Source: an uncultured Bacteroidota bacterium
GTDB lineage: Bacteria > CLD3 > SB21
Length of the DNA stretch: 64,000 nt
Reading direction: 5' to 3'
Assembly: GCA_964535295.1 (NCBI GenBank)
Contig: CAZHUW010000001.1
Coordinates: forward strand, 677 to 64,676
Shown here: piece after piece, positions 1 to 64,000 of the stretch
Layout of the letters: the number at the start of each line of letters is the position of its first letter
Numbering within the stretch: position 1 is the first letter of the stretch
The notes under the pieces: generated by a model
What the model was told of the DNA's origin: nothing
The model's database searches: none
What the model saw: the letters and a program-made list of their open reading frames with translations, nothing else
Translations under genes and position numbers: made by a program

Positions 1-200
1 TCGGTATCGTGATCATTGCATCGATTCCAAGTCCGGGCTTGAAAGAACTGGGCATCATCATGGCGCTGACCCCAAAATACCGGCGCACCGGATTTTGGCT
101 CATGTATGCGGGAGGAATCATAAAGACCGTAGGTACCTTGCTGGTGTACGGCGGGCTTTACAAAGCTTTTCATCAACTGTTTCAGCAGACTTTTTCCTGA
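1..200 (+). CDS. 3' end of a gene that starts upstream of the window (phase begins at nt 3). Hydrophobic C-terminal fragment of a membrane protein, function unknown.
   Basis: Open frame from the window edge to TGA at 198-200. Hydrophobic, Gly-rich translation. No internal start is needed. Confidence 0.3.
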   Translation, partial: GIVIIASIPSPGLKELGIIMALTPKYRRTGFWLMYAGGIIKTVGTLLVYGGLYKAFHQLFQQTFS

Positions 201-236
201 CGGTTTCCCCAACCACTTATTCGGAGGAAAGTTACC

Positions 237-1040
237 ATGGCAGGCATTATCATCGGTCTTGCGCTTATCGGGTTAAGCATATTGCTTATCTTTTTGCGCA
301 GAAAGAGCCAGGATAAACTCCTGGAGATCAAATCTACTCAAACATCCTCAACTAAAGACCTTGCCGATCTTTGCCAATCGGTTAAAGACGGGATAGGAAA
401 CAGCGGTGGATTCAAACAGCTCTCGGAAGTCAAAGGTATCGTTAAATGTGCTAAACCGTTGAGCGGCGAATTATCGAAACAGCCGTGCGTGTACTACACT
501 ATGGATGTATCTGAGCGCTATGAAGAAACGTACTACGAAAAAGATTCCAAAGGCAACAGCGTCCGACGTACTCGTACGGGTTCCACGACGGTCGCCAGTA
601 ATTCCCAGTCCGTCCATTTTGAAGTGGAAGACGCCTCCGGACGCATTACGGTCAATCCTAACGGCGCGGACATCGATCCGGTTCAGGTCGTAAGCAAATA
701 CGAACCCAGTATGCAGGGCCGCAATTCCATTTCTTTCGGCAGCTTCTCCTTCAATGTCGCGCGGAGTACCGGCGATCGTAAGATCCTCGGATATGAGTTC
801 ACTGAGAAGATCATTCCGCTCGACCGGCGTGTTTATGTGATCGGCGAAGCATCGGATTCTACGGGTGAACTGATGATTCAGCAGCCTTCTGAAAAAGGAA
901 AGCCATTCATTGTCACGTTGAAATCGGAAGAAGAACTCACAAAGGGAACAGAGTCGAATATCAAAGCTTTAATGATCGGCGCCATCGTCAGTCTGATAGC
1001 AGGATTGGGAGCGATCGCTTATGGAATCATCGGAAAGTAG
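237..1040 (+). CDS. Hypothetical membrane-anchored protein with an N-terminal and a C-terminal TM helix around a ~220-aa soluble domain. Possibly a GIDE-like domain.
   Basis: 267-aa ORF. TM helices at residues ~3-20 and ~243-265. The GIDE assignment is only a recollection of a similar bacterial architecture, not a verified match. Confidence 0.5.
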   Translation: MAGIIIGLALIGLSILLIFLRRKSQDKLLEIKSTQTSSTKDLADLCQSVKDGIGNSGGFKQLSEVKGIVKCAKPLSGELSKQPCVYYTMDVSERYEETYYEKDSKGNSVRRTRTGSTTVASNSQSVHFEVEDASGRITVNPNGADIDPVQVVSKYEPSMQGRNSISFGSFSFNVARSTGDRKILGYEFTEKIIPLDRRVYVIGEASDSTGELMIQQPSEKGKPFIVTLKSEEELTKGTESNIKALMIGAIVSLIAGLGAIAYGIIGK

Positions 1041-1056
1041 AATTTTTATTCATTAA

Positions 1057-1785
1057 ATGGAGTATGGCATGAAAACAAAATCATTGATAAAGATCGGTTT
1101 AACGTCGATCATATTTTTTCTTTCTGTTGATATAGTGATGGGACAGAACTGCGATACCTTCTATCCTCTCAAAAAAGGAAATTCCTTTGAAATGCAGGAG
1201 TTTGACGGACAGAACAAATTGATGGGTACCAATGTCGTTACCGTCAAAGACCGAATTGATGCGGGCGGCACAGCTGAAGCGACCATGTTGGGTACGCACA
1301 CGAATGCCAAAGGAAAATCGGATGCATCGGTTGAATTCAAGGTCAAATGTGACGGAGTTTCATTTTATATGGATCTTCAGACTTTTGCTAATTCCATGGA
1401 GAAACAGAAAGACATGGAATTGAAAATAGACGGAGGCTTCTCTGAAATGCCTTTGAAAGGTATGAAAGTCGGCGACCAGCTGAAAGAAGCGGTTATGAAA
1501 ATGCACATGATACAAAAAGGACAAGAGATGGGCCTTATGGTCTCGACCGTTCGCAGAAAAGTGGAGGCAAAACAGTCGGTTGTAGTCCCGGCTGGGACAT
1601 TTGAGTGTTATAAGATCGCTGTCGAAGTAGAGACCGTAATGGAAATGATGGGGATGAAAATGCCGGCCGGCAAATCGCAGCATGTTGAGTATTTTTCAGT
1701 CGGTATCGGGACGGTCAAGTCGGAAGTTTACGACAAGAACGGCAAATTGGCGCATTATTCAGTATTAAGCAAAATAACAAAATAA
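1057..1785 (+). CDS. Secreted hypothetical protein with a signal peptide.
   Basis: 242-aa ORF with an N-terminal hydrophobic signal-like segment (IGLTSIIFFLSVDIVMGQ). No domain recognised. Confidence 0.5.
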   Translation: MEYGMKTKSLIKIGLTSIIFFLSVDIVMGQNCDTFYPLKKGNSFEMQEFDGQNKLMGTNVVTVKDRIDAGGTAEATMLGTHTNAKGKSDASVEFKVKCDGVSFYMDLQTFANSMEKQKDMELKIDGGFSEMPLKGMKVGDQLKEAVMKMHMIQKGQEMGLMVSTVRRKVEAKQSVVVPAGTFECYKIAVEVETVMEMMGMKMPAGKSQHVEYFSVGIGTVKSEVYDKNGKLAHYSVLSKITK

Positions 1786-1806
1786 AAGACAGGACAGGAG
1801 CATATA

Positions 1807-2319
1807 ATGTTATCCAAAAACCTTCAAGCTGCTATTAACGAACAGATCAACAAAGAATTCTTTTCGGAATACCTGTATCTTTCAATGGCCGCCCACTGTA
1901 ATACAGCCAATATGGATGGTTTTGCCAATTACTTTCTTGTCCAGGCGCAGGAAGAACATTTCCACGCCATGAAATTCTTCAATTTCGTCAATGACCGTGG
2001 CGGCAAAGTTGAACTTAAAGCGATCGCGGGCCCGAAAGTTCACTTTAAATCCCTCATCGAGATCTTTGAAGAAACGCTGGAACATGAAAAATTGGTGACC
2101 GCGTCGATCAATAAACTCATGGATATCGCCATCAAAGAAAAAGATCACGCATTGATCAGTTTTTTAAAGTGGTATGTGGATGAACAGGTGGAAGAAGAAT
2201 CCACCGTCGGGAAAATTCTGCATAAACTTAAATTGATCGATGGGGACGGACACGGCCTGCTTATGATCGATAGTGAATTGGCCGCCAAAGTTTTCACGCC
2301 GCCTGCAGAAAATAACTAG
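1807..2319 (+). CDS. ftn: Non-heme ferritin (ferritin-like diiron-carboxylate protein).
   Basis: 170 aa. Ferroxidase-centre residues in the ferritin pattern (E..Y ... EEHFH ... E). Whole-length resemblance to bacterial FtnA. Confidence 0.85.
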   Translation: MLSKNLQAAINEQINKEFFSEYLYLSMAAHCNTANMDGFANYFLVQAQEEHFHAMKFFNFVNDRGGKVELKAIAGPKVHFKSLIEIFEETLEHEKLVTASINKLMDIAIKEKDHALISFLKWYVDEQVEEESTVGKILHKLKLIDGDGHGLLMIDSELAAKVFTPPAENN

Positions 2320-2383
2320 CTCACTGACATAATGCGGCGCGGGTATCGTACCTGCGCTGTTAACTCATCTAACGGATACAATT

Positions 2384-4387
2384 ATGCCGCGCGATATCCC
2401 CGTCGGTAATGGAAGTTTATTGATCGGATTTGATAAGAACTATTATATCCGGGACCTTTATTACCCTTTTGTAGGGAAAGAAAATCACGTACAAGGAAAC
2501 GAATGTAAATTCGGGGTATGGGCGGACGGCCAATTCGCCTGGATGCACGATGCATGGGAGAAGGAACTCAATTATCTCGATGACACGATGGTATCGGAAG
2601 TAACCCTGACGCACCGGACTCTGGGCCTGCAACTTATATGCAACGATGCCGTTGATTTTTATGAAAATATCTACTTGAGAAAGATCACCGTCAAAAACCT
2701 TCTCGACAAACCGCGTGATGTGCGTGTGTTTTTCCATCATGGGTTCAATATTTCAGAATCCGATGTCGGCGATACGGCCCTGTTCGATCCCAAAATCGGT
2801 TGTATCCTGCACTACAAAAGCGATCGTTTCTTTTTGATGAATTTTTACAACGATGACCATTTCGGTGTGGATCATTATGCTATTGGAAAAAAGGGAGGCG
2901 GCCTTGAAGGAACATGGCGCGACGCCGAAGACGGAGAACTCGAAATGCATGCGATCGCACAGGGTTCCGTGGACTCAACCATAGGCATGTTCTTATCTGT
3001 TCCGCCCAAAGGAACCGACGATTTTTATTACTGGATCATTGCCGGTAAAACATACGGAGAATGTGCAAATAACAACAGTTTTATCCGGCAATACAATCCG
3101 GATCGCGTTTTAAAACGCATTACTGACTATTGGAAACTGTGGATAGAGAAAGAAAAGATAAATTTTGACAACCTGCCCGCGCCGATCATCCGTCTATTCA
3201 AACGCAGCCTCATCACGATCCGCTCTCAAATAGATAACAACGGCGCGATCATTGCAGCTAACGATTCCGATATCACTTTTGAAGGGCGCGACACTTACAG
3301 TTATATGTGGCCGCGGGACGGCGCCCTGGTGGCGTATGCCATGGATCTTGCCGGATACGGAGCGGTAACCCGCCGCTTTTTTGAATTCTGCGCGCGTGTG
3401 ATCAAAGATAACGGATATCTGCTCCATAAATACAATCCTAACGGCACATTGGCGAGTTCCTGGCATCCGTGGGTCAAAGACGGGCACACACAGTTGCCTA
3501 TTCAGGAGGATGAAACGGCGCTGGTAGTGTGGTCGCTCTGGAAACATTATGAGAAATACCATGACGTGGAATTCATTCAGCCGTTATACGGGCCTCTTGT
3601 TATTCGAACGGCTGATTTCATGTGCCATTTCCGCAATGAAAAAACCGGATTGCCTCATCCGTCATATGATCTTTGGGAGGAACGGCACGGTATCCTGACT
3701 TTTACTACCGCCGCAGTCATTGCCGGATTGAAGGCCGCTTCGAATTTCGCCCGGCTTTTCGGAGAAACAGACAAAGCTCAAAAATACTCAGAGACAGCCG
3801 ATACCATGAAAAGCGGCATGGATAGGTATTTGTACAGCAACGAACAAAAGAGATTTGTACGGATGGCAAATCAAAAAGCCGACGGATCCTTTGAATATGA
3901 TATGACCGTCGATGCAAGCATGTACGGCATATTTGCGTTCGGCGCATATCATCCGATGGATGAAAAGGTGATGTCTACGATGAAAGCAATCAAAGATAGA
4001 TTATGGTGTAAAACTGAGGTTGGCGGGGTCGCGCGGTATGAAAATGATTATTATCACCAGGTAAGCCGGGATATCGGGAGTGTGCCCGGTAATCCGTGGT
4101 TCATTTGTACCATGTGGCTTGCGCAATATCAGATCGCAAAAGCAAAAACCAAGACCGAACTTAGCGAAGCTTTATCGACACTCGAATGGGTCGCATCACG
4201 TTCACTCAAATCCGGCATACTAGCAGAGCAGGTTCACCCCTACTCCAACGCGCCGCTCTCCGTTTCCCCGCTCACATGGAGCCACGCCACCGTCGTCATG
4301 TGCGTTATGGAATATCTGAACAAACTCGAAACGCTGGAATCCTGCGCGTCCTGCGCGCAGCCGCTTTTTCACGTACATTCCAAATAA
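2384..4387 (+). CDS. Glycoside hydrolase family 15 glucoamylase / glucodextranase-like enzyme.
   Basis: 667 aa. WPRDGALVAYAMDLAGY and a following (alpha/alpha)6 catalytic-domain pattern typical of GH15. An N-terminal beta-sandwich region. Confidence 0.8.
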   Translation: MPRDIPVGNGSLLIGFDKNYYIRDLYYPFVGKENHVQGNECKFGVWADGQFAWMHDAWEKELNYLDDTMVSEVTLTHRTLGLQLICNDAVDFYENIYLRKITVKNLLDKPRDVRVFFHHGFNISESDVGDTALFDPKIGCILHYKSDRFFLMNFYNDDHFGVDHYAIGKKGGGLEGTWRDAEDGELEMHAIAQGSVDSTIGMFLSVPPKGTDDFYYWIIAGKTYGECANNNSFIRQYNPDRVLKRITDYWKLWIEKEKINFDNLPAPIIRLFKRSLITIRSQIDNNGAIIAANDSDITFEGRDTYSYMWPRDGALVAYAMDLAGYGAVTRRFFEFCARVIKDNGYLLHKYNPNGTLASSWHPWVKDGHTQLPIQEDETALVVWSLWKHYEKYHDVEFIQPLYGPLVIRTADFMCHFRNEKTGLPHPSYDLWEERHGILTFTTAAVIAGLKAASNFARLFGETDKAQKYSETADTMKSGMDRYLYSNEQKRFVRMANQKADGSFEYDMTVDASMYGIFAFGAYHPMDEKVMSTMKAIKDRLWCKTEVGGVARYENDYYHQVSRDIGSVPGNPWFICTMWLAQYQIAKAKTKTELSEALSTLEWVASRSLKSGILAEQVHPYSNAPLSVSPLTWSHATVVMCVMEYLNKLETLESCASCAQPLFHVHSK

Positions 4388-4388
4388 A

Positions 4389-4423
4389 AAAGCTGCCGTA
4401 AACCATCCGTTCACAGCAGCTTT
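4389..4423. terminator. Weak hairpin between the convergent GH15 and cNMP/REC genes.
   Basis: AAAGCTGC (4389-4396) pairs with GCAGCTTT (4416-4423). The loop is 19 nt. Short A and T runs flank it. Confidence 0.35.
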
Positions 4424-4444
4424 GCACAAATTGTATTTTAATGT

Positions 4445-5542
4445 CTACGGGATCATTTTTTCTACCGTCTCCGCCATATGGTTGACATCCTGTGAATCCA
4501 CCATGGCAGAATTTGTCACGGTCTTCAGCTGATTGACGACCGCGGCATCGGTATTGGAATCGGTGATAAAAATGAACGGGATGTCCTGATAGGAAGAATT
4601 CTCTCGGATCTGCTGGCAAAAATCGTAACCCGAGATCTCATCGTATTTAAAATCAGAAATGATCACATTCGGTTTCAGTGTACGCAGTGCCGATATACCT
4701 TCCGTGATACTGTCGACCGTTTTAACGGTATGGCCGAGGCCGGTAAGATTTTTTTCGATCACTTTGCGAACGACCATGCTGTGATTGATCACCAAGACCG
4801 AACCCGTTTTTTTTGACGCTTTTTCACTTTCTGCGGGCTTGGCCTCCTCCCCGTCAAACGAGATGATCTTGGGTTTGATGATAAATTGACCGTCTTCCCA
4901 GCTCATCATCTGATCGAGGGCTTCATCATCGTTGAAATCCCTGAGTTTGATATTTTGCAGAACCCCTTTTTCGTAGGTAATGACCGCCGTGTCGCTTCCG
5001 TGGGTCACCTCAAGGCTTCCGGTCAGAGAATTGGATTCGCAGAACGCAATGACTTCCGTAATATGTTTGTCTTTAAGGCTTCCTGAAGGACCCGCCGGCG
5101 CCGCCGATTTCATCTGCTTCGCTTTTTCAGAGACCACGGTATTCGTCTCGCGCAAACGCTGGCTCATGATCTTGCTCATGGCGATCGAGATCGACGGATA
5201 TTTCTCCAGGATCACATCAAAATCATCTTTTTCGAGCACGAAGGTCTCCGTATCCTCGGCCGCATTGACCGTTGCGGATCGCGGTTCCCCGGTCAATAAA
5301 GACATCTCTCCGAAGTAATTGCCGGCGCCGATATGCGCCAGAACTTCATTGTTAGCGGCCATAACGGCAACTTTGCCGCTGAGTACGATATACATTTTAT
5401 CGCCCGGATCCCCGACCTTGCAGATGGTACTGTTGGACTTGAATTGTTTGAATTTCAGTTTTTCTGTGATAAAGTCAATACTATCGCGGCCCAGAGAGCG
5501 GAAAAAAGGTACTTGTTTGAGAATCTCGCCAATTTGAATCAT
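4445..5542 (-). CDS. Multidomain signalling protein: N-terminal cyclic-nucleotide-binding domain, central DUF4388/PATAN-like domain, C-terminal atypical (pseudo-)receiver domain.
   Basis: cNMP signature ...YFGEMSLLTGEPRSATVNA. The C-terminal CheY-like fold has the phospho-Asp (IISDF) and the Thr (FITDS), but the acidic pair reads NH (VLVINHS) and there is no KP motif. GGAGG SD lies 6 nt upstream of the ATG at 5542. Confidence 0.8.
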   Translation of the reverse strand: MIQIGEILKQVPFFRSLGRDSIDFITEKLKFKQFKSNSTICKVGDPGDKMYIVLSGKVAVMAANNEVLAHIGAGNYFGEMSLLTGEPRSATVNAAEDTETFVLEKDDFDVILEKYPSISIAMSKIMSQRLRETNTVVSEKAKQMKSAAPAGPSGSLKDKHITEVIAFCESNSLTGSLEVTHGSDTAVITYEKGVLQNIKLRDFNDDEALDQMMSWEDGQFIIKPKIISFDGEEAKPAESEKASKKTGSVLVINHSMVVRKVIEKNLTGLGHTVKTVDSITEGISALRTLKPNVIISDFKYDEISGYDFCQQIRENSSYQDIPFIFITDSNTDAAVVNQLKTVTNSAMVDSQDVNHMAETVEKMIP

Positions 5543-5562
5543 TCCATGCCTCCGAAGAGCTC

Positions 5563-5599
5563 AGTTTCAGCCAAAAATTGTTACAAACAAGGTGAAACT
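5563..5599. promoter_or_regulatory. Inverted repeat AGTTTCA-N23-TGAAACT in the leader/promoter zone of the cNMP/REC gene.
   Basis: 7-bp perfect arms at 5563-5569 and 5593-5599, 20-55 nt upstream of the start codon. Confidence 0.25.
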
Positions 5600-5606
5600 A
5601 AGAAAA

Positions 5607-5816
5607 TTAGAAGAAGATAGCAAGTTTTTTTAGGACGTAGACAATGAAGATAATGAGCAGAATAAGAAAGAAAAATCTCTTAGTGAAAGGAAAAGTCACG
5701 GACGTCGACCGCTTGAACCGAATTCGCTGCTTGAGTTTTTCTTCGGGATCCTTCTCCGGCTTATAATATAGCGGCGTATAATCGAAGGTCTTGTGTTTTT
5801 CAGCTTTAAACATCAT
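5607..5816 (-). CDS. Small hypothetical protein with a C-terminal TM helix, translationally coupled to the epimerase gene upstream.
   Basis: 69 aa. Its start overlaps the epimerase stop by 4 nt (ATGA). Charged N-terminal half, hydrophobic C-terminal helix. Confidence 0.35.
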   Translation of the reverse strand: MMFKAEKHKTFDYTPLYYKPEKDPEEKLKQRIRFKRSTSVTFPFTKRFFFLILLIIFIVYVLKKLAIFF

Positions 5817-6835
5817 AGTGATTCCAATATACCGATTCCCGGCTTGTCAGTCAAAATAATTTTTCCGTTTTTAATTTCCATGCCGCTGAACGAGCAGTCG
5901 TCAATAAGCAAATGGCCATCCAGGTCTGCAAAATCGACCAGCGGAGAAATATGTCCTGCCGCAGTAGAACCGATAACAGTCTGGATCATGCAGCCTATCA
6001 TCGTTTTAAGCCCGTTCGCACGTGCAGTTTTGATCATTTGAAGGGCTTCGCTTAAGCCGCCGCATTTATCGAGTTTGATATTGATCCCGTGAAAAGATTC
6101 CCTCAGTAATGGAATATCTGAATCCGTTTTTACGCTTTCGTCGGCAAACAAAGGCAAAGCAGAACGTTGTTTGAGCCAGATCATATCATCGGTATTTTCC
6201 TTAGGCAAAGGCTGTTCGATCAATTCAACCCCTTGCCCGGCCAACCAGTCAATCTTTTTTGCGGCCTCATCTTTGCTCCAGCCTTCATTGACGTCAATAC
6301 GAAGCCTCTTCGATGTAGATTTCCGGATAGTATTAATGATATCGTAATCCCGCTCACCCACCCCCAGCTTGATCTTCAGGATCGGATAAGGTTCCGCTTC
6401 TCTTATTTTTTGCTCGATCATACCCAATTCATCAATGCCGATCGTAAAAGAGGTTACCGGCGTATCAGACATAGATAAACCAAAATATTTATACAACGGG
6501 CTTTGCAATTTTTTCCCGACCCAATCATGCAAAGCCATATCGATTCCCGATCTTGCGGAAAAATTATACGGGAACAACTCCGATAAAGTGTGCATAATTT
6601 CACCGACATTAAACGGATCCTTAAGACGACTAAGAGTTTTGCCGGCTTCGGTCAAACAAGTTAATACGCTCTCCGGCGGTTCGCCATAGTAGCGCGAAGG
6701 CGACGACTCACCGATGCCGGTGATTCCTTCGTGTTCGATACGAATGATGATGACGTCTTTTGAGTCAATTCGGGAATCGGATAGAATGAAAGGGTGGAGG
6801 AGACGCAGTGATCTTAATTTATATATTAAACGCAT
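5813..6835 (-). CDS. Enolase-superfamily dipeptide epimerase (L-Ala-D/L-Glu epimerase-like, MR/MLE family).
   Basis: 340 aa. N-terminal capping domain (IGESSP), then a KxK...D...E...D barrel pattern (KIKLG, IDVNEGW). Size fits the AEE-type epimerases. Confidence 0.7.
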   Translation of the reverse strand: MRLIYKLRSLRLLHPFILSDSRIDSKDVIIIRIEHEGITGIGESSPSRYYGEPPESVLTCLTEAGKTLSRLKDPFNVGEIMHTLSELFPYNFSARSGIDMALHDWVGKKLQSPLYKYFGLSMSDTPVTSFTIGIDELGMIEQKIREAEPYPILKIKLGVGERDYDIINTIRKSTSKRLRIDVNEGWSKDEAAKKIDWLAGQGVELIEQPLPKENTDDMIWLKQRSALPLFADESVKTDSDIPLLRESFHGINIKLDKCGGLSEALQMIKTARANGLKTMIGCMIQTVIGSTAAGHISPLVDFADLDGHLLIDDCSFSGMEIKNGKIILTDKPGIGILESL

Positions 6836-6839
6836 GATT

Positions 6840-7505
6840 TCAATTCAATAGGCCGACGATCAGGTTATTGAGTAAGCCAAGCAAAAAAGCAAAAATCGGA
6901 GCCATAACACGATTAATGATTCCAAGCGCCATCATCGCTACGAGTATGAACATGCCGGTAAAGCCCAGGCTGCGGTATTGCTCACCCAAATGCGGCGGAA
7001 GAAGGCTGGCGACCACATGCGACCCGTCCAAGGGTGGGATCGGAAAAAGATTGAATAACGCCAAAATCAAATTGATCTCGATACTATACTTCATGAATTC
7101 CAAAGCAAATTCAGCCATCTGAACACTGCTTTGAGATGTCGGTTCCACACTTTGATATATTAAAGATATCGTCACAATAAACAGAGCTGAAATAATAGCA
7201 AGGATAAAATTGGACGCCGGACCCGCCATAGAAACATAGATATCGTCACGGCGAAAATTTCTGAAATTATTCGGATTAACCGGAACGGGTTTGGCCCAGC
7301 CGAAAAGGATACCCGCATTAGTAACGGCCAGCAGAACAGGAATGATAATCGTCCCCCAAAGATCAATATGTTTGATCGGATTGAGCGTGATCCGTCCCTC
7401 GCGGTCTGCGGTGTCGTCGCCGCACCATTTGGCTACCAGCCCGTGCGCGCATTCGTGGATCACAACGGCAAAGATCAAAACGGGTAAAAATACTAGCTGA
7501 ACCAA
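6840..7505 (-). CDS. Site-2 protease family (M50) intramembrane zinc metalloprotease.
   Basis: 221 aa, polytopic. HExxH (HECAHGLVA) in the first TM region and an LDG motif (PIPPLDGSHV). Confidence 0.8.
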   Translation of the reverse strand: MVQLVFLPVLIFAVVIHECAHGLVAKWCGDDTADREGRITLNPIKHIDLWGTIIIPVLLAVTNAGILFGWAKPVPVNPNNFRNFRRDDIYVSMAGPASNFILAIISALFIVTISLIYQSVEPTSQSSVQMAEFALEFMKYSIEINLILALFNLFPIPPLDGSHVVASLLPPHLGEQYRSLGFTGMFILVAMMALGIINRVMAPIFAFLLGLLNNLIVGLLN

Positions 7506-7594
7506 GACATTATCCTTTCGTTAGTGATACAATCGATGGATTATGTATACAAAAAATCAGTTCCAATGTCAATCGAATATTGCGCTTGAAGAGC

Positions 7595-8287
7595 CTATTC
7601 TAAACGTTTTTCAAAATATTTCTTTCCTGCGATCAGGATCACGAATTCACCGCGTGGTTCGTGCTTTTCAAAATGAGCTCTTAATTCTTCCGGGCTGCCC
7701 TGAATAACTTCTTCAAATTTTTTCGTTAATTCCCTTGCTATGACCACGTGACGCGGCCCCATATATTCTTCGATCTCCGTCAGTGTTTTCATTACACGAT
7801 AAGGCGATTCATACAAAATGATCGTCCGGTCTTCTTCTGCCAGTACTTTCCACGCCGATTGCCGCCCTTTCTTGTGCGGCAGGAATCCTTCAAAAACAAA
7901 ACTGTCCGTCGGAAGTCCGGAAACAGAAATGGCTGCCAGAGCCGCATTAGCTCCCGGAACAGGTACAACGGGTATCCCCTCTTTTCGTGCTTCACGCACA
8001 AGCTTAAACGCAGGATCGGATATCGTCGGAGTTCCCGAGTCGGACACTACCGCAACGGATTTTCCCGACTGAAGCGCCGCGATCATCTCCGGTATCTTTT
8101 TGATCTCATTATGTTCAAAAAAACTCGTCAATTGGTTAGCGATCTGGTAGTGGTCAAGCAGGATGCGCGTCTGGCGGGTATCTTCGCAGGCGATCAGATC
8201 CGCTTCTTTTAAGATACGCAGCGCCCTCAGTGTGATGTCTTCAAGATTCCCGATGGGCGTGGATACGATGTACAATGTTCCGCTCAT
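7595..8287 (-). CDS. rsmI: 16S rRNA (cytidine1402-2'-O)-methyltransferase RsmI.
   Basis: N-terminus LYIVSTPIGNLEDITLRALRILKEADLIACEDTR is the tetrapyrrole-methylase-fold RsmI signature. Length 230 aa. Confidence 0.9.
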   Translation of the reverse strand: MSGTLYIVSTPIGNLEDITLRALRILKEADLIACEDTRQTRILLDHYQIANQLTSFFEHNEIKKIPEMIAALQSGKSVAVVSDSGTPTISDPAFKLVREARKEGIPVVPVPGANAALAAISVSGLPTDSFVFEGFLPHKKGRQSAWKVLAEEDRTIILYESPYRVMKTLTEIEEYMGPRHVVIARELTKKFEEVIQGSPEELRAHFEKHEPRGEFVILIAGKKYFEKRLE

Positions 8288-8625
8288 TTCATTTTCTTCG
8301 CTGTTAAAATGATATCTTCTTCCAGGGCCTTGAAATCAGAGTCCAGTATCGATTGCTGTGAAATGATCAACGTTCTAAAACCCGTAAAATAAGATTTGTT
8401 CTTCCTGAAAACTTCTCTGAAAACCCTTTTATAATAGTTTCGCGTTACCGCGTTGCCGGTTCTTTTCCCGCACATGAATCCGACCTGCATGGGAACATCT
8501 TCCGAAGCCTCTATTGGCGAATATAAAAAATAAACAAACCGGCCGGATGCCTTCTTCCCGCCTTGAAATAATTTTTCAATCGTATCCCGCCGTGTAATGA
8601 TCATTTTTTTTGGAAGCGTTTCCAT
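8284..8625 (-). CDS. rnpA: Ribonuclease P protein component RnpA.
   Basis: 113-aa basic protein. The motif GFMCGKRTGNAVTRNYYKRVFRE matches the RnpA RNR motif region. Overlaps rsmI by 4 nt. Confidence 0.65.
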   Translation of the reverse strand: METLPKKMIITRRDTIEKLFQGGKKASGRFVYFLYSPIEASEDVPMQVGFMCGKRTGNAVTRNYYKRVFREVFRKNKSYFTGFRTLIISQQSILDSDFKALEEDIILTAKKMK

Positions 8626-8675
8626 AAGCTTATTATTACTCAGAGGAATACAAACTCATTCGGAATTGTGAAAAA

Positions 8676-10484
8676 TTATTTGAATACCTTTATAATACCT
8701 TCTTTTATCGCCGTTGCTGCCTTTTTTTGAAATTTAGGATCAACGATCATCTTTTCCTGATCGGGCAGGGATAAAAAAGCGCATTCCACCAAAACAGCGG
8801 GCATTCGTGCATTGCGGCACACGGCCATATTGCCTTGAAAGATGCCGAAGTCAGGAAGTTTCGTTCGTTTGACCATCGCCTCTTGGATCGATTCCGCCAG
8901 CTTCTTGCTTTGCGGATGATAGTAGATCACTGACGGCCCCAACGCCTGGCTGAAGGGATTAACTCCGTCAGGCGGCGCATTGTGATGGATACTGATGAAA
9001 AGGTCGCACTGATTCCGGTTAGCAATTTCAACCCGATCATAAAGCGATAGATCCGCTGTTGTATCCGGATGCGTCATGATGACGGTCGCGCCGCCGGATT
9101 CAAGTTCTTTTTTCAAAACCAATGCAACTTCCACATTTGCCTGACGTTCCGTTATACCGCGTGGCCCTGTCGCTCCGATATCTTTAGAATGTCCGGGATC
9201 GATACAGATTTTTAAACCGCGCAACCCTTTAGCCAATGGTTTGTGCCGGATGGTCCAGATCAAATTAGTCCCGTCATACGCCGCCTCATATCCCCAATGA
9301 TGCGTGTTTTTTAAGTCTACCGTCAGCCGGAATACATCATGTTCCGGTTGAGACCATGTTACATTTGATATTTCCGGGTTGTCGTTTTCAAAACGAATCC
9401 AGTCAACATCGCTGATCCCGCCGTATAAAAACAACTGTAATTGCCGCTCGCCGGTTTGTTCGACTCTAAACGGGATCCGCTCCGACATGAATAACCTGAT
9501 AACGCTTTTCTGTCCATCCTTCTTTACGCGGATAACCGGTATAAATGAGCGGGGAACGGCCGTACCTGATGGAAGATAAGCAAGGTTCTTTTCGGGAAGC
9601 CAAGCCGCATGCCCGGATGATAATTTTAAGCGAATTTGATCGCCCATCGAACCGTCAACGGCGCTTCGGACTCCTTTTGGAAGAAAATAATAATAAGCCC
9701 TGCCCGGATCCACGGTCGCATTATTTATCTCAGCGGTCAATTCAACAGCGCGCATATCCTCATCGTTCCAAGATGTCAGTTTTGCATTCGAAACGGCCTG
9801 CGCGGTATCCCCGTTCTTTATGACTGTGAACCGAATCGAAGCGTTGTTCAGTTTTTCCTTCATGAAAAAATTTGCGGTAAATATGCCGGGAACCCGCGCG
9901 CGTTTGGTCTTTTTACCGATCCCAAATACCGATTCACCGAAATTATCCATCAGGTCCGGCTCGGCTTCCGCCATCGCCTGATCCGATTCAATGATAACCC
10001 CATCAGAATTTATAACAGAATAAAAAACCTTTGCTCCCGGCGTCGCGCGGCATTTTAGATGAATCCGGTCACCTGAACGCAAACTGATCGGAATGTTAGG
10101 AAAAAGATAATTTGAATCTATCGCAGCTGTCGCTGAGTCGAGCGCCGGCAAGGGGATTGGAATGATAACCTTTTTTTCGTACAAGTATACTGAGTCTTTA
10201 GCGATGATTTTACATTTCAATACAAAGGTTGAATCGGCGTTTATCTTCAACGGATCGATTCCCACAAAACCGATAAATGCACCGTCATGTGATGCTGCAA
10301 CGAACTGATCGTTGATATAGAGCTTTGAATTGGGAATACGGATCTGACCAAGAACGAGCAGGGAGTCTGTAGTGCTCAACAAAATATTCGAACGAGGATA
10401 GACCAGGCTTATTGGACGATCCTGCGCATACAATGAAAAGAGACCGACGGTGAAAATTAACCCCATCGGTATATATGTAGACAT
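8676..10484 (-). CDS. N-acetylmuramoyl-L-alanine amidase with a C-terminal Amidase_3 domain and a large N-terminal domain.
   Basis: The C-terminal region (KICIDPGHSKDIGATGP...SIHHNA) matches the Amidase_3 zinc-amidase fold. N-terminal signal/TM. Confidence 0.75.
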   Translation of the reverse strand: MSTYIPMGLIFTVGLFSLYAQDRPISLVYPRSNILLSTTDSLLVLGQIRIPNSKLYINDQFVAASHDGAFIGFVGIDPLKINADSTFVLKCKIIAKDSVYLYEKKVIIPIPLPALDSATAAIDSNYLFPNIPISLRSGDRIHLKCRATPGAKVFYSVINSDGVIIESDQAMAEAEPDLMDNFGESVFGIGKKTKRARVPGIFTANFFMKEKLNNASIRFTVIKNGDTAQAVSNAKLTSWNDEDMRAVELTAEINNATVDPGRAYYYFLPKGVRSAVDGSMGDQIRLKLSSGHAAWLPEKNLAYLPSGTAVPRSFIPVIRVKKDGQKSVIRLFMSERIPFRVEQTGERQLQLFLYGGISDVDWIRFENDNPEISNVTWSQPEHDVFRLTVDLKNTHHWGYEAAYDGTNLIWTIRHKPLAKGLRGLKICIDPGHSKDIGATGPRGITERQANVEVALVLKKELESGGATVIMTHPDTTADLSLYDRVEIANRNQCDLFISIHHNAPPDGVNPFSQALGPSVIYYHPQSKKLAESIQEAMVKRTKLPDFGIFQGNMAVCRNARMPAVLVECAFLSLPDQEKMIVDPKFQKKAATAIKEGIIKVFK

Positions 10485-10501
10485 TCGGTTCAGATGTTCT
10501 C

Positions 10502-11077
10502 CTAATTTCGTCGGCTCAGTAGGCTATTGACCCGGTGAAGGGATTCCTTGGCCGATTCGTATTCGGGATATAACTCCAGAGCCTTTTTGTATTCATTTGA
10601 TGCGCCCAGCCAATCCCCTTGCTTCTCTTTGATACGACCTAAATTAAAATAAGGATAATGCCTTGCTTCATAGCGTTTGGCTTCTTTGGCGCGCTCGAAC
10701 CATTGCGCGGCTTCGTCAAAGCGCTGAAGATTCATCAGATAAGCGCCGATATCGTTGTACGGGTTGCCGAAATCCGGATCTATAGAGATCGCCGTTTCAC
10801 ATTCTGAGATCGCGCCTTCAATATCGCCCTCGAAACTCAGCGCCCAACCAAGGAATGTATGCGCCTCGGACGTCGGAAATATTTCAATGGATCTTTTGTA
10901 ATGTTCGATCGCTTCATGAATCCGGCCGCTCATTTGAAATTGATACGCCTGATGGAAATAATATTCCGCTTCACGCAACAGCGCGCTGTCATTTTTTCTG
11001 AATGTTTCTTCAAACATGGATGTATCGGATCGGTAAAAATTCTTGGGAAATGTAGAAACAACGGCAGCCATTTTCAA
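10502..11077 (-). CDS. TPR-repeat protein.
   Basis: 191 aa of 34-residue repeats with the W-LG-Y / A-F-A-P spacing of TPR. Confidence 0.7.
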   Translation of the reverse strand: MKMAAVVSTFPKNFYRSDTSMFEETFRKNDSALLREAEYYFHQAYQFQMSGRIHEAIEHYKRSIEIFPTSEAHTFLGWALSFEGDIEGAISECETAISIDPDFGNPYNDIGAYLMNLQRFDEAAQWFERAKEAKRYEARHYPYFNLGRIKEKQGDWLGASNEYKKALELYPEYESAKESLHRVNSLLSRRN

Positions 11078-11136
11078 GACTATAAATGGACATCAGCGAC
11101 TGATGGCAGGATAGAGAGTTGGGTTTCCGTGATTAG

Positions 11137-11949
11137 TCACATCGCCGGCAGAATTGTTTTGATCAATACTTTCATGTTTTTCGGCATTTCCGGACGTCCT
11201 CCCATCAACATGCCGCCTGCAGGCATTCTTCCTCCCCCCATCCCGCCCGGTATCTGTCCGCCAAAATCCGGTTTTTTAAACTCACCCGTTTCCAACCAGA
11301 TACTGACCGGCTTCCCGGATGCCGCATTGATGGCAAAAGGAATATTATCAGAAGATCTCAAAGGAACTTTTAACTCGTAGAACATACCGTCTTTCTGATG
11401 AGTAAGTTTTACAGCAATGCCGGTCAATTCGTATAAGGTCAGTCTCGTCCGGTCTAATTCACCGGGACCAATGATCTCCACTTCATTTAATTGTTTTTTT
11501 GTTCTTTCGTCAAAATGTGCACCAATTTCCTGACGACCATCAGGAGGCAGCATTGGCATACCGCCGCTCCCTCCAATAGGATACCGTATACCTAGAATCT
11601 TGTTTCCAGTTCCGGCAGAATCAAACCACACCGTAAAACCCATGGTCAAGATCTGCATGGCAACGCTTCGGTCGAGCGGCGCAATACCCAAATAAATAAA
11701 ATCCTTGTCAGAGGCGATGCCAACGGCCATTTTTGCATCTCTAATGATTTCCATTTTATTCTTTTCCCATTCATCGTCCATTCCGTCTATCTTTATACTG
11801 CTTTCGTTCCAATAACTGATCATTGAGACAGGGTGAGAGCATCCTGTATTTAATTCAATTAACAGGACCAAGAATCCAAGAGCCACCGGCTTCGCTATTT
11901 TCATTGCCTTCTCCGCTTTTTTGATCAACAAAATCTGATCATTAGACAT
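11137..11949 (-). CDS. Hypothetical lipoprotein with a Gly/Met-rich C-terminal tail.
   Basis: Signal peptide with a lipobox-like LNTGC. C-terminal low-complexity GGQIPGGMGGGRMPAGGMLMGGRPEMP. Confidence 0.5.
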   Translation of the reverse strand: MSNDQILLIKKAEKAMKIAKPVALGFLVLLIELNTGCSHPVSMISYWNESSIKIDGMDDEWEKNKMEIIRDAKMAVGIASDKDFIYLGIAPLDRSVAMQILTMGFTVWFDSAGTGNKILGIRYPIGGSGGMPMLPPDGRQEIGAHFDERTKKQLNEVEIIGPGELDRTRLTLYELTGIAVKLTHQKDGMFYELKVPLRSSDNIPFAINAASGKPVSIWLETGEFKKPDFGGQIPGGMGGGRMPAGGMLMGGRPEMPKNMKVLIKTILPAM

Positions 11950-12033
11950 GAATTACTGAAAAAAGTTGAATAAGATAGTAAAAAAAAAAGCGAAGTGGGG
12001 ATCTTCGCTTTTAAATTTCACCATATCAAAACA

Positions 12034-12990
12034 TTACTCTTCTAACTTTGACTTTGCTTCGTCTGCCTGTGAACCGTTTGGAACCAAAGCCAAATAGCGC
12101 CGGTAATGATCCTTCGCTTCCTGTTTCATATTCTTCTTCTCACAACATTTGGCCAGATTAAATACGGATGGAGCAAATTTGGGATCGGTGATAATGGCCT
12201 TCCTGTAACTTTCAATCGCTTCATCTATTTGATCGTTAGCCAAATACCCGTCACCAAGACTGTCATAGGCGTTCGCGTTGCCCGGATCGTATTCGACCAT
12301 TTTTTTGAAATGCTGTATCGCTTCCTCATATCGTTTTTGTTTCAGATACAAGTAGCCAAGCCGGTGATGGGACCCTGGCTTTTTGGGTTCAACCGAAATG
12401 GCTTTCTTATAATATTCTTCGGCAGCACTCGGGTCGTCCTCTTGGTCATATACAAAAGCAAAGCCCATGTAACCGCGATACGCATTCAATTTCAAAAGCG
12501 CTGCTGCCTGTAATTTCGCCTTGTCTTTACTGCCGCCCATGATACCGGGCGCCATGACGTAGAACTGCAGTAAGCCGTTTCTGGCATCGGGATTATTCGG
12601 ATCGAGTTCAACGGCCTTCTCCAGTTCACTTTTGATCCTCGGTGCCAGCAGCGCTTGTTTAATGACATTGCTCTGCATGGCCTTTGCACCCAAGGCGCTT
12701 GACAGAATCAAATGATATTGGGCGTTGTTTGGATCTGCATCTATCGCTTTTTCGAGGTATTCAACGGCCTTATCTACATCTCTTTCGAACCTGAGATAGA
12801 TCGATCCTACATAGTAATTCGCCTCCGCATGATAGCTTGATTTAGCCAATAAGCTCTCAAAGATGCTCTTGGCTTCTGAAAATTTGCCGTCATTAAATAA
12901 TTGACGGCCGCGCTCAAGCTCGGTCTGTGCTTGCAGGCTTGGGATCATTATGGACAAACTCAGGGCAAGATAACACAATACAACTTTCAT
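12034..12990 (-). CDS. Secreted TPR-repeat protein.
   Basis: 318 aa. Signal peptide, then multiple TPR units. Confidence 0.7.
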   Translation of the reverse strand: MKVVLCYLALSLSIMIPSLQAQTELERGRQLFNDGKFSEAKSIFESLLAKSSYHAEANYYVGSIYLRFERDVDKAVEYLEKAIDADPNNAQYHLILSSALGAKAMQSNVIKQALLAPRIKSELEKAVELDPNNPDARNGLLQFYVMAPGIMGGSKDKAKLQAAALLKLNAYRGYMGFAFVYDQEDDPSAAEEYYKKAISVEPKKPGSHHRLGYLYLKQKRYEEAIQHFKKMVEYDPGNANAYDSLGDGYLANDQIDEAIESYRKAIITDPKFAPSVFNLAKCCEKKNMKQEAKDHYRRYLALVPNGSQADEAKSKLEE

Positions 12991-13029
12991 CGTTTACGTC
13001 CTTAAAATTTGTTCCTAAATTGCTCAAGC

Positions 13030-13062
13030 AAAAAAAAAGCGAGTTACCGGAGTATCTCGCTT
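13030..13062 (-). terminator. Intrinsic terminator that closes the efflux operon on the minus strand.
   Basis: AAGCGAG (13037-13043) pairs with CTCGCTT (13056-13062) around a 12-nt loop. The A-run at 13030-13038 gives a U-tract on the minus-strand transcript. Confidence 0.5.
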
Positions 13063-13086
13063 AGTTCCATTGGTTAAATCTAATAT

Positions 13087-14337
13087 TTATTCAAATCGCA
13101 AAGATTCTATCGGATCAAGTTTTGCCGCTTTGGAAGCCGGCCACATACCGAAGATGATCCCGATAAAACTACAAAAGATCAATCCGGCAACCGCCCAATC
13201 ATACGGTATCGTCACAGGGACATCCACAAGGAAACTGACTATATTACCGATCGCAACCCCTACACCGATACCGATGAACCCGCCGATCTCGCATAAAACA
13301 ACCGCTTCGATCAGAAATTGTAACAAAATATCTTTTTGTTTTGCTCCGATGGCCTTGCGGATCCCGATCTCTTTGGTGCGTTCCGTTACGGAAACAAGCA
13401 TAATATTCATGATGCCGATACCCGCCACGATCAAAGCGATACCTCCCATCGCGATCGCAACAAGACGGATAACTGCGGTCATTTCCCCAAAGGCGCGTAC
13501 CATACTGTCGTTTGAGAATATATCAAAATCATCTTCATCAAGCGGTTTTACGCCGCGGGCAATGCGTAGGACACCTTTCACTTCTTCTATCAAATCTTCC
13601 AGATTCACTCCGGCACGCGCTTTGACAGTGATATTGACGGAACGGTCACGCCCATCCGAGTCCTTGAGACCAAATTGTTGAACAAAAGCAGAAATTGGAA
13701 TGCAAGCGCTGTTGTCTCCGGATCCGGACGGTGTATCGCCTAACTCCTCATACACGCCGATAACCGTATATTTCTGGCCGCCGATTTTTACGATCTGATC
13801 GATCGGATCTTTAAACGGAAAAAGCTTATTGACAATTCGTGATCCTATGACGATGACCTTTCGTCCAACTTTAACGTCTTCATCCGTTATAAATCGGCCG
13901 ACGCCGACCAATTGATTATTGTTGATCTGGAACTCGGGCGTGCCGCCGGCAAGTGACACGTTTGGATTCGTTTTCAAATCCTCATGGGCTAGTACTGCGG
14001 GTTGTTCCCACAATTCTGCCCCGACCAATTCCGCTCCTTTGACTTTTTCACGGATCAGATTCGCCTGTTCGATCGTCAGCGGTTTGCGCCGCATGATCTT
14101 GCGCCAGTTTTGCCCGGGGCCGCCGATCGCGGGCCATTTCTGAACCTGGAATGTATTGGAGCCTAACCGGCTCAGATCGCTGTCCATTTTCGCTTTGATA
14201 ACGGCAATACCCGTCATCACTGCAATAATAGAGGCGACGCCGGCAACAACGCCGACCAAAGTTAGAAAAGAGCGAAGTTTATTTGTTATCACGGCGTTGA
14301 ACGCCATCTTAACATTTTCACCGAGATCAATTTTCAT
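13087..14337 (-). CDS. ABC transporter permease of the FtsX/MacB family.
   Basis: 416 aa. One N-terminal TM, a large periplasmic domain, and three C-terminal TMs carrying the FtsX motif. Confidence 0.85.
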   Translation of the reverse strand: MKIDLGENVKMAFNAVITNKLRSFLTLVGVVAGVASIIAVMTGIAVIKAKMDSDLSRLGSNTFQVQKWPAIGGPGQNWRKIMRRKPLTIEQANLIREKVKGAELVGAELWEQPAVLAHEDLKTNPNVSLAGGTPEFQINNNQLVGVGRFITDEDVKVGRKVIVIGSRIVNKLFPFKDPIDQIVKIGGQKYTVIGVYEELGDTPSGSGDNSACIPISAFVQQFGLKDSDGRDRSVNITVKARAGVNLEDLIEEVKGVLRIARGVKPLDEDDFDIFSNDSMVRAFGEMTAVIRLVAIAMGGIALIVAGIGIMNIMLVSVTERTKEIGIRKAIGAKQKDILLQFLIEAVVLCEIGGFIGIGVGVAIGNIVSFLVDVPVTIPYDWAVAGLIFCSFIGIIFGMWPASKAAKLDPIESLRFE

Positions 14338-14434
14338 GTTTTTTTTTGTTTTAACAAGCCACCAAGACTCAAAGACACAAAATTAATGATTAATAAAATT
14401 CTTCGTGTCTTAGTGCCTTCGTGGCAAAATTTAG

Positions 14435-15673
14435 TTATTCATAACGTAACGCATCGATCGGATCCAACCGCGATGCTTTTAATGCCGGTAAAAAACCGGA
14501 TAAAATACCAACCAGGATTGCAATAAAAATGGCGACCATGATCACGCCAAAAGATAATTGCGCAGTAAAGAAAACATTGATCACATAACTGATAATGTAG
14601 GATAGGATGAGTGCAATGATACATCCAATCATACATATCATCGCGGCTTCAAAAAGGAATTGAACGAGAATAGTTCTTCGTTTGGCGCCGATCGCTTTTC
14701 TGATACCTATCTCGCGGGTCCTTTCAGTCACCGACACGAACATGATATTCATTACCCCGATTCCGCCAACAAAAAGTGAAATACTGGTGATCAGAACGCC
14801 GACCAATCCGACCACACCCATGATCTGATCATAAATCTTGGTAAAAGTGTCCTGCCGGTTGATGGAAAAATTCTCAAAGGCCGTTGGTTTGAGTTTTCTG
14901 ATCTTACGCATGGATCCAGTGATTTCCTCTGCCGTATCCTCCATGTGGTTCATGTCCTTTACTTTGACCGCAAGCTGGAGTCCCCGTGAACGGCCAAAAG
15001 ATTTTAAAAAAGTCGAGATTGGAATCGCAACCTGTGCATCCAGGTTAGGGCCGCCAAGACCGCCAAGAAACCGGCCTTGTTTTTCCATCACACCGACGAT
15101 CTTGAAATTATACGAGCCCACCCTCAGTTTCTTTCCGATCGGATCGATATTCTCGAACAATTTTTGTTTAACGTCATAACCAATTACGCAGATATATTTT
15201 GAATTCTCTACGTCGAGATTCCCAACAAATCTGCCAACCTCAGGCACCGCCGACGATGTGAACAATTCTTTTTCAGTGGTTCCACGCACAAATATATCAT
15301 CCAGCGTTTTTGACTCGTATTTGACCGGTCTGACTGTGCCGACGCTGGGGTTGACAGCGACCACTTTATCGCCTAAGGCTTTTTCCAGTTTTTGTGCTTC
15401 TTCGAATGTGATCTGCGGCCGGTTACGGTATTTCCACCAATCGTCCATAATGATCCACGGATGTTTGGAAACATAAAGTACATCCGTTCCAAGAGCGGAT
15501 AATTGGGATTGGAATGAATTCCTCATACCCACCATAACGGTCATCGTTGTGGAAACGGCCGTGATGCCGATAACGATACCTAGAGTAGTCAGAAAACCGC
15601 GGGCCTTATTAGCCCGTATCGCATTGATGGCTATTCGGAAAGCTTCCAATGTTTCGTAAAATAAACGTCTCAT
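14435..15673 (-). CDS. ABC transporter permease of the FtsX/MacB family (paralog of the neighbour).
   Basis: 412 aa with the same topology as 13087-14337. Confidence 0.85.
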   Translation of the reverse strand: MRRLFYETLEAFRIAINAIRANKARGFLTTLGIVIGITAVSTTMTVMVGMRNSFQSQLSALGTDVLYVSKHPWIIMDDWWKYRNRPQITFEEAQKLEKALGDKVVAVNPSVGTVRPVKYESKTLDDIFVRGTTEKELFTSSAVPEVGRFVGNLDVENSKYICVIGYDVKQKLFENIDPIGKKLRVGSYNFKIVGVMEKQGRFLGGLGGPNLDAQVAIPISTFLKSFGRSRGLQLAVKVKDMNHMEDTAEEITGSMRKIRKLKPTAFENFSINRQDTFTKIYDQIMGVVGLVGVLITSISLFVGGIGVMNIMFVSVTERTREIGIRKAIGAKRRTILVQFLFEAAMICMIGCIIALILSYIISYVINVFFTAQLSFGVIMVAIFIAILVGILSGFLPALKASRLDPIDALRYE

Positions 15674-15705
15674 AGGATTCTTGTTATGATCGTTAATAAT
15701 TATTG

Positions 15706-16422
15706 CTATGCGTCGACCAAGACCTTCTTAAATACTTTGCGTCCATTTATCTTCTCATCTATTTCAACACAGCCGTCTTTAAGACGGACCACACGGCGCG
15801 CGTGGGAAGCAATGTCTTCTTCGTGCGTAACCAAAATGATCGTGTTGCCCGCTTTGTAAAGATCTTCAAAGACACCCATGATCTCTTCGCCGGTCTTCGA
15901 ATCAAGATTTCCGGTAGGTTCGTCTGCAAGAATAATCGAAGGATTATTTACCAGAGCCCGCGCGATGGCCACGCGCTGACGCTGACCGCCTGATAATTCA
16001 TTCGGTTTGTGCCGCATACGCGCAGAAAGACCGACTTTCTCTATCGCATCCAACGTTGCTCGCCGGCGTTCGGTTGCATTCACTCCGGCATAGATCATCG
16101 GAAGTTCGACATTGTGAAAGACATCCGAGCGCGGAATGAGATTAAAATTTTGAAAAACAAAGCCGATCCGCTTGTTCCTGATCTCGGCTAACTGATCATC
16201 GGTCAACCGCGCCACATCCTGACCTTCAAAGAAATATTCACCGGCTGTAGGAGTGTCCAAACAACCGATCATATTCATCATGGTCGATTTTCCCGATCCT
16301 GAAGGGCCCATCAGCGCGATATATTCGTTTTTTGCGATCGTCATCGAAACCCCGCGAAGCGCGTGAACCTCTTCCGAGCCGATCGTATAAACTTTGGTGA
16401 TATTTCTGATGTCGATTACCAT
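15706..16422 (-). CDS. ABC transporter ATP-binding protein of the MacB/LolD type.
   Basis: Walker [13 protein letters not shown] signature [15 protein letters not shown], Walker [12 protein letters not shown]. Confidence 0.9.
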
Positions 16423-16469
16423 AACTAAAGCCTTGTGTTGATCTCGTACGTTAGCTGTTGTTTTTATTG

Positions 16470-17765
16470 TTAGTTGCCTTCGCGCTCTTCCATATTGCCG
16501 CCCATGGACGGTTTCTTCTCGTTGTCAACTTTTACCTTCGAACCGTTCTCCAATAATTTACTGATTGCACGGTAATTGCCCACCACAACTTCATCTCCTT
16601 CTTTAATACCTTCAAGTATTTCAATATGCGATTCGCTTTGTATTCCGGTCTTGACAGCCTTCGCAACAGCCGTTCCGTTTTCGATCACGAATACCACTTC
16701 GACCACGCCGTCCTTATTAGGCTTAAATTCACTTGCCGTATCGTTGGCAATCGCTGCATCTTTTTCTATACCTTCTTTTCGCTTTAATTTTTCAGGCAGC
16801 CGAACCGTGACGCACTGGATAGGCACACTAAGAACATTTGTTTTCACGTCGGTAGTGATGTCGGATGTAGTGGACATGCCCGGGCGTAGGGTCGGCAAGT
16901 TATCCGACAATGCAATCTTCACTTCAAATTCTGTTTTTTCTTCCTGGGTTCCTGCTGCTTTTACATTAGCTGTATTTGCAATTTCCGTCACGCGTCCGTG
17001 TAACTTCTGCTCGTTCAGCGCATCCACTTCAATGGTTGCCGTGTCACTCAGGCTGATAGAAACCACATCATTCTCATCAACATTGACGCGCGCTTCCATT
17101 TCCGCTAGATTTGCAACCACCATAATTACGTCTTGAGAAAACTGTGAGCCTAAGGCAATTTCGCCTTCCTCTTTGTTTAGTTTGCTAACCGTGCCCTCAA
17201 TCGGTGAATAAATTTCCGTCTTGCTGAGATTGTCCAAGCTGCGATCCAGATCGGCTTGTGCGGCTTGCACCTGACTTTGCGCCGATTCTAAAGCCGATTG
17301 ACTGGTAGATAAATTGGCCTCAGCTGACTGCAGTTCTGATTCAGCTGATAATTTCTTTTCAAACAGTCCTTTGATACGGTCGTAATCCTGCTTGGCCTTT
17401 TGCAGACTGGCTTCAGCGGAAATTACCTGTGATTTGGCCCGCATTAGTTCTGCTTTGGACTGATTGACCGAAGCCTCATAAACGGTCCGGTCGAGAGACA
17501 CCAACAATTGTCCGCGTTGAACCCGGTCGCCTTCCTTCACGGTCAGTTTCATGATCTTCGCACTCACGTTGGAGCTGACCTTCACGTCCGTCACAGGCTG
17601 AATCTTTCCTGAAGCGCTGACCGTTTTGATCACATCGCCGCGTTTGACTTTTTCGGTTTGCACATCGATCGCAACCTCTTTCTTGTTGCTCAGATTGAAT
17701 ACCACAACAGCCGTTATCGCTACCGCCAAAACGGCGCCGATAATGATTTTTTTCTTTCTGGACAT
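16470..17765 (-). CDS. Efflux periplasmic adaptor subunit (MacA/HlyD membrane-fusion family).
   Basis: N-terminal TM, long coiled-coil hairpin ([18 protein letters not shown]...), beta-barrel and MP domains. Confidence 0.85.
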
Positions 17766-17803
17766 GGGGTGTCTCCTTATAAAGGTAAAATTTAACTTAT
17801 GTT

Positions 17804-19138
17804 CTAGTTATTCAGCTGACCCACTGCAAGCAAATACTGCTGCCGGGCGTAAATAAAATCGTATTTCGCCTGCGTATAATTGGCTTCGGCCGTTGAATAT
17901 CCGGTATTGGCCGTAATCTGATCCAGCACGGTTCCGGCGCCGAGATTATAACGTTCCGTTGCCAAACGCAGATCTTCTTTGGCCGACTTTACGTTTTCAT
18001 CAGAAAGCTGAACATTTTCATATGCCGTCTGCATATTCAATAAGGCAATCTTGATATCGAGCGCAACTTTACGCTTGGTGCTTTCCATATTACTGCGTTC
18101 CGTCTGATATCTCTGATCGGCCTGGATGACCCCGCTATTGGTTTGAAAGCCGGTAAAGATAGGAATCGACAAATTAAGGCCAATACTTGCATTATCCAGG
18201 TTTTCATAGTTCTTGAAATTCAGTTCGGTATTATTCCAGTTATAACTTGCAAATGCCGACAAAGTTGGAAAATACCCGCTTTTAGCTATTGAAAGAGAAC
18301 GGCGCGTGCTTTCCACTTTCTTCCGGGATGCCAAATAATCTTTACGGCTATCCAAAGCCGTCTGGAATGACTGTTCAAAATCAAACTGCTTAGCATCGAA
18401 TGTAACTTCCATAGCTAACTCTTTGAGTTCAAACTCCGCATTCACATCTTCACCAATCAGATTGTTCAGACTCGCTTTGGACGTTCTCAGATTATTCTTT
18501 GCTTTATTCACATCCAATTTGTCCGAACCGACCTGAACGCGCTGTTTGTAAACATCCGACAGTATCTGGGCGCCCAAACGGTTTCTTTCTTCCAGGCGCT
18601 TTAACTGTTCTTCACTGCGTTTGAGGTTTTCTTCAGCGATCTTCAGCAGTTGTTGGTTTTTCAGAACCGTAATATAAGCCTGGTAGACACTGAGTGTGAC
18701 TTCCTGTCTCGTATTTTCAAAGTCAAATTTAGCTGAACTTTCATCAAGCCGGGCTTGCGTCATTTCGTCAAACTTTTTCAAACCGTCAAAAATCACATAG
18801 TTGGCGTCTAAAGAATACGAATATGAATTATTGTTAGTGCTTCGCGAACTCAACTGTCCGGCCAATGAAGTATCACCTGAATTGATCGTATTCAACATGG
18901 AATGATTGAAAGTTGCATTTGCGCTTACGGTCGGCAAATTCTGACCCCACGTCTTCGGAAGAACGCTGGCGACCGTTGAATTATAAGAGTTCTGCGCGGA
19001 AATGACCTGAATATTATTCTTCATGGCTATTTTAACAGCTTCATCAATATCAATCACACGTTTCTCTTGTGCCGATACCGCAGTAACAAAGATAACCATT
19101 AATATCACATACCATGTTTTCATAATTGTACTCCTCAT
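17804..19138 (-). CDS. TolC-family outer-membrane efflux protein.
   Basis: 444 aa. Signal peptide and two repeated coiled-coil/beta segments typical of outer-membrane factor proteins. First gene of the efflux operon. Confidence 0.8.
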   Translation of the reverse strand: MRSTIMKTWYVILMVIFVTAVSAQEKRVIDIDEAVKIAMKNNIQVISAQNSYNSTVASVLPKTWGQNLPTVSANATFNHSMLNTINSGDTSLAGQLSSRSTNNNSYSYSLDANYVIFDGLKKFDEMTQARLDESSAKFDFENTRQEVTLSVYQAYITVLKNQQLLKIAEENLKRSEEQLKRLEERNRLGAQILSDVYKQRVQVGSDKLDVNKAKNNLRTSKASLNNLIGEDVNAEFELKELAMEVTFDAKQFDFEQSFQTALDSRKDYLASRKKVESTRRSLSIAKSGYFPTLSAFASYNWNNTELNFKNYENLDNASIGLNLSIPIFTGFQTNSGVIQADQRYQTERSNMESTKRKVALDIKIALLNMQTAYENVQLSDENVKSAKEDLRLATERYNLGAGTVLDQITANTGYSTAEANYTQAKYDFIYARQQYLLAVGQLNN

Positions 19139-19283
19139 AATTTCGATAAAGTTCTTATTAAACTGATTCTATATTCGTAATTTGGAAACATTTGTTTCAA
19201 TTTTTTTACAAAATAGCAAAAAACATTCGAAATAACCAACACCAGCTTTGGTAATTAGACTGTATTGAATATCAAATAGTTTC

Positions 19284-19317
19284 AAAAAAAAACTCCCGGA
19301 AAGCAACCCGGGAGTTT
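19284..19317 (-). terminator. Intrinsic terminator downstream of the Yip1-family gene.
   Basis: CTCCCGG (19293-19299) pairs with CCGGGAG (19308-19314). The A-run at 19284-19292 gives a U-tract on the minus strand. Confidence 0.55.
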
Positions 19318-19354
19318 CACGTGATAAATATCAAGCCGGCTAAACGCGGACCTT

Positions 19355-20131
19355 CTATCCCCCAAAATTAACGCCGACTGCGGTGAGTCCTGCACTGATC
19401 AAAACCCAGATGAGCCAAAGCCCGATTACAAGAGCGGCTGTTTTACCTTTAGTGAATTTATACAACATCGAAAGACCAATGATCAGAACGGCCAATTGCC
19501 AGAAAGTAAAAATATCAAATTTGCTTAATAACACATACAGAGGGGTACGGGTAGCGCCTTCGGCCGCCAAAATACCTAAACCCGTATCAACTCGCATGGT
19601 CTCATTTACCATCATAAGTGGGACCTTGATGATTCCAGCCAGTATATCGATCAGGCTGCTATATCCAAAGATCGATAAGACCTGAAGATAAGTTCCTTCC
19701 CCTTTGAATATTTTGGATCCGCCTATATGAATAAAGAGTCCTGCCAACAAAAACATCCCAAGTACAACAATTAATCCCACGCCAATGCCTACGGCCCAAA
19801 ACTTTTTCATCATCGAAACGGCCTGCTCGGCGGTCTGTTCTTTCTGACTGTCCGGGATCTGCGGGTTTTTCATAATGGATTCTTTCGTCGCAACAGCCTG
19901 TTCTTTTTGAATGATCTCTTTCAGCAAAATACTTGTTGTCAGAAACATCAGAAAAAAGAGAAGCATCGGAGTGACCCAATCCGGTTTGACAATGATGGCC
20001 TCAAACGTTTTTGAGGGAGTGACAAAAAGATTGACGATCCGGTTAAAGACGTTCATTTCCGCAACGGGTTCGGTCTGACTGGTTTCCATAATCTTACTCC
20101 TCAGTATGTTTTGATTAATTTTAAACCCCAA
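19355..20131 (-). CDS. Yip1-domain (DUF1282-like) polytopic membrane protein.
   Basis: N-terminal NRIVNLFVTPSKTFEAI motif, then 5 TM helices. Confidence 0.6.
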   Translation of the reverse strand: MGFKINQNILRSKIMETSQTEPVAEMNVFNRIVNLFVTPSKTFEAIIVKPDWVTPMLLFFLMFLTTSILLKEIIQKEQAVATKESIMKNPQIPDSQKEQTAEQAVSMMKKFWAVGIGVGLIVVLGMFLLAGLFIHIGGSKIFKGEGTYLQVLSIFGYSSLIDILAGIIKVPLMMVNETMRVDTGLGILAAEGATRTPLYVLLSKFDIFTFWQLAVLIIGLSMLYKFTKGKTAALVIGLWLIWVLISAGLTAVGVNFGG

Positions 20132-20140
20132 TACTTAACG

Positions 20141-21160
20141 TCAAGGTTTTAGGACAATTTTTCCAAATTGTATGGCATCTCTCATACGCTGGAACGCAGA
20201 TACAAAATCTTTAAATGAGAATAGTTGGTCCACAAAGGGAATAATCCGATACGTTTCGCAGAAGGCAAGCATGTTTTTGAAGTCATCTCGCGTGCCCATG
20301 GTGGAACCCTGGATCGTTAACTGTTTCCAGAATATTTTCCTAAGATCCAATGATTCTGGGTTTCCCGCGGTTGCACCGAAATTGACTATTCGTCCGCCCG
20401 GTTTGATCACGGCTAGTAATTCGCCAAACCCTTTTCCGCCGGCGCTATCGATGATCAGGTCTATACCTCCGAATTTTTCAGATTCAGCTGCGAGCTTTTT
20501 GAAGGCTTCTGATTCCAGATAATTTACACCGTAAACCGCTCCCGCCTTAACGGCCTGTTGTATTTTTTCATCACGACCCGATGTTACGAGTACTTTCGCG
20601 CCTGTAGCCAAGGCCATCTGCATAGCCAGAGCCGCCACTCCGCCACCAATACCCGTGATCAGAACCGTTTCATCTTTTGTTATTTTTCCATTCACAAAGA
20701 TGGCGCGAAAAGCCGTCAGCCCTCCCAGCGGCAGCGCCGCCGCTTCCTCGTCTGATAAGTAAACCGGCTTGGCAAATAAATTATGAACAGGAACCACCAC
20801 ATATTCAGCTAAGGTTCCGTTATCGGGCATCCCTAAAATCGTGAAGTCTTTTCCCTGCGCTCGGGAATCACTTCCCCAGTTGAGACTGGGATGAATCACA
20901 ACCTGACAACCAACAAGACCTTTATCTTTTTGGTCCCCCACACTGACAACTTCACCGGCGCCGTCGGAACCCAATATAACAGGAACTTTGATCTTGGCGT
21001 AAAGCCCCAGAATGATCCACAGATCACGGTGATTAAGCGCAGCTGCTTTGATGCGTACAATAGCTTCGCCTGCTTTGGCTATCGGGAACTCGACGTCTTC
21101 ATAAGACATTTTATCAAGACTGCCTATATCGCGCAGAACAAGCGCTTTCATCGTTTTCAT
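20141..21160 (-). CDS. Medium-chain dehydrogenase/reductase (zinc-type ADH / quinone oxidoreductase family).
   Basis: 339 aa. GroES-like N-terminal domain and a Rossmann motif GIGGGVAALAMQMA. Confidence 0.8.
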   Translation of the reverse strand: MKTMKALVLRDIGSLDKMSYEDVEFPIAKAGEAIVRIKAAALNHRDLWIILGLYAKIKVPVILGSDGAGEVVSVGDQKDKGLVGCQVVIHPSLNWGSDSRAQGKDFTILGMPDNGTLAEYVVVPVHNLFAKPVYLSDEEAAALPLGGLTAFRAIFVNGKITKDETVLITGIGGGVAALAMQMALATGAKVLVTSGRDEKIQQAVKAGAVYGVNYLESEAFKKLAAESEKFGGIDLIIDSAGGKGFGELLAVIKPGGRIVNFGATAGNPESLDLRKIFWKQLTIQGSTMGTRDDFKNMLAFCETYRIIPFVDQLFSFKDFVSAFQRMRDAIQFGKIVLKP

Positions 21161-21198
21161 AGCCAGTTCATCTAACGATAATGATATGAATCAGTAAG

Positions 21199-21636
21199 TT
21201 AAACCGTTAATTTATCATTTGAACAGAAGATTTCATAAGCCGCAGCCAGCTTATTGGCAACGTCGACGGCAGAATGACCCTCGATCTCATAACGTTGCAG
21301 CGCCCAAACGAATTTACCGTCTTTAAACAGGAACATTGACGGCGATGAGGGCGGAAGCGGAGACACGAGGCTGCGAACTTTCGCAACAGCATCCAGATCC
21401 TGCCCGGCAAAAACGGTAACCAACTTATCCGGTATCACTTTACTTTGCAGGGATAATGCGACTCCGGGGCGGGCCATGCCGGCTGCACACCCACACACGG
21501 AATTTACTACGACAAGCGCAGTACCCTGTGGGTTATTGATAAATTGCTCTACATCCTGAGCGTTTTTTAATTCTGTAAACCCGACCCGCGTCAGTTCCTG
21601 ACGCATAGGCGCTACCATTCTTTCATCGTACGGCAT
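21199..21636 (-). CDS. BrxA/BrxB-family bacilliredoxin (DUF1094; YphP/YqiW-like thiol-disulfide oxidoreductase).
   Basis: Near full-length match to B. subtilis BrxA, including the redox motif VVVNSVCGCAAG and the C-terminal EIEGH. Confidence 0.8.
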   Translation of the reverse strand: MPYDERMVAPMRQELTRVGFTELKNAQDVEQFINNPQGTALVVVNSVCGCAAGMARPGVALSLQSKVIPDKLVTVFAGQDLDAVAKVRSLVSPLPPSSPSMFLFKDGKFVWALQRYEIEGHSAVDVANKLAAAYEIFCSNDKLTV

Positions 21637-21782
21637 TTTACTCCTTCATTATTATGCTTCAATTACTCCAAGATATTTTTTTTTCTTTTCAATGTCAATA
21701 CAGGTAACTAACCGACCCATCGAGAGTCCAAGCCTAAAATTTGCAAGAGTTAAAATGATGGATTCAGACCCATAAGTCATTC

Positions 21783-21895
21783 CCGGTAACCGGTTGTTTC
21801 AAAATGTTCCAACTTAATCGTTTTGAAACACAAATTTTGGCGATCCAAATAATTTTTTCATTACTAAATCTATAATTAACAATATATTATTGTTA
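21783..21895. promoter_or_regulatory. Cluster of palindromes in an AT-rich intergenic island; candidate operator/promoter elements.
   Basis: CCGGTAACCGG (21783-21793). TGTTTCAAAA-N16-TTTTGAAACA (21795-21830). TAACAATAtatTATTGTTA (21877-21895). Confidence 0.35.
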
Positions 21896-21958
21896 CCATA
21901 TGAATTGGCAATGTATTTGTATTACAATAGGGCATTCAAAACAAATCCATAAACCAAT

Positions 21959-22324
21959 TTGATCGGAGGCACTTTTTTTATGCAATCAAAACAAAGAGTG
22001 GCCGTTGAAAAGAAATCCAAGAGCGTACCCTTATTCATGGACCTTGAAAGCCGCATCTTGCGTTTTGGCTTAGATTGTGAACCCACATCGGCCAACGTCG
22101 TGGCCAAACGTCTGCGCATGAAAGAAAACGCCAAAAACATAGGAATGATCCGCGCGATCCTTGAAAAGCTGATCACTGAAAAGAAAGTATACAAACTCGG
22201 GAGCCGCTATGCGATCGATTACGGCGGAGGTATGAATCTGATGAAATCTTTCTGTATAAAGCTTTCCAATGAAAACTATAAAATCAATAATTACGTCTTT
22301 GAAAATATCAGTTCTCAGTCCTAG
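21959..22324 (+). CDS. Small basic hypothetical protein, possibly a winged-helix DNA-binding protein. The true start is probably the ATG at 21980, after GGAGG.
   Basis: 121-aa ORF inside the low-GC island. The helix-turn-helix-wing-like stretch is ANVVAKRLRMKENAKNIGMIRAILEKLITEKKVYKLGSRYAI. A strong terminator follows. Confidence 0.4.
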   Translation: MIGGTFFMQSKQRVAVEKKSKSVPLFMDLESRILRFGLDCEPTSANVVAKRLRMKENAKNIGMIRAILEKLITEKKVYKLGSRYAIDYGGGMNLMKSFCIKLSNENYKINNYVFENISSQS

Positions 22325-22345
22325 ATCAAGGGAATGGGACTCTCA

Positions 22346-22386
22346 CAAAAACGCCCCGGTTCATTGCCGGGGCGTTTTTTATTTTA
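22346..22386. terminator. Bidirectional intrinsic terminator.
   Basis: 10-bp GC-rich stem AACGCCCCGG (22350-22359) / CCGGGGCGTT (22367-22376) with a 7-nt loop. Flanked by an A-run and a T-run. Sits between the convergent small ORF and the S41 peptidase gene. Confidence 0.75.
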
Positions 22387-23958
22387 TTTTTTCGTTCCTG
22401 CCTCTGCGAATTTTTTCGCTTCCGGAAAATATTTAACGGCTTCTTTAATGACAGGGTCGGCCTTCAATCGAACCTGGGCCGACTCATTGAGGCTCCAAAT
22501 GTAACGGGCCAGTTCTCCTTTGATCACATTTTTCATATCCTCTTTGTCTTTTTCCAATGCTTTTTCGTCCGCTGCAACCCCTTTCTGTATTCCCAATTGG
22601 ATCAACGATTGAAATTCTGTTTCGGAAATCTCATATGATGAGAAGAATTTCTTATAATTTTCCTTATACTGATTCCGCAGAGCCGGTCCGTTCTTCTCAA
22701 GAAACTTATTCACAAATTCTCTAAAAACGCCTTTGCTCCAAAGCTTCGCATAATAGACGGTGAACGTATCGTTGTCAATGTGATAATCCGGCACAATGCC
22801 GCCGCCGCCGAAGACTTTTCGTCCCATCGCCGTGTAAAATACTTTGGTTGAGTCGGTATGCAGCGTGTCATTCAAATGCGCTTCACCGTAATAATCTTCG
22901 ATAGATTTTCCGTTATACGGACGTTGAATAAGCCTTCCGCTTGGTGTGTAATAACGCGCGGTGGTAATGCGTACCGCCGAACCGTCATTAAGATCGTATT
23001 GCGACTGAACCAGTCCTTTGCCGAAAGTTCGCTCACCTACAACAAGTGCGCGATCCAGATCCTGCAACGCCCCGGCTACGATCTCGGAGGCCGATGCGGA
23101 ATACCGGTTCACCAGAACAATAAGCGGTATCTTCCGATGTGAAAGCTTGGATGTAGAGGTATATTCTTTGGAAGAATTGCCAATACGCCCTTTGGTATAA
23201 ACGATCATTTTGCCGGCCGGCAAAAATTTATCCACAATCATTTCAGCTTGCTCCAAATAGCCACCACCATTGTTCCTCAGGTCAAGTATCAATTGCTTCA
23301 TTCCCGCGGCCTGAAGTTCCAGCAAGGCTTGTTCGATCTCATTCTCTGAAGTTTCAGCAAATTTATTCAGCCGAATAAACCCCGTCTGGTCATCCAGCAT
23401 GAACTTGGCGTCTACAGTGAAAATCGGTATCTTATCGCGAACAATATCAAATTCCAGTAATTCGCTGACGCCGGGCCGTTCTATGGTTACGTGTACTGTC
23501 GTTCCTTTCGGCCCTTTGAGCCTTTTAAAAACATCTTCCGTCGTAATATCCTTGGCAGGACTACGGTCAATTTGAACAATCTTATCACCGGCAAGAATTC
23601 CCGCCCGGTCCGACGGCGTTCCCGGTATAGGCGAAACGACCGTAAGATATCCGTTGACGATCTCAAATGAAATGCCGATGCCTTCAAAATTTCCCTGAAA
23701 CTCCTCTTTGACCTGCTTCATTTCTTTAGGCGGAATATACACAGAATGAGGATCAAGTCCTTTGAGCGCTCCTACAATAGCGTCGTCGATCAGCTTATTG
23801 GCATCCACATCTTCCACATAAGTTTTTTCGATTACATCCAGAACGCCTCGCAGTTTACCCGAACTCTGCATCGCCTGTTTACCGGTCTGCATAAACCCGG
23901 TAATAACCGCAATGACCACCACCACAAATAACGCAGGCATGATAATTCGTTTGTTCAT
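22384..23958 (-). CDS. S41-family C-terminal processing (tail-specific) peptidase.
   Basis: 524 aa. N-terminal TM, PDZ domain (GTPSDRAGILAGDKIVQID) and the S41 catalytic domain. Confidence 0.85.
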   Translation of the reverse strand: MNKRIIMPALFVVVVIAVITGFMQTGKQAMQSSGKLRGVLDVIEKTYVEDVDANKLIDDAIVGALKGLDPHSVYIPPKEMKQVKEEFQGNFEGIGISFEIVNGYLTVVSPIPGTPSDRAGILAGDKIVQIDRSPAKDITTEDVFKRLKGPKGTTVHVTIERPGVSELLEFDIVRDKIPIFTVDAKFMLDDQTGFIRLNKFAETSENEIEQALLELQAAGMKQLILDLRNNGGGYLEQAEMIVDKFLPAGKMIVYTKGRIGNSSKEYTSTSKLSHRKIPLIVLVNRYSASASEIVAGALQDLDRALVVGERTFGKGLVQSQYDLNDGSAVRITTARYYTPSGRLIQRPYNGKSIEDYYGEAHLNDTLHTDSTKVFYTAMGRKVFGGGGIVPDYHIDNDTFTVYYAKLWSKGVFREFVNKFLEKNGPALRNQYKENYKKFFSSYEISETEFQSLIQLGIQKGVAADEKALEKDKEDMKNVIKGELARYIWSLNESAQVRLKADPVIKEAVKYFPEAKKFAEAGTKK

Positions 23959-23994
23959 AGCATCTCCTTTATCATATATGCACCATACTATTTT

Positions 23995-25572
23995 TTATTT
24001 GCTTTTCAGGCGGGTATCTGTAAATTTTTTTGCCTGAGGAAAATACGTCATCGCCTGTTTCAAAGCCGGGTCATTCTGGAATCGTATCTGAGAGGCCTCA
24101 AAACTGGTCCAGATATACCGCGCCACTTCCGCTTTGACGAGGTTCTTCATCAGTTCCTTATCGGTATTGACTGCGCTCTGATCGATCGGGATACCTTTCT
24201 GCACACCAATATTGAGCATCTCCTGAACATCCGAATCGGTAAAATCAAAGGACTTGCTGAATTGAACGAATTTTGATTTATATTCCTCGCGCAGCTTCGG
24301 CCCGTTCTTTTCAAGATAATTATTGGTGAACTCCCGGAAAACGCCTTTTCCCCAAAGTTTGATATAATAAGCCGTAACCGTATCATTGTCGGTGATCCTG
24401 TAATCCGGTACGATACCGCCGCCGCCGTAGACTTTGCGGCCAACGGAAGTATAAAATACTTTGGATGTATCCGTCTGAAGCGTATCGTTAAGGCGCGCCT
24501 CTCCGTAATAATCCTCCAGCGATTTATGATCGTAGGGACGCTGTATCAAACGGCCGCTGGGCGTGTAATAACGCGCAATAGTAATACGAACGGCGGAGCC
24601 GTCATTGAGATCAAATTGATTTTGAACCAATCCTTTTCCAAAACTACGTTCACCCACAACCAAACCGCGGTCCAGATCCTGAATAGCTCCGGCCACGATC
24701 TCCGACGCCGAGGCCGATCCGCGATTGATCAGTACCACGACCGGGTAATCTCTATACGACTTCTTCTCTGTGGAATAAAATTCCTGGGTAGCTCCCGGAA
24801 TGCGCCCTTTCATGTAAACGATCATTTTACCGCCGGGAATAAATTTATCCACGATCATTTTCGCTTCTTCCAAAATACCGCCCCCGTTATTCCGCATATC
24901 CAGAATAAGTTGCTTCATACCTTTGCCTTCAAGCTCCGTCAGCGCCTGTTCGATCTCTTCTGATGTTGTCTCGGCAAAACGCACAAATCGAATATAACCC
25001 GTTTTATCATCCAACATAAACTTTGCGTCCACGCTGTACACCGGGATCTTATCGCGGATAATATCAAATTCCAATAATTCGTCCAAGCCGGCCCGCTGTA
25101 TGCTGATATGAACGACGGTCCCTTTCGGGCCGCGGAGTTTTGAAACGGCTTCTTCAGTCGTGATGCCTTTGGTGGGAACGTTATTGATCATCATGACCTT
25201 ATCGCCACCCTGAATACCGATCTTCTCCGAAGGACTGCCCGGGATAGGTGTGACAATGGTAAGTTGCCCGTTGATCACATCGATCTGGCTTCCGATCCCT
25301 TCGAAATTACCTTTGAATTCTTCTTTGACCTGTTTCAGTTCTTTTGGGGGAATATAAACGGAATGAGGACCGAGGCTTTTTAGAACCCCGACGATGGCAT
25401 CATCCACTAGTTTGTCCCCATCTACATCTTCAACATACGTTCTAGAAATAAGGTCAAGAACCGTGTTCAGCTTAACGATGTTCTTATAAGCGTTTTGGCC
25501 AACATTTGAAAAGCCCGTCACCGCAATAACGGCTAAAAGAACCAGCAAAGAAAGTCCGATCTTTTTCTTCAT
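23995..25572 (-). CDS. S41-family C-terminal processing peptidase (tandem paralog).
   Basis: 525 aa, colinear with and highly similar to the neighbouring S41 protein. Confidence 0.85.
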   Translation of the reverse strand: MKKKIGLSLLVLLAVIAVTGFSNVGQNAYKNIVKLNTVLDLISRTYVEDVDGDKLVDDAIVGVLKSLGPHSVYIPPKELKQVKEEFKGNFEGIGSQIDVINGQLTIVTPIPGSPSEKIGIQGGDKVMMINNVPTKGITTEEAVSKLRGPKGTVVHISIQRAGLDELLEFDIIRDKIPVYSVDAKFMLDDKTGYIRFVRFAETTSEEIEQALTELEGKGMKQLILDMRNNGGGILEEAKMIVDKFIPGGKMIVYMKGRIPGATQEFYSTEKKSYRDYPVVVLINRGSASASEIVAGAIQDLDRGLVVGERSFGKGLVQNQFDLNDGSAVRITIARYYTPSGRLIQRPYDHKSLEDYYGEARLNDTLQTDTSKVFYTSVGRKVYGGGGIVPDYRITDNDTVTAYYIKLWGKGVFREFTNNYLEKNGPKLREEYKSKFVQFSKSFDFTDSDVQEMLNIGVQKGIPIDQSAVNTDKELMKNLVKAEVARYIWTSFEASQIRFQNDPALKQAMTYFPQAKKFTDTRLKSK

Positions 25573-25589
25573 AATGCTCCGTTCTATAT

Positions 25590-27779
25590 TTAATGATTAA
25601 TTTTTCTCGACAAGCTGAGGTTTATGTTTACGCGCCATACGTCACCGGGATTCAAAGAAATTTTCCAATGAGGGAAAACACAGGACTGCTGGTATACGCG
25701 TTCAAACCCCTCTTCAGAAAGCGAAATGGTTTCTACGGGAAACCGCCATACGGTAGACGGCTGATCAAAACTTAGATTAAGATCGATACTTAACCAATGA
25801 TCCACCATTCCCATTTCATTAACCGCTGAATTAATACCTTTACTCGCCAACGACCGGTCCGTTAGGGATTGGCCTGTAATATAATAATACCGGTCATCCG
25901 CTTTTCCGGCCAACAGAGTCAGGTTCAATTCCGGCCCAAAAATAGAATCGATCCTTTGTTGTCCATTGTTGCATATTTCATACGCCATTTCGACTTCACT
26001 CGAACCTGGAATCAAAGTCAAAGTTTTTTTGAGCAAAGCTTTGTTGCGATCAATCCGTCCTTCACGGAAGAACTCATATCGAATTTTTTTCTTATCCGAC
26101 AGGTCTTTACCTTGAAACGGTTGTTCAATGAAATTCCCTATCTCTAAAAAACGCCCTCTGTAGAAGTTATCAAACTCCGAATTTACCGGAATAAAATGGT
26201 CCAAAAAACTTTGACGTGTAAACCCATCATACAACAGGTATTCATGTAAATCCTTTTCTTTTGACAGTACAAGATCGTGAATACTGGCGATCTCATTCTC
26301 TTTTATTTTTTCTTTTGAAGCGCCTATTTCTGTTTTTGATCCCGTCAATTTGCTATGATATCCCTCTTCCCGCCGGGTCATCGTATCGCCAAGGTTCATC
26401 GGTACATCTTTGTACGATATCTCGAACAGCCCGGCACCATGATCTAGATCGACGTACAAATCCATTTGTCTCGTTTCAATCAGAACCTCGTCGTAGCCGT
26501 CCGCATTGTAATCGCCTTTTTCAATATGAAACCAGTTAACCGCCTCCCCGTTCTCAACAACGTCCAGGAAATTCTCACTCTGAAGCATTTCTTTGTACAT
26601 GGCATAACGGATATTATTCAGATAAATTCCGCCGAAGACGCCGTGCCAGTATGGACAATTGCATTGGGACGCCCAAAGATGATCCTGCGCTTTTTCAATC
26701 AAGCGGGCCTTTTCTTCAGCGGAACCTTGTGCGTCCGATGTCACGACCGCTTTCAGCATTTGAATGCGGTTACTCAACCTCAGCATTTTTTTGTGCATCC
26801 GGTTCGCTTCCGGATATTTCACCGAGAAATTTCGCCAGAATCCGCCGCGAACAAAGATCCCGTAGTTGTCAAATAAGGACCTTTCTTTGAGAATTTCCTC
26901 GAATTGCTCATACGCACGAAAACTCTTGACGGGAAGCGCCCAATGCTGCATCTCAGAATAAGACGAAGTCGGGATATACACTCTGCCCGCCGGTTTGATG
27001 CGGTTCGTTGCTTCGGAAAAATGAACGATATTGATCCAATCTTTGTTCTTTTCAAGTAATTTAAAGAACTTCTCCAGCCAGCCGTCTTCATAGACGTGTT
27101 TGTGGGTTTCCGGCCAAATACCGAATTTCTCACCGTCGTCCGCAAAAACGGCAATGTGCTGACCATCTTCAGTCGCTATATTCATCAGATACTCAATGGT
27201 TTTTTCAGGCTCCTGAAAAGGGATCGTATACCGGAGTGTTTTACTGATCGGAAAAACGTTGATCTTATGCCCTTCTTCCTCGGTCACAAAATAACCGTTG
27301 AGATCTTCTTCTTCAAGTCCGGTATATTTGAAATGCGTGTCATCGAGGATCACATAACGCATGGACGCCTGATTAAACGGCTTCGGCAAATGAGGCTCCC
27401 AGACTCGTTCCGCAACCCACATGCCGTTCGGCTTGACGCCGAGTTTTTCTTCACAGTATGAACTAAGTTTTTTTATCTGCCCGAGTTTGTCGTGATCCGG
27501 TATCACCGCCATAATGGGCTCATAAAATCCGCCGCCGATAACTTCGATCTGGCCGCTGTCAACCATGGCACGCAGCCGGCTGATGAACTCAGGATAAGTC
27601 CGATCGATCCATTCAAGCAGAATACCTGTAAAATGCATACCGACTTTGATCGTCGGATATTGTGCAAGCAATTCCAGAAAAGGGTTATACGCTTTTTGGT
27701 AGGCCTGATCAAAAACGAAATCAAAATTTCCGACGGGCTGGTGGTTGTGGATCCCGATGATAAAATTTATTTTTTTCAA
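25590..27779 (-). CDS. GH57-family alpha-glucan enzyme (alpha-amylase / 4-alpha-glucanotransferase-like, with DUF1925/DUF1926-type C-terminal regions).
   Basis: N-terminus IIGIHNHQPVGNF...EVIGGGFYEP is the GH57 catalytic signature. 729 aa. Confidence 0.8.
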   Translation of the reverse strand: MKKINFIIGIHNHQPVGNFDFVFDQAYQKAYNPFLELLAQYPTIKVGMHFTGILLEWIDRTYPEFISRLRAMVDSGQIEVIGGGFYEPIMAVIPDHDKLGQIKKLSSYCEEKLGVKPNGMWVAERVWEPHLPKPFNQASMRYVILDDTHFKYTGLEEEDLNGYFVTEEEGHKINVFPISKTLRYTIPFQEPEKTIEYLMNIATEDGQHIAVFADDGEKFGIWPETHKHVYEDGWLEKFFKLLEKNKDWINIVHFSEATNRIKPAGRVYIPTSSYSEMQHWALPVKSFRAYEQFEEILKERSLFDNYGIFVRGGFWRNFSVKYPEANRMHKKMLRLSNRIQMLKAVVTSDAQGSAEEKARLIEKAQDHLWASQCNCPYWHGVFGGIYLNNIRYAMYKEMLQSENFLDVVENGEAVNWFHIEKGDYNADGYDEVLIETRQMDLYVDLDHGAGLFEISYKDVPMNLGDTMTRREEGYHSKLTGSKTEIGASKEKIKENEIASIHDLVLSKEKDLHEYLLYDGFTRQSFLDHFIPVNSEFDNFYRGRFLEIGNFIEQPFQGKDLSDKKKIRYEFFREGRIDRNKALLKKTLTLIPGSSEVEMAYEICNNGQQRIDSIFGPELNLTLLAGKADDRYYYITGQSLTDRSLASKGINSAVNEMGMVDHWLSIDLNLSFDQPSTVWRFPVETISLSEEGFERVYQQSCVFPHWKISLNPGDVWRVNINLSLSRKINH

Positions 27780-27797
27780 GGCAAGCCTGTGAGGTTA

Positions 27798-28718
27798 TTA
27801 TTCAACAATCGCTTTAACAAAATCATGCGGATTAAATTCTTCCAGATCTTCCATTCCTTCTCCGATACCGATGTAGAAAACGGGGATCTTCAATTCCTGT
27901 TGTATCGCCAGAACGACCCCTCCTTTCGCTGTGCCGTCCAATTTTGTCAGAACAAGCCCCGTGATCCGCGCCGTTTGTGAGAATTGTTTTGCCTGCTGGA
28001 TCGCGTTCTGGCCCGTGGTTGCATCCAGCACCAAAAGTGTTTCATGCGGCGCCTGCGGAATTTGTTTCTCGATCACTCGACGAATCTTCTTCAGTTCTTC
28101 CATCAGATTCACTTTCGTGTGCAATCTGCCGGCCGTATCGACCAGAACCACGTCAAACCCGCGCGATTTGGCTGAGGCCAGAGCATCAAACACGACCGCC
28201 GCCGGATCGGCGCCTTCAGCCTGCCGGATGATTTCAACTTGCGATCGTTCTGCCCAAACGGCTAACTGACCGCCCGCCGCCGCCCTGAACGTATCGCCTG
28301 CCACAAGGAGAACTTTGTGCCCGGCTTTCGCATAACGATGCGCAAGTTTTCCGATCGTGGTGGTTTTACCAGTTCCATTAACCCCAACGATCAGAATAAC
28401 AAATGGTTTCTGCTGAGACAATTTTTTGTCCAGCGAAACGGCATCCGAGATAACAACCAATTTTTCGATCTCTTCCTCAAGCATGGAATAAATGATCTTA
28501 CTATCTCCATTTTTTTCTTTTTTTACTCGCTGCCGGATCTTTTCAAGAATTTTATGTGAGGTTGCAACGCCTATATCTGCGGTGATCAGGATCTCTTCGA
28601 TCTGCTCAAGAAGAGCATCATCGATTCCCGTTTTGCCCTGTAAAACGGCTGACAAACGGCCGAAAAGGTTATTCCGCGTTTTGGCCAGACGTTGTTTTAA
28701 AGTATCTATGATCGACAT
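27798..28718 (-). CDS. ftsY: Signal-recognition-particle receptor FtsY (short form).
   Basis: SRP54-type NG domain. G1 motif ILIVGVNGTGKTTTIGKLA and the G2-G4 motifs. Confidence 0.9.
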   Translation of the reverse strand: MSIIDTLKQRLAKTRNNLFGRLSAVLQGKTGIDDALLEQIEEILITADIGVATSHKILEKIRQRVKKEKNGDSKIIYSMLEEEIEKLVVISDAVSLDKKLSQQKPFVILIVGVNGTGKTTTIGKLAHRYAKAGHKVLLVAGDTFRAAAGGQLAVWAERSQVEIIRQAEGADPAAVVFDALASAKSRGFDVVLVDTAGRLHTKVNLMEELKKIRRVIEKQIPQAPHETLLVLDATTGQNAIQQAKQFSQTARITGLVLTKLDGTAKGGVVLAIQQELKIPVFYIGIGEGMEDLEEFNPHDFVKAIVE

Positions 28719-28736
28719 GAATTTCCTTTAATGCGT

Positions 28737-29126
28737 TCAGTTTTGACGAAAAAAATAATACAGATGAGCAGCCGCAATGCCAATAGCGTCGGCTAAGAAA
28801 TCAAACGCTGACGCGTAGCGGTTAGGTACAAACATCTGATGCATCTCATCGGATGCGCCATAAATCAAACTAAACAGAAGGCTCATTCCCATGACCCACA
28901 CAGCCCCTTTTTTATAAACATCCCCGTAGTGCGCGAACGCTCTGTAAGAAAATAGAGCCAGAACACCGAATACGCCGCTGTGAATGAATTTATCCGCAGA
29001 CCATATGTCAAGGGGCGGAAGCGACGTACCGTGTATCGAAGAAGCTGCAAAAATGAGCAGCGCCCACACCGCCAGCGGATAAAAATATTTCGGCTGCAGT
29101 TTTTGCGCGGTATTTGCTGATTTCAC
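28737..29126 (-). CDS. VanZ-like family membrane protein.
   Basis: 129 aa with 4 TMs. Conserved GASDEMHQMFVPNR...DFLADAIG pattern of VanZ-like proteins. Confidence 0.7.
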   Translation of the reverse strand: MKSANTAQKLQPKYFYPLAVWALLIFAASSIHGTSLPPLDIWSADKFIHSGVFGVLALFSYRAFAHYGDVYKKGAVWVMGMSLLFSLIYGASDEMHQMFVPNRYASAFDFLADAIGIAAAHLYYFFRQN

Positions 29127-29139
29127 AATTACTTTTATG

Positions 29140-31548
29140 TTAAAAGGCCTGTCCTAAGGTGATCTGAAATGCAAGCGGGGAAATCAATTTTGCTCCTTTG
29201 GAACTGATAGTACGTATTTCATTCGTTGCTACATCACGTACTTTCAGTTTGCTGATGCTGACCAGTTTATAACCCACATCGATACGTACAGGCCCAATCA
29301 GAGTCCTGATCCTGGTACCGATCCCGGCAGCCCCCACCGGTTTTACAGGCAATTCTTTGTTGAAATTTTTGAAATCATATTCCGTCCATACATTACCGTA
29401 ATCAAAAAAAGTCGCAAGGTCCATCCCGCTTATGACGTCATTGGGATTCCGTGAAACGTACAGATTATAGCGGAGTTCGATACTGGTCTCGAGGATGCTG
29501 TTGCCGCCAAGGAATGTTAGCCGGGCTTTTCCTCCGGACGTATCTTCTTCGATCACGCCTATTTCCTTGATCCCCCATCCGCGTATACTATTGGGGCCTC
29601 CGCCGTAGTACTGTTCACTGACCGGGATCTGAGTCTTGATCTGACCGACGTAATAAGGAATGTCCGAGCCGATGCGAAAGCGCAGTGCCAGCGAAAGTTT
29701 ACGGGTCAATCCGAAATATTTCCGGTTATCTAAACTGAGTTTCAGATATTTCAGATCGGACGGCAAAATAAATCCGGCAAAATCACTGTTGAGGTAAATC
29801 AGAAAACCGGTATTGGGATAGAAAAAATCATTACTGCTGTTGAAAGTAAATCCAAGCCTGGAATTTGTCGTAAAAAAGTTTTTATCGGCATTGTCACTGG
29901 CTTCCGTACGAAGCAATAATTTCCTGGTAAACGAAAACGGCGTTAGGCTCATGTTGAGTTGCCGCGTAAGCTGGCGAATAAAGGTCGGAGAAACCTCATA
30001 ACTGAGTTCGTCAAACGCCTTCGTATTATTTCTCTCTCCGGACACCGTGAAGAGAAGATCGTTCTCCGCATCCCGCGTAAAAGGCAATATGAATGACGGC
30101 TGTCTGAACGTGACTTTTCCCTGCATATAATTTGCAAATAACGGATCCGAGACGAATCCCTTGCTGACTTTACCGGAAACTTCAAGCTTTCGGGCGCCGC
30201 CCATGAAGTTCCTGCTCTGCCACGTAACCTGAAGGGCCAGGAAAGGTAGGTTACTCAAGCCGCGCCGTTCGCTTGCAGGAAGATCTCGAAAATCCGTAGT
30301 AATGCCGAGACCCGGTTTGATGATCTTCTCTTTTCGTTCATTCACGGACATGGTTACGTTGAGCGTATCCACGGGGATACCGAACATTTCAAGATCCAGA
30401 TCCTTACCGGCCAAGCGGTTGTCCGCTTTTTGTTTGATCGAATCCAGTATGGCCGGTAACTCCGTCCTGGAAGCAATGGCGGTCGAGTCAACTCGTCCGC
30501 GTTTTTTTGAAAGTATGGGTTTGACCGATCGAAAGACGGAGAGCCCGTTGATCTGCCCTACACTGAGCCCGAGCTTATCCGGATCAAACGGTTTGCCCTC
30601 TTTGTAACGCACTTTAAGCAGGATCACTTTGTCATCGACGATCTTTTTTGTGGTATCGACTGACGGTTTCCCATTCTGATTCTTATAATAATTTCCGGAG
30701 ACATCGGTTTTGCCGAAAACGGTGTAACGCCCGGGCAATACGGTATAGGCAACGTTTACCTTATGCGGCGTATCCGCAACCGAGTCAATCGATTCTGAAA
30801 TTTCTGCTGAAAAATATCCATGTTGACCAAAAATTTTCTGTATCGTTGCCTTATCAATATCGATATTTTCCCTTGCCAGCATATCGCCTTTCTGAACGAT
30901 CAATTGGGAGACGATCCGTTTCGCTTCCAGGTCGCCTTTGGGATCAACCAGGGGTATTGAAGAATTAACTTTTATACGCGGATCTTCTGCAAGAACCGTA
31001 GGCGCCCCTTCATGTATGTATATTTTAACCGATATTTTTCTGCGGTCCTTCGAAAAGGTTGCCTTATATCTTACAATCTTGGCGTCAAAATATCCCTGTC
31101 CTTCATACAGCGACCGTATCACGCGAAGATCTTCCGTGAGTATCTCGTTCACAAAGAAATACCGGTTCGACCCGAGCTCCGGATCCCAAAAAGTCAAAGT
31201 CACTATACGGGTCACATTATTGACCAGCCATGATCCCGCCTTCGTAAAAAAACCGAGTTCGCGGTCCTCTTCTTCGCCCACCTTAAGTGAGAGATTAAGA
31301 AAGTCATCATCAAATACCTTTAATCCGGTTTTTTTGCCTTTACTGTCAACCCCCTCAAACTCATAATCTTTACCGTCAACAAATACACTGTCCTCAAATG
31401 TCGGTAACGAATCGATCCACATGCCGGAAGAATCAATATATTCGGCACGAAAATGTGTTTTTTCGGACTGCGCAACCAGCGTCGAATGACCATACAGGAT
31501 CAAGGCCAGCCATAAGGAAACTATGTGATGTAGGACGGTAAAACGCAT
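29140..31548 (-). CDS. Omp85-family outer-membrane protein (BamA/TamA-like: POTRA region plus C-terminal beta-barrel).
   Basis: Signal peptide from Met21 of the long ORF (start 31548). C-terminal barrel ending in ...GQAF with an aromatic terminus. Size ~800 aa. Confidence 0.6.
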   Translation of the reverse strand: MRFTVLHHIVSLWLALILYGHSTLVAQSEKTHFRAEYIDSSGMWIDSLPTFEDSVFVDGKDYEFEGVDSKGKKTGLKVFDDDFLNLSLKVGEEEDRELGFFTKAGSWLVNNVTRIVTLTFWDPELGSNRYFFVNEILTEDLRVIRSLYEGQGYFDAKIVRYKATFSKDRRKISVKIYIHEGAPTVLAEDPRIKVNSSIPLVDPKGDLEAKRIVSQLIVQKGDMLARENIDIDKATIQKIFGQHGYFSAEISESIDSVADTPHKVNVAYTVLPGRYTVFGKTDVSGNYYKNQNGKPSVDTTKKIVDDKVILLKVRYKEGKPFDPDKLGLSVGQINGLSVFRSVKPILSKKRGRVDSTAIASRTELPAILDSIKQKADNRLAGKDLDLEMFGIPVDTLNVTMSVNERKEKIIKPGLGITTDFRDLPASERRGLSNLPFLALQVTWQSRNFMGGARKLEVSGKVSKGFVSDPLFANYMQGKVTFRQPSFILPFTRDAENDLLFTVSGERNNTKAFDELSYEVSPTFIRQLTRQLNMSLTPFSFTRKLLLRTEASDNADKNFFTTNSRLGFTFNSSNDFFYPNTGFLIYLNSDFAGFILPSDLKYLKLSLDNRKYFGLTRKLSLALRFRIGSDIPYYVGQIKTQIPVSEQYYGGGPNSIRGWGIKEIGVIEEDTSGGKARLTFLGGNSILETSIELRYNLYVSRNPNDVISGMDLATFFDYGNVWTEYDFKNFNKELPVKPVGAAGIGTRIRTLIGPVRIDVGYKLVSISKLKVRDVATNEIRTISSKGAKLISPLAFQITLGQAF

Positions 31549-31561
31549 GGGCGGGAACAGA

Positions 31562-31903
31562 TTACTTTGTTTTTTTATCAGAAGGATAATCTTGCTGCAA
31601 TTTTTCAACGGCCAAGCCGTTCAGGAGACGCTCATCGACTTCAATTTCATCGACGATACCGATAACGGCCGCCTCGATGGATAATTCATTGGGTGTGTCG
31701 GTTATGGCACGCCGGGCTGCGTGCCCGTAGGAGCATATAACCAATTCCCCGATTCCGGCACCAAGCGTGTCCGCCACCACCACCACATTTGTATTCGGCG
31801 CTTTATCAATATTTACTGGATGAATCATGAGGAATCGGAGCGATTTGACATTATCCACTTTTTTTGTGGCCCAAACCGTTCCAACAACGCGTCCGATGAA
31901 CAT
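31562..31903 (-). CDS. EutN/CcmL/PduN-family bacterial-microcompartment vertex (BMC-P) protein homolog. Solitary within this window.
   Basis: 113 aa. GTVWATKKVDNVKSLRFLMIH...VVADTLGAGIGELVICSYGHAARRA...IEAAVIGIVDEI aligns block-for-block with CcmL/EutN. ~20-residue charged C-terminal extension. Confidence 0.75.
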   Translation of the reverse strand: MFIGRVVGTVWATKKVDNVKSLRFLMIHPVNIDKAPNTNVVVVADTLGAGIGELVICSYGHAARRAITDTPNELSIEAAVIGIVDEIEVDERLLNGLAVEKLQQDYPSDKKTK

Positions 31904-31921
31904 ATCGAATTCCGAAATGAA

Positions 31922-33427
31922 TTAAAAAATAATCATATAAACGGCCAAGCCTCCCGCCAGTCCACAAACCATATTGACCCGGTCATTATGAAAAAACTCC
32001 CAGCCGCGTATCAGCGTCGTGACCTTTTCGCAGTGTATCCTGCGCTCGGTCACTTTACCGCAAAGATCACATATATATTGCGACTGAAGGGTTGCTCCCA
32101 GCATGCTGTCAACAAGGCTCCCGATGACTCCTGACAAGATAATCCAAAAAAAACTCATCTCCAACGAACTTTTCAAAAATAACTCCGGATTGACCAGATA
32201 ACCGCTGACAGCAACACAAAACGCGCCGGCCGCCCCCCCTAATGTACCCAATAGCGAGACGCCTCCCGAAGTGCCCGGCGCCACTTTTTTCAATGTTAGA
32301 ATACTCCTGGGAGTCGATTTAAAAAATACGCCGATCTCGGTAGCCCACGTATCGCTTGTTACGGCTGCTAAAATACCCAAAAAGACCGGATACCAGTTGG
32401 GATGCGGAAAATAGAAGGCCCCGATGATTATGATACCAGCAAGCCCGCCGTTGGCAATGACCTGTGCAGCATCACGTGTACTGCCCTTTTCAAAAACGAG
32501 ATCGAATTTCTTCTTGCGCCGTTTTCCCATCTTGGACAGAAGGCTCGACGTTACAAAAAAAGTCATGATCGGCGCCGCCCAAACCCAACCCCCCAAGCCA
32601 AATATCAATGTTCCCAAAAGAAAGGCTGTTACAGCGCCTCCGGCATTGAGAAAACGGAAGTAATGAGATAAAATTGAAACCACCAGTGACAACAAACTTC
32701 CAAATGCGAATTGAAAGGCCGCAGAATCGGGAAAATTGGTCATGACCTGAACGGTGAATGCAACGCCGAGCGGTATGGTCATATTATCGGATCCTTTAGC
32801 GGAAACAGCCTCCGCAGCCGTTGCAACCAATGAGCCTGTAAAGGCCGTCAGCAACGCCAGTTCCCATGACCACGTTAGAAACTCCCAGCGGTCAAGAAAA
32901 TAAAACGAGATCAAGATCACGCCGAAAGAGACCACCAACATCCCGGCTGATCCTTCGAGACTTTTATTATCGCCAGTCAAATTGTAGTTGTGCGGATGCG
33001 TGAAACGGGTACCAATAAGTGCCGCTGATGCATCGCCGACAGCCAAAACCAGCATTGCCGTCATGAGAGCGGGTTTGTTGCTTTCCCAACATAAGAACGT
33101 AAGAAGCGTAAAAGCAAGAGGATACCAAGCTGTGCCATACGTCAGGCGCCCTGTTCCGTGCATGCCTTTCAGCCAATGAAACCGGACCGCCAAATAATCA
33201 AAAACGGTAAAAAAGGTCCCGAGTATTACGGCGGGCATTTTAGAAGTTAAAAAAAGCGGGGATACGAAAACCAGAAGCCCCGTTCCCACGTGCGTGATCT
33301 TTCTGGTGATCTCTCCGCTCCAATGAAAATGGCGGCGGATCAATTCAACCGACGTCAACAAGGTTCCGAGAATAAAAAAAGCGGAGAAACCGTAGTACCA
33401 ATCCTGTGGCAAGTTAAGATCGTTCAT
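31922..33427 (-). CDS. Integral-membrane fusion: N-terminal CTP-dependent polyprenol kinase-like domain (dolichol kinase / phytol kinase VTE5 family) plus C-terminal DUF92/COG1836 (TMEM19/VTE6-like) domain.
   Basis: The N-terminal half carries RKITHVGTG, LAVGDASAALIG and KSLEGSAGM, the polyprenol-kinase hallmarks. The C-terminal half is a Gly-rich polytopic region typical of DUF92. Confidence 0.55.
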   Translation of the reverse strand: MNDLNLPQDWYYGFSAFFILGTLLTSVELIRRHFHWSGEITRKITHVGTGLLVFVSPLFLTSKMPAVILGTFFTVFDYLAVRFHWLKGMHGTGRLTYGTAWYPLAFTLLTFLCWESNKPALMTAMLVLAVGDASAALIGTRFTHPHNYNLTGDNKSLEGSAGMLVVSFGVILISFYFLDRWEFLTWSWELALLTAFTGSLVATAAEAVSAKGSDNMTIPLGVAFTVQVMTNFPDSAAFQFAFGSLLSLVVSILSHYFRFLNAGGAVTAFLLGTLIFGLGGWVWAAPIMTFFVTSSLLSKMGKRRKKKFDLVFEKGSTRDAAQVIANGGLAGIIIIGAFYFPHPNWYPVFLGILAAVTSDTWATEIGVFFKSTPRSILTLKKVAPGTSGGVSLLGTLGGAAGAFCVAVSGYLVNPELFLKSSLEMSFFWIILSGVIGSLVDSMLGATLQSQYICDLCGKVTERRIHCEKVTTLIRGWEFFHNDRVNMVCGLAGGLAVYMIIF

Positions 33428-33430
33428 CGA

Positions 33431-33661
33431 CTATACGGCGGAATGGGCCGATTGTTTGTTGCGTTCCGAAGCACGGGATTTGAGAGGTACTCCGTCATTG
33501 GACAGCACTTCGAAGGGACAAATTTCTACGCAAAAATTACATTCTGTGCAACTGGCGTGAATGACGCTCAGGCGAACTTCAGTCAGCTCCATCGCATCGA
33601 AAGGACATACGCCGACGCAGGCGCCGCAGAGATCACATTTATCGTAATTGATCTGGATCAT
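33431..33661 (-). CDS. 2x[4Fe-4S] ferredoxin.
   Basis: Two CxxCxxCxxxCP motifs (CDLCGACVGVCP and CTECNFCVEICP) in 76 aa. Confidence 0.85.
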   Translation of the reverse strand: MIQINYDKCDLCGACVGVCPFDAMELTEVRLSVIHASCTECNFCVEICPFEVLSNDGVPLKSRASERNKQSAHSAV

Positions 33662-33669
33662 AATAAAAC

Positions 33670-34809
33670 TTACACTTTGTCGAGGGCATTTTTGATATCA
33701 CTGATCAAATCTTCCGCATCCTCGCATCCGACGGAGAGACGGACCAGTCCGTCCGTCAGGTTTAGTTTTAACCGGTCTTCGAGCGGAACGGAACCGTGTG
33801 TCATACTCGCCGGGTGACAGATGAGGCTTTCCACTCCACCTAAGCTTTCAGCTAAAGCGAATATCTTAACATGGCGCAGTAAATTCTTTCCGTTCTCCAG
33901 CGATCCCAATTCGATCGAGATCATACCGCCGAATCCGCTCATTTGTTTTTTGGCAAGTTCATGCTGCGGATGCGAAGCGAGGCCGGGATAATATACTTTC
34001 TTAACTTTATTGTGCCCATTCAGGAAATTGGCCATCTGTATGGCATTCTCATTATGCTGGCGCATGCGCAGGGCCAGGGTTTTAGTGGAGCGCATCACGA
34101 GCCAACAGTCGAACGGCGAAGGCACACCGCCGATCGCGTTCTGCAGAAAGCGCAATTTTTCATGAAGATCCTGTCCGCTAGTAACAATGATCCCTCCGAT
34201 GACGTCGCTGTGGCCGTTGATATACTTCGTCGTGCTGTGCAATACGATATCGATGCCGAATTCCAACGGACGCTGAAAATAAGGGCTCATGAAAGTATTG
34301 TCTACAACGGTAATGAATTTATGTTTTTTACCAATTTCCGTCACGGCATTGAGGTCCGTGATGGTCAGCATCGGATTGGTCGGCGTTTCGACGTAGATCA
34401 TTTTTGTTTCTTTGGTGATCGCCGCCTTAATATTTTTCATATCCGACGTATCCACCCAAGAAAAGGTCAGGCCGTAGCGGCGCATGATCTTATCAAAAAA
34501 ACGGAACGTGCCGCCGTACACATTATCGGATACGATCACATGGTCGCCGGCGCTCAATAATCCCGCAACCGCCTGAATGGCCGACATACCGCTGGAGAAT
34601 GCAAGACCGAATTTGCCTTTCTCAAGCGCGGCGATATTATTTTCAAGCGCGACACGGGTCGGGTTAATCGTTCGTCCGTAGTCAAAACCCTTGCTGACGC
34701 CCAATTCCTCCTGAGCGTACGTAGAGGTCTGGTAGATCGGTGTGATGACGGCGCCGGTTGTTGGATCGGCTGTCTGGCCTGCGTGAATCGAATCTGTCAA
34801 AAAACCCAT
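33670..34809 (-). CDS. PLP-dependent transsulfuration enzyme (cystathionine gamma-lyase / gamma-synthase / methionine gamma-lyase family).
   Basis: 379 aa, Cys/Met-metabolism PLP fold. Lys-containing STTKYINGHSD motif. Sits next to cystathionine beta-synthase, so probably the gamma-lyase of reverse transsulfuration. Confidence 0.8.
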   Translation of the reverse strand: MGFLTDSIHAGQTADPTTGAVITPIYQTSTYAQEELGVSKGFDYGRTINPTRVALENNIAALEKGKFGLAFSSGMSAIQAVAGLLSAGDHVIVSDNVYGGTFRFFDKIMRRYGLTFSWVDTSDMKNIKAAITKETKMIYVETPTNPMLTITDLNAVTEIGKKHKFITVVDNTFMSPYFQRPLEFGIDIVLHSTTKYINGHSDVIGGIIVTSGQDLHEKLRFLQNAIGGVPSPFDCWLVMRSTKTLALRMRQHNENAIQMANFLNGHNKVKKVYYPGLASHPQHELAKKQMSGFGGMISIELGSLENGKNLLRHVKIFALAESLGGVESLICHPASMTHGSVPLEDRLKLNLTDGLVRLSVGCEDAEDLISDIKNALDKV

Positions 34810-34835
34810 TTTTTCAATTTCCTTTTGATAAATAA

Positions 34836-36182
34836 TTATTTTCCTGCCAAATAATCCAGAAGGTCGATGCGTGTCATGATACTGATCGGCTTACGTTGTT
34901 CGTCCACCACAACCACCGCCCCGCTCTGACGAAATATTTCCTGCAGGGTCGAGATCGGTGTATTCGGCCCGACCATCGGCACCTGGCGGTTCATGCATTT
35001 TGAAATGAGAGCCGCGCTTTGGCCTGCGCCTGAACTCAAATATTCGATGAGATCGGATTCCGAAACAATACCTACCAGCACGCCGCCGGACGTAACGGGT
35101 AATTGGGAGATCCCTTTTTGACGCATAACGGCAATCACATTCTGCACGGTCTGCATATCATCGGAACAGACCAACTGCGGACGCTGGGACTGATCGAGGA
35201 TATCTTTGACCTTTCCCTGAATAGGTTTCGTTTCAAAGAATTTATTCTCGCGCATCCACTTGTCGTCCACGAACTTGGTCATATAATTACGCACGCCGTC
35301 GGGCAAAACCACAATACAATTCTGTCCCTCTTTCAATTTCGGCGCCTTCTGCAGAGCCGCGAATAAAGCCGATCCGCTGGAACCGCCGACAAGCAATCCT
35401 TCTTCGCGTATCAGGCGTCGCGATAATAAGAACGACGGCTGGTCCTCCGTTTTGACCCATTCATCGATCAGTGACCTGTCAAGCACATCCGGAACAAAAT
35501 CATACCCGATGCCTTCAACTTTGTAAGTTCCGACATCCGTTCCTCCGCCGAGGATCGAACCTACCGGATCCGCGCCGACCACGATACATTTAGGATTATG
35601 TTCTTTCAATCTCTTTGCTACTCCAGTGATCGAACCGCCGGTGCCGGCGCCCATCACGACCATGTCGATCTTCCCGTTAAGATCCTCGATCATTTCCCGC
35701 GCCGTTTCATTGTAATGAACGTTCGGGTTGTTAGGGTTGGAATATTGATCCAGAATATGCGCATTGGGCAGTTCTGACTGCAGGCGCCGCGCCACGCTGA
35801 TATGGCTTTCCGGAGAATCAAACGACGCTTCCGTCGGGGTTCGGATGATCTCCGCGCCTAAAGCTTCGAGTACAACTTGTTTTTCACGGCTCATTTTTTC
35901 CGGCATCGTAATGATCACGCGGTAGCCGCGAACAGCACCCGCTAAAGCTATTCCGATACCGGTATTGCCGCTGGTCGGTTCGATCAACGTATCGCCCGGT
36001 TTGATTCGGCCCTCGCGTTCCGCGGCTTCGACCATGGATTTGCCGATGCGGTCTTTGAGTGAACCGCCGGGATTAAGGAATTCACATTTGGCATATAGAT
36101 TACAGGCCAGATGTGCGCCAACCCGGTTCAGTTTGACTAGCGGCGTTCGCCCGATAACTTCGATAATGTTATTAAACTTCAT
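34836..36182 (-). CDS. Cystathionine beta-synthase-like protein: CysK/CysM-type PLP domain with a C-terminal CBS-domain pair.
   Basis: N-terminus KLNRV...PGGSLKDRIG...SGNTGIGIALAG (PLP fold type II) followed by two CBS motifs. 448 aa. Confidence 0.8.
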   Translation of the reverse strand: MKFNNIIEVIGRTPLVKLNRVGAHLACNLYAKCEFLNPGGSLKDRIGKSMVEAAEREGRIKPGDTLIEPTSGNTGIGIALAGAVRGYRVIITMPEKMSREKQVVLEALGAEIIRTPTEASFDSPESHISVARRLQSELPNAHILDQYSNPNNPNVHYNETAREMIEDLNGKIDMVVMGAGTGGSITGVAKRLKEHNPKCIVVGADPVGSILGGGTDVGTYKVEGIGYDFVPDVLDRSLIDEWVKTEDQPSFLLSRRLIREEGLLVGGSSGSALFAALQKAPKLKEGQNCIVVLPDGVRNYMTKFVDDKWMRENKFFETKPIQGKVKDILDQSQRPQLVCSDDMQTVQNVIAVMRQKGISQLPVTSGGVLVGIVSESDLIEYLSSGAGQSAALISKCMNRQVPMVGPNTPISTLQEIFRQSGAVVVVDEQRKPISIMTRIDLLDYLAGK

Positions 36183-36225
36183 GCGTCCGTGGGATAGGTT
36201 ATGGATTAGATTTAATTATGCAGCT

Positions 36226-36633
36226 TCAGAAGTAGATCTCTTTTTTGGCTATCATGGCCTGCAGACGGTCGGATTCTTCCAGCGATTTTTTCACAAATTC
36301 ATTGGTCTTGGTCTTATCCTCGCCGAGAACTACCAAGAAGGCATCCGAGAGCAATTGCGTCAGAACAAAGACCCTTTTGGCGCCAACGGTTACCGTAGTT
36401 TGTATATCTTCGCGCATGCCGTCGGACGAGGTCGATGCCGGAACCGAAAAGATCCTTTTCCCGTGATCGAGAAATACCGATGCAAACGAACCGAGCTGAG
36501 CCTCCGCATCATCGTCTTTGACATTGGAGTGCAGGGCCAGTCCATCGGAAGAAATGATCACCACGGATGTTCCGGGAGCGATCTTTTCAAGGTGTGTGAT
36601 GGTCTGATCAAAAAATTCTTTATGAGAGATCAT
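36226..36633 (-). CDS. Roadblock/LC7 (MglB-like) domain protein.
   Basis: 135 aa with the alpha-beta-beta-alpha-beta pattern (VVIISSDGLALHSN...). Weaker match than its neighbour. Confidence 0.5.
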   Translation of the reverse strand: MISHKEFFDQTITHLEKIAPGTSVVIISSDGLALHSNVKDDDAEAQLGSFASVFLDHGKRIFSVPASTSSDGMREDIQTTVTVGAKRVFVLTQLLSDAFLVVLGEDKTKTNEFVKKSLEESDRLQAMIAKKEIYF

Positions 36634-36645
36634 GGCTTACCTTCG

Positions 36646-36996
36646 CTAATTCACGTGTGATTTGAGTTCTTTCATGGCGCAGCTGATATCATAAAGGACG
36701 AGCCCCAGCTTGGCACTGGTGGTGGTAAAAACGGTCAGCAGCGTATCTTTGCCGGCGCGGGTAATGATGATAAAACCTTCCTTACCACGGATGGAGATCT
36801 GCGACATTTCGCCAAGCATGGCGTCCTCGGCGCTGGTCTCGCCCTGATTGATCAAGGCCGCCGAGATCGCGGCGACGCGTTCATCTTCAATATTATCGGG
36901 AAGAAGGGAAGCGATGATGAGACCGTCGTTGCTCACCAACGCGACGGCGCTCACACCGGGTGTATCGTTTCTTAAGCGCTTGAGGATTTCTTCCAT
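36646..36996 (-). CDS. Roadblock/LC7 (MglB-like) domain protein.
   Basis: 116 aa. VSAVALVSNDGLIIASLLPD...GFIIITRAGKDTLLTVFT is a typical Roadblock fold signature. Confidence 0.65.
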   Translation of the reverse strand: MEEILKRLRNDTPGVSAVALVSNDGLIIASLLPDNIEDERVAAISAALINQGETSAEDAMLGEMSQISIRGKEGFIIITRAGKDTLLTVFTTTSAKLGLVLYDISCAMKELKSHVN

Positions 36997-37118
36997 TGTC
37001 CACCTGTTATAATGAGTTTAACCGAGGGAGAGATATGATTTTGAATGGGGCAAATTAAAGAGAAAATCGAATAAAGTCAACGTACAAAAACCGGTATTGG
37101 GTCAGAGGAAGTCGTGCG

Positions 37119-37484
37119 TCAGGCGTCGGCTTCACGGTAACTCTGGACGGCAGAATCCAGATCGTCATAAAATTCGAACACCCGGTCGAGTTTGGCGATC
37201 TCAAACATTTTGGAGACTTTTTCGTGCGCTCCGATGATACGCAGGTCCCCGTCTTCGGCATTGAATATCCTCCGCCCGAGCAGAAGGGACCCCAGGCCGG
37301 AACTATCGATAAAATCCACAGCCGAGAGATCGACCACGACTTCATGAATACCTGCGTCCTTCATTTTTAAAAATTCCTGTTTGTACAAGTGGGATATCCG
37401 GCTGTCCATGCGCGCATCTTTGATGTGCATGACCGTTACTTCATTGACATCCTCTTCTGTAAAATTGATCTGCTTTTCTTCCAT
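37119..37484 (-). CDS. STAS-domain anti-sigma-factor antagonist (SpoIIAA-like).
   Basis: 121 aa. VDLSAVDFIDSSGLGSLL carries the conserved phosphorylatable Ser in the DSSG motif. Confidence 0.8.
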   Translation of the reverse strand: MEEKQINFTEEDVNEVTVMHIKDARMDSRISHLYKQEFLKMKDAGIHEVVVDLSAVDFIDSSGLGSLLLGRRIFNAEDGDLRIIGAHEKVSKMFEIAKLDRVFEFYDDLDSAVQSYREADA

Positions 37485-37529
37485 ACCGCATTCTCCGTTT
37501 TTGATACTATGTAGATCCTTGACTGTTTT

Positions 37530-38513
37530 CTAAACTGCCAGATGGCAGCTGACAAAGTGATCCTTACTGATCTCTTTCAATTCAGGCCGAACCTCACGGC
37601 ATTCCGGTTTCACCAGCGGGCATCGCGATTGAAATGCGCAACCCTGATGTGCGGCCGACGCTTTTTGAACTTCACCTTTGAGTAACATCCGTTCTTTTCT
37701 TGAATCCGGATCCGGTACAGGTACTGCCGACAACAAGGCCTGCGTATATGGATGCAGCGGCTTCACATATAATATCTCTTTATCAGCTAATTCAACTATC
37801 CGCCCGAGATACATCACCGCTACCCGGTTCGAAATATGACGCACGACCGAAAGATCGTGCGCAATGAATAAATACGTCAGCGAAAGCTGTTTCTGAAGGT
37901 CGGTCAAAAGATTTACTATCTGCGCCTGTATCGACACGTCGAGTGCGGAAACAGGTTCGTCGCAGACGATGAATTTCGGTTCCACCGCGAGCGCCCGTGC
38001 AATGCCGATCCGCTGACGCTGTCCGCCTGAAAATTCATGCGGATATTTATACCGGTTCGCCGGCGAGAGTCCAACCATATCCAATAGTTCTTTAATTCGG
38101 CTGTCAACCTCATCGCCTTCCGCCAGGCGGTGAAACACCAGTATTTCCCGCAGCATGGTATCCACATTTAACCTCGGGTTGAGAGAACTGAAAGGGTCCT
38201 GAAACACGATCTGTAAGTGCCGGCGGTAAGGACGAATCTCTCGATGGGGTAAGCCGGTTATGTCCGTACCGGCATAAAGTACCTGGCCGGCGGTGGGTTC
38301 AACCAGCCGAAGCAAACATCTTCCTGTTGTGCTTTTGCCGCATCCTGACTCGCCAACCAGACCCAGCGTTTCGGACGCCCGAATGTCAAAGGACACGCCG
38401 TCCACCGCTTTCACCGCATGAACTTTCCTGCCGAAAAATCCTTGCGACGATTCGTAATATTTTTGCAGGTTCTGAACGCGGATCAGTGGAACGGCAGAAT
38501 GTGATTCGATCAT
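37530..38513 (-). CDS. Oligopeptide/dipeptide-type ABC transporter ATP-binding protein (OppF/DppF-like), with no adjacent permease or substrate-binding protein.
   Basis: Walker [10 protein letters not shown], signature [15 protein letters not shown], Walker B IVCDEP. Cys-rich OppF-type C-terminal extension. Confidence 0.85.
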
Positions 38514-38737
38514 GAACTCTTAAGTGAACTGAAAACTTTCTTTTCCAAAAGTACGGCAGGATCGATGAAAAGTCAAGCAAGCCGCGGATATTTTTATATT
38601 CGAAGAGAATTTACTTGGATGATATCTCCTCGGCATCTTTATCAATATAGAAACAATTTTTCCCCCTTGACCCTTAACCCCAAAAGCCGGAAATTGCAGA
38701 TATAGATTGAACCTTTTTCCTGAACGGGAATTACATC

Positions 38738-39661
38738 ATGCCCAAAGAATTCAAGATCCTATCCATCGACGGCGGCGGCATCCGGGGCATTTGCCCGGCC
38801 ATTTATCTGGAGCAGATTCAGAAAACGATCGATCGCCCGCTGTACGAATATTTTGATATGATCGCCGGCACTTCGACCGGCGGCGTCATCGGACTGGCCA
38901 TTGCGCTTGGCGTTCCGATCGAACATATCATCAAGGTCCTGCGCGATGGCTCCAGGCGCCTTTTCAAAAGACAATCCTGGGGTTATTTTAAACCTAAGTA
39001 CAAAACTGAAGTTCTGATCCAGGAGATCAAGTCGATGATCGGCGAAACGGCCATTCTTCACGACGCACGGCGGCGTGTTTGCATTCCCTACGTTGACCTC
39101 GCAGAGGGAAGAGCAAAAGTATACAAAACACGGCACCGTGAAGAATTCGTGCGCGATCAGGAACTTCCCGCGTGGAAGGTCGCTGCTTCGACCGCTGCGG
39201 CACCGGTGTTCTTTTCGCCATTTGAAGTTGACGCCGATCGAACCAATGTGGACGGCGGCTTGTGGGCGAATAATCCGAGCGTGGCCGGCCTCACCGAAGC
39301 GTTGCACATGGGCATTCCGGTAGAAAATATCTTGATCCTTTCGATTGGAACAGGCACCAAAGGTTTTCAGAAGATAAAACCAACTATGGGTTACGGACTG
39401 GTAGGCATGTACAATGCGATGATCGATCTGTCGATGCAGGTGCAGTCGGAAAGCTCCAATAACATCGTCAAGTTGATCTGCGGAGAGAATTATCACCGGA
39501 TACAATTCAAGCTGACAGGACCGCACGCTTTCACACTGGACGACGTCGGCAGCCGGCAGGTTCTGGAAACCTGCGCTCTTGAAGAAGCGGCCCGATCGGC
39601 TTACGAAGTAAAAAAAATCTTCTTTTCTTCGATTACAAAACCCTTTGTACCGCTGCCATGA
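38738..39661 (+). CDS. Patatin-like phospholipase.
   Basis: Oxyanion-hole motif LSIDGGGIRG, nucleophile GTSTGG, catalytic Asp in DGGLWANNP. Confidence 0.85.
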   Translation: MPKEFKILSIDGGGIRGICPAIYLEQIQKTIDRPLYEYFDMIAGTSTGGVIGLAIALGVPIEHIIKVLRDGSRRLFKRQSWGYFKPKYKTEVLIQEIKSMIGETAILHDARRRVCIPYVDLAEGRAKVYKTRHREEFVRDQELPAWKVAASTAAAPVFFSPFEVDADRTNVDGGLWANNPSVAGLTEALHMGIPVENILILSIGTGTKGFQKIKPTMGYGLVGMYNAMIDLSMQVQSESSNNIVKLICGENYHRIQFKLTGPHAFTLDDVGSRQVLETCALEEAARSAYEVKKIFFSSITKPFVPLP

Positions 39662-39663
39662 TC

Positions 39664-39984
39664 TTATTTGACCTCATAGGTTTCGCAATGGATTACGCCG
39701 GGTTCAAATTCCAATAAGAATTCATCGTCCTCCGGATAATACACGGCCTTCTCGTAATTCTCACCGGCAAACGCCTTCACGCTTTCCAGATCCTTCCAGG
39801 CGGTCACTGTCCAGAAATGCGCTTTGTCTTTTTCAAGACGTCGCCAGACACGGATGCTGAGATTTCCCGGCGTTTTTTTATAATCCGCAGTGCCTTTATC
39901 CAATAGAAATTCAAGATACGCATCCGCTTTCCCAAGCGCCGTCGTGCCATGCCAGATGCAGGTGATGATGGTTGATGGAGTCAT
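39664..39984 (-). CDS. Small hypothetical protein, possibly a dimeric alpha+beta-barrel (ABM-like) fold.
   Basis: 106 aa with alternating beta-alpha-beta pattern. No diagnostic motif. Confidence 0.35.
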   Translation of the reverse strand: MTPSTIITCIWHGTTALGKADAYLEFLLDKGTADYKKTPGNLSIRVWRRLEKDKAHFWTVTAWKDLESVKAFAGENYEKAVYYPEDDEFLLEFEPGVIHCETYEVK

Positions 39985-40138
39985 AGGTTTACCCTTTTGT
40001 TAATTTGGTTCGATAGTTACGCAAATATGATAAACAGGTTTCTATGAGTCTTCAAACAATTCTCGAAAATTTTGTATCAACTATATGATAGAAATATTTT
40101 GAATGAGGCTAAAGCCTGTTTTTATTAGTTTTCCAATT

Positions 40139-40164
40139 GCCCCACGCTTAAGCGTGGGGCAAGG
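40139..40164. repeat. Perfect 26-bp palindrome TTGCCCCACGCTTAAGCGTGGGGCAA in an intergenic region.
   Basis: Self-complementary around a central TTAA. GC-rich 11-bp arms, no flanking T-tract. Upstream of the sensor-kinase gene and downstream of the convergent 106-aa gene. Confidence 0.5.
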
Positions 40165-40314
40165 ATGAAAAAATCCGGGCTTCAGCCCATCAAATATTCA
40201 TCAGAATTTTTTGAGAGTCGCCAGTATGAATTTTCTCTTGTAATTAACCCGCATGACTTCTTACCTTAATACGCTTATTCAATTCTTTATCATTTACACA
40301 TCGAACCCTACACT

Positions 40315-43300
40315 GTGATTCGGATTTTCTTCAAATCGTTCGTGGCATTCGTCTTTCTTCTTTTTTCAAGAACGGCCGCGTTTGCTCAAACTACCCTCGA
40401 ATTTGACCAATGGACGACTGCGCACGGACTATCTCAGGTCAGCGTATTTGCCATGATGCAGGACCGCGAAGGATATCTATGGTTCGCCACGGAGAACGGC
40501 CTCAATCAATTCGACGGATATCAGTTCACCCATTACACCCATTCTCTTTTTGATTCCAATTCCCTCTCCGATCAACTGGTCTACACCATGATCGAGGACA
40601 ATGATGGGATCATGTGGATCGCCTGTTTCGGAGGCGGACTGAACCGCTTTGACCGGCGTACAGGACAATTCATCCACTACCGCCACGATCCGAAGAATCC
40701 GGTATCGATCAGCAGTGATTTCGTAACCACGCTTTACATCTCTCCCTCTGATCCGAAAACGCTATGGATCGGTACCGACCGCGGCGGGCTGAACCGGATG
40801 GATATGGCCGCAGGTACATTCACACGTTTTATGAATAAAACCGGCGATTCAACCTCGTTGTGCAATGACCGAATCTACGCCCTCAGCGGCGATGAACTCG
40901 GCAACATCTGGGCCGGTACACGCAGCGGGCTCGCGCGGCTTGATATACTAAAAATGGCCTTTACCAATTTTTTTGCAGATCCGAAAAGCGCCAATTCTAT
41001 CAGCCACAATGAGATCTGGCATATTTTCAAAGATCGCGACGGGCTATTATGGATATCCTCTACCGGCGGCCTGACGCGCTGCGATCCGAAAGGCCTGCAA
41101 TTCAAAGTCTATCGCCACGACGCGGCCAATACTAAGTCCCTTCCTCATCAAAAGGTCTGGGCATCCTGCGACGACAGCCGCATCCATAATGAATTCCTCT
41201 GGGTTGGCACCAATCAAGGCCTTGCCCGCATGAATAAACAGACCGGCGAATGTACCGTCTTTCAGCACGAGGATGGCAACCCCCGTAGTATCGGCCACAA
41301 TCAGGTATGGGCATTGTACAACGACCGGCAGGATAATATCTGGATCGGCAGTTTCGGCGGCGGCGTTAACCGTATCAATCGTTCCAAAGAAAAATTCAAT
41401 CACTACCATAACATCGCTTCAGATCCTAATTCTATCCGTCACAATGAAATGTGGTCTCTGTATGAAGATCATAGCGGAAATATATGGGCCGGACACCGCA
41501 AAGGGATCGACGTTTTGAGTTCCGGCGGCAAACGCATCTTATCCATTGACAACGAGAACGGCAATGAGAGCTCTCTTAAGATCAAAGGTACGCGTGTTCA
41601 GGCTGTCACTGAAGATACCGACGGTAACATGTGGTTCGGAACGGACGGCGCGGGGTTATATCGTTTTGATCCGCGTAATAAAAGGATGACCCATTTCCAA
41701 AATAATGATAAAGATTCCTCCAGTTTAAGCCACGATTTCGTTTCTTATATTTATGAGAGTAAGCATGCCGGTGAACGCAGCCTATGGATCTGCACGAACG
41801 GCGGCCTTAACCGGTTTGATCCACGTACCAACAGGTTTACCAGATATAAAACCGATCCTAATAACCCAAAAAGCATCAGCCATGACCGCGTGCGTTTTAT
41901 CACTGAAGACCGGCAGGGAACTATGTGGATTGGCACGTACGGCGGCATCGATAAGTTTGATCAGGTAACCGGCATCTTCACTCATCACGCGCATGATCCG
42001 GAAACAGAAGGTTCCCTCAGCGAAAACAGGGTATGGGTCATTCATGAAGCCACCGATGGGACGTTGTGGGTCGGCACGCATATCGGCCTCAACCGAATGG
42101 ACAAAACAACCGGCCGCTTCACGGTATTCACGGTACGCGAAGGCTTGCCGAGCAATGAGATCTACGGCATTTGCGAGGACGGTTCCGGTAATCTTTGGAT
42201 GAGTACGAGCCGGGGCTTGAGCAAACTGGATCCCCGAACAGAACGATTCACGAATTATTTCGAGGACGACGGGCTGCAAAGCAATGAATTCAACGGCGCG
42301 GTGTTCGCACAGGGACGCAGCGGGCATATGTACTTTGGCGGTATCAATGGTTTCACCGCGTTTGATCCCAAGAACGTAGTTCCGGAGAACGATCCGCCGC
42401 CGGTCATACTCTCCACGTTCAGAAAATTCGATCAGCCTGTATTGAAAGACCGCGCCTTGAACAAATTGTCTGAGATCGAACTCTCTTATGCGGATAATTT
42501 TTTCGGATTTGAATTCTCCACGCTCAATTACCACAATGTAGCGAAAAACCAATACCGTTATCGTCTCGAAGGATTCGATCCGGACTGGATCGCGAGCGGG
42601 AACCGCCGTTACGCAACGTATACCAATCTTGATCCGGGTAATTACCGCTTCCACGTAACGGCAGCCAATAGCGACGGCGTTTGGAATCCGGAAGGCGTTG
42701 TGATCAACGTCCGCATTCTTCCTCCCTGGTGGCAAACATGGTGGTTCCGTTTGCTCGCCGCATCGGCATTGATCGGGCTTATGTTCACCGTCTACCGTAT
42801 CCGCGTGGAAAGGCTTCTCGCGATCGAACGCATGCGCACGCGCATCGCCAGCGACCTCCACGACGATATCGGCGCCACGCTCACCCGTATTGCCGTGGGA
42901 TCGGAAATGATACAGAATTCCAGTGACGGTGAAAAAATAAAATCCCAGGCAGGGCGAATCGGAGAACTCAGCCGTGAAGTGATCCGCACCTTCAGTGATG
43001 TAATATGGTCCATTGATGCCCGAAACGATTCACTGGGCGACCTCGTCGCGCGATTACAGGATACGGCTTATCAGGTTTTATCTGCCAAAGAGATCGCGTT
43101 CACACTGGAACCGCGCGGCTTACAAGACGACAAGGCCCTACAAGTGGATATCCGGCAGAATCTTTATCTTATCTGCAAGGAAGCACTCAACAATATTGCA
43201 AAACATTCCGGCGCCAATATGGTCTCCCTCGTTTTCGAACAGACCGGAGGAGAACTCACTATCACGATCCGGGACAACGGACGCGGCTTGCCTGAAAAAA

Positions 43301-43419
43301 CTCGTGAACAAGGTAACGGGTTGCGTAATATGCGATTACGCGGAGAAAGAATTAACGCAAGCATTTCATGGAAAAACGATAACGGCTGTATCATGGAATT
43401 ACGTTGCCCGATCAGCTGA
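40315..43419 (+). CDS. Sensor histidine kinase with periplasmic two-component-regulator propeller (Reg_prop) repeats and a Y_Y_Y domain, a TM helix, HisKA_3 and HATPase_c domains.
   Basis: Many ~45-aa repeats (G.W.GT..GL..FD....F) characteristic of Reg_prop. TM WWFRLLAASALIGLMF. H-box IASDLHDDIG. G-boxes near the C-terminus. No receiver domain. Confidence 0.9.
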   Translation: MIRIFFKSFVAFVFLLFSRTAAFAQTTLEFDQWTTAHGLSQVSVFAMMQDREGYLWFATENGLNQFDGYQFTHYTHSLFDSNSLSDQLVYTMIEDNDGIMWIACFGGGLNRFDRRTGQFIHYRHDPKNPVSISSDFVTTLYISPSDPKTLWIGTDRGGLNRMDMAAGTFTRFMNKTGDSTSLCNDRIYALSGDELGNIWAGTRSGLARLDILKMAFTNFFADPKSANSISHNEIWHIFKDRDGLLWISSTGGLTRCDPKGLQFKVYRHDAANTKSLPHQKVWASCDDSRIHNEFLWVGTNQGLARMNKQTGECTVFQHEDGNPRSIGHNQVWALYNDRQDNIWIGSFGGGVNRINRSKEKFNHYHNIASDPNSIRHNEMWSLYEDHSGNIWAGHRKGIDVLSSGGKRILSIDNENGNESSLKIKGTRVQAVTEDTDGNMWFGTDGAGLYRFDPRNKRMTHFQNNDKDSSSLSHDFVSYIYESKHAGERSLWICTNGGLNRFDPRTNRFTRYKTDPNNPKSISHDRVRFITEDRQGTMWIGTYGGIDKFDQVTGIFTHHAHDPETEGSLSENRVWVIHEATDGTLWVGTHIGLNRMDKTTGRFTVFTVREGLPSNEIYGICEDGSGNLWMSTSRGLSKLDPRTERFTNYFEDDGLQSNEFNGAVFAQGRSGHMYFGGINGFTAFDPKNVVPENDPPPVILSTFRKFDQPVLKDRALNKLSEIELSYADNFFGFEFSTLNYHNVAKNQYRYRLEGFDPDWIASGNRRYATYTNLDPGNYRFHVTAANSDGVWNPEGVVINVRILPPWWQTWWFRLLAASALIGLMFTVYRIRVERLLAIERMRTRIASDLHDDIGATLTRIAVGSEMIQNSSDGEKIKSQAGRIGELSREVIRTFSDVIWSIDARNDSLGDLVARLQDTAYQVLSAKEIAFTLEPRGLQDDKALQVDIRQNLYLICKEALNNIAKHSGANMVSLVFEQTGGELTITIRDNGRGLPEKTREQGNGLRNMRLRGERINASISWKNDNGCIMELRCPIS

Positions 43420-43474
43420 AGCCCCATTGATATGGGATTGTATGATACCGGACAGAGAATTACATTAAACTATT

Positions 43475-44122
43475 ATGAAAAGTAAAAATACCCCTATACG
43501 TACCGCCATTGTCGAAGACGATGCGGAAATTCGCGGCAATGTTTCTGATTACCTCAAAAATCAGGATCGGTTCGATCTGCAATTCAGTGCCGGTTCCATG
43601 GAAAAAGCGCTTGATGAGTTAAAGAAGAAAAAGATCCCGGATGTACTGCTCCTCGACATCGGCCTTCCGGGTATGTCAGGGCTCAACGGCATTAAGCTCG
43701 TCAAAGAACTTTATCCCGATTGCGACATCATAATGTTCACGGTTCATGACGATCCCAACAGAATTTTCGAGGCGTTGTGTAACGGGGCCTCGGGTTATCT
43801 TCTGAAAAACACACCGTTTTCCGAGATCAGCCGCGCGATCATGGACCTGTATGCGGGCGGCGCGCCGATGTCGCCGCAGATCGCACGTAAAGTGATCCAG
43901 CATTTTAATCCGAGAGCCAAACCGGCACATGTTTCTCCTCTGTCCGATAAGGAACGTGAAGTCGTGGTCGGCCTGGTGGACGGGCTCAGTTACAAAATGA
44001 TAGCCGACCGCCTAGACATTACGATCGAGACCGTTCGCTCACACATCAAGAATATCTACCGAAAACTGCACGTACATTCCAAAGCCGAAGTCATTACCAA
44101 ATCGCTCAAAGGCGAGATATAG
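43475..44122 (+). CDS. NarL/LuxR-family response regulator (REC + LuxR-type HTH).
   Basis: REC with VEDD...LLLDIGLP (phospho-Asp)...FTVH. C-terminal LuxR HTH (EREVVVGLVDGLSYKMIADRLDITIETVRSHIKNIYRKL). Confidence 0.9.
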   Translation: MKSKNTPIRTAIVEDDAEIRGNVSDYLKNQDRFDLQFSAGSMEKALDELKKKKIPDVLLLDIGLPGMSGLNGIKLVKELYPDCDIIMFTVHDDPNRIFEALCNGASGYLLKNTPFSEISRAIMDLYAGGAPMSPQIARKVIQHFNPRAKPAHVSPLSDKEREVVVGLVDGLSYKMIADRLDITIETVRSHIKNIYRKLHVHSKAEVITKSLKGEI

Positions 44123-44350
44123 ATCTTTCCCCTATCTTGAACAAGGTAACCTAAGAACTTTTCAAAGGGCTCAATAAGTGTGAGCATGTCCAATAAAATC
44201 TTTTGTACTTTAAAATACATTTTAGAACAACGTTAGAAGAAACCATTCCATATCCAGGCATTAGCCTATGAATCTTTGATTTTTTTTGACTTTTGAAGAA
44301 TATTTTGATACTTTCACCCGCGCAAAACAAAACATAAACCTTACAACAAA

Positions 44351-45461
44351 ATGATCGAAATCTCCAACATCACTGCACGACTGGAACAAGCCCGCGAAAA
44401 ACTCTCCGACCTTCGGAGGTTTCTTTGACCTCGCTCAAAGAGAAGAAAAAATATCCAATTTAGAAGCCCAAACCACCGTCGCCGATTTCTGGAATAATAA
44501 CCAGCGAGCACAACAGATCATGCAGGAGATTTCATCAGAAAAATCCTGGGTTGAAGGTTGGAAAAAACTTGACGTGCAGTGCGAAGACCTTCACATGCTT
44601 CTCGAAATTGCCGAAGAAGAAAACGATGAGGCCACTCTAAAATCCATTGATTCCGAGTTGACTGAACTCGGCAAGGAGTTATCGAAACTAGAGCTTCGCG
44701 CCTATTTCACGAACCCGGAAGATACCAAAACAGCGGTGCTTACCATTCATCCCGGAGCCGGAGGAACGGAATCCCAGGATTGGGCCGAAATGCTCATGCG
44801 CATGTATCAGCGCTGGGGCGTTAACCGAGGAATGCACGTACAAATACTCGATATTCTTGACGGCGAAGGGGCAGGTATTAAAAGCGTTACCATGGAATTT
44901 ACCGGTGAATTTGCATATGGTCTCTTAAAATGTGAAAGCGGAGTTCATCGTCTGGTAAGAATCTCGCCTTTCGACTCTAACGCACGGCGACACACGTCTT
45001 TTGCCTCCGTATTCGCCATGCCGGAATTGGATGAGGTCGAAGCAAAGATTGAGATCAATCCGTCGGACCTGAAAGTTGATACTTACAGGTCAGGCGGGAA
45101 AGGCGGACAAAACGTTAACAAAGTCGAGACTGCAGTTCGTTTTACCCATATTCCCACCGGGATTGTTGTGGCCTGCCAGAGCGAACGATCACAATTCAAA
45201 AACCGCGAAATTGCGATGAAACTGCTTATTTCTAAATTATATCAGTTGCAAAAACGGAATGAACAGGAAAAGCTTGACAAGATCGAAGCAACAAAATCAG
45301 ACATTGCCTGGGGAAATCAAATCCGATCCTACGTATTACATCCGTATAATCTCGTAAAAGACCATCGTACCGAGATGGAGACAAGCAATACGCAGGCCGT
45401 ACTTGGCGGTGATATTGACATGTTCATTGAAGCCTGTTTAAAAAATAAAATTGTTTCATAA
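44351..45461 (+). CDS. prfB: Peptide chain release factor 2, requiring a programmed +1 ribosomal frameshift at 44423-44429 (CTT TGA C).
   Basis: ORF1 ([25 protein letters not shown]) ends at in-frame TGA 44426-44428. The +1 frame continues [15 protein letters not shown]...SPF...GGQNVN (GGQ motif) to 45461. An internal SD-like GGAGG lies 3 nt upstream of the CTTTGAC shift site, as in E. coli prfB. Confidence 0.85.
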
Positions 45462-45487
45462 GCCCTAACGAAGAACTCTATATCTGC

Positions 45488-47185
45488 ATGAAATCATATC
45501 TGACCGATCGTCTACGAGTAGCTTTGCAATATTTGAACATTGACTATTCCGGAGACATCATCTTTACGCGTACCAAAGATGAAAAATTTGGTAATCTTGC
45601 TACTAATCTGCCAATGACCCTGGCTAAAACGCAAAAAGTGAACCCGCGCGAACTGGCCCAGCAGATCACTTCCGCTTTAATCACGGATACAAGTTTAATC
45701 ACTAAAGTTGAAGTGGCTGGCGGCGGCTTTATCAATTTTTTCTTCAGCACGAATTATCTCTATGCACAATTACGTGATATTCAGCAAAACCTGGCCAACT
45801 TCGGTTCTCACGCTATCGGGCACTCCAAAAAAGTCAATGTCGAGTTCGTCAGCGCAAACCCCACAGGACCTTTAAGTATAGGCCATGGCAGACAGGCAGT
45901 TCTCGGCGATGCGATCGCCAGAATACTTCAGAATGCAGGATTCAGCGTCACGCGCGAGTACTATTTTAATAATGCCGGTGCACAGATGAAAAAACTTGGC
46001 GAATCCGTACGTTTACGTTATCTGGAATTATTAGGCGAGACCGTTACTTTTCCTGAAAAACATTATGAAGGCGAATATATCAAAGATATCGCACAGAAGA
46101 TTTTTGATGAACAGAAAGATGCGTGGCGGAATTCCGACTTTACTCCTTTCAAAAATGTTGCCGAAGACATCCTTTTTGGAGAGATCAAGAAAGTCCTCAA
46201 ACGCATGGACCTGGAGTTTGACGTCTATTTCAATGAGGATTCACTTTATAAAAACGGCGATATCGAACGTCTTGTAAAGGCTTTTAAAGAAAAAGACCTT
46301 ATCTATGAAAAGGAAGGCGCTGTCTGGCTTCGTACCTCCACTTTTCAATATAACCACGGTCCTAAAGCAGAGAATGATAAAGTCATTTTGAAAGCATCCG
46401 GAGAACCAACTTACCGGCTGCCGGACATGGCCTATCACGTCAAGAAATTCGAACGCGGTTTTGATTTCATCATCGACATTTTCGGAGCGGATCACATCGC
46501 TGAATACCCCGACGTTCTTGCGGGACTCAATGCGCTCGGTTATGACACCTCGCATGTGCGCGTTCTGATCCACCAGTTCGTGACGCTGGTCAAAGAAGGC
46601 GAAGTCCTTAAGATGTCCAAACGTAAAGCGAATTATGTAACTATTGAAGAATTGTTGGATGCGCTCGGATCAGATGTGTTTCGTTATTTCCTTGTTATGC
46701 GGAGTCACAACTCGCATTTGAACTTCGATCTTGAGCTTGCCGTAAAGGAAACGATGGAGAACCCGGTGTTCTATGTTCAAAACGCACATGCCCGCGTTTG
46801 TTCGATCGAATCCAAGGCGGCGTCAAAAGGATTTAACCTTGACGATACAATGAACGCAGACCTGACGTTACTAAAATCACCGGAAGAAAAAGATATCATT
46901 CAGAAATTGTTGGAATTTCCTGAGCTAACGCATCGTCTCGCAGAAATTCTCGAAGTTCACCCTCTTACAACTTATTTGGAAGAAACAGCAGGCCTGTACC
47001 ACCGATACCAGACCGCCGGAAAGAAAAATGAGGCACTCCGGGTCATCACCGGCAACCGCGATCTGACTCTCGCGCGTCTCGCCCTCTGTCAGATAACCAA
47101 AGCTGTGATCGCAAAAGGGCTTGACCTCCTGGGAATTTCAGCCCCGACCTACATGGAACGGGACGAAGAAGTTGAAAACCGCTAA
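45488..47185 (+). CDS. argS: Arginine--tRNA ligase.
   Basis: 565 aa. HIGH-type motif SANPTGPLSIGHGR and KMSKR-type motif LKMSKRK. N-terminal Arg-tRNA-synthetase domain. Confidence 0.9.
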   Translation: MKSYLTDRLRVALQYLNIDYSGDIIFTRTKDEKFGNLATNLPMTLAKTQKVNPRELAQQITSALITDTSLITKVEVAGGGFINFFFSTNYLYAQLRDIQQNLANFGSHAIGHSKKVNVEFVSANPTGPLSIGHGRQAVLGDAIARILQNAGFSVTREYYFNNAGAQMKKLGESVRLRYLELLGETVTFPEKHYEGEYIKDIAQKIFDEQKDAWRNSDFTPFKNVAEDILFGEIKKVLKRMDLEFDVYFNEDSLYKNGDIERLVKAFKEKDLIYEKEGAVWLRTSTFQYNHGPKAENDKVILKASGEPTYRLPDMAYHVKKFERGFDFIIDIFGADHIAEYPDVLAGLNALGYDTSHVRVLIHQFVTLVKEGEVLKMSKRKANYVTIEELLDALGSDVFRYFLVMRSHNSHLNFDLELAVKETMENPVFYVQNAHARVCSIESKAASKGFNLDDTMNADLTLLKSPEEKDIIQKLLEFPELTHRLAEILEVHPLTTYLEETAGLYHRYQTAGKKNEALRVITGNRDLTLARLALCQITKAVIAKGLDLLGISAPTYMERDEEVENR

Positions 47186-47191
47186 AAAAAG

Positions 47192-47221
47192 TTGACTTTT
47201 AGGGCAATGATGTGTTACATT
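47192..47221 (+). promoter_or_regulatory. Putative sigma70-type promoter for the PfkB kinase gene.
   Basis: TTGACT (47192-47197), ~18 nt, then TGtTACATT. Overlaps the dyad CAATGatgtgttaCATTG. About 50 nt upstream of the TTG start with a GGAG SD. Confidence 0.3.
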
Positions 47222-47269
47222 GCTCGCCGATTTTAAAGAACAATTTCACTAATTTTTTACGGAGTAAAA

Positions 47270-48178
47270 TTGTCAATATTAGTCGTTGGTTCAGTCGCTC
47301 TGGATTCTGTTGAAACGCCGTACGGCAAAGTCGACGATGCCGTCGGAGGTTCCGCCACTTACTTTAGCGCATCCGCAAGTTATTTTTCACCCGTTAATCT
47401 GGTTGCTGTGGTTGGCACTGATTATCCCATGCATGAGATTGAGTTCCTCAAATCACGGAATGTTGATTTTACCGGTTTACAAGTAGAAAACGGCGAGACT
47501 TTTCGTTGGGCCGGGCGGTATAATTACGATCTTAATCAGCGCGATACGATCTATACGCATCTCAATGTGTTTCAAAATTTTAAACCAATCATACCCGAAA
47601 AATACAAAGATGCCCAATTCGTTTTCTTAGGTAACATTGCCCCTGAATTACAATTCAGCGTTTTAGAGCAGGTTCATTCGCCTAAAATGGTGGCGTTGGA
47701 TACAATGAATTTCTGGATTGAAGGCAGCCAGAAAGCTTTACGAAAGGTCCTAGAACGTGTAGATATATTTATTCTCAATGATGCCGAAGCACGACAGTTG
47801 GCTCATCACACCAATCTGATCAAGGCGGCGAAGATCATCTTTGAAATGGGTCCTAAGGTCATTGTGATCAAAAAAGGCGAGTATGGCGCCGCGCTGCTTA
47901 CAAAAGATTCGCATTTTGTTGTTCCCGCTTACCCTCTGGAAGAAGTGTATGACCCGACGGGTGCCGGAGATACCTTCGCCGGAGGATTTGTAGGATATCT
48001 TGCTAAAACCAACGATCTGAATGACGCCAATCTCAAGCGTGCCGTTGTTTACGGCAGCGCAATGGCCTCATTCTGTGTGCAGGATTTCAGCCTGAATGCG
48101 CTCAAGGACCTCACTTCGGATGAAATCCATGAACGGGTCCTTTCATTCAAATCTCTGAGTCATTTCGATGAACCATAA
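47270..48178 (+). CDS. PfkB-family carbohydrate/nucleoside kinase (ribokinase-like).
   Basis: TTG start preceded by GGAGT. N-terminal VGSVALD...GG.A.N and C-terminal DPTGAGDTFAGGF (DTxGAGD) motifs of the ribokinase superfamily. Confidence 0.8.
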   Translation: MSILVVGSVALDSVETPYGKVDDAVGGSATYFSASASYFSPVNLVAVVGTDYPMHEIEFLKSRNVDFTGLQVENGETFRWAGRYNYDLNQRDTIYTHLNVFQNFKPIIPEKYKDAQFVFLGNIAPELQFSVLEQVHSPKMVALDTMNFWIEGSQKALRKVLERVDIFILNDAEARQLAHHTNLIKAAKIIFEMGPKVIVIKKGEYGAALLTKDSHFVVPAYPLEEVYDPTGAGDTFAGGFVGYLAKTNDLNDANLKRAVVYGSAMASFCVQDFSLNALKDLTSDEIHERVLSFKSLSHFDEP

Positions 48179-48189
48179 AGGAATTCCCC

Positions 48190-48657
48190 ATGAAACTCGG
48201 TGACGTTCTCAACGAAAGCCTAATAAAGATACCGCTTCAACGATTCGACAAAAAAGAGATCATTACAGAAATGATTGATGTCCTTACTGCGTCGGGAAAA
48301 ATCCTCGACAGGGAAAAAGTATTGAATGCGGTGTTGGAACGGGAACAAATGATGAGTACAGGCATCGGAAACAGCGTCGCGATACCTCACGGCAAATCGC
48401 AGGGCGTTCAGGAGTTGGTGGTAGCGCTGGGCATCACGCCGCAAGATGTAAATTTTGATGCGTTGGACGGCAAGCCGGTACGTATCGTATTCATGCTGGT
48501 CGGCCCGGAAAAATCGTCAAGCGTACACATTAAAATGTTATCCCGCATCTCGCGTTTATTGAATCAATCGACCTTCAGAAAAAAGCTGATCGAATCAAAG
48601 TCCGGCGCGGATGTCATGCATATCATCAACGATGAGGAAAAATTATTGGAAGGCTGA
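48190..48657 (+). CDS. ptsN: PTS EIIA(Ntr)-type protein (PtsN / fructose-type IIA domain).
   Basis: 155 aa. Phosphorylatable His in GIGNSVAIPHGKS. PTS_EIIA_2 fold pattern. Confidence 0.8.
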   Translation: MKLGDVLNESLIKIPLQRFDKKEIITEMIDVLTASGKILDREKVLNAVLEREQMMSTGIGNSVAIPHGKSQGVQELVVALGITPQDVNFDALDGKPVRIVFMLVGPEKSSSVHIKMLSRISRLLNQSTFRKKLIESKSGADVMHIINDEEKLLEG

Positions 48658-48659
48658 TA

Positions 48660-48959
48660 CTAAGGAAGTTCGATCTTTGGATGATCTTTGTTGGGCTTGT
48701 AAAGTAACACGGTTCTCCCGATGATCTGAACCAGTGCCGCCTCCGCTCCCCGGTGGATCTTCACTGCAACATCTTCTTTGTCTTCTTCGCATCCATCCTG
48801 AATCTTAATCTTGATCAATTCTTTCGTATTAAAAGCATTTTTCACTGAGACCAGTGTGTTATCGGTTACTCCGGATTTCCCTACCGAAATGATCGGCTTG
48901 ATGCTGTTCCCCAATGCTTGCAGAAATCGTTTTTGTTTACCGGTCAATTCCAGGATCAT
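48660..48959 (-). CDS. yhbY: YhbY/CRS1-type CRM-domain RNA-binding protein.
   Basis: 99 aa. LTGKQKRFLQALGNSIKPIISVGKSGVTD and the GKTVLLYKP-like C-terminus match the CRM domain. Confidence 0.75.
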   Translation of the reverse strand: MILELTGKQKRFLQALGNSIKPIISVGKSGVTDNTLVSVKNAFNTKELIKIKIQDGCEEDKEDVAVKIHRGAEAALVQIIGRTVLLYKPNKDHPKIELP

Positions 48960-48967
48960 TTTTTTTC

Positions 48968-49591
48968 TTATTTACGGCTCTTGATTATAGCAATTGCCAC
49001 AAGTATAAGGCCGGCTGCAACAAAAGTCAATGGCCAATAAAGTTTGATCCACATAATGACCTCGTACGGCATCATAAAATACGTACGTGAAATATACGCG
49101 CCGCCGAAAACAAGGAGAAACATCCCCGCCACCAGCGAGAACCACCGTTTGAGATCGATGATAAAATTTGCCATGAACATCATGCCCGCAATTAATAAGT
49201 ACATAGGCCATAGTTCGCGCATCCTGAAATCACCCGCCTGATCGAGATAGATATGAAAACAGCCGATCAATAAAAGCGTTCCACCCCAGAATAAATGAAA
49301 CCTTTTTAAAATAACGGTTTTTGCTAACAGAAATACGCCGAACACAATGAATCCATACCGTTCGATCCATGCCCAGTTAATTGCGCGTACATTCCATAAA
49401 AGCCATAAGGTACCCAAAGCGACCAGCCAAATTCCCAGCATGAGGTATTTGTAAGGATTCTTCTCAACCGCTTTTTTTTCTTCAGTGGGAACTTCCGTAC
49501 TTTCGGCTGCAGAATTACTTGCGTTGATATCCATAATTAGACCTCTAAGGTTGAACGGTTTTTGATCCGAAAACTTTATGGTTTTCTTCAT
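48968..49591 (-). CDS. Hypothetical polytopic membrane protein. Possibly a LiaF-TM/DUF5668-like partner of the upstream PspC-domain protein.
   Basis: 207 aa with 5-6 TM helices. Immediately downstream of, and co-directional with, the PspC gene. Confidence 0.45.
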   Translation of the reverse strand: MKKTIKFSDQKPFNLRGLIMDINASNSAAESTEVPTEEKKAVEKNPYKYLMLGIWLVALGTLWLLWNVRAINWAWIERYGFIVFGVFLLAKTVILKRFHLFWGGTLLLIGCFHIYLDQAGDFRMRELWPMYLLIAGMMFMANFIIDLKRWFSLVAGMFLLVFGGAYISRTYFMMPYEVIMWIKLYWPLTFVAAGLILVAIAIIKSRK

Positions 49592-50252
49592 CGGGCGTCA
49601 GAATAGCAATAAGCAGATACGCTATAATGCCAATTGGGAAAGTCAGAAAGGTCAGGATCACCCAAAGAATGCGAATGATCGATACGTCCATATTAGCATA
49701 AGCTGCTATACCCGAACAGACTCCCCATATCTTTTTATCGCGTGAATTGCGTTTGAAATCAGATTTTGAACCCGCTTCTTTCAGTTTGGTTTCCAAACCG
49801 TTCAGCCTGGTTCTTGAGAAGATCAGAAACAGACCGATCGCAATCAATACAAGCGGTACCGCAAAATCCCAATCAAAATACCGCCAGAAACGGCGGAATT
49901 CCAGAAAATGCAGTTCATCCAAAAATAAAATCACGCCGAAAAATATTAATACGATCCCCCAGAAAAGGCTGTAATTTATATTTCTCTTGTGTTGAATAAT
50001 ATTTGCCTCTTGTTCGGAATATTCAGGCGAACGAAGGTGATCGGGATTAACCGGAACAAGTATCATGGCTGTAATATACGCAATGATGCCGGTACCGCCA
50101 AAAAAACCGAACAATACAAACAAGATCCTGACCAGCGTTGAACTCATTCCGAAATATTCGGCAAGACCTCCGCATACGCCGTCGATCATTCTGTCATGTC
50201 GTGATTTATAAAGCTTTTTCGGCGTCTCAGGAACTGTAGGGTTCTCTTCCAT
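49545..50252 (-). CDS. PspC-domain membrane protein with two PspC domains.
   Basis: DRMIDGVCGGLAEYFGMSSTLVRILFVL and KIWGVCSGIAAYANMDVSIIRILWVIL are PspC signatures. Start placed at the ATG 50252 preceded by AAGGAG, not at the upstream ATG 50369 of the long ORF. Confidence 0.7.
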   Translation of the reverse strand: MEENPTVPETPKKLYKSRHDRMIDGVCGGLAEYFGMSSTLVRILFVLFGFFGGTGIIAYITAMILVPVNPDHLRSPEYSEQEANIIQHKRNINYSLFWGIVLIFFGVILFLDELHFLEFRRFWRYFDWDFAVPLVLIAIGLFLIFSRTRLNGLETKLKEAGSKSDFKRNSRDKKIWGVCSGIAAYANMDVSIIRILWVILTFLTFPIGIIAYLLIAILTPDEENHKVFGSKTVQP

Positions 50253-50414
50253 ATAACATGGCTCCTTTTTAAATGCTTGAATATAAAACGTGACATTTGA
50301 TAAAAGGTTGCATGATTTAAAAGAGAAACCGATGAAGATTTTTAAGAAAACACTTTTGCGAATACCCAATAACGTGTATATTGCATCCGTTTAAATCAAA
50401 AAAAAGGAGTTATC

Positions 50415-50885
50415 ATGTCAACGGTCATCGTATTGGAAACCACACAAGGCAATATTGAAGTTCAACTCAAACCGGAAATCGCCCCGAAAGCCAGCGAAAA
50501 TTTTGAAAAGCTGGTTGAAAAAGGATACTATGACGGGATCATTTTTCACCGAATCATCAAGAATTTTATGATCCAAGGCGGCGATCCGACGGGTACCGGC
50601 CGCGGCGGCCAATCCGTCTGGGGAAAAACTTTTGAGGATGAATTCAGCCCTTCCGAGACCTTCAATCGAAAAGGCCTTTTAGCAATGGCCAATGCGGGGC
50701 CGAAAACCAACGGAAGCCAATTTTTCATCACCACCGTACCTGCAACATGGCTCAACAACAAACACACTATTTTCGGCGAAGTAGTAACCGGCTATGACAT
50801 CGTTCAGAAAATTGAAAACGTCAAGACCGACGGTTCCGACCGTCCGATTGAAACGCAGAAGATCATTAAAGCCTATAAAAAATAA
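50415..50885 (+). CDS. ppiB: Cyclophilin-type peptidyl-prolyl cis-trans isomerase.
   Basis: HRIIKNFMIQGGDPTGTGRGG...GLLAMANAGPKTNGSQFFITT is the canonical cyclophilin core. Confidence 0.9.
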   Translation: MSTVIVLETTQGNIEVQLKPEIAPKASENFEKLVEKGYYDGIIFHRIIKNFMIQGGDPTGTGRGGQSVWGKTFEDEFSPSETFNRKGLLAMANAGPKTNGSQFFITTVPATWLNNKHTIFGEVVTGYDIVQKIENVKTDGSDRPIETQKIIKAYKK

Positions 50886-50892
50886 CTTTTGA

Positions 50893-51783
50893 ATGAATTC
50901 TCACAAGATACTGCTGTACTATAAATTTGTTCCGATCGAAACTCCGGATGTTTTTGCAAAAGAGCATTTGGATTTTTGTCGTTCTTTGAATCTACTCGGA
51001 CGTATTATCATTGCAGAAGAAGGTATCAATGGAACGGTTTCGGGTTTAGTCAATAACACGGAAGCCTACAAATCAGCAATGCACAACGACCCTCGGTTTG
51101 CCGATATGGTATTCAAACAGGACGATGCCGACGGCCACGCATTTAAAAGGTTATCCGTCAAAGCACGCAGGGAGATCGTTACATTCGGATTGGATGGCAT
51201 CGACCCCAACGCATTGACTGGACAATATCTTGAACCAAAGGACTTTTATAAAAGCCTGCAGGATAATGAAGCCATCATCATTGACGCCCGTAATGATTAT
51301 GAATACGACATGGGACATTTCAGAAATGCCCTGCGCCCAAATGTGGAAACTTTCAAGGAATTCCCAAGTTGGGTAAAGCAAAACTTGGCAGATAAAAAGA
51401 ACAGGAAAATCCTCACCTATTGCACCGGCGGTATCCGATGTGAAAAATTTTCAGGATTCCTTTTAAAAGAAGGTTTCCGGAATGTGTATCAGCTCCATGG
51501 GGGCATCATCAATTATTCGAAAGACCCTGAAACCAAGGGACGCTTATTTGACGGGAAATGTTATGTGTTCGACGAACGCATTGCCGTCCGCGCCAATTAT
51601 ACTGAAGAAGAAACGCTCATTTCGATTTGCAAATACTGTGGAGTACAAACGGACCGTTTTGTTAATTGCGCACACCTCGATTGCCACTCGCGTTTTTTCT
51701 GCTGTGATACATGCGAGAAGGAACATCGGCGGTCATGTTCAAAAGCGTGTGAATCAGCGGCGCACCACGAGTATGTTGGTTAG
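50893..51783 (+). CDS. trhO: Rhodanese-domain tRNA uridine(34) hydroxylase TrhO (UPF0176/YceA).
   Basis: N-terminus LLYYKFVPIETPDVFAKEHLDFCRSLNLLGRIIIAEEGINGT, then a rhodanese domain with the active Cys in YCTGGIRCEK. Confidence 0.85.
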   Translation: MNSHKILLYYKFVPIETPDVFAKEHLDFCRSLNLLGRIIIAEEGINGTVSGLVNNTEAYKSAMHNDPRFADMVFKQDDADGHAFKRLSVKARREIVTFGLDGIDPNALTGQYLEPKDFYKSLQDNEAIIIDARNDYEYDMGHFRNALRPNVETFKEFPSWVKQNLADKKNRKILTYCTGGIRCEKFSGFLLKEGFRNVYQLHGGIINYSKDPETKGRLFDGKCYVFDERIAVRANYTEEETLISICKYCGVQTDRFVNCAHLDCHSRFFCCDTCEKEHRRSCSKACESAAHHEYVG

Positions 51784-51835
51784 ATTTTTTTGAGCAACTT
51801 TCCAGTCCGATCCCCGTAACTATTCTATCAGACAA

Positions 51836-52816
51836 ATGAAACTCGATCATATGAACAAATCCGTTTTGTTGTTAGCGCTATTCATGTTAATTGGCGGATG
51901 CCGGTCTTCCGAAACGGATAATCCTGAATGGCGTAATATACTTCAGCCACTCAAAATATTCTCGATATTGGAACAAGCTGACAAAATATGGATCGGAACG
52001 GATTACGGACTGATTCGTTTCGATAAAGCTACGGCCGATACAGCTTTATTCGACAGTCAAAACTCGGGTTTGCCGACAAATCATGCAGTACCTCTTGCAA
52101 TAGATGACAGTCAACACATTTGGATAGGGACTTCAAGCGGCCTGGTCAAATTCGATGGAACGCATTGGACCACTTATAACAATGAAAATTCAAATATCCC
52201 AAGTAATTCAATTGCCGGTGCATCCTTTGACTCACAAAAAAATCTTTGGATAGGAACGCCTGCCGGGTTGGTGAAGTTCGATGGAATAGATTTTACTGTT
52301 TTTAATACCGACAATTCTTTGATACCATCTAACACCATTACTTCGGTTGCCGTCACAACGAACGGCGCTGTCTGGGTGGGAACATGGGGCAAAGGTGTTG
52401 GCGTGTTCGATGGCTCAAAATGGACTTTGTATGACACCGCCAACACGGTGATGCGAAGCCCTTTCATATTTGATATTGCCATAGACGCCGATGACCTTGT
52501 GTGGATCGGCGAAGGCGGCGGGCTGGACCGGGTAAACGGAACAACCTGGAAAAATTACAGCACTTTAAATTCCGGTCTTCCGAACAGCGATGTGACTAAC
52601 CTGGCTTTCGATGAACAAGGGGATGTGTGGCTTGGCACTTATGAAGGAGGCGTAGCCGAATTTGACGGAAAGAACTGGAACGTATACGATATGACCAATT
52701 CGATATTAACGACGGATCAGATCAGCGCGATACATGTTGACCAAAGGAACAATAAATGGATCGGAACAAGGTTTGGGCTCGTGGTTTTTAATGAAAGAGG
52801 TATTCGTTTTAATTAA
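51836..52816 (+). CDS. Lipoprotein made of two-component-regulator propeller (Reg_prop) repeats.
   Basis: Signal peptide plus lipobox (LIGGC). Seven or more repeats of W(I/V)GT..GL..FDG..WT.Y. Confidence 0.7.
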   Translation: MKLDHMNKSVLLLALFMLIGGCRSSETDNPEWRNILQPLKIFSILEQADKIWIGTDYGLIRFDKATADTALFDSQNSGLPTNHAVPLAIDDSQHIWIGTSSGLVKFDGTHWTTYNNENSNIPSNSIAGASFDSQKNLWIGTPAGLVKFDGIDFTVFNTDNSLIPSNTITSVAVTTNGAVWVGTWGKGVGVFDGSKWTLYDTANTVMRSPFIFDIAIDADDLVWIGEGGGLDRVNGTTWKNYSTLNSGLPNSDVTNLAFDEQGDVWLGTYEGGVAEFDGKNWNVYDMTNSILTTDQISAIHVDQRNNKWIGTRFGLVVFNERGIRFN

Positions 52817-52820
52817 GCCT

Positions 52821-53807
52821 TCAGCTCGTCTCAATCGCTTTCCGGACAAATCGCCTTATTATATCTTCCGTTCTTTCTATAGCATGAATTCCATGCACAC
52901 TCTTTCCCGCCTGATAATCATCCTTTGATGACATTTTTCCATTCAGCGAAGATTTTTTCAGTTGCCTCAGCGAGCGAAGCGCATAGATCATACGCATGAT
53001 CTTTTTTAATTGCCTGTGCTTTAACATCGCACGTGCTATCCAGCTTGCTTTGATGCCGACTCGGTCAACGTATTCGGTTCGTATAACCGATAGCGGCACT
53101 CCGGTCACACGTTCGGTATGAACGATATCGGTTTCACCGGCATCGACAATGGCTTTTTTATAATCGGTATGCGCGGTACATTCATCCGATGCAATGAAAC
53201 GGGTGGCCATCATCACGCCGGTATAACCCAGCTTCAGCGCTTCGATAAAGTCATTTTCATCGCCGATGCCGCCGCCGCAGATCACAGGTAAACCCAGGTC
53301 ACGTATCTCATCCAATAGCTTGCGCAGATCACGATTTCCCGCATGGCCGCCGGCGCGGTCATTCACAGCAATGAGCCCGTCAACACCGGCTTCTACGGCC
53401 TTAAGGGCCCATTTACGTTCGGTCACCTTGTGATAAACAAAACCGCCGACGGCGTGCGCTTTGTCCACGATCCATTTCGGGTTGCCCAGCGAAGTATCAA
53501 AGAAACGTATCCCTTCTTCGATCCCGATATCGATCCATTTGCGCATTCGTTCTTCGTAGATCTTCGATGATCTTTCTACGGTTGCATTCAGCGCAACAGG
53601 TTTTTTCGTTAATTTCCGGATGTATCGCAGGCCTTCACGGTATTCAAATCTATGTACATAGGTCAGTGACAATGGCTGAATGATGCCCAATCCCCCTGCC
53701 TCGGAAACAGCAGCGACCAATTCCGGGTTGCTGCACGGGAACATCGCGCCGCAGATAATCGGGAATTCAACGCCTGCTTGCTGTGTAAATGTTGTTTTGA
53801 GTGTCAT
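52821..53807 (-). CDS. Nitronate monooxygenase / FabK-like FMN-dependent oxidoreductase (NMO family).
   Basis: N-terminus FPIICGAMFPCSNPELVAAVSEAGGLGII and the TIM-barrel FMN motifs (GIGDENDF...). Confidence 0.8.
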   Translation of the reverse strand: MTLKTTFTQQAGVEFPIICGAMFPCSNPELVAAVSEAGGLGIIQPLSLTYVHRFEYREGLRYIRKLTKKPVALNATVERSSKIYEERMRKWIDIGIEEGIRFFDTSLGNPKWIVDKAHAVGGFVYHKVTERKWALKAVEAGVDGLIAVNDRAGGHAGNRDLRKLLDEIRDLGLPVICGGGIGDENDFIEALKLGYTGVMMATRFIASDECTAHTDYKKAIVDAGETDIVHTERVTGVPLSVIRTEYVDRVGIKASWIARAMLKHRQLKKIMRMIYALRSLRQLKKSSLNGKMSSKDDYQAGKSVHGIHAIERTEDIIRRFVRKAIETS

Positions 53808-54015
53808 ATTGTTTTCAGGTTAAGAATAGAACACGAATAAAACAGATGAAGCGGACCTTCACTGATCATACATAGTCACTTCGGACGCGTAACGAGAAGT
53901 AAAAATCTTGCGATATCCAGTTCTCGATACAGCGTTTCTTGCTTCGCTTCGAAACGCTTACTCGAACTGATCGCTTCTAATTTAATTCTGTGCTTTTCTC
54001 GTGTTGTTGCGGCCA

Positions 54016-54492
54016 TTATTTTTTCGGTCCGACCAGGGTTAATAATTTTCCTTCAACCACCACATCGCCTTGCGCGTCTTTGATGGTCACGTCGACGGTG
54101 TATTCTCGTTTTTCATTGCTTTCAACTTTCGGCGCAAAACATTCTCCGGTCAGTAATCCCCTCGCTTTTTTGATATAATTGATCGAAATATTCTTTGGAA
54201 TGAACCGTGCATCGTCGGGCATACCACATACCAGCGCAAGATTGCCCGTGTATTCCACGAGATTAGCTAAGGCAATAGCATGAACGGATCGCAGGTGATT
54301 CCTCACCTTTCTATGTTCGTGTAAGCAGACTCTCGCATAACCGTATCTTAATTCCTGCACATGGGCCGACATACTTCCCGTATAAGGGATGTATATTTTT
54401 ATCACGAGATCAAACAAGCGTTTACCGAAAGGGAACTTCTGAAAACTTTCCCATCGGTGAAGCATTTCGTTTTTTGTTGCAGATTTGACCAT
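54016..54492 (-). CDS. Hotdog-fold thioesterase-like protein (DUF4442/PaaI-like).
   Basis: 158 aa. Pattern ...HAIALANLVEYTGNLA...GECFAPKV...VEGKLL is consistent with the hotdog fold. Confidence 0.5.
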   Translation of the reverse strand: MVKSATKNEMLHRWESFQKFPFGKRLFDLVIKIYIPYTGSMSAHVQELRYGYARVCLHEHRKVRNHLRSVHAIALANLVEYTGNLALVCGMPDDARFIPKNISINYIKKARGLLTGECFAPKVESNEKREYTVDVTIKDAQGDVVVEGKLLTLVGPKK

Positions 54493-54650
54493 AGAAACTC
54501 CTTAAAATCTGAATTACCATATGAGATCATATATAAATCATTATTAATTCTTAATAAATATCCAAAAACCGGTTGATTTGCTAAAGGATATGAATTAAGT
54601 TTACGAACTTTTTACACATTGCAACTTATACATAAAAAACGAAAAACAAA

Positions 54651-56234
54651 ATGATCCAGTTATTTTCTGTTACCAATCTTTTTTTTCTGATCCTGCTTAT
54701 CTTAGACTCCTATTCGTCAACGCTTTTTATCTTGCCGGAAAACAATCGGTTCCCGACAGTCAAAAAGGATACCGTCTCCACGCAGGATACGCTTGTTAAA
54801 AAAAATAGCGACAGTACAACGGGCGCCATTCAGGAGATCCTGCTCGAGACGCGCAGAACCATTCGTCGCGACGTGCAGTTGCCGAATAAATTCATCAACG
54901 ATAATTACGTGATCGTTCTCGATCCCGGCCACGGCGGAACCAAATATATCGACAAAGGTTTTTCCGCAACGCTCGATGGCGTGGAATACTTTGAAAAAGA
55001 CATTGCATGGGAATACGCTCAATTGATTGAACAAAAGCTGACCAAATCCGGTTACGAAGGCGTGAAATTGACCAAACCGGCGGCCAATGACTCCTCACTC
55101 TCGATCCACACCCGTGCCGCCCGCGCCAGGAATTTCGGTATCGAAGCCAAGAAAAAAGTATTGTTCGTCAGCCTGCACTGGAATAATTACGACGATCGGT
55201 CCGTGAACGGAACGGAGATCTACATTAAAGAAAATCATAATTACCGAAGCAGGAAATTGGCGGAATTCATCCGCGGAACGCTCGGCCAGATCATGCAGAT
55301 GCACGGACAGGGACAGAATATTACCGGTATCATTGAACGCGATTACAAAGTTCTGCGAGAATTGGATACGGGGGTACTGATCGAACTTGGTTTTGCAAGT
55401 AATGAATCCGATCTGAGAAAAATGCTCGGCCAAAAGGACGAGATCGCAAACGCGATCGTTCAGGGCATTGATGCTTTTGCTTATTATCTGCAGAATCTGG
55501 ATTCCAAGAATCCGCAGGAGGACGACCCGCAGAAAGCGTCCGAAGAAAGGAAACTTGCAAATTTACCAAGCATTCCATTCGGCTGGTCGTGGCGCAAACA
55601 AGATATATCGCAGCCCATCAAGGACCTGCTGCATCAATATCATGCCATTTACGAAAACGAGGCTCCCGGAAAAAATATCTATCTGACATTCGACTGTGGT
55701 TATGAGAACGGTTATACACCCATCATTCTTGACGTATTAAAAGCCAACAACGTCAAGGCCGCTTTCTTTATTACCGGCGGATATCTAAAGCAGGCGCCGG
55801 ATGTCGTGCAGCGCATGATACAGGACGGGCATATTATCGGCAACCATTCACAAAATCATCTCAGCATGCCTCAACTGAACGTTCGTGACGCAAAGAACGA
55901 GATCCTGAGTCTTGAACGTGACTTCTTTGACCTCTTCGAACAAAAAATGAATTATTTCAGGCCGCCCAGCGGAGAATTCAGCCGGCGCGCTCTGGCTGTC
56001 ACGGCATCGCTTGGCTATAAATCTGTTTTCTGGAGCCTGGCTTATGACGATTGGGACACGAATAAACAGCGCGGCAAAGACTATGCGTATAACAAGATCG
56101 TCAAAGGCGCCCGCGAGGGGGTGATCATCCTGATGCATGCCGTATCCAAAGACAATGCGGAAGCTATGGACGCGATCATCAAAGACCTGCGTAAAGAAGG
56201 GTACGAATTCAAGACGCTGGATGATATTAAGTAG
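54651..56234 (+). CDS. Bifunctional cell-wall hydrolase: N-terminal Amidase_3 (N-acetylmuramoyl-L-alanine amidase) plus C-terminal NodB polysaccharide deacetylase domain.
   Basis: VIVLDPGHGGTKYID...VSLHWNNYDD...ELGFASNESD is Amidase_3. YLTFDCGYENGYT...AAFFITGGYL...IGNHSQNH is the NodB deacetylase motif set. N-terminal signal/TM. Confidence 0.75.
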   Translation: MIQLFSVTNLFFLILLILDSYSSTLFILPENNRFPTVKKDTVSTQDTLVKKNSDSTTGAIQEILLETRRTIRRDVQLPNKFINDNYVIVLDPGHGGTKYIDKGFSATLDGVEYFEKDIAWEYAQLIEQKLTKSGYEGVKLTKPAANDSSLSIHTRAARARNFGIEAKKKVLFVSLHWNNYDDRSVNGTEIYIKENHNYRSRKLAEFIRGTLGQIMQMHGQGQNITGIIERDYKVLRELDTGVLIELGFASNESDLRKMLGQKDEIANAIVQGIDAFAYYLQNLDSKNPQEDDPQKASEERKLANLPSIPFGWSWRKQDISQPIKDLLHQYHAIYENEAPGKNIYLTFDCGYENGYTPIILDVLKANNVKAAFFITGGYLKQAPDVVQRMIQDGHIIGNHSQNHLSMPQLNVRDAKNEILSLERDFFDLFEQKMNYFRPPSGEFSRRALAVTASLGYKSVFWSLAYDDWDTNKQRGKDYAYNKIVKGAREGVIILMHAVSKDNAEAMDAIIKDLRKEGYEFKTLDDIK

Positions 56235-56333
56235 CCGCGACTCACGGTTGTTCCTTGACTTTTTTCGTTGGCAAAAAAGTATTTAGTTTGCTACCTTTTG
56301 CCTGCAATTCAAATTGACTGCGAGGACATCAAC

Positions 56334-57077
56334 TTGACCCAAAACATCGTAAGTTCCGGAGAGTCCTATCTCCCTTCACCTGCTGAAAAGAAGAAATATG
56401 TCCAGCGTATGTTCGATGCGGTCGCATCGCGTTATGATTTCCTCAATCATTTTTTGAGTCTCGGCATTGATTTCTACTGGCGCCATCAGGCTCTGAAGTT
56501 CATCAATTTTAATATGAATCCGCGGCTTCTCGATCTGGCCACAGGGACCGGCGATGTCGCGCTCATGGCGGTCAAACGCGGAGCACGCAAGGTCATAGGC
56601 ATTGACCTCTCACACAATATGCTTTTGTTCGGGAATAAGAAGATCGCAAAAAAAGAAATGGAAGATTCGGTCTTCATGGTTTGCGGCGAAGGTGAAAAAT
56701 TGCCTTTGCCCGACAAATCATGCGACGCCGCCACTATCGCTTTTGGTATACGCAATGTGGAAGACATCCAGCAAACCCTGAATGAGATGTCCCGCGTGTT
56801 GACGAATTCCGGGATCATCGTCGTTTTGGAATTTTCAAAACCTACTTGGCCTGTGATCAAACAGCTTTATCAGTTCTATTTTTTATACATATTGCCGCGC
56901 ATCGGCTCTTTGATCTCGTCGGACAAGAAGGCGTACCATTATTTACCCCACTCTGTGCTGAATTTTCCAGAACGCGGTGATTTCAAGAACATGCTTGTTC
57001 ATGCCGGTTTTACAGACGTACGATTCGTCGATATGACCTTCGGCGCAGTTACCGCTTATTGCGGAATAAAACTTTAA
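56334..57077 (+). CDS. ubiE: Demethylmenaquinone / ubiquinone C-methyltransferase UbiE/MenG.
   Basis: KKKYVQRMFDAVASRYDFLNHFLSLGIDFYWR and SAM motif LDLATGTGDVA. The 56334 TTG after GAGGA gives an N-terminus homologous to UbiE. The longer ORF from ATG 56268 adds ~20 non-conserved residues. Confidence 0.75.
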   Translation: MTQNIVSSGESYLPSPAEKKKYVQRMFDAVASRYDFLNHFLSLGIDFYWRHQALKFINFNMNPRLLDLATGTGDVALMAVKRGARKVIGIDLSHNMLLFGNKKIAKKEMEDSVFMVCGEGEKLPLPDKSCDAATIAFGIRNVEDIQQTLNEMSRVLTNSGIIVVLEFSKPTWPVIKQLYQFYFLYILPRIGSLISSDKKAYHYLPHSVLNFPERGDFKNMLVHAGFTDVRFVDMTFGAVTAYCGIKL

Positions 57078-57148
57078 TCTACCTCACTAAAGATGAACGC
57101 AACAAAGTTCTATCATTTTTTTGGAAATTAAATACAGGACAATGATCT

Positions 57149-57778
57149 ATGTCACTCATTACAAAGAATATTTCAGAATTTCTTAATGAATTAGCGGGTT
57201 CTTCCCCTGCTCCCGGCGGCGGAAGCGTTTCGGCGCTTGCCGGCGCGCTGGGTTCCGCTCTTATCTCGATGGTCAGCAGCCTGACCATCGGAAAGAAGAA
57301 ATATGCCGAAGTGGAAGGCGAGATGAAAGGCGTTTTAGTTGAATCAGAAAAACTCAGAGCTAAATTGACCTCACTGGTCGATAAGGATACTGACGCGTTC
57401 AACCTGGTCATGAGCGCTTTCGGCATGCCCAAGGAAACGGACGATCAGAAGAATGTGCGCACCGCCGCGATTGAATCCGCCACGAAAGAAGCTACAATGG
57501 TTCCGCTCGATGTCATGCATGTCTGTCTTGATGCCGTAGCGCTAAGCGAGACCGTCGCACGAAAAGGAAATACCAATGCGTTGAGCGATGCCGGCGTTTC
57601 GGCCTTACTCCTGCGCGCAGGATGCCGCGGCGCTTATTATAATGTGAAGATCAATTTGTCCTCGCTTGAGGACACCGATTTTATTGAAAAGATAAAGCAA
57701 GACGCCGCGCGTACCATGGATGCGGTGGACGAGAAAGCAAAGTCCGTGATCGATCATGTGGAATCACAGTTGGCGTAA
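57149..57778 (+). CDS. Cyclodeaminase/cyclohydrolase-family protein (FTCD C-terminal domain-like; methenyl-THF cyclohydrolase-like).
   Basis: ISEFLNELAGSSPAPGGGSVSALAGALGSAL is the FTCD_C signature. All-helical, 209 aa. Confidence 0.8.
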   Translation: MSLITKNISEFLNELAGSSPAPGGGSVSALAGALGSALISMVSSLTIGKKKYAEVEGEMKGVLVESEKLRAKLTSLVDKDTDAFNLVMSAFGMPKETDDQKNVRTAAIESATKEATMVPLDVMHVCLDAVALSETVARKGNTNALSDAGVSALLLRAGCRGAYYNVKINLSSLEDTDFIEKIKQDAARTMDAVDEKAKSVIDHVESQLA

Positions 57779-57785
57779 ATGAAAG

Positions 57786-57929
57786 ATGAACTCAGAGATA
57801 CTAAATATTCTTCTGATTTTTATAGGCCTGGTCGGTTTTACGTTTATGATCTATATCAGCCGCAGCCAACGTAAAAAGATCGGCGAGCGTAAAAACAAGA
57901 TCAAAAACGCCTGGAGAGACCGGTTGTGA
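57786..57929 (+). CDS. Candidate 47-aa single-TM peptide (MNSEILNILLIFIGLVGFTFMIYISRSQRKKIGERKNKIKNAWRDRL). Its stop overlaps the GTG start of the phosphatase gene.
   Basis: Open frame below the 60-aa cutoff. One hydrophobic helix then a Lys/Arg-rich tail. TGA 57927-57929 overlaps GTG 57926-57928. The SD is weak. Confidence 0.3.
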   Translation: MNSEILNILLIFIGLVGFTFMIYISRSQRKKIGERKNKIKNAWRDRL

Positions 57930-59695
57930 CAGACGATCCGAACAAAAAAGAGCTGGACAAACAAGCTTTGATCAAGGGCGAAGTTCAGGACGACGTCGAC
58001 CGTAAACTGCTTGAATTGTCCGCCCTTTTTGAGATCAGCCAGTTATTGAACTCCTCCCTTAATCTCAATTCCATCGTTGACAACATCCTGCTTTCCCCGA
58101 TGGGGCGTATGATGATCAATAAGGGATTATTCCTGCTGCACCGCGGCGAGAACCAATTTGAAATCTTCACGCTCAAAGGCCTTTCCAGAGAACTCATCGG
58201 AAAGAGAATCGCCTTGCCGGATCTGCCCCTTAAACCTTTTCTTATCGATGAGATAAAAGATGGCCGGTTCCCGTGGTTGTCTTTTTTTACCGAATTTGAT
58301 ATAAAATTATTTGTCCCGATCATTCTACGTAACGACGTCCTGGGGCTTGTGGCTTTCGGAAAAAAACTTATCGGAAAGAATTATATAGAAAGCGAAATCG
58401 AATTCCTTTCTTCGATCGCCAATATTGCGGCTACCAGTATCCAGAACGGTATCGTTTTCGAGGAGTTACGGAGCGTAAATGCACGTCTGGATAAGAAGAT
58501 CCAGGAACTCAACACCCTGTTCGACATCGGCAAAGAACTCAACGCCACGCTGGAATCGGCTAAGATAGCGCGCCTTCTTTCTTACGGCCTGATGGGCGAA
58601 ATGATGCTCAACAAGTTCGTGATCCTCGTTCGCCGTAACGAAACTATACAGATACTTGAAAAGCGCGCTTTCCCCAACATGGATCTCGCGCATCCGTCGC
58701 TTGAACTTTTATTTAATATCTCACATCCCTACTCTATGGAGGATTCAGAAGAAAGTGATCTGAATGCCGAATTGCTTCAACACGATGTTTCAGCCGTGGT
58801 TCCAATGCGATCGCAGGACCGAACCAAAGGCCTCCTGCTTCTTGGACAAAGGATCTCCAAGAAGAACTATACCCGGGAGGAACTAGATTTTTTGTATACC
58901 CTGGGAAATCAGGCCATGATCTCGCTGGAGAACGCCTGGCTATTTGAGGATTCATTGGAACGGAAGCGCCTTGAAGAAGAGCTTCTTGTTGCACGGAACA
59001 TTCAAATCGGCTTATTACCCGATTGTTTTCCCGATCTGAAAACTTTCGAAGTGTACGGCGTTAATATTTCATCGAAGCAGGTCGGCGGGGATTATTTCGA
59101 CGTGATCAAAGTGGATGAAGACAACTACATCGTGGCCATCGCGGACGTATCCGGTAAAGGAATCCCTGCTTCCCTACTGATGAGTAATGTACAGGCAAGC
59201 CTGCTGGCGCTGAGTACGGAGGTCAAGGCATTCGATCACCTCGTTGCAAAGGTGAACAATATCATTCATGCCAACACAACAGCGGATAAGTTCATTACCT
59301 TCTTCGGTGGAATACTTAATATTAAAGATCGTACGTTCACTTATGTGAATGCCGGCCACAACCCGCCTTACTGGGTCAAAACTGATGGAACCCTTCAAAC
59401 GCTTGACAAAGGCGGTTTGTTGTTGGGGCTCATGCCGGATGTACCTTATGAGTTCGAGATCATTCAAATGCAGCCCGATGAAAAGATCGTCATGTTCACC
59501 GACGGCGTCACGGAAGCTATGAACGAAAAAGAGGAACAATTCGAAGAGCCCAGGCTGGAAGAATTACTGAAATCCAATCGTAAATTGTCTGCTAAAGATT
59601 GCACAGAGCTCATTGCACAAGAGGTCAAGACTTTTGAGGGCAATGCGCCGCAATCCGACGATATTACCGTTGTCGTTATCAGGGCTCTTAAATAA
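57926..59695 (+). CDS. GAF-domain PP2C-type serine phosphatase (SpoIIE/RsbU family).
   Basis: Two GAF-like regions, then a PPM domain with metal-binding Asp motifs (VGGDYFDV, IADVSGKGIPAS, FTDGVTEA). Confidence 0.85.
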   Translation: MTDDPNKKELDKQALIKGEVQDDVDRKLLELSALFEISQLLNSSLNLNSIVDNILLSPMGRMMINKGLFLLHRGENQFEIFTLKGLSRELIGKRIALPDLPLKPFLIDEIKDGRFPWLSFFTEFDIKLFVPIILRNDVLGLVAFGKKLIGKNYIESEIEFLSSIANIAATSIQNGIVFEELRSVNARLDKKIQELNTLFDIGKELNATLESAKIARLLSYGLMGEMMLNKFVILVRRNETIQILEKRAFPNMDLAHPSLELLFNISHPYSMEDSEESDLNAELLQHDVSAVVPMRSQDRTKGLLLLGQRISKKNYTREELDFLYTLGNQAMISLENAWLFEDSLERKRLEEELLVARNIQIGLLPDCFPDLKTFEVYGVNISSKQVGGDYFDVIKVDEDNYIVAIADVSGKGIPASLLMSNVQASLLALSTEVKAFDHLVAKVNNIIHANTTADKFITFFGGILNIKDRTFTYVNAGHNPPYWVKTDGTLQTLDKGGLLLGLMPDVPYEFEIIQMQPDEKIVMFTDGVTEAMNEKEEQFEEPRLEELLKSNRKLSAKDCTELIAQEVKTFEGNAPQSDDITVVVIRALK

Positions 59696-59717
59696 AAAAG
59701 GGAACCGATAGGCTCCC
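59694..59717 (-). terminator. Hairpin plus U-tract terminator for the minus-strand tRNA-Leu. It may also end the convergent phosphatase gene.
   Basis: GGGAACC-GATA-GGCTCCC stem (one mismatch), preceded on the plus strand by A6, which is U6 on the minus strand. Confidence 0.45.
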
Positions 59718-59735
59718 TGTCTGGATATGTCTTTG

Positions 59736-59818
59736 TGCCGAAGAGGGGAGTTGAACCCCTACGCCCTTGCGGGCACTAGTACCTGAAACTAGCGTGTCTG
59801 CCATTTCACCACCTCGGC
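59736..59818 (-). tRNA. tRNA-Leu (anticodon CAG).
   Basis: The reverse complement GCCGAGG..GGTGAAATGGCAGAC..CTAGTTTCAGGTACTAG..long variable arm..GGGGTTCAACTCCCC..CTTCGGCA folds as a cloverleaf with a 7-bp acceptor stem, a T-loop GTTCAACT and a long extra arm. CCA is not encoded. Confidence 0.8.
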
Positions 59819-59932
59819 GATGATTCAAAGAACTGATGGCAACATACAAAAAGAAAAATATATTTTCAATACCTATCTGGAATTCATCTCATAAATTTTC
59901 TTACTACTAAATTTCAATAAAAAAATTTACCC

Positions 59933-61333
59933 ATGGCATTCCCTGTCGAACCCAAGCCCTTTTTGTATCGTTTGATACGCCTGATCGGTAAAATTGTTAT
60001 GGCTATCTTTTTCCGAAAGATCGAAGTGCGCCACAGCGAGTACATCCCCGACCTCGGCCCGGTCGTGTTTGTGGCCAATCATCCAAATTCTATCATGGAT
60101 GCTTTCGTCATCGGGGTAGCCATTAAGCGCAAGGTCAATTATATCGGCCATTCGGGGCTATTCAAACATCCCATTGCCAATAAATTCCTCCGCAGCTGCG
60201 GTGTGATCCCGATCGTGCGCAAAGGCGAAAGATCGGAGAAATACCAGGATAATACCGCTTCGTTTGAAGCCTGTTATCAGGCTCTGGAAGAGGGGCAGAC
60301 CATCGGCATTTTTCCTGAAGGGACAAGTGACATGCTCCGCCAGGTTAAAAAAGTTAAAACCGGCGCGGCGCGTATCATCTTGGAAACTGAAGCGCGTAAT
60401 GATCATCAATTGGGCATCAAAGTCATCCCCATCGGACTTCATTTTTTCTCCCGCAGCCGTTTCCGCAGCCGTGTTTTGGTGAATATCGGTAAACCTATCG
60501 ATCTCAGTTTCTATAATCACCAGAATCAGAGTAATCCAACCGAAGCGGTTCAAAATCTGACACTGGAAATCCAAAATCAGCTTGAACAGATCACGGTCAA
60601 TGTTCATCATCTGGAGCTTGACGACCTGGTACGTGATATTGAACTTATTTACCGTGAGGAACTGATCGGTGACACCGCACTGATCCCGGCGCACTTGTCG
60701 GACAATGTTGAGGAATTCATCATCACGCAGCGTATTGCTGAATGCGTTGATTATTATTATGCGCGCGAACCTCAGCGCGTGCAGGATATGCAGGGCCGGA
60801 TCACAGCTTATAAACGCAAACTTCAGCGGCTGAACCTCCGCGACGCAATGCTGCAGGAAAGAACAGTATTCTCGAAAGTTCTCGCCGGCAGCGCCAAAAA
60901 GTTCCTGCTTGCCTTACTCGGCCTGCCGTTGGCTATCTACGGGATCATTAATAATTTTTTCCCGCACAGTATAGCCATTTATTCGGCAAAGAAATTTCTC
61001 CATGAACGGACCAAGATCCTGACGGCGCTGCTTTTTGCCGGGGGGCCGGCATTTCTGTTCTTTTATGCGGTACAAACGTTTGCCGTATTTTATTACACGG
61101 GGGCCGGGTGGGCTCTTGCCTATTTCTTCACATTGCCTACTGCCGGTTTATTTGCTCTGGCATATACGCAGGACCTTCGGGAGGAACAGGAACTTATTTC
61201 ATTTTCATTTGTCTTATTCACTAACCGGCGCCTGATAAACAAAATGCGGAGAGAACGGCGAATGCTGATCAACGAAATGAATGCGGTCAAGACGGAATAT
61301 CTGGCTATTCTACAAACCAAGAAAAAGTCATGA
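59933..61333 (+). CDS. Lysophospholipid/glycerol-phosphate acyltransferase (PlsC/LPLAT family) with a long C-terminal membrane extension.
   Basis: HX4D motif in VANHPNSIMDAF, FPEGT motif (IFPEGTSD) and downstream TM helices. Confidence 0.75.
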   Translation: MAFPVEPKPFLYRLIRLIGKIVMAIFFRKIEVRHSEYIPDLGPVVFVANHPNSIMDAFVIGVAIKRKVNYIGHSGLFKHPIANKFLRSCGVIPIVRKGERSEKYQDNTASFEACYQALEEGQTIGIFPEGTSDMLRQVKKVKTGAARIILETEARNDHQLGIKVIPIGLHFFSRSRFRSRVLVNIGKPIDLSFYNHQNQSNPTEAVQNLTLEIQNQLEQITVNVHHLELDDLVRDIELIYREELIGDTALIPAHLSDNVEEFIITQRIAECVDYYYAREPQRVQDMQGRITAYKRKLQRLNLRDAMLQERTVFSKVLAGSAKKFLLALLGLPLAIYGIINNFFPHSIAIYSAKKFLHERTKILTALLFAGGPAFLFFYAVQTFAVFYYTGAGWALAYFFTLPTAGLFALAYTQDLREEQELISFSFVLFTNRRLINKMRRERRMLINEMNAVKTEYLAILQTKKKS

Positions 61334-62091
61334 ACGGACGCTCTCGTCTCTGGAACTTCTTTGACGGAGGCCTTATCCAGGCAGGGCTCAGCGATCTCAG
61401 TTATCACACGTCCATTGAACGGCTGGGGCGTTTGCTGATCAAGCGCGTCATTTGGCGACACCATACGAGCGAAAAAAAGGTCGCTTTGACCTTTGATGAC
61501 GGGCCTCATCCGGTCTTCACACCTCAGGTATTGGATGTACTTAAGGCTAATCTAGTTCCCGCAACTTTTTTCCTGATCGGAAAACATCTATCTGACCATC
61601 CGGATATCGGCAGGCGATTGGCTGCCGAAGGCCATGAATCGGCAAATCATACGTATTCACATCAACTTCTGATGCGTTTGGATGACGCCCGGATCAAAGA
61701 AGAGATTCATAAAACACATACCCTTGTTTCCCAACTCAACGGGCAATCTCCGCGTTTTCTGCGTCCCCCGATGGGCCTTTTTTCTAAAAGGGTCCTTGAC
61801 CTCATTGAGGATTCCGGATACCATACGGTGGTCGGCGATGTCTATCCCCGTGACCCTCACCGTCCCGGCAAAGAAAAGATCGTCAACCGCATCTTAACGC
61901 GTACTCAGCCCGGCTCGATTATCATTCTGCATGACGGCGGCAATACGGAGAAAGTTGACCGCAGTCAAACCGTGGAAGCAATTAAAGAAGTTATCCCTTT
62001 GTTGAAACAAAAAGGATTTGAATTCCTGACCCTTTCCGCCATGTTTAAATTAAGTGACTCATTGGCCGGTACGGCCAATGAAATTCGATGA
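61330..62091 (+). CDS. NodB-type polysaccharide deacetylase (carbohydrate esterase family 4).
   Basis: VALTFDDGPHP...ATFFLIG...HESANHTYSH is the CE4 motif set. Its start overlaps the acyltransferase stop (ATGA). Confidence 0.8.
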   Translation: MNGRSRLWNFFDGGLIQAGLSDLSYHTSIERLGRLLIKRVIWRHHTSEKKVALTFDDGPHPVFTPQVLDVLKANLVPATFFLIGKHLSDHPDIGRRLAAEGHESANHTYSHQLLMRLDDARIKEEIHKTHTLVSQLNGQSPRFLRPPMGLFSKRVLDLIEDSGYHTVVGDVYPRDPHRPGKEKIVNRILTRTQPGSIIILHDGGNTEKVDRSQTVEAIKEVIPLLKQKGFEFLTLSAMFKLSDSLAGTANEIR

Positions 62092-62118
62092 TCAACTACT
62101 TTTACTAACGGAGATCTT

Positions 62119-64000
62119 TATGCTAAGAAGATGTGTAATGGTTTTTTTGTTTCTGGCATCAGGTGCAACGGTTTTCGGGCAGTTTAAGATTTTTGAGAAA
62201 CCGCTCAGTCCCCGCATTGCTAATTACGCGATGAAAGCCAGGCTCTTTCCCGATACCAAGATCGTGGAGGGTTCGTATTTGCTTAATTGGTGGAACGCAT
62301 CTAACGATACGATCCGTGAATTGCAATTCCATCTGTATCTGAATGCGTTCAAGAACGAAAAATCAACGTTCATCCGTGAAAGCGGAGGAAGACACCGTTC
62401 CGGTGAGATCAAATTGGATAAAGAAAACTGGGGTTACATTGATGTTCTGTCCATGTCGATTCCAGGCGGCGAAGATTTGACAAACCGGATCGAATTCATT
62501 CATCCCGACGACGACAATACCGACGATCAGACAGTGATCCGTATCCCTTTATCCAAACCGATCCTGCCTTCTCAGAGCATTCAGATCGCATGTAATTTCA
62601 AATCCAAACTGCCTCGGGTGTATGCGCGAACCGGTTTCACTGAAGATAACTTTTTTATGATCGGACAATGGTTTCCCAAGATCGGCGTATGGAAGAACGG
62701 AGCATGGAATTGTCATCAATTTCATTCACAGACCGAATTCTTTGCGGATTTCGGCGTGTACGATATAGAATTGACCGTTCCGAAAAATTTTGTTGTAGGC
62801 GCCAACGCCCTGCTCGTGGATAAAAAAGAAATGGACAGCCTCGCAGTATACACATTTCATCAGGAAGATGTAATCGATGCGGTCTGGACCGCTTCTCCGG
62901 ATTTCAAAGAAGTAAAGCAAAAGGTTAAGATCGCATCCAGCGGCCGAGAGATCGAAGTAACTTATCTCCTTTCACCGGGACGCGAAATTCATGAAAAAAG
63001 GTATTTTGATTGCACTCAAGCTATGTTTAATTACTTTGACGAATGGTTCGGTCCGTATCCTTATCCTAATTTGACCATCGTGGATCCTCCGCTGGATGAA
63101 GAAATGACCGCCGGCGGCATGGAGTATCCGACACTGATCACGACCGGCAGTTTTTTTGGAAGCACCATAACCAGTGATCTCTTTGGCCTCAACATTCTTG
63201 AGATCGTCATGTTCCATGAATTTGCGCACAACTATTTCCAAAGTCTGGTCGCCAGCAATGAATTTGAAGAAGCGTGGCTCGATGAAGGGTTTACTTCCTA
63301 TGCTGAGCATCGCGCTTTGGACCGATATACAAAAGAAGGAAAAATCTCTTCCGGATATGGAAATATTTTCGGGCTTCCCATCCGATCCATAGATTATCAT
63401 CGTTTGGGCTATATACCCCGCCCGAAAAACGGGATCGTTGGTGAAAAGGCATGGATGATCCCGGAGAATTTCTATGCGACGGCCTCATACAGCAAACCGG
63501 TTTTGATCCTGTCCACATTGCAAAACCATCTCGGTGAAGAGGTGATGAATAAGGTCATGATGACCTATTTTGAGCGATGGAAGTTCAAACATCCTCAGGC
63601 CAAAGATTTTATCGCGGTGGTCAACGAAGTTACGGGAAACGATTTTACATGGTATTTCGATCAGTTCGTTTACACAAATCAAACCATTGACTTCGAGATC
63701 AGCAGCATAAGGAACACGGAGATCAAAGACCGTATGGGCTGGTTCGGCAACGGTGAAGAAAAAGCGTTTGTTAATGACAAGAAAGACAGCACGGAAGAAG
63801 GATCAGAAACATTATATCATTCTGTCGTTTCCGTACGGAATAACGGAACCGCGGTATTCCCGACAACGGTTTTGATCCGGTTTGCCAACGGCGATTCGGT
63901 AATTGAAAAATGGGACGGGAAAGAAAGCCCCAAACAGTTCACCTACGACAAAAATACAAAAGCCGTTTCGGCTTCCGTCGATCCAACCATGATCAACGTG
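62119..64000 (+). CDS. M1-family zinc metallopeptidase (aminopeptidase N-like). 5' portion only; it runs off the window end.
   Basis: Signal peptide. HEXXH in VMFHEFAHNYF and the downstream Glu in WLDEGFTSYAE. A GAMEN-like region (TAGGMEYPT). The frame stays open to nt 64000. Confidence 0.8.

Follow-up and report, generated by a model that had tools for sequence, protein, structure and literature searches.

The gene at positions 4445-5542 of the window, a stretch of 64,000 nucleotides from an uncultured Bacteroidota bacterium, raises the question of how a protein that joins a cyclic-nucleotide sensor, a PATAN domain and a CheY-like receiver is controlled, and with which partners it works. An earlier note, made from the letters of the DNA, had described it as a cyclic-nucleotide-gated relative of PatA with a degenerate receiver and had linked it to a pair of Roadblock genes elsewhere in the window. 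Here we examine the three domains, the family to which the protein belongs and the gene neighbourhood of its members, and we arrive at a tentative mechanism in which the protein acts together with a small membrane protein encoded directly upstream.

A three-domain receptor

The open reading frame lies on the minus strand, with exactly the coordinates given in the earlier note, and its product (the receptor) has 365 residues. The motifs quoted in that note are found in the product, FGEMSLLTGEPRSATV at residues 77-92 and VLVINHS at residues 249-255, and the three-domain architecture that it proposed is borne out by Pfam, in which all three domains score over their gathering scores. The cNMP_binding match covers residues 32-115 (81.5 bits against a gathering score of 27.5), the match to DUF4388/PatA_N (PF14332) covers residues 153-228 (27.3 bits against 25, E 4e-6) and spans profile positions 1-98 of 122, and the Response_reg match covers residues 249-341 (45.9 bits against 30.2) and spans profile positions 1-91 of 111. 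DUF4388, which now also goes by the name PatA_N, is the PATAN domain. Its hit is borderline when judged on this single protein; the assignment stands with the best 120 homologs, in 112 of which PF14332 is precomputed. The segments of the protein are as follows.

5108..5542, minus strand: cyclic-nucleotide-binding (CNB) domain with a long C-helix, residues 1-145 (Pfam, conserved cassette, model superposition)
4859..5095, minus strand: compact PATAN domain (DUF4388/PatA_N), residues 150-228 (β-α-β-β-β-α-β order, without an α-helical insertion)
4817..4858, minus strand: disordered acidic and lysine-rich linker, residues 229-242 (pLDDT <50, mostly gap columns)
4448..4807, minus strand: complete (βα)5 receiver fold with a degenerate pocket (N253, H254, D297, K299, T327, D349), residues 246-365 (Pfam, CheY1 alignment, model)

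The predicted PATAN domain consists of five strands and two helices only, a compact form of about 80 residues. The α-helical insertion (α-clip), a typical and not a universal criterion, is absent, with 76 residues covering profile positions 1-98. The linker of 14 residues that follows (residues 229-242) varies in length across the receptor family. In the AlphaFold2 (AF2) model of the full-length protein, the arrangement of the domains relative to each other has low confidence (pTM 0.45); the inter-domain geometry was therefore set aside, and any allosteric path between the domains is treated below as conjecture.

Foldseek with the whole model gave matches in the CNB domain only, with CRP and GlxR at the top, and a PDB sequence search with the PATAN and receiver segment gave matches via the receiver only. 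A word-indexed homolog search with the PATAN segment of 86 residues, for which such an index is too coarse, gave no matches. NCBIfam holds no family-level model for the receptor and returned domain-level matches far under cut-off, the best being CRP over residues 20-140, that is, the CNB domain and the C-helix (60 bits against a family cut-off of 266). No helix-turn-helix (HTH) or further output domain was found in the Pfam and NCBIfam scans, and a reading of the protein as a CRP-like transcription factor is ruled out because the HTH_Crp_2 domain is absent (Pfam). Conserved antisense open reading frames within the receptor gene were also considered and were rejected as shadow frames of the conserved coding sequence rather than genes.

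An unnamed family in Calditrichota and an allied group

A search of a large protein database gave 1348 matches to the receptor. The best 120 of the 1348 are almost all 357-372 residues long with the same three domains, and their database names do not go beyond "cyclic nucleotide-binding domain-containing protein" or the like. When one genome per GTDB species was scanned, full-length members were found in 62 species. Ten of these, metagenome-assembled genomes labelled Bacteroidota or simply "bacterium", form the clade of the query at 65-88% identity, and about 52 are Calditrichota at 37-48% identity; outside the 62 species, the matches in the same scan were to the CNB domain alone. A search of the literature library for PATAN in combination with cyclic-nucleotide binding returned no relevant paper on a cNMP-PATAN regulator. 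The receptor is best classed with the PatA-type/PATAN signalling proteins, as one whose cNMP sensor is fused on and whose receiver is degenerate, and its family, which spans about 60 species, has no name.

The surroundings of the gene differ among these species. In about 28 Calditrichota loci it is followed immediately by a paralog of about 375 residues that carries cNMP_binding and DUF4388 (25.0 bits) without a recognisable receiver; subsets of the relatives' loci also have a CRP-like regulator upstream, and about 15 Calditrichota loci have a GAF-HisKA-HATPase gene a few kb upstream. None of these three genes (paralog, CRP-like regulator, GAF-HisKA-HATPase kinase) adjoins the receptor gene in the loci of the query clade. 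A REC-HisKA-HATPase gene lies about 3 kb upstream in five of the ten query-clade loci and is absent from the window.

A small membrane-protein gene directly upstream

The sole conserved neighbour of the receptor gene is a small open reading frame that the earlier note does not mention. In the window, a convergent GH15 gene lies downstream of the receptor gene, and genes for an MR_MLE epimerase, an M50 peptidase, RsmI, RnpA and an amidase lie upstream on the same strand. The elements around the receptor gene and the small frame are listed below.

5826..5854, minus strand: candidate sigma-70-like promoter, TTGACT, 17-nt spacer, TATATT, 10/12 match (consensus match only)
5607..5816, minus strand: small partner ORF, 69 aa, one C-terminal transmembrane (TM) helix (HMM homologs upstream in 60/62 species)
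5543..5606, minus strand: intergenic spacer, 64 nt, carrying a GGAGG ribosome-binding site a few nt upstream of the start codon, ATG at 5542 (sequence read)
4389..4423, minus strand: strong intrinsic terminator, 15-bp stem (6 G-C pairs) and T-run, beginning 22 nt past the stop (sequence)

The promoter-like site and the terminator bracket exactly the small ORF and the receptor gene, which, as read from these signals, are a predicted promoter-to-terminator bicistron in the window. The promoter candidate, situated just upstream of the small ORF and within the 3' end of the epimerase gene, is weak when taken alone, as seven promoter-like sites were found in the 2.8-kb region where 4.5 are expected. 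The start of the small ORF overlaps the stop of the epimerase gene by 4 nt, so read-through from upstream is also possible.

The small protein has no match to a Pfam family. Its consensus reads KHRxFxYxPRhYxPE, followed by a variable stretch, RIxFxRLxR+, a basic stretch and a single hydrophobic helix. Because basic residues flank the TM helix, the conserved basic N-terminal part probably faces the cytoplasm. In the loci of relatives, a frame of 66-69 codons for such a protein lies directly upstream of the receptor gene in contexts that otherwise differ. An HMM built from five such upstream ORFs found a match on the same strand in the window and in 59 of the 62 species loci, with a median of 21 nt from the end of the ORF to the start of the receptor gene. 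One of the three loci that the HMM missed is cut by a contig end and shows a C-terminal TM segment, which brings the final count to 60 of 62; the remaining two (L032 and L040) are close relatives of each other and have no small ORF within 400 nt. The HMM gave zero matches in the 18 loci whose similarity to the receptor is confined to the CNB domain, and in an unbiased clustering of neighbouring ORFs of at least 90 aa, no other neighbour was common to more than 22 of the 63 loci. The linkage of the receptor gene to the small membrane-protein gene is tight and ancient.

The small protein also occurs apart from the receptor. A full HMMER scan of 1.84 billion representatives gave 238 small-protein clusters (E <= 1e-3), among them a class of longer proteins, 84-95 aa, that continue past the helix with a tail; a word-indexed search with the small ORF gave six near relatives only. 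We sampled the contexts of distant family members in six 50%-identity clusters. In four of them (P0249, P0182, P0240 and P0171), a gene for a HAMP and Guanylate_cyc (class III) cyclase lies directly downstream on the same strand. These cyclases are orthologous membrane proteins with 35-42% mutual identity, and a divergent MazG gene often lies upstream. By this position directly upstream of a HAMP/class III cyclase, the small protein is connected to cNMP signalling in a broader sense. The same position provides a lead, rather than a result given a sample of only six contexts, that members of the family go with a cNMP producer in some lineages and with a cNMP receptor in others. Cyclase homologs were found neither in the window nor within 6 kb in the 62 receptor loci. 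In the other two sampled contexts, the small ORF is followed by an MTHFR gene (L093) or by a convergent MoxR ATPase gene (L096). The small ORF of L093 follows an MR_MLE epimerase gene as it does in the window, and this order outside the receptor family means that the position in the window may partly be inherited synteny.

These contexts bear on an explanation in which the receptor is a stand-alone cNMP-regulated adaptor and the small upstream ORF is a positional neighbour without functional partnership, the receptor gene having been inserted beside it by chance. Such an origin would be in keeping with a small-protein family that is broader than the receptor family, with the unrelated genes downstream in L093 and L096, with the recurrence of the epimerase order and with the two receptors that have no small ORF nearby, but we consider it unlikely, as the two genes have stayed linked across two phylum-level labels and down to 37-48% identity while the other neighbours changed, their same-strand spacing is tight, and the small-protein family is separately paired with a cNMP-producing enzyme elsewhere.

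A degenerate receiver pocket throughout the family

In the alignment to H. pylori CheY1 (PDB 3gwg), N253-H254 of the receptor occupies the position of the acidic pair (D12/D13 of CheY), D297 corresponds to the phospho-acceptor Asp at the end of β3 and T327 to the conserved Thr at the end of β4, and D349-S350 takes the place of the Lys-Pro of β5. A BLASTP alignment to E. coli CheY agrees at the acidic pair, the phospho-Asp and the Thr. The pocket had been described before as having Asn-His in place of the acidic pair, a retained Asp and Thr, and no Lys-Pro, and each of these points holds, with the added detail that the loss at β5 is specific to the query clade.

We then counted the pocket residues across 120 sequences, that is, the query and 119 full-length relatives. 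The acidic pair is replaced in 119 of the 120, with Asn or Ser at the first position and Asn, His or Gln at the second. D297 is retained in 119 sequences and K299, two residues further on (D+2), in all 120, and the β4 position holds Thr in 78, Ala in 28 and Ser in 12 (Thr/Ser in 90). The query clade, here 27 sequences of at least 61% identity, has the pocket pattern N-[H/Q] ... T ... [D/E/Q]. The β5 Lys is lost in this clade only (Asp, Glu or Gln in 27/27), and most Calditrichota relatives retain Lys at position 349. Since the pocket is degenerate in 119 of the 120 sequences, its degeneracy is ancient, has been conserved across the family and does not reflect the decay of a single gene.

With these residues, the pocket cannot support canonical Mg-dependent phosphorylation. 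In work on the cyanobacterial PatA-type regulators, the criterion applied is that phosphorylation is already unlikely when only the second Asp is missing, and the orphan members are regarded as phosphorylation-independent (bioRxiv 10.1101/2021.06.11.447907). The proposal of the earlier note that the protein answers to a cyclic nucleotide and not to phosphorylation gains support at the level of sequence, because the acidic pair is lost in nearly the whole family while the phosphate-binding cassette of the CNB domain is invariant.

The near-invariance of D297 and K299 is unexpected for a purely structural pocket, and it leaves room for residual phosphorylation or for another ligand. The invariant pair suggests a conserved salt bridge or an interaction site.

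Part of this pattern would also suit a genuine two-input response regulator, in which a histidine kinase phosphorylates D297 in a non-canonical pocket and the cyclic nucleotide modulates the same PATAN output. Besides the retained Asp, the Thr/Ser at β4 and the Lys at β5 in most Calditrichota, the receiver fold is complete in the AF2 model, (βα)5, and subsets of the loci have kinase genes within a few kb. Nevertheless, we regard this option as quite unlikely. Both Mg-coordinating acidic residues are replaced in 119/120, the query clade is without the β5 Lys as well, and what is known of CheY-type receivers, together with the PatA criterion, makes phosphorylation unlikely (bioRxiv 10.1101/2021.06.11.447907). 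Moreover, a kinase gene is present in at most 15-16 of the 63 loci, and no histidine-kinase gene adjoins the receptor gene in the window.

The predicted cyclic-nucleotide-binding site

The phosphate-binding cassette FGEMSLLTGEPRSATV is intact in the receptor, and its residues G78, E79, R88, S89 and A90 are invariant in an alignment of 110 sequences. In cassettes of this kind, Gly-Glu contacts the 2'-OH of the ribose and Arg-Ser/Thr-Ala contacts the phosphate. A profile of the receptor family matches the regulatory domains of PKA and PKG at E 1e-30 to 1e-60, and the model of the CNB domain superposes on the corresponding domains of HCN2 and MloK1 at 1.5-2.5 Å over about 128 residues with an identity of about 30%. 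The barrel is followed by a C-helix of 30 residues (116-145) with a strongly conserved SQRLRET segment. The predicted ligand site for a cyclic nucleotide, cAMP or cGMP, is thus intact in both sequence and model. That the domain instead binds another ligand or none, serving as a dimerisation module as in some members of the CRP/FNR family and without cNMP gating, is very unlikely: many CRP/FNR-type domains do use ligands other than cAMP and cGMP, and the receptor loci are without a nearby cyclase gene, but the family shows no variation in the residues expected to contact ribose and phosphate, and the best sequence and structure matches are the true cNMP binders PKA, PKG, HCN and MloK1.

The Roadblock genes of the window

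According to the literature, homologs of MglA and MglB are often encoded near PATAN genes, and the earlier note had on this ground connected the receptor to the Roadblock pair. This connection finds no support. The ORF at 36646-36996 matches Robl_LC7 at 69.8 bits, the ORF at 36226-36633, which shares 21% identity with the former, reaches 20.7 bits where the threshold is 23, and a STAS gene lies nearby at 37119-37484; no small GTPase of the MglA type was found beside the pair. The pair (36226-36996) is 31 kb from the receptor gene, with more than 25 unrelated genes between, and Pfam scans covering nearly every ORF of substantial length in the window gave neither an MglA-type GTPase nor pilus genes nor a cyclase. 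In 653 kb of flanking sequence (within 6 kb of the gene in the 62 species loci), we found no Roadblock or STAS homologs by single-sequence phmmer, a search that very divergent Roadblock proteins may escape. With a distance of 31 kb and zero homologs near the gene in 62 genomes, an association of the receptor with a Roadblock/MglA system is not supported, and the general tendency of PATAN genes to lie near MglA/MglB genes is not seen for the receptor family.

Proposed mechanism

The reading that we favour, with somewhat better than even confidence, is that the receptor is a cNMP-gated PATAN adaptor with a structural pseudo-receiver that works with the membrane partner. The gene product would be a soluble cyclic-nucleotide receptor whose output is a protein-protein interaction and not DNA binding or phosphotransfer. 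cAMP or cGMP would bind to the N-terminal CNB domain, whose site appears intact by sequence and model, and the ligand would reposition the long C-helix and the SQRLRET segment, by analogy with CRP, PKA and HCN. Through this movement the compact PATAN domain, which by analogy with the cyanobacterial PatA-type regulators is presumed to provide the effector surface, would become differently exposed or oriented. The receiver would most likely serve as a non-phosphorylated structural, dimerisation or docking module, because the acidic pair is lost family-wide and the β5 Lys within the clade. The single-pass protein of 69 aa, whose genomic linkage is observed, would be co-produced with the receptor and may bind it physically as its partner or anchor at the membrane.

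The cyanobacterial PatA-type regulators are themselves localised at the membrane, and tethering by the small protein would fit this behaviour. In those regulators PATAN alone is the output domain and binds PilB1/PilC (bioRxiv 10.1101/2021.06.11.447907), an interaction with the pilus motor (PilB/PilC) that is known for Synechocystis proteins only. By this analogy, the type IV pilus motor is our best guess for the downstream target; nothing in the window supports it. Caldithrix abyssi carries a pilus cluster (PMC5317091).

A wider conjecture, doubtful at present, is that cNMP signalling in Calditrichota and allied bacteria is localised or regulated by the small protein, acting as a hub at the membrane. 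The small protein would form an unrecognised module with either a cyclase or the CNB-PATAN-pseudo-receiver protein, and PATAN would pass the signal on to machinery at the cell surface, for instance the type IV pilus.

Comparison with known systems

The receptor is a domain-shuffled signalling protein assembled from known parts, and as such it is only moderately surprising. [quoted passage not shown] A PATAN domain permanently joined to a cyclic-nucleotide sensor, and followed by a receiver that has evidently abandoned phosphorylation, offers a system in which PATAN switching and binding can be studied outside cyanobacteria, and a simple one, because its input is a small molecule and no kinase is needed. 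The constant small membrane partner and the separate pairing of its family with a cyclase give a testable handle on cNMP signalling in Calditrichota and their mostly uncultured kin, and these two observations are the most interesting new lead of this work.

The closest comparison is with the cyanobacterial PatA-type regulators (PatA, PixG, PilG, PixE and LsiR), in which, as in the receptor, a CheY-like receiver comes after PATAN. Among these regulators, the orphans PixE and LsiR have receivers judged to be phosphorylation-independent, with the input coming from another sensor (bioRxiv 10.1101/2021.06.11.447907), and the receiver of our protein is judged likewise. In contrast to the two-domain PatA-type form, the receptor has 145 residues of CNB domain and C-helix in front, which give it a sensor of its own and place PATAN in the interior of the chain. 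Its PATAN domain is compact at about 80 residues and without the α-clip insertion, it occurs in Calditrichota and the allied group rather than in cyanobacteria, no chemotaxis-like or pilus genes lie nearby, and its gene has a constant partner in the small membrane-protein gene.

The front half of the receptor resembles the CRP/FNR-type regulators (CRP, GlxR and Clr), in which a CNB domain is also followed by a long C-helix, whereas PATAN and the pseudo-receiver stand in place of HTH_Crp_2. The CNB domains of the MloK1 and HCN channels and of the PKA and PKG regulatory subunits share its fold and its ligand-contacting residues; those domains gate channels or kinases, whereas the effector of the receptor would be the PATAN domain. 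Pseudo-receivers such as that of FrzS of Myxococcus have a receiver fold with a degenerate site and act as protein-interaction modules in the regulation of polarity and motility. The receptor shares with them the receiver fold and the degenerate active site, and differs from them in that it retains the phospho-acceptor Asp and the invariant Lys at D+2 and in that the partners of its receiver within the protein are a CNB domain and a PATAN domain.

Relatives of the receptor gene and its upstream neighbour

In about 28 Calditrichota loci, the receptor gene (cNMP_binding, DUF4388/PATAN and degenerate receiver domains) is followed directly on its 3' side by a paralog, as in these examples:

L001, 11098-12222, receptor paralog
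L004, 9091-10221, receptor paralog

The paralog is ~375 aa long with cNMP_binding and DUF4388 domains, and its C-terminal ~120 residues matched neither the receiver nor any other Pfam domain. It is absent next to the receptor gene in the 'Bacteroidota'-labelled clade that includes the window. The receptor gene also contains long antisense ORFs:

4886-5537, + strand, long antisense ORFs

These ORFs are 'conserved' at the same position in 20-28 related loci; we rejected them as independent genes and regard them as shadow ORFs of conserved coding sequence.

Distant homologs of the 69-aa single-pass membrane protein encoded directly upstream of the receptor gene are followed directly on their 3' side by orthologous genes for HAMP + class III nucleotide cyclases in the following contexts:

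L090, 3749-5662
L098, 4001-6024
L097, 1597-3082
L095, 369-1155

On the other side of these homologs there is often a divergent MazG gene; a large TPR protein gene follows.

Signalling and other genes in the window

The genes of further interest are:

22384-25572, - strand, tandem pair of paralogous genes for S41 peptidases (CtpB-like, C-terminal processing)
31562-31903, - strand, isolated EutN/CcmL (microcompartment vertex protein) gene
36226-37484, - strand, Roadblock/LC7 pair with STAS gene
37119-37484, - strand, this same STAS gene
40315-44122, + strand, Reg_prop/Y_Y_Y beta-propeller histidine kinase (HisKA_3), then NarL-type response regulator
51836-52816, + strand, separate Reg_prop-only protein (326 aa)
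57926-59695, + strand, GAF-GAF-SpoIIE (PP2C) phosphatase gene

The two Roadblock/LC7 proteins share 21% identity, the one of 116 aa scoring 69.8 bits and the one of 135 aa only 20.7 bits. The STAS-domain gene lies directly 5' of the pair, which is flanked by genes for an oligopeptide ABC ATPase and a cystathionine beta-synthase-like protein, with no small GTPase gene adjoining it. The window encodes parts of a partner-switching system, namely the STAS protein and the GAF-GAF-SpoIIE phosphatase; the ORFs scanned in it revealed no anti-sigma kinase.

The S41 paralogs are 524 and 525 aa long. The EutN/CcmL gene is flanked by Omp85/BamA-like and DUF92 membrane protein genes, and no further microcompartment shell genes were noticed in the window. 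The beta-propeller kinase is large (1034 aa), and the receiver of the response regulator that follows it is canonical.

A heptamer upstream of prfB

44423-44429, + strand, CTTTGAC heptamer, ~90 nt 5' of the RF2 ORF
44520-45461, + strand, RF2 (prfB) ORF, beginning at Pfam PCRF profile position 29

Counting both strands, the whole window has 28 copies of CTTTGAC, against 8.75 expected from dinucleotide-preserving shuffles (maximum 17); codon or composition effects may explain this excess. The GAC of the heptamer at 44423-44429 is in the same frame as the RF2 ORF downstream, and the arrangement of heptamer and prfB start fits the classical prfB +1 programmed frameshift.

Follow-up and report, generated by a model that had tools for sequence, protein, structure and literature searches.

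Pentamers of BMC-P proteins close the twelve vertices of the bacterial microcompartment shell. The described systems closest to the locus reported here are the 'fragmented' loci FRAG1-8 of Sutter et al. 2021, in which the shell genes are spread over as many as six sites in the genome, mostly far from enzymes (PMC8217296). In these loci encapsulation peptides were not detectable and no enzymes were assigned, and their function is an acknowledged puzzle; the hosts are Ignavibacteriae and related phyla, Calditrichaeota, Marinimicrobia, Gemmatimonadetes, Planctomycetes and candidate phyla (PMC8217296). One BMC-P clade of this survey, waterBlue2, includes in the parts covered here a 111-aa protein of an Acidobacteria ACI locus, a 111-aa protein of a Gemmatimonadetes FRAG8 locus, Cabys_2141 of Caldithrix abyssi (97 aa, labelled 'fragmented (sat) (omitted)'), a 107-aa satellite protein of Marinimicrobia FRAG4 and Planctomycetes MIC3 proteins (PMC8217296). 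FRAG4 has, in addition, an ACT-domain protein with a lineage-specific N-terminus (PMC8217296).

The window, by which we mean the whole 64-kb stretch of DNA analysed in this study, carries a single gene of this kind on its minus strand. The gene and the parts of its product discussed below are as follows.

31562..31903, minus strand: BMC-P (EutN/CcmL family) gene, ATG to TAA, 113 aa, coordinates including the stop codon
31745..31762, minus strand: GAGIGE, the GAGxGE motif of BMC-P, residues 48-53, translation checked
31649..31657, minus strand: IVD motif at the end of the last core strand, residues 83-85, translation checked
31565..31648, minus strand: C-terminal tail EIEVDERLLNGLAVEKLQQDYPSDKKTK, residues 86-113, translation checked

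A preliminary description of this DNA had assigned the ORF to the BMC-P family from the blocks GTVWATKK, SLRFLMIH, VVADTLGAGIGELVICSYGHAARR and AAVIGIVDEI, and had proposed a search with Pfam PF03319. All of these blocks are found in the ORF, and PF03319 matched residues 1-85 over its full length (positions 1-83 of the 83 in the profile), scoring 86.4 bits where the cut-off is 25, at an E value of 1.9e-24, which rules out a chance match and bears out the family call. In a sequence search of the PDB the protein matched eleven distinct solved BMC-P chains, with the HO-shell BMC-P 5V74 (E 9e-14, residues 1-89), GrpN 4I7A and several CcmL entries at the top. An AlphaFold2 monomer model built from 64 family members reached a pLDDT of 83.7, with a core above 90; a smaller alignment of 26 sequences gave a pLDDT of 59, and that model was not used. 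When the model was compared with the PDB by Foldseek, 47 of 47 matches at E <= 1e-3 were BMC-P proteins, comprising CcmL, GrpN, EutN, CsoS4A/B, HO BMC-P and MSM0273, with rmsd of 1.7-4.1 A across about 84-96 aligned columns. The predicted fold of the window protein is thus the small beta-barrel of solved BMC-P subunits.

Residues G48, A49, G50 and E53 of the GAGxGE motif are invariant, and G52 nearly so, in two family alignments. The same alignments show I83 and D85 to be invariant, and the IVD motif aligns with the IVD of 5V74 and 4I7A; this motif is said to have been placed at the hexamer interface by Sutter et al. in 2017. CsoS4A of the alpha-carboxysome shell has a motif analogous to GAGxGE, which makes a salt bridge to the Arg of the hexamer (A/P)RPH motif (PMC13370225) and a hydrogen bond to the Lys of the hexamer KAA motif (PMC13370225, a review).

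No other part of a microcompartment was detected in the window. Every one of the 60 non-overlapping ORFs of 70 aa or longer that we called was compared with Pfam, and none had a BMC domain (PF00936), an aldehyde dehydrogenase domain (PF00171), a phosphotransacylase or a glycyl-radical enzyme, in agreement with the earlier statement that the 64 kb hold no shell or signature-enzyme gene, and none had an ACT_6 or DUF711 domain. As a back-up only to the Pfam scan, a six-frame phmmer search of the window with five approximate BMC-H queries gave nothing below E 0.1. A second BMC-P gene and a BMC-T gene were likewise not found in the 64 kb; a second 113-aa ORF at 8284-8625, suspected to be a paralog, is RNase P protein. 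A tRNA-Leu gene is the sole RNA gene of the window. Within these 64 kb the BMC-P gene is therefore separated both from other shell genes and from any known BMC enzyme, as is the case for shell genes of the FRAG loci of Sutter et al. 2021.

The gene is part of a short-spaced run of minus-strand genes, as the preliminary description had seen in calling the surroundings a long co-directional array. In the direction of transcription, the order is CBS, CGL, ferredoxin, DUF92, BMC-P, Omp85, VanZ, FtsY and GH57, and the neighbours of BMC-P are the following.

34836-36182, minus strand: cystathionine beta-synthase-type PALP+CBS PLP enzyme (CBS), families precomputed on contigs L010/L011
33670-34809, minus strand: cystathionine gamma-lyase-type PLP enzyme (CGL), families precomputed on contigs L010/L011
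33431-33661, minus strand: 2x[4Fe-4S] ferredoxin, Pfam match
31922..33427, minus strand: 501-aa DUF92 membrane protein, the upstream neighbour, PF01940 with 226 bits on residues 246-492
29140..31548, minus strand: Omp85/POTRA outer-membrane protein (BamA/TamL-like), 802 aa, the downstream neighbour, PF01103 and PF07244
28737-29126, minus strand: VanZ, Pfam match
27798-28718, minus strand: FtsY, Pfam families precomputed on the orthologous contigs L001 and L010
25590-27779, minus strand: GH57, Pfam families precomputed on the orthologous contigs L001 and L010

Spacers next to the gene are very short, with 18 nt from the DUF92 stop to the BMC-P start and 13 nt from the BMC-P stop to the Omp85 start. 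The program-listed Omp85 ORF runs to a TTG at 31608, and gene calls on the identical contigs L001 and L002 start at the ATG at 31548. This ATG is the most likely start, giving the protein of 802 aa and hence no overlap with the BMC-P gene. The neighbours named in the preliminary description stood in part: Omp85 downstream and a DUF92 membrane protein upstream are both present, and the 'polyprenol-kinase' half that it had given to the upstream protein had no profile match, residues 1-245 of this protein having no Pfam match even at E <= 1. The NCBIfam BamA and TamL models scored below cut-off for the Omp85 protein. A promoter and terminator scan of 25-39 kb placed no sites in the short spacers by the gene; the sigma-70 consensus is unlikely to hold for this group of bacteria. 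BMC-P is probably co-transcribed constitutively with the housekeeping operon.

This arrangement is stable in the window lineage. The ten closest relatives (L017-L026), whose BMC-P is 83-91% identical to the window protein among the matches listed, are MAGs labelled 'uncultured Bacteroidota bacterium', 'Bacteroidetes bacterium' or 'bacterium'. In all ten the order DUF92, BMC-P, Omp85, VanZ, FtsY, GH57 is kept as far as the contigs reach, so that the Omp85-BMC-P-DUF92 synteny, for which the preliminary description had proposed a comparison with relatives, is conserved in 10 related species. DUF92 adjoins BMC-P in L003 and L017-L025, the downstream order through GH57 is present in L010-L012, L018, L020 and L022-L026, and the upstream array order is conserved in L020-L026. 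Flanks of the 10 related species, about 1-10 kb on either side depending on contig reach, contained no BMC-H/T, ACT or DUF711 gene.

Such stable solitude can be read in another way. BMC-P is alone both in the 64 kb and in 10 related species, and the order of its housekeeping operon has stayed the same though FtsY has diverged to 61% identity. Both observations speak for an orphan pentamer with a shell-independent role, in a genome without BMC-H that would have retained the protein, still an OB-fold-like ring, for a different task. Candidate tasks are a partnership with the ACT/DUF711 pair described below, or a role tied to the envelope and secretion genes of the operon; adjacency to Omp85 may equally be an accident of the insertion site. 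We consider this reading possible but doubtful, and we know of no shell-independent function for any BMC-P protein.

Sequence constraint on the gene is severe. Across the ten related species, identity to the window is 83-91% for BMC-P, 66-89% for the ferredoxin (Fer4), 75-93% for CGL, 40-93% for CBS, 61-83% for FtsY, 51-85% for Omp85, 41-81% for DUF92 and 45-74% for GH57. BMC-P thus has the highest minimum identity among the compared array genes and is among the best conserved of the array. In the 88-codon core, non-synonymous differences amount to 0.015-0.07 per site against 0.65-0.89 for synonymous differences, which are near saturation, and dN/dS is about 0.01-0.03 where computable (the pair with L021 was left out as mis-framed). 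In a consensus comparison of the window lineage with BMC-H-linked orthologs, only 7 positions are fixed differently; five of these are conservative (R/K, V/L, I/L, S/A, E/D) and two make up a two-residue loop insertion. These patterns show purifying selection on BMC-P, and nothing in them suggests relaxed or redirected selection.

The constraint data bear on two readings. If the gene were the decaying remnant of a microcompartment locus since lost, or if the ORF were spurious, its isolation from every other BMC gene would be accounted for. Such an origin is hardly credible and is refuted by the conservation data, because at least 11 species have an unbroken reading frame, BMC-P is better conserved than FtsY of the same operon, synonymous change is about 20-50 times as frequent as non-synonymous change, and the PF03319 match covers the full profile. 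The ORF codes for a functional BMC-P, and the gene is genuine and strongly conserved. A shell-independent role is likewise weakened, since the hexamer-contact motif is invariant and the window lineage differs from BMC-H-linked orthologs by conservative changes only.

The C-terminal tail had been put forward as atypical, a view that the orthologs do not sustain. In the AlphaFold2 model the tail is of low confidence from about residue 95, with a short one-turn helix at residues 91-94. Tail length is 24-29 residues within the window lineage; in orthologs adjoining BMC-H, including those beside both BMC-H and aldehyde dehydrogenase, it is 14-30 residues (median 26), and in the remaining orthologs 0-45 residues. 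Their sequence differs from phylum to phylum, and an LLxGLxxxxL pattern is retained only within the window lineage. A charged tail is a property of the entire orthogroup, shell-linked members included, and because shell-linked orthologs also carry tails, its presence does not speak for a non-BMC role.

Orthologs in other phyla show in what company this protein usually occurs. A protein search gave 1361 homologs, of which the best 120 are all single-domain PF03319 proteins of 78-146 aa, and when GTDB species were scanned, each represented by one genome, at least 529 genomes proved to hold a relative. Outside the window lineage, we examined 70 loci of the orthogroup, with 50-73% identity to the window protein, from Calditrichota, Fidelibacterota (Marinimicrobia), Gemmatimonadota, Acidobacteriota (mostly Pyrinomonadaceae), Zixibacteria, Delongbacteria and a few other phyla; neighbours of the loci were clustered, and cluster representatives were annotated with Pfam. 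In a neighbour-joining tree the orthogroup is one tight clade, on a long branch from HO BMC-P, GrpN and CcmL. From this clade and its 50-69% identity, the window protein is, at the level of sequence, orthologous to the BMC-P of ACI/FRAG8-like loci. The orthogroup probably also corresponds to the waterBlue2 clade, as judged from agreement in taxa and protein lengths with the parts of that source covered here rather than from direct sequence comparison: its Gemmatimonadota proteins have 111 aa, and the ortholog in a Caldithrix abyssi MAG has 99 aa.

Shell genes are frequent, and not universal, near these orthologs. A PF00936 gene lies within the fetched flanks in 31 of the 70 loci, and in 22 loci the gene directly upstream of BMC-P encodes a 634-aa aldehyde dehydrogenase (PF00171) whose C-terminal extension is long. 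BMC-H and aldehyde dehydrogenase adjoin orthologs in Acidobacteriota, Gemmatimonadota and Zixibacteria, the typical Acidobacteriota order being BMC-H, AldDH, BMC-P, ACT, Zn-ribbon, DUF711, ..., BMC-H, and the Gemmatimonadota ortholog adjoining BMC-H is 69% identical to the window protein. In Zixibacteria and one Calditrichota locus, PduS-like and tandem-BMC (PduT-like) genes are added. In Calditrichota and Fidelibacterota the general pattern is that only ACT and DUF711 genes follow the ortholog. Among loci of other phyla with flanks of at least 8 kb on both sides, BMC-H is present in 8 of 24 and absent in 16 of 24.

ACT and DUF711 are more constant companions. ACT_6 is the next gene after BMC-P in 41 of the 64 loci having enough downstream sequence, and ACT and/or DUF711 (UPF0210) are at most 5 genes away in 47 of 50 loci of other phyla; the ACT counts are lower bounds, as high-GC Acidobacteriota ACT genes are probably hidden by spurious antisense ORFs. 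The ACT-domain protein of FRAG4 fits this ACT neighbour of the orthogroup. Since ACT and DUF711 travel with BMC-P in these 47 of 50 loci, they are candidate cargo or regulators for the cryptic organelles. An encapsulation-peptide-like N-terminus was also observed on the ACT protein of the orthogroup loci. In the parts covered of the supplements of Sutter et al. 2021, DUF711 (pfam05167) does not appear (PMC8217296), and our literature search linking DUF711/UPF0210 to microcompartments, which was swamped by the word 'microcompartment', returned nothing beyond that study. The same holds for a search on orphan BMC-P without BMC-H.

This constancy of ACT/DUF711 in 47 of 50 loci, with BMC-H often missing from the flanks, is consistent with a shell-independent role, as is the high conservation across phyla (50-73% identity, with 22-30 invariant positions in family alignments). 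For the BMC-P family, conservation of this degree across phyla looks high. In the window lineage itself ACT and DUF711 are not adjacent to BMC-P, so that a partnership with them, if real, is not reflected there. That the orthogroup, or at least the window branch, works without any microcompartment shell and is expressed constitutively with envelope and secretion genes seems to us rather unlikely. BMC-P has been proposed to be exapted from a cellular OB-fold-like ancestor by Krupovic and Koonin 2017 (PMC5683377).

The loci with tandem-BMC genes raise a further alternative, in which the protein would be a vertex cap for non-canonical facets, made of PduT-like tandem-domain BMC-T trimers only or of a divergent hexamer missed by PF00936. 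In the Calditrichota locus L031, BMC-P is followed by PduS-like, tandem-BMC (PduT-like), ACT and DUF711 genes. Moreover, in the parts covered of the trees of Sutter et al. 2021, whose BMC-H tree is incomplete, Caldithrix abyssi has two BMC-P, one PduT-like BMC-T and no BMC-H (PMC8217296). Neither the window nor the related loci contain a BMC-T gene, which speaks against such facets. We know of no shell that lacks single-domain BMC-H, and we regard this alternative as quite unlikely.

The preliminary description had named two alternatives, a satellite BMC-P gene or a pentamer with a non-BMC role, and these are the correct pair. We favour the former, and rate at about even chances that the window BMC-P caps a 'fragmented' (FRAG-type) microcompartment whose hexamer genes are elsewhere in the genome. 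The FRAG-type reading is favoured by the family and fold, the intact GAGIGE and IVD motifs, the linkage of orthologs to BMC-H and AldDH, the constraint, the tail and the precedent of the FRAG loci. Counted against it are the lack of BMC-H/T in the 64 kb and in the flanks of the related species, the 16 of 24 well-flanked orthologs without BMC-H, and ACT/DUF711 rather than BMC-H being the most constant neighbour of the orthogroup; the Caldithrix abyssi set of BMC-P and PduT-like BMC-T without BMC-H, with the partial coverage and incomplete tree given above, counts in the same direction. Genes of catabolic organelles are normally inducible, and a constitutive housekeeping operon would be an unusual home for one of them.

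In Acidobacteriota, Gemmatimonadota and Zixibacteria the ortholog is part of metabolosome loci with BMC-H, acylating aldehyde dehydrogenase, BMC-P, ACT, Zn-ribbon, DUF711 and BMC-H, sometimes with a PduS/PduT pair. In the neighbour-joining tree the window lineage is nested among ACT/DUF711-linked sequences; the position between DUF92 and Omp85 is thus derived, the gene having been relocated, and according to the FRAG-type reading it went from the metabolosome context into the housekeeping operon. Five subunits would assemble into a truncated-pyramid pentamer and bind through the GAGxGE loop to the edge motifs (Arg/Lys) of BMC-H hexamers; the pentamer would then close the vertices of a shell whose BMC-H genes presumably exist elsewhere in the genome.

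The window lineage is a clean fragmented case, in which one vertex gene has become fixed within a constitutive housekeeping operon, where it is among the best-conserved genes. If BMC-H genes are present elsewhere in these genomes, part of an organelle is constitutive and essential enough for its sequence to be frozen. If BMC-H is absent from the genomes, a shell protein has a role outside shells. A shell-independent reading, if true, would give the first such function for a microcompartment vertex protein, which could then be a living example of the cellular OB-fold-like ancestor of BMC-P in the proposal cited above (PMC5683377).

In comparison with known systems, carboxysomal CcmL and CsoS4 and enteric EutN have the Pfam family and fold in common with the window protein, but its scores in the NCBIfam equivalog models are all far below cut-off (CcmL 64.9 against 125, EutN 39 against 118, CsoS4B 24.9 against 88.9 bits, CsoS4A 23.7 against 120 bits), and the window has no Rubisco or ethanolamine lyase gene. 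By these scores it is therefore a BMC-P, but none of the CcmL, EutN, CsoS4A or CsoS4B subtypes. The best solved relatives by sequence are 5V74 of Haliangium ochraceum and GrpN 4I7A (E 9e-14 and 2e-13, residues 1-89), which share with it the fold, at a TM of about 0.78-0.86 (target-normalised), and the GAGxGE and IVD motifs. However, identity to these two is only about 37-38%, both are without the tail of 24-29 residues, and the window family has invariant residues of its own, namely W11, P29, Y59 and E77, the last replacing D.

Relatives in the same orthogroup differ from the window gene mainly in their surroundings. The BMC-P of Acidobacteriota (Pyrinomonadaceae; ACI) and Gemmatimonadota (FRAG8) have 50-69% identity, the invariant motifs and the tail type in common with it; their genes are within a metabolosome core of BMC-H, AldDH, BMC-P, ACT, Zn-ribbon, DUF711 and BMC-H, whereas the window copy is without these genes. 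Caldithrix Cabys_2141 and the Marinimicrobia FRAG4 BMC-P are alike in being PF03319 proteins of 97-113 aa in the FCB group, encoded away from BMC-H and signature enzymes, and orthologs from Calditrichota and Fidelibacterota share 54-73% identity with the window protein. These genes are followed by ACT and DUF711, whereas the window gene lies between DUF92 and Omp85, with neither ACT nor DUF711 in 64 kb. The parts of the waterBlue2 clade covered here hold no Bacteroidetes or Ignavibacteria entries (PMC8217296), and to that extent the window lineage and its DUF92-BMC-P-Omp85 arrangement appear to be uncatalogued. As a kind of system it is not new: the lone vertex gene is a scattered or satellite BMC-P of the already catalogued fragmented-locus class.

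Relatives of the vertex-protein gene (BMC-P, PF03319) in Calditrichota, Fidelibacterota, Acidobacteriota, Zixibacteria and others are followed by a gene of the ACT_6 family (PF13740) and one of the DUF711/UPF0210 family (PF05167). At least one of these partners lies within five genes of the BMC-P ortholog in 47 of the 50 loci from other phyla, and the pattern is seen both with and without the shell hexamer BMC-H nearby. Examples among the loci collected from other genomes (L-numbers) are:

L016, 10001-12189: BMC-P, ACT and DUF711 genes
L047, 9965-12458: BMC-P, ACT and DUF711 genes
L040, L030, L067, L072 and L082: further examples

Between BMC-H and the BMC-P ortholog, loci of Acidobacteriota and Gemmatimonadota encode an aldehyde dehydrogenase of 634 aa:

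L074, 5218-7122: 634-aa aldehyde dehydrogenase, with the same cluster found in 23 other loci

Its PF00171 match is limited to residues 10-271, and the protein continues into a long, Pro/Ala-rich C-terminal extension, the last ~45 aa of which form a conserved segment. The orthogroup is present twice in a single Acidobacteriota MAG: the copies in L063 (JAFAZX010000020.1) and L073 (JAFAZX010000012.1) are 60% and 58% identical to the window protein, and each adjoins an aldehyde dehydrogenase gene and BMC-H. Two BMC-P genes stand in tandem in L083 (Gemmatimonadota).

Within the co-directional array of the window, one member is a DUF92 fusion:

31922-33427 (-): 501-aa membrane protein, DUF92 (PF01940) on residues 246-492

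No Pfam family matched its N-terminal 245 residues, even at E <= 1. Across the window lineage the position of this fusion is kept and its sequence weakly so (41-81% identity). Other genes of the window were also recorded:

22384-25572 (-): tandem paralogs of S41/CtpB-like PDZ peptidases, 524 and 525 aa
36226-37484 (-): a pair of Roadblock/LC7 proteins (one a weak match) plus a STAS protein
44520-45461 (+): release-factor-2-like ORF

The peptidase pair also occurs in several related loci. The Roadblock/LC7-STAS genes adjoin the gene of an oligo_HPY-containing ABC ATPase, and this arrangement is kept upstream of the array in relatives. A 400-nt gap precedes the release-factor-2-like ORF, whose match to the PCRF profile starts at profile position 29. 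This is probably the +1 programmed frameshift typical of prfB, the short first frame being located in the upstream gap. The ~880 bp at 62092-62971 contain no ORF that reaches 70 aa and gave neither an Rfam nor a tRNA match.

In the ACT proteins that accompany BMC-P, ~45 aa at the N-terminus are conserved and contain two amphipathic helices (e.g. MAELSEQDIRRLTEEALKQLG...VEKVVRQAV); a low-complexity linker comes next, and the ACT domain after it. Four loci are named here, plus others:

L016, 10363-10824: ACT protein
L047, 10642-11091: ACT protein
L061, 7010-7465: ACT protein
L067, 10416-10922: ACT protein

This N-terminus and linker are a microcompartment encapsulation-peptide-like architecture, present in loci with BMC-H linkage and in loci without it. 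In the microcompartment locus survey of Sutter 2021 (PMC8217296), DUF711 does not occur in the supplements, and of the two partners just the ACT protein is named, for FRAG4, one of its fragmented locus types.

Follow-up and report, generated by a model that had tools for sequence, protein, structure and literature searches.

The stretch of DNA analysed here (the window; 64,000 nucleotides from an uncultured Bacteroidota bacterium, assembly GCA_964535295.1, contig CAZHUW010000001.1) carries a single gene that appears to join a polyprenol kinase to a domain of the DUF92 family. The original prediction, made from the letters of the sequence, took this to be a rare fusion in which one polypeptide phosphorylates an isoprenoid alcohol twice, and it pointed to a salvage route for phytol, geranylgeraniol or farnesol. 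The locus thus raises the question of what the two halves are, whether their fusion is genuine and unusual, and what the joined protein is likely to do.

To our knowledge, genetic identification extends to no more than a few prenol kinases and to a single prenyl-phosphate kinase, VTE6 of plants. Prenol and prenyl-phosphate kinases for the salvage of farnesol and geranylgeraniol in animals and most other organisms are called 'missing' in recent reviews (PMC9782597, PMC13022625). In the literature searched, to which vom Dorp 2015 and Seaver 2014 did not belong, no mention was found of a VTE5-COG1836 fusion or of a link between TMEM19 and a prenyl-phosphate kinase.

The gene and its two domains were delimited as follows.

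31922..33427, minus strand: whole fused ORF, 501 aa, ~16 predicted helices (ORF list, AlphaFold2 model, full-length homologues)
32729..33427, minus strand: N-terminal domain, residues 1-233, a COG0170-type (VTE5/SEC59/PolK-like) prenol kinase of 8 helices (phmmer, PF01148 on relatives, hhalign, profile search)
31952..32692, minus strand: C-terminal DUF92 domain, residues 246-492 (PF01940 / COG1836, VTE6/TMEM19 family; Pfam E=6.1e-67)

The ORF list gave one uninterrupted ATG-to-stop reading frame of 501 codons for this gene. When the 501-aa protein was used as a query, homologues were returned in the hundreds, and the best 120 were almost all of ~500 aa with coverage above 91%. A set of 117 homologues of 480-535 aa was retrieved, most of which cover more than 91% of the query, and the 90%-identity cluster of the protein holds three further copies of 501 aa, each from an independent assembly.

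The C-terminal half was matched by PF01940 at 226 bits against a cutoff of 27.5, over model positions 2-250 of 251. TIGR00297, a hypothetical equivalog model, scored 123.8 bits, under its cutoff of 205.85, and this half was therefore regarded as a diverged subfamily lying outside that equivalog; some homologues of the fused protein are labelled 'TIGR00297 family' by JGI. A structure model of the DUF92 half alone reached a pLDDT of 93.8. Its conserved features, scored over an alignment of the window protein with 97 homologues (n=98), are listed below.

32462..32548, minus strand: S294-S295-L-L-S298-K followed by a K/R-rich loop at residues 301-319; K314, R318 and Q322 invariant
32330..32356, minus strand: DUF92 acidic motif S-D359-T-W361-A-T363-E364-I-G366; D359, W361, T363, E364 and G366 invariant (n=98)
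32030..32071, minus strand: C453-x2-C456-x8-H465-C466 cluster in a beta-hairpin loop; each position kept in 94/98

The D359-E364 acidic motif is a candidate catalytic or metal site, and the loop at 301-319 contains eight K/R residues. The CxxC...HC cluster, which is flanked in the model by strands at 450-452 and 471-474, represents a possible Zn site, and occurs also in two stand-alone DUF92 proteins (loci L083 and L084) and in a locus where the two halves are split (L067).

The N-terminal half had to be placed by way of its relatives. Residues 1-236 gave no family match in Pfam or NCBIfam, even at E<=10, and PDB sequence searches produced no meaningful match, whether the query was the protein alone or a profile of the fusion or of the kinase domain. 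The N-terminal half alone, run in phmmer, matched stand-alone proteins, 200-260 aa long, with E values of 1e-9 to 1e-17, which are named 'phytol kinase' or 'dolichol kinase' by JGI. A profile of 117 N-terminal halves aligned with the stand-alone proteins in hhalign at E=5e-54 over 211 columns, and a profile search reached hundreds more stand-alone relatives, among whose names are phytol kinase, dolichol kinase, 'diacylglycerol/polyprenol kinase family protein' and, in part of the NCBI records, phosphatidate cytidylyltransferase. These names are automatic annotations. Of the stand-alone homologues, P0133, P0135 and P0136 exceeded the gathering score of PF01148 (CTP_transf_1), the scores being marginal at 24-29 bits against a cutoff of 24, and six that were scanned with NCBIfam gave no match. 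The motifs of this half are as follows.

33290..33304, minus strand: R42-K43-I-T-H46 (RKITH), residues 42-46, the 'charged clamp' motif for CTP phosphates; R42 and H46 invariant, K43 in 93/98
33011..33037, minus strand: G-D132-A-S-A135-A-L-I-G139 (GDASAALIG), residues 131-139; D132 and G139 invariant, A135 in 97/98
32948..32965, minus strand: K155-S-L-E-G159-S160 (KSLEGS), residues 155-160; K155 and G159 invariant, position 158 being E in 71/98 and Q in 27/98
32783..32812, minus strand: E206 ... G212-S-D214-N215; all four numbered residues invariant in the 98 fusion proteins and in stand-alone kinases

The prenol-kinase motif set R-K-x-x-H, G-D-x-x-A-x-x-x-G, K-[ST]-x-E-G and D-N is therefore present in full, invariant or nearly so, and the conservation of GDASAALIG also holds in the stand-alone kinases. 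A joint alignment of the N-terminal halves with these kinases showed R42, K43, H46, G98, D132, A135, G139, K155, G159, S160, E206, G212, D214, N215 and P219 to be invariant or nearly invariant. In PfPolK, a prenol kinase of Plasmodium, Arg29, Lys30 and His33 have been proposed as a 'charged clamp' that holds the CTP phosphates, and the R-K-x-x-H spacing of the N-terminal half equals that of this clamp (PMC10849223). The half also has the polytopic membrane fold, akin to CdsA, of the family. From transitive homology, motifs and fold we place the N-terminal half in the SEC59/VTE5-type branch of CTP-dependent prenol kinases, a branch to which no family model connects it directly. Both domain assignments of the original prediction were thereby confirmed: the VTE5/dolichol-kinase-like N-terminal domain, with RKITH, GDASAALIG and KSLEGS in place and homology to stand-alone kinases, and the DUF92/COG1836 C-terminal half, which the PF01940 match identified as DUF92 and not as some other domain.

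Across the alignment of 98 sequences, the median identity of the 97 homologues to the window protein was 39% in the N-terminal half and 49% in the C-terminal half. Dozens of polar residues are invariant over the two halves, and each half is under constraint across the 97 aligned homologues. An AlphaFold2 model built with this alignment had a mean pLDDT of 89.9, a pTM of 0.89 and ~16 helices, with a two-residue turn connecting the N- and C-terminal halves. Among natural structures, the full model and the DUF92 half taken by itself both matched CdsA (PDB 4Q2E) and CarS (PDB 5GUF) best, with modest scores; a comparison of the N-terminal half with the DUF92 half in hhalign was not significant (prob 0.7%). 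The structural matches, modest as they are, hint that DUF92 may share the fold of membrane CTP-using enzymes, which would suit a nucleotide-dependent kinase. By helix counts and the K/R content of loops, a crude inference, the conserved motifs of both halves all fall on one K/R-rich face, which is presumably the cytoplasmic side.

The fusion proved to be common. When one genome per GTDB species was scanned, a relative was found in at least 590 genomes, and both halves lay in one ORF at 76 of the 80 top loci (L005-L084), all from species-representative genomes. At L067, from Anaerolineales, the halves are adjacent in the same frame with a lone TAA between them, and at three of the 80 DUF92 occurs with no recognisable kinase half: at L083 and L084 it is a stand-alone gene, and L082 encodes a 432-aa protein in which DUF92 stands behind a degenerate N-terminal region. 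A separate class of 420-475 aa joins the kinase to a degenerate DUF92 devoid of its motifs. The hosts belong to Bacteroidota, Ignavibacteriota, KSB1, Kryptoniota, Calditrichota, Marinimicrobia/Neomarinimicrobiota, Fidelibacterota and Chloroflexota, and include the heliobacterium Heliophilum fasciatum DSM 11170 and the myxobacterium Archangium lansingense; most of them carry no label as phototrophs. The fusion is thus the dominant, standard architecture of a large bacterial clade, with hundreds of genomes spread over many phyla. The original prediction had the domains right and overstated the rarity of their union. Databases annotate the fused proteins only as 'DUF92 domain-containing protein', a label that mentions DUF92 alone because Pfam and NCBIfam are blind to the kinase half.

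Gene neighbourhoods were then considered as a guide to function. In the window, a 2x[4Fe-4S] ferredoxin gene lies upstream across a 3-nt gap, followed by cystathionine gamma-lyase-type and cystathionine beta-synthase-type genes; downstream, an 18-nt gap separates the fused gene from a lone EutN/CcmL gene, beyond which an Omp85/POTRA protein and a VanZ-like protein are encoded. A 51%-identical homologue stands in mostly the same gene order. Annotation of ~37 window ORFs with Pfam revealed no isoprenoid, quinone or pigment gene. A scan of the window with Rfam returned one tRNA only.

A conserved operon partner was sought by clustering 1158 neighbouring ORFs from 84 loci and the window region, and no family reached beyond 15 loci. 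Those that recurred were enolase, immediately downstream at 14 loci, and holA, immediately upstream at ~10 loci, together with FtsB, FtsK, LolA and a PPIase; in the Marinimicrobia loci, hutU and hutI lie on the opposite strand. The loci of the phototrophs Heliophilum and Chloroflexia and of Archangium had no photosynthesis or isoprenoid neighbours. The neighbours of the homologues are lineage-specific housekeeping genes, and the fused gene itself has the character of a housekeeping gene across many lineages, most of them non-phototrophic. Prenyltransferases use prenyl diphosphates, which UbiA consumes. At L084, from Latescibacterota, a UbiA-family prenyltransferase gene (PF01040, E=1e-38) ends 3 nt ahead of the stand-alone DUF92 gene, and BacA/UppP is found 2-5 genes upstream in ~7 Ignavibacteriota-type loci. 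These are the only contexts that hint at an isoprenoid link, and they are suggestive.

On the homology of its two halves, the fused protein is probably a bifunctional membrane enzyme that would convert an isoprenoid alcohol to its monophosphate and then to its diphosphate. The N-terminal 8-helix domain, as a CTP-dependent isoprenoid-alcohol kinase of the SEC59/VTE5/FOLK/PolK family, would produce the prenyl monophosphate; the DUF92 domain, acting like plant VTE6, would then phosphorylate this to the diphosphate. The invariant polar residues of the two halves would lie together on the presumed cytoplasmic face, where CTP would be available, and the fusion could fix the two activities in a 1:1 ratio and lessen escape of the monophosphate intermediate. 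The physiological role may be to recycle farnesol, geranylgeraniol or alcohols like them, whether endogenous or scavenged. Phytol is unlikely as the general substrate since most hosts are not labelled as phototrophs, and farnesol, geranylgeraniol or related alcohols are more likely. Two-step phosphorylation, as originally proposed, is the most economical reading of the sequence; the salvage of phytol or another named substrate was not borne out, given the absence of isoprenoid, quinone or pigment genes from the window, the housekeeping character of the neighbours and hosts that are mostly unlabelled as phototrophs. Points against two-step phosphorylation are that the 'second kinase' role of DUF92 is anchored by a single protein, plant VTE6, that neither Pfam nor NCBIfam picks up the N-terminal half directly, that the DUF92 half falls under the TIGR00297 cutoff, and that no conserved isoprenoid neighbourhood emerged from the loci compared.

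Other explanations of the gene concern its reality and the identity of its first domain. An artefactual fusion, in which a sequencing frameshift or an assembly error merged two neighbouring genes, is already refuted by the present data: the lone in-frame TAA that splits the halves at L067 indicates that adjacent split forms or errors exist, but independent assemblies give identical 501-aa products, 76 of the 80 best species-representative loci, in other genomes and many phyla, are fused, and the junction is modelled as a continuous helix-turn-helix with a pTM of 0.89. The single intact polypeptide originally claimed, with no hidden frameshift or stop, was thus upheld. It is very improbable that the N-terminal domain is a CTP:lipid cytidylyltransferase of the CdsA/CarS kind and not a kinase, even though CdsA was the top structural match, stand-alone homologues match CTP_transf_1 and some of them are phosphatidate cytidylyltransferases in NCBI records. 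Those PF01148 scores are marginal, the names given by JGI are phytol or dolichol kinase, and one of the NCBI names is itself 'diacylglycerol/polyprenol kinase family'. The CdsA signature PS01315, which we take to be S-x-[LIVMF]-K-R-x4-K-D-...-H-G-G-x-x-D-R-x-D, was searched for in the whole 501-aa protein with no match, and neither its HGG nor its DRxD element occurs anywhere in the protein, whereas the RKxxH, GDxxAxxxG, KSxEG and DN motifs are those of the kinase branch.

With a genuine fusion and a probable kinase as its first domain, the remaining alternatives turn on the DUF92 half and on the lipid used. The decayed relatives described above, namely the 420-475 aa class with a degenerate DUF92 and the degenerate N-terminal region of L082, could suggest that one half alone is catalytic and the other a structural or regulatory remnant; this is improbable for the window protein, which with its 97 homologues retains all invariant polar residues in both halves, and the decayed forms are distinct clades. 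A more serious contender, although still unlikely, is a kinase that remakes the monophosphate of a carrier lipid, such as undecaprenyl or another long-chain lipid, for envelope glycans, with DUF92 performing lipid binding or flipping, CDP-activation or phosphatase-type chemistry. Envelope-related surroundings would fit such a role: Omp85/BamA-like, VanZ and FtsY genes lie near the fused gene in the window and at locus L001, KdsA, KdsD, LptC, LptA and LptB at locus L004, and BacA/UppP upstream in the Ignavibacteriota-type loci. Moreover, the structure of DUF92 resembles the cytidylyltransferases CarS and CdsA as much as anything else, and plants are the sole setting in which DUF92 function has been tested. 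These neighbourhoods, however, are lineage-specific synteny blocks that also hold the unrelated holA, enolase, FtsK and PPIase genes. A carrier-lipid kinase would have no need of a second domain, yet the polar residues of DUF92 are invariant; the only DUF92 protein that has been characterised phosphorylates a prenyl monophosphate, and the UbiA-DUF92 adjacency at L084 suits a diphosphate product.

Within two-step phosphorylation of prenols, the structural and phyletic observations may be drawn together in a fuller, more tentative form. It is possible, if rather doubtful, that DUF92 is a very divergent member of the CTP-binding CdsA/CarS/dolichol-kinase fold, in which case the fused protein would be a tandem of anciently related CTP-using domains with adjoining cytoplasmic active sites, taking a prenol to prenyl-P and to prenyl-PP in one molecule. 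The fused form would then be a widespread, ancestral-type housekeeping enzyme for the recycling of prenols other than phytol in non-phototrophic bacteria, and DUF92/TMEM19 would become the leading candidate for a prenyl-phosphate kinase in animals and in other organisms. The widespread joining of the two domains provides solid guilt-by-association evidence that DUF92 acts directly after a prenol kinase. The fused protein offers a convenient single-gene system for the chemistry, nucleotide donor and chain-length preference of DUF92, and cultured hosts exist in Heliophilum fasciatum and Archangium lansingense. A possible use would be in engineered strains, where the gene could serve by itself as a module to channel prenols into the prenyl-diphosphate pools.

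Among known systems, CdsA (4Q2E) and CarS (5GUF), the top natural structural matches to the modelled fused protein, are enzymes of the membrane with CTP bound at its cytoplasmic face. In contrast to them, the fused protein shows no detectable sequence similarity to either and lacks the CdsA signature, and its chemistry is expected to be phosphoryl transfer and not CMP transfer. Closer to the N-terminal half are VTE5, FOLK, SEC59/DOLK and PfPolK (COG0170), with which it shares ~8 transmembrane helices, the R-K-x-x-H, GDxxAxxxG, K-S/T-x-E-G and D-N motifs and a CdsA-like fold, as well as homology to bacterial proteins annotated with prenol-kinase family names. It differs from them in being missed by PF01148 and all NCBIfam models, in its fusion with a second domain and in its hosts, bacteria that are for the most part non-phototrophic.

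The C-terminal half is a clear fellow member, through PF01940, of the family that includes VTE6 (At1g78620), the cyanobacterial alr1612 group and animal TMEM19. The founding prediction for COG1836 reportedly drew on prokaryotic gene clustering, and possibly on fusions with phytol-kinase genes. A role in phytyl-phosphate metabolism was predicted for COG1836 (At1g78620) by plant-prokaryote comparative genomics (PMC3223725), and At1g78620 was later shown, as VTE6, to be a phytyl-P kinase (PMC9782597, PMC5745509). In the genome region of the fused gene, by contrast with VTE6, nothing ties the protein to the metabolism of chlorophyll or tocopherol. Sequential kinase activities matching the two proposed here, GGK and GGPK, were reported from a non-photosynthetic prokaryote in a 1996 activity study; the passage of the review that cites it describes them as two separate activities and names no genes (PMC9385802). 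The closest parallel in logic is the salvage of phytol in plants, in which VTE5 and then VTE6 carry out the two phosphorylations (PMC5694494, PMC5745509, PMC9782597), and here the counterparts of both enzymes are borne on one polypeptide.

Among the 118 database proteins matched by the kinase-domain profile, 27 were long (356-613 aa, most 420-475; P0159-P0169 and P0195 included) and carried a C-terminal extension after the kinase domain, their hosts being Acidobacteriota, Pirellulaceae and others. This extension was matched neither by Pfam nor by a purpose-built DUF92 HMM, and was identified as a degenerate DUF92 by hhalign (probability 87%, E=4e-6, 143 columns), with the SSLLSK, ANGG and SDTWATEIG motifs all missing. 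Judged by these profile comparisons, the second domain of the long kinase proteins looks like a decayed DUF92. The mirror image of this class appears to be present at L082, a Calditrichaceae locus, where a DUF92 protein of 432 aa (9569-10867) includes an N-terminal membrane region of approximately 170 aa. All of the kinase motifs are absent from this region, which also returned no Pfam matches and looks like a kinase half that has decayed.

In an Anaerolineales MAG (L067, 9932-11500), the kinase and DUF92 halves lie in one frame, separated by a single TAA stop and about 28 codons. The interruption could be due to a sequencing error or to a nonsense mutation that arose recently, or the halves could be a true split pair. 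The fusion gene was also found on contig CALRIY020000034.1 (L049), labelled as a 'Synechococcus sp. UW140' MAG, where it stands in the arrangement with holA upstream that is typical of loci labelled as Ignavibacteriota or Bacteroidota; this contig may be mis-binned.

The DUF92 half of the window protein also contains a cysteine/histidine cluster:

Window 32030-32071, minus strand: C-x2-C-x8-H-C cluster, residues 453-466, within the loop of a beta-hairpin.

Every position of the cluster is kept in 94 of the 98 aligned fusion proteins, and it was found too in the stand-alone DUF92 proteins of L083, L084 and L067. It may serve to bind zinc at the cytoplasmic face.

The genes flanking the fusion gene in the window lie on the same strand:

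Window 33431-36182, minus strand: three-gene stretch directly upstream of the fusion gene.
Window 31562-31903, minus strand: lone EutN/CcmL-family gene (PF03319, E=2e-24).

Adjoining the fusion gene upstream, across a 3-nt gap, is a 2x[4Fe-4S] ferredoxin of 76 aa; at this place the 51%-identical relative has a gene for an outer-membrane beta-barrel instead. The other two upstream genes, a Cys/Met-metabolism PLP enzyme of the cystathionine gamma-lyase type and a PALP+CBS-domain gene of the cystathionine beta-synthase type, are a transsulfuration pair. Members of the EutN/CcmL family are pentameric microcompartment vertex proteins, and the 64-kb window showed neither shell-hexamer genes nor any others for a microcompartment. 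A gap of 18 nt separates the fusion gene from the EutN/CcmL gene downstream of it, which runs into the Omp85 ORF at the latter's annotated start and keeps its position in the closest relatives (L001, L002, L005 and L021).

At nine loci of Ignavibacteriota, Kryptoniota or Bacteroidota type (L008, L013, L015, L019, L030, L039, L041, L053 and L083), the undecaprenyl-diphosphatase BacA/UppP (PF02673, E=1e-79) is encoded in the block upstream of the fusion or DUF92 gene, on the same strand and 2-5 genes away in seven, and on the opposite strand and farther off in two, as part of a larger FtsK-LolA-...-PPIase-holA synteny block. In a Latescibacterota genome (L084, 8982-10801), only 3 nt lie between the end of a UbiA-family prenyltransferase gene (PF01040, E=1e-38) and the stand-alone DUF92 gene (276 aa) that follows it, which links DUF92 to an enzyme with prenyl diphosphates as substrates.

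Follow-up and report, generated by a model that had tools for sequence, protein, structure and literature searches.

An invariant pair of Roadblock genes and an adjacent STAS gene in an uncultured Bacteroidota bacterium fit two neighbouring units better than one signalling module

We consider it somewhat better than an even chance that this locus consists of two neighbouring units, an ABC ATPase gene with a STAS gene on one side and two Roadblock/LC7 genes (R1 and R2) with the following cystathionine beta-synthase (CBS) and cystathionine gamma-lyase-like (CGL) genes and those beyond on the other, and not of one module, R1-R2 being an orphan Roadblock pair, probably heterodimeric, whose partner is encoded at an unlinked site. 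The first-pass annotation had proposed that the STAS and Roadblock proteins could form one partner-switching or polarity module. This proposal was set aside, since the STAS gene follows the ABC ATPase gene, an element like P2 (below) precedes R1 in all lineages checked, and R1-R2 is retained in lineages without an adjacent STAS gene. Most likely, R1-R2 is thus an orphan Roadblock pair of the usual kind rather than one part of a new three-part signalling module.

The window, i.e., the whole stretch of 64,000 nucleotides that was analyzed, contains the following features relevant to this question.

38548..38576, minus strand: promoter-like element P1, TTGACT-N17-TACTTT, 63 nt 5' of the ABC ATPase start codon
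37530..38513, minus strand: ABC ATPase gene, 327 aa, DppF/OppF-like, stand-alone, first in the co-directional array
37484..37119, minus strand: STAS gene, 121 aa, matching PF01740 and TIGR00377, single domain, SpoIIAA/RsbV type
37052..37080, minus strand: promoter-like element P2, TTGACT-N17-TAATTT, 84 nt 5' of R1, within the STAS-R1 gap
36996..36646, minus strand: R1 gene, 116 aa, matching PF03259, canonical Roadblock/LC7
36633..36226, minus strand: R2 gene, 135 aa, predicted divergent Roadblock paralogue
36182..34836, minus strand: CBS gene, TIGR01137 at 599 bits (cut-off 510)
34809..33670, minus strand: CGL gene, PF01053
57926..59695, plus strand: GAF-GAF-SpoIIE (PP2C-type) phosphatase gene, PF07228 at 159.8 bits plus GAF domains
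5542..4445, minus strand: cNMP_binding-DUF4388(PATAN)-Response_reg protein gene, assigned by Pfam scan

The gaps measure 45 nt between the ABC ATPase and STAS genes, 122 nt between STAS and R1, 12 nt between R1 and R2, and 43 nt between R2 and CBS. The coordinates and identities given by the first-pass annotation for the three small genes, all on the minus strand, were correct, and its 122-nt spacing between STAS and R1 was measured again with the same result. Also, the GAF-SpoIIE phosphatase and the PATAN receiver protein, which it had placed about 20 and 31 kb away, were found at 20.4 and 30.7 kb, respectively.

R1 scored 69.8 bits against PF03259 (cut-off 23 bits). Its AF2 model showed the canonical Roadblock fold (pLDDT 88.8; one confident model out of five), with TM scores of 0.92-0.95 to Asgard Roadblock3 and 0.91 to Myxococcus xanthus MglB, and its top Foldseek matches in the PDB were Roadblock, MglB or LAMTOR structures. 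The best PDB sequence match was 7f8m, a Thorarchaeota Roadblock (E 2.3e-18). R2 reached 20.7 bits with the same profile, under the Pfam gathering cut-off of 23. The claim that both proteins belong to the Roadblock family was therefore upheld by the Pfam profile for R1, which passes, and failed by it for R2, which was rescued by hhalign and its predicted fold: alignment of R2 with the R1 family gave a probability of 96.3% (E 1.8e-9), the AF2 model (pLDDT 81.5) presented an alpha-beta-beta-alpha-beta-beta-beta-alpha topology, and all its top Foldseek PDB matches were Roadblock, MglB, dynein LC7 or LAMTOR structures. As judged from profile comparison and modelling, R2 is a divergent Roadblock protein despite the Pfam miss. 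Between alpha2 and beta3 it carries a disordered insertion, and its long C-terminal helix terminates in a conserved tail, KEIxF.

The two paralogues evolve at very different rates. R1 is 83-89% identical in the core clade, which equals or exceeds the conservation of CBS and CGL (75-86%), whereas R2 is fast-evolving, with 25-56% identity in the core clade and 20-56% over all lineages. The R2 family is small and restricted to the clade (20 clusters among 1.84 billion representatives). The possibility that R2 is a decaying pseudogene was rejected, since it has retained its length, contains invariant positions and occurs in 13/13 lineages. The invariant positions of both proteins include many in helix alpha2. 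Dimers are the acting form of Roadblock proteins (PMC10933270). From the invariant pairing of their genes, R1 and R2 most likely form a heterodimer; R1 may also form homodimers, because its closest out-of-clade homologues occur as single genes.

The STAS protein scored 52.3 bits against PF01740 (cut-off 22.6) and 59.9 bits against TIGR00377, the anti-sigma-factor antagonist model (cut-off 53.45). The DSSG motif pointed out by the first-pass annotation is present as part of DSSGLG (D60-S61-S62-G63-L64-G65), which was invariant in the six lineages compared. The nearest PDB entries were TM1081, TM1442 and SpoIIAA. An MlaB orthologue was considered and rejected, the score with NF033618 being 20.7 bits against a 90-bit cut-off. 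The upstream gene encodes an ABC ATPase (PF00005, 113.6 bits; PF08352 oligo_HPY, 67.2 bits) with the Walker A motif GESGCGKS; it scored 388 bits with the NCBIfam dipeptide ABC ATP-binding subfamily, slightly below the 408 cut-off, and no permease gene was found near it.

Thirteen related lineages were compared, all uncultured and, where named, labelled Bacteroidota or Bacteroidetes. Assemblies in which the pair occurs include GCA_013360215.1, GCA_035338095.1, GCA_964563165.1, GCA_019695335.1, GCA_037445875.1 and GCA_964410965.1. R1 and R2 were adjacent in 13/13, with a gap of at most 15 nt (1-15). The ABC ATPase and STAS genes were both present beside them in 7/13, the ABC ATPase gene alone in 1/13 and neither in 5/13; STAS never occurred without the ABC ATPase gene directly upstream, and R1-R2 was kept without STAS in 6 lineages. 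Conservation of the three-gene order in relatives, a point raised by the first-pass annotation, thus held in 7 of the 13 lineages and broke down in the other 6, where STAS is absent beside R1-R2. A rough NJ tree assigned the ABC-STAS pair to a single core clade and implied at least 2-3 losses, and the outgroup lineages L004 and L101 contained R1-R2 only. The spacing was -4 to 98 nt for ABC-STAS, 96-212 nt for STAS-R1, 1-15 nt for R1-R2 and 11-56 nt from R2 to the next gene. Downstream, CBS-CGL was missing in L010, L090 and L102, in which Fer4-DUF92 lies directly 3' of R2, and in L094 the array stops at CGL. The whole region is broadly syntenic in the clade. The ABC-STAS-R1-R2 order was also kept in L103, where R2 is just 32% identical; some selection for this adjacency is possible, as the order survives there despite such divergence.

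In the 13 lineages, STAS was found solely directly behind a DppF/OppF-like ABC ATPase gene, at 14-98 nt in relatives or with a 4-nt overlap (L103/L104). The occurrence of STAS follows that of the ABC ATPase gene in front of it and not that of R1-R2. The two genes are apparently co-transcribed, and their tight, at times overlapping, coupling suggests that the STAS protein acts on or together with the ABC ATPase.

Promoter-like elements were searched for as consensus matches to TTGAC[AT]-N16-18-TAnnnT in the seven STAS-bearing lineages. The pattern was present upstream of the ABC ATPase gene in 6/7 lineages and 80-94 nt upstream of R1 in 7/7. It occurred exactly twice per ABC-to-R2 block and not once in the ABC-STAS, R1-R2 and R2-CBS (or R2-next gene) gaps. 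Counterparts of P1 lie 63-72 nt 5' of the ABC ATPase gene in L005, L006, L007 and L094, and 135 nt 5' of it in L103; in L099 the matching site lies within the ABC ATPase ORF as called, the start of which was probably placed too far upstream. The window holds 10 matches for 2.6 expected, a number reached in none of 100 shuffles. Elements related to P2 also precede R1 in lineages that lack STAS (L001, L010, L097, and L004 by eye). The built-in sigma-70 scan detected neither P1 nor P2, in our reading because their -10 hexamers, TACTTT and TAATTT, match TATAAT too little.

The STAS-R1 gap contained no terminator-like site, no stable RNA fold (z = +0.76) and no Rfam match. A riboswitch or attenuator in this gap was rejected on the last two grounds. 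As a terminator is lacking between STAS and R1, transcription from P1 may read through into R1-R2. On the other side, R1-R2 is probably co-transcribed with CBS-CGL.

The first-pass annotation had noted the lack of a GTPase and of an anti-sigma kinase nearby, and this was borne out over the full 64 kb: neither a small GTPase nor an RsbW-type kinase was found by Walker-A and Pfam scans. The Walker-A scan picked out FtsY and two ABC ATPases; its one other match, in a cyclophilin-like ORF, is due to chance. Pfam scans covered most plausible ORFs of at least 110 aa in the window, and the remaining ORFs were named via Pfam labels in syntenic relatives; the ORF at 40315..43419 we take to be a sensor kinase, and the cyclophilin-like ORF is likewise our own assignment. 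Pfam labels revealed no mglA or other small P-loop GTPase gene in the 6-10 kb flanks, on either side, of 12 relatives. Also, no RsbW/SpoIIAB-type kinase or cognate sigma factor gene was found alongside STAS in the window or in the relatives' flanks.

Outside the clade, a small GTPase-like ORF was present within 4 kb of the R1 homologue at about 7 of the 79 closest loci examined, and a STAS relative at 0/79. A contig scan with R1 yielded mostly generic Roadblocks of 37-48% identity, with one in-clade locus among the matches listed, and a metagenome scan with an in-clade R1 yielded at least 4 loci. Back-translated patterns from the STAS alignment, being too specific, matched no relatives in a metagenome scan. 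A Roadblock gene without an adjoining GTPase gene is not unusual, since 328 of 749 MglB-family genes were orphans, i.e., not within four genes of an MglA homologue, in the survey of Wuichet and Sogaard-Andersen (2015; PMC4316618). These orphans were uncharacterised at the time of that survey, written in 2014. The same work describes systems in which two MglB paralogues are coupled to a single MglA, and cites Makarova (2006) for PATAN proteins sometimes being encoded near MglA/MglB genes.

Under the two-unit explanation, unit 1 (the DppF/OppF-like ABC ATPase gene and STAS) would be expressed from the promoter-like P1, and unit 2 (R1, R2, CBS and CGL where present, Fer4, DUF92 and following genes) from the promoter-like P2. 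STAS would be a phospho-switch, phosphorylated by a kinase that is probably an unlinked RsbW type and dephosphorylated by a SpoIIE/PP2C phosphatase, for which the unlinked GAF-SpoIIE protein 20 kb off is a candidate. In the Roadblock pair, R1 would represent the constrained core, and R2, with its additional loop and C-terminal helix, would serve as a rapidly changing adaptor. MglB/MglC, LAMTOR2/3 and the one-MglA-two-MglB systems suggest by analogy that the R1-R2 dimer would provide a flat platform to bind and regulate an NTPase whose gene lies at another place in the genome; the likeliest candidate is a small Ras-like GTPase.

Several features would also fit a single module of STAS, R1 and R2, in which the phosphorylation state of STAS controls binding of the Roadblock dimer with no local kinase or GTPase: the three genes share a strand, no terminator interrupts the STAS-R1 gap, STAS retains its phosphorylatable serine, and the adjacency recurs in 7/13 lineages, the divergent L103 included. 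We regard this reading as unlikely, given the 6 lineages with R1-R2 and no STAS, the promoter-like element in the STAS-R1 gap of each lineage checked, the tighter tie of STAS to the ABC ATPase gene (down to a 4-nt overlap in L103) and the lack of a STAS relative at all 79 out-of-clade loci. Moreover, a full-text literature search returned no paper with both Robl_LC7 and STAS. The commonest arrangement, ABC-STAS-R1-R2 (7/13), could instead be taken as a four-gene NTPase switch, the Roadblock dimer regulating a soluble DppF-like ABC ATPase and STAS serving as a second regulator. The ATPase has its Walker A motif and no nearby permease gene, and a parallel is offered by the Mla system, in which the STAS protein MlaB binds MlaF, an ABC ATPase. 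The Roadblock superfamily was first proposed as general NTPase regulators (Koonin and Aravind, 2000, as cited in PMC10933270). Nevertheless, R1-R2 occurs without a nearby ABC ATPase gene in 5 lineages and the ABC ATPase gene without STAS in 1, the promoter-like elements are separate, and the STAS protein falls far below the MlaB cut-off (20.7 of 90 bits). In other respects the ABC ATPase is typical of DppF/OppF proteins, and its permeases may be encoded elsewhere. This switch thus appears quite unlikely.

Equally doubtful is a role of R1-R2 as a regulator or assembly factor for its own downstream operon (transsulfuration CBS-CGL, Fer4, DUF92, EutN-like, BamA, FtsY), for instance as a Ragulator-like sensor of nutrients or sulfur amino acids. 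In every lineage with downstream sequence, R1-R2 is situated 11-56 nt 5' of CBS-CGL or Fer4-DUF92, and the interval lacks a promoter-like element; the idea draws on this position and on the conservation of R1, which is on par with that of housekeeping enzymes. It conflicts with the variable downstream partner (CBS-CGL missing in three lineages, the array ending at CGL in L094) and with the clade-wide synteny, so that the adjacency may merely be inherited; to our knowledge, Roadblock proteins have not been described as acting on these downstream enzymes. The most far-reaching idea joins all four proteins in one switch, with a Roadblock heterodimer and the phosphorylatable STAS acting on the soluble ABC ATPase, in place of a GTPase, and thereby gating the expression or activity of the downstream transsulfuration/envelope operon. 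We hold it highly improbable; if true, it would amount to a bacterial Ragulator-like nutrient-sensing platform built round an ABC ATPase.

Neither the Roadblock pair nor the link between STAS and the ABC ATPase overturns current ideas. In one survey, orphans accounted for nearly half of the Roadblock (MglB-like) genes, and the locus constitutes a clean, well-bounded example of them: the pair is invariant, it is preceded by a promoter-like element, and uncultured Bacteroidota-affiliated lineages are available as a defined comparison set. Also, R2 is a rapidly evolving predicted paralogue missed by current Pfam thresholds. The partner of R1-R2, once found, would reveal the role of such pairs without an adjacent GTPase gene. 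In practice, studies of the STAS gene should pair it with the DppF-like ABC ATPase gene to which it is coupled, rather than with R1-R2.

Comparison with known systems places the two units apart. The STAS protein resembles the SpoIIAA/RsbV antagonists in its single STAS domain, its TIGR00377 score above cut-off and its invariant phospho-serine motif DSSGLG, and a SpoIIE-type phosphatase, as in their partner switching, is present in the same window. However, genes for an RsbW/SpoIIAB-type kinase and a cognate sigma factor are not nearby, and STAS is coupled to an ABC ATPase gene. In this last respect the unit resembles MlaF-MlaB, as the STAS gene lies directly 3' of the ABC ATPase gene and overlaps it in one lineage, but the ATPase is of the DppF/OppF type with an oligo_HPY tail and not MlaF, and MlaE/MlaD genes are absent.

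The Roadblock pair shares its fold with M. xanthus MglB (R1 model, TM 0.91 at 24-25% identity), and R2 carries a long C-terminal helix; in MglB, the C-terminal helix contacts MglA. As in MglB/MglC and the one-MglA-two-MglB systems, there are two paralogous Roadblock genes, here one conserved and one divergent. Unlike MglB, R1 scored 13 bits with the NCBIfam equivalog NF052242 (cut-off 200) and R2 gave no match, a phmmer search of R1 against PDB sequences returned no MglB chain at E <= 1, and mglA is absent within 64 kb and in the 6-10 kb flanks of 12 relatives. R1 is also shorter (116 aa) and nearer in sequence to archaeal and Chloroflexota single-domain Roadblocks. From the actinobacterial conservons, CvnB5 (3leq, E 3.7e-8) is a detectable homologue of R1, as is Rv3364c (9hef, E 1.6e-5), but the CvnA kinase, CvnC (DUF742) and CvnD GTPase genes are absent here. 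The best R1 matches were Asgard Roadblocks (7f8m, E 2.3e-18; 9jue, TM 0.95; 7yh1), and the eukaryotic LAMTOR2/LAMTOR3 (MP1/p14) pair, whose two Roadblock paralogues form a heterodimeric GTPase platform, was among the best sequence and structure matches. In contrast to these, the present pair is bacterial and its heterodimer is predicted, and no Rag-like GTPase or p18-like anchor was found with it. The pair is most readily placed with the orphan MglB-family genes (Wuichet and Sogaard-Andersen, 2015), with which it shares the absence of a nearby MglA homologue, and it differs from the known orphans in being a fixed pair of paralogues, with a clade-restricted R2 subfamily, at the head of a housekeeping operon.

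The locus is an orphan Roadblock heteropair adjoining an ABC-STAS unit. The first-pass annotation had placed a STAS gene and two Roadblock genes (here R1 and R2) correctly. All three are on the minus strand and lie in a long co-directional run on that strand: ABC ATPase, STAS, R1, R2, cystathionine beta-synthase (CBS), a cystathionine gamma-lyase-like gene (CGL), ferredoxin, DUF92, EutN/CcmL-like, BamA, VanZ, FtsY and GH57, the labels from ferredoxin to GH57 being taken from syntenic relatives. The intergenic gaps measure 122 nt (STAS-R1) and 12 nt (R1-R2).

38576..38548 (-), promoter-like element, ABC copy
38513..37530 (-), DppF/OppF-like ABC ATPase, from profile matches
37484..37119 (-), STAS, 121 aa, single-domain, PF01740 at 52.3 bits
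37080..37052 (-), promoter-like element, R1 copy
36996..36646 (-), R1, 116 aa, Roadblock/LC7, PF03259 at 69.8 bits
36633..36226 (-), R2, 135 aa, PF03259 at 20.7 bits, below the cut-off of 23
Downstream of R2 (-), CBS, TIGR01137 at 599 bits
After CBS (-), CGL-like gene, profile match

R1 is a clear Roadblock/LC7 protein. Its top PDB sequence match is a Thorarchaeota Roadblock (E 2.3e-18), and its AF2 model (pLDDT 88.8, confident in just one of five models) gave TM scores of 0.92-0.95 against Asgard Roadblock3 and 0.91 against M. xanthus MglB. R2 fails the Pfam cut-off, a kind of result that the first-pass annotation had named as refuting its proposal, but it is recovered by profile-profile comparison with the R1 family (probability 96.3%, E 1.8e-9, 99 columns) and by fold. 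Its model (pLDDT 81.5) has the topology alpha-beta-beta-alpha-beta-beta-beta-alpha, residues 60-75 forming a disordered insertion and residues 107-129 a long C-terminal helix, and the top Foldseek PDB matches were Roadblock, MglB, dynein LC7 and LAMTOR chains. Helix alpha2 holds many of the invariant positions in both proteins, and a KEIxF tail is kept at the C-terminus of R2. Both proteins are members of the Roadblock/LC7 superfamily, R2 forming a new, small and divergent subfamily. Neither is an MglB orthologue: the MglB equivalog model reached 13 bits against a cut-off of 200 and no mglA adjoins them. The two genes share a reading frame and are separated by TAG-CGA-AGG-TAA-GCC (36634-36648, -), with two in-frame stop codons inside the 12 nt ahead of the R2 ATG.

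The STAS protein is, as judged from its sequence, a standard SpoIIAA/RsbV-type phospho-switch, in agreement with the initial description. It scores 59.9 bits against TIGR00377 "anti-sigma factor antagonist" (cut-off 53.45), its nearest solved structures are TM1081, TM1442 and SpoIIAA, and the phosphorylatable serine motif DSSGLG is unvaried in six orthologues that are elsewhere 50-68% identical. By sequence it qualifies as an anti-sigma-factor antagonist, but the usual kinase and sigma-factor context is absent. When the six frames of the window were scanned for Walker-A motifs, only two ABC ATPases, FtsY and, by chance, a cyclophilin-like ORF gave a match, and Pfam scans of most plausible window ORFs of at least 110 aa detected neither a Ras/MglA-like GTPase nor an RsbW-type kinase, as had been claimed; the other ORFs were named via Pfam labels of syntenic relatives or by our own assignments. 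The kinase is probably encoded at an unlinked site, and one candidate phosphatase is the GAF-GAF-SpoIIE protein (57926..59695, +), which is real, as is the cNMP_binding-DUF4388(PATAN)-receiver gene (5542..4445, -). Identity as an MlaB orthologue was ruled out (20.7 bits against a 90-bit cut-off).

Close R1 homologues were found in uncultured lineages only, called "Bacteroidota bacterium", "Bacteroidetes bacterium" or just "bacterium" by those sources that name them; in one relative a Por_Secre_tail protein gene adjoins the pair. R2 is much narrower in distribution: 5.8 billion proteins searched by word index gave 22 clusters, and 1.84 billion representatives searched exhaustively by profile gave 20 (E <= 0.001). 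Neighbourhoods were compared in 13 lineages.

Gene arrangements in the 13 lineages, window included (L numbers denote related loci)
ABC-STAS-R1-R2: 7 lineages (window/L009, L005, L006, L007/8, L094, L099/100, L103/104)
ABC-R1-R2 without STAS: 1 lineage (L001-3)
R1-R2 without ABC or STAS: 5 lineages (L004, L010/L090, L097/98, L101, L102)

R1 and R2 are neighbours in all 13, at most 15 nt apart, and STAS never occurs there without ABC directly upstream. The downstream gene varies: L010, L090 and L102 lack CBS-CGL, R2 being followed directly by ferredoxin and DUF92. In a rough NJ tree built from R1+R2, every ABC+STAS lineage falls inside one core clade, at least 2-3 losses are implied, and the two outgroup lineages carry R1-R2 only. 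Across this clade, identity to the window protein is 83-89% for R1, 75-86% for CBS and CGL, 60-73% for FtsY, 52-60% for BamA, 50-69% for the ABC ATPase, 50-68% for STAS and 25-56% for R2.

Alignment upstream of R1 revealed a TTGAC...TAnTTT block that is conserved both where STAS is present and where it is absent. Formalised as TTGAC[AT]-N16-18-TAnnnT, it occurs exactly twice per ABC-to-R2 block in all seven full-array lineages, and is absent from their ABC-STAS, R1-R2 and R2-CBS gaps. The first copy precedes the ABC start by 63-72 nt in five lineages and by 135 nt in L103; the L099 copy is located within the called ABC ORF, whose start was probably called too far upstream. All seven have the second copy 80-94 nt ahead of R1, and related elements precede R1 in L001, L010, L097 and, as read by eye, L004. 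The window holds 10 matches against 2.6 expected (none of 100 shuffles reached 10), about half of them just upstream of gene starts by our comparison with the ORF list. The pattern looks like the organism's housekeeping, sigma-70-like promoter consensus, and is unlike TAnnTTTG, the promoter type reported for Bacteroides. Further matches include 21670-21698 (-), 44286-44314 (+) and 47192-47221 (+); the -35 element of the pattern often has the extended form TTGACTTT. A Shine-Dalgarno-like AGGTG precedes R1 in most lineages. The STAS-R1 gap contains no terminator-like hairpin, stable fold (z = +0.76) or Rfam match, so that transcription from the ABC promoter could run on into R1, though nothing requires it. 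Two transcription units are the simplest interpretation, [ABC-STAS] and [R1-R2-(CBS-CGL)...].

The genes and neighbourhood first described are confirmed, while their reading as one three-protein module finds some support only. The three genes are adjacent in 7 of 13 lineages, a deep one among them, and no terminator separates STAS from R1; however, STAS is missing beside R1-R2 in the other six, ABC and STAS were lost independently, a promoter-like element intervenes, and STAS is coupled to the ABC gene. Indeed, the ABC and STAS ORFs overlap by 4 nt in L103 (6255-7525) and L104 (1300-2570), an arrangement that points to translational coupling and perhaps to a partnership between the ATPase and STAS; such close coupling suggests an interplay loosely like MlaB-MlaF. 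The ABC gene itself (37530-38513, -) stands alone, with no permease or binding-protein genes nearby and STAS consistently next. That the Roadblock dimer regulates this ATPase, in a four-gene block, seems very improbable to us. R1-R2 might instead serve the downstream operon, a role for which we know of no precedent.

Other genes of the window deserve mention. The EutN/CcmL-like gene (microcompartment vertex family, PF03319; 31562-31903, -) lies between DUF92 and BamA clade-wide (L001, L005-L008, L010, L097, L099, L102, L103), is 81-91% identical across lineages and stands alone, other microcompartment shell genes not being nearby. The DUF92 (TIGR00297) membrane protein (31922-33427, -, 501 aa), always preceded by a small 2x[4Fe-4S]-type ferredoxin gene (33661..33431), matches its model over residues 239-451 only and carries a fused, conserved N-terminal membrane domain of ~240 aa that has no family assignment. 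Two tandem S41 peptidase paralogues (CtpB-like, PDZ-containing; 524 and 525 aa) occupy 22384-25572 (-), and the ORFs at 11137-11949 (-, 270 aa) and 62972-63400 (-, 142 aa) matched nothing in Pfam at the thresholds applied. In the 44352-44560 (+) stretch of prfB (release factor 2), a site of the classic kind for programmed +1 frameshifting, CTT TGA C, lies at 44424-44430 with GGAGG ahead. The match of the 313-aa ORF (44520..45461) to the PCRF profile begins only at profile position 29; the N-terminus is therefore encoded in another frame, which starts at the ATG at 44352.

For the orphan pair, the strict close pairing of one highly constrained and one fast-evolving protein would fit a heterodimer best, in which R1 may supply the conserved interface and R2 lineage-specific contacts, their putative partner being encoded outside the locus. 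Roadblock proteins are dimeric platforms for NTPases, chiefly small GTPases (PMC10933270), and systems with one MglA and two MglB paralogues are known (PMC4316618). Among the 79 closest out-of-clade R1 loci examined, none carried STAS and only ~7 had an ORF resembling a small GTPase within 4 kb. As 328 of 749 MglB-family genes were also orphans in the count of Wuichet and Sogaard-Andersen (PMC4316618), an R1-R2 pair without a local partner gene is not unusual.
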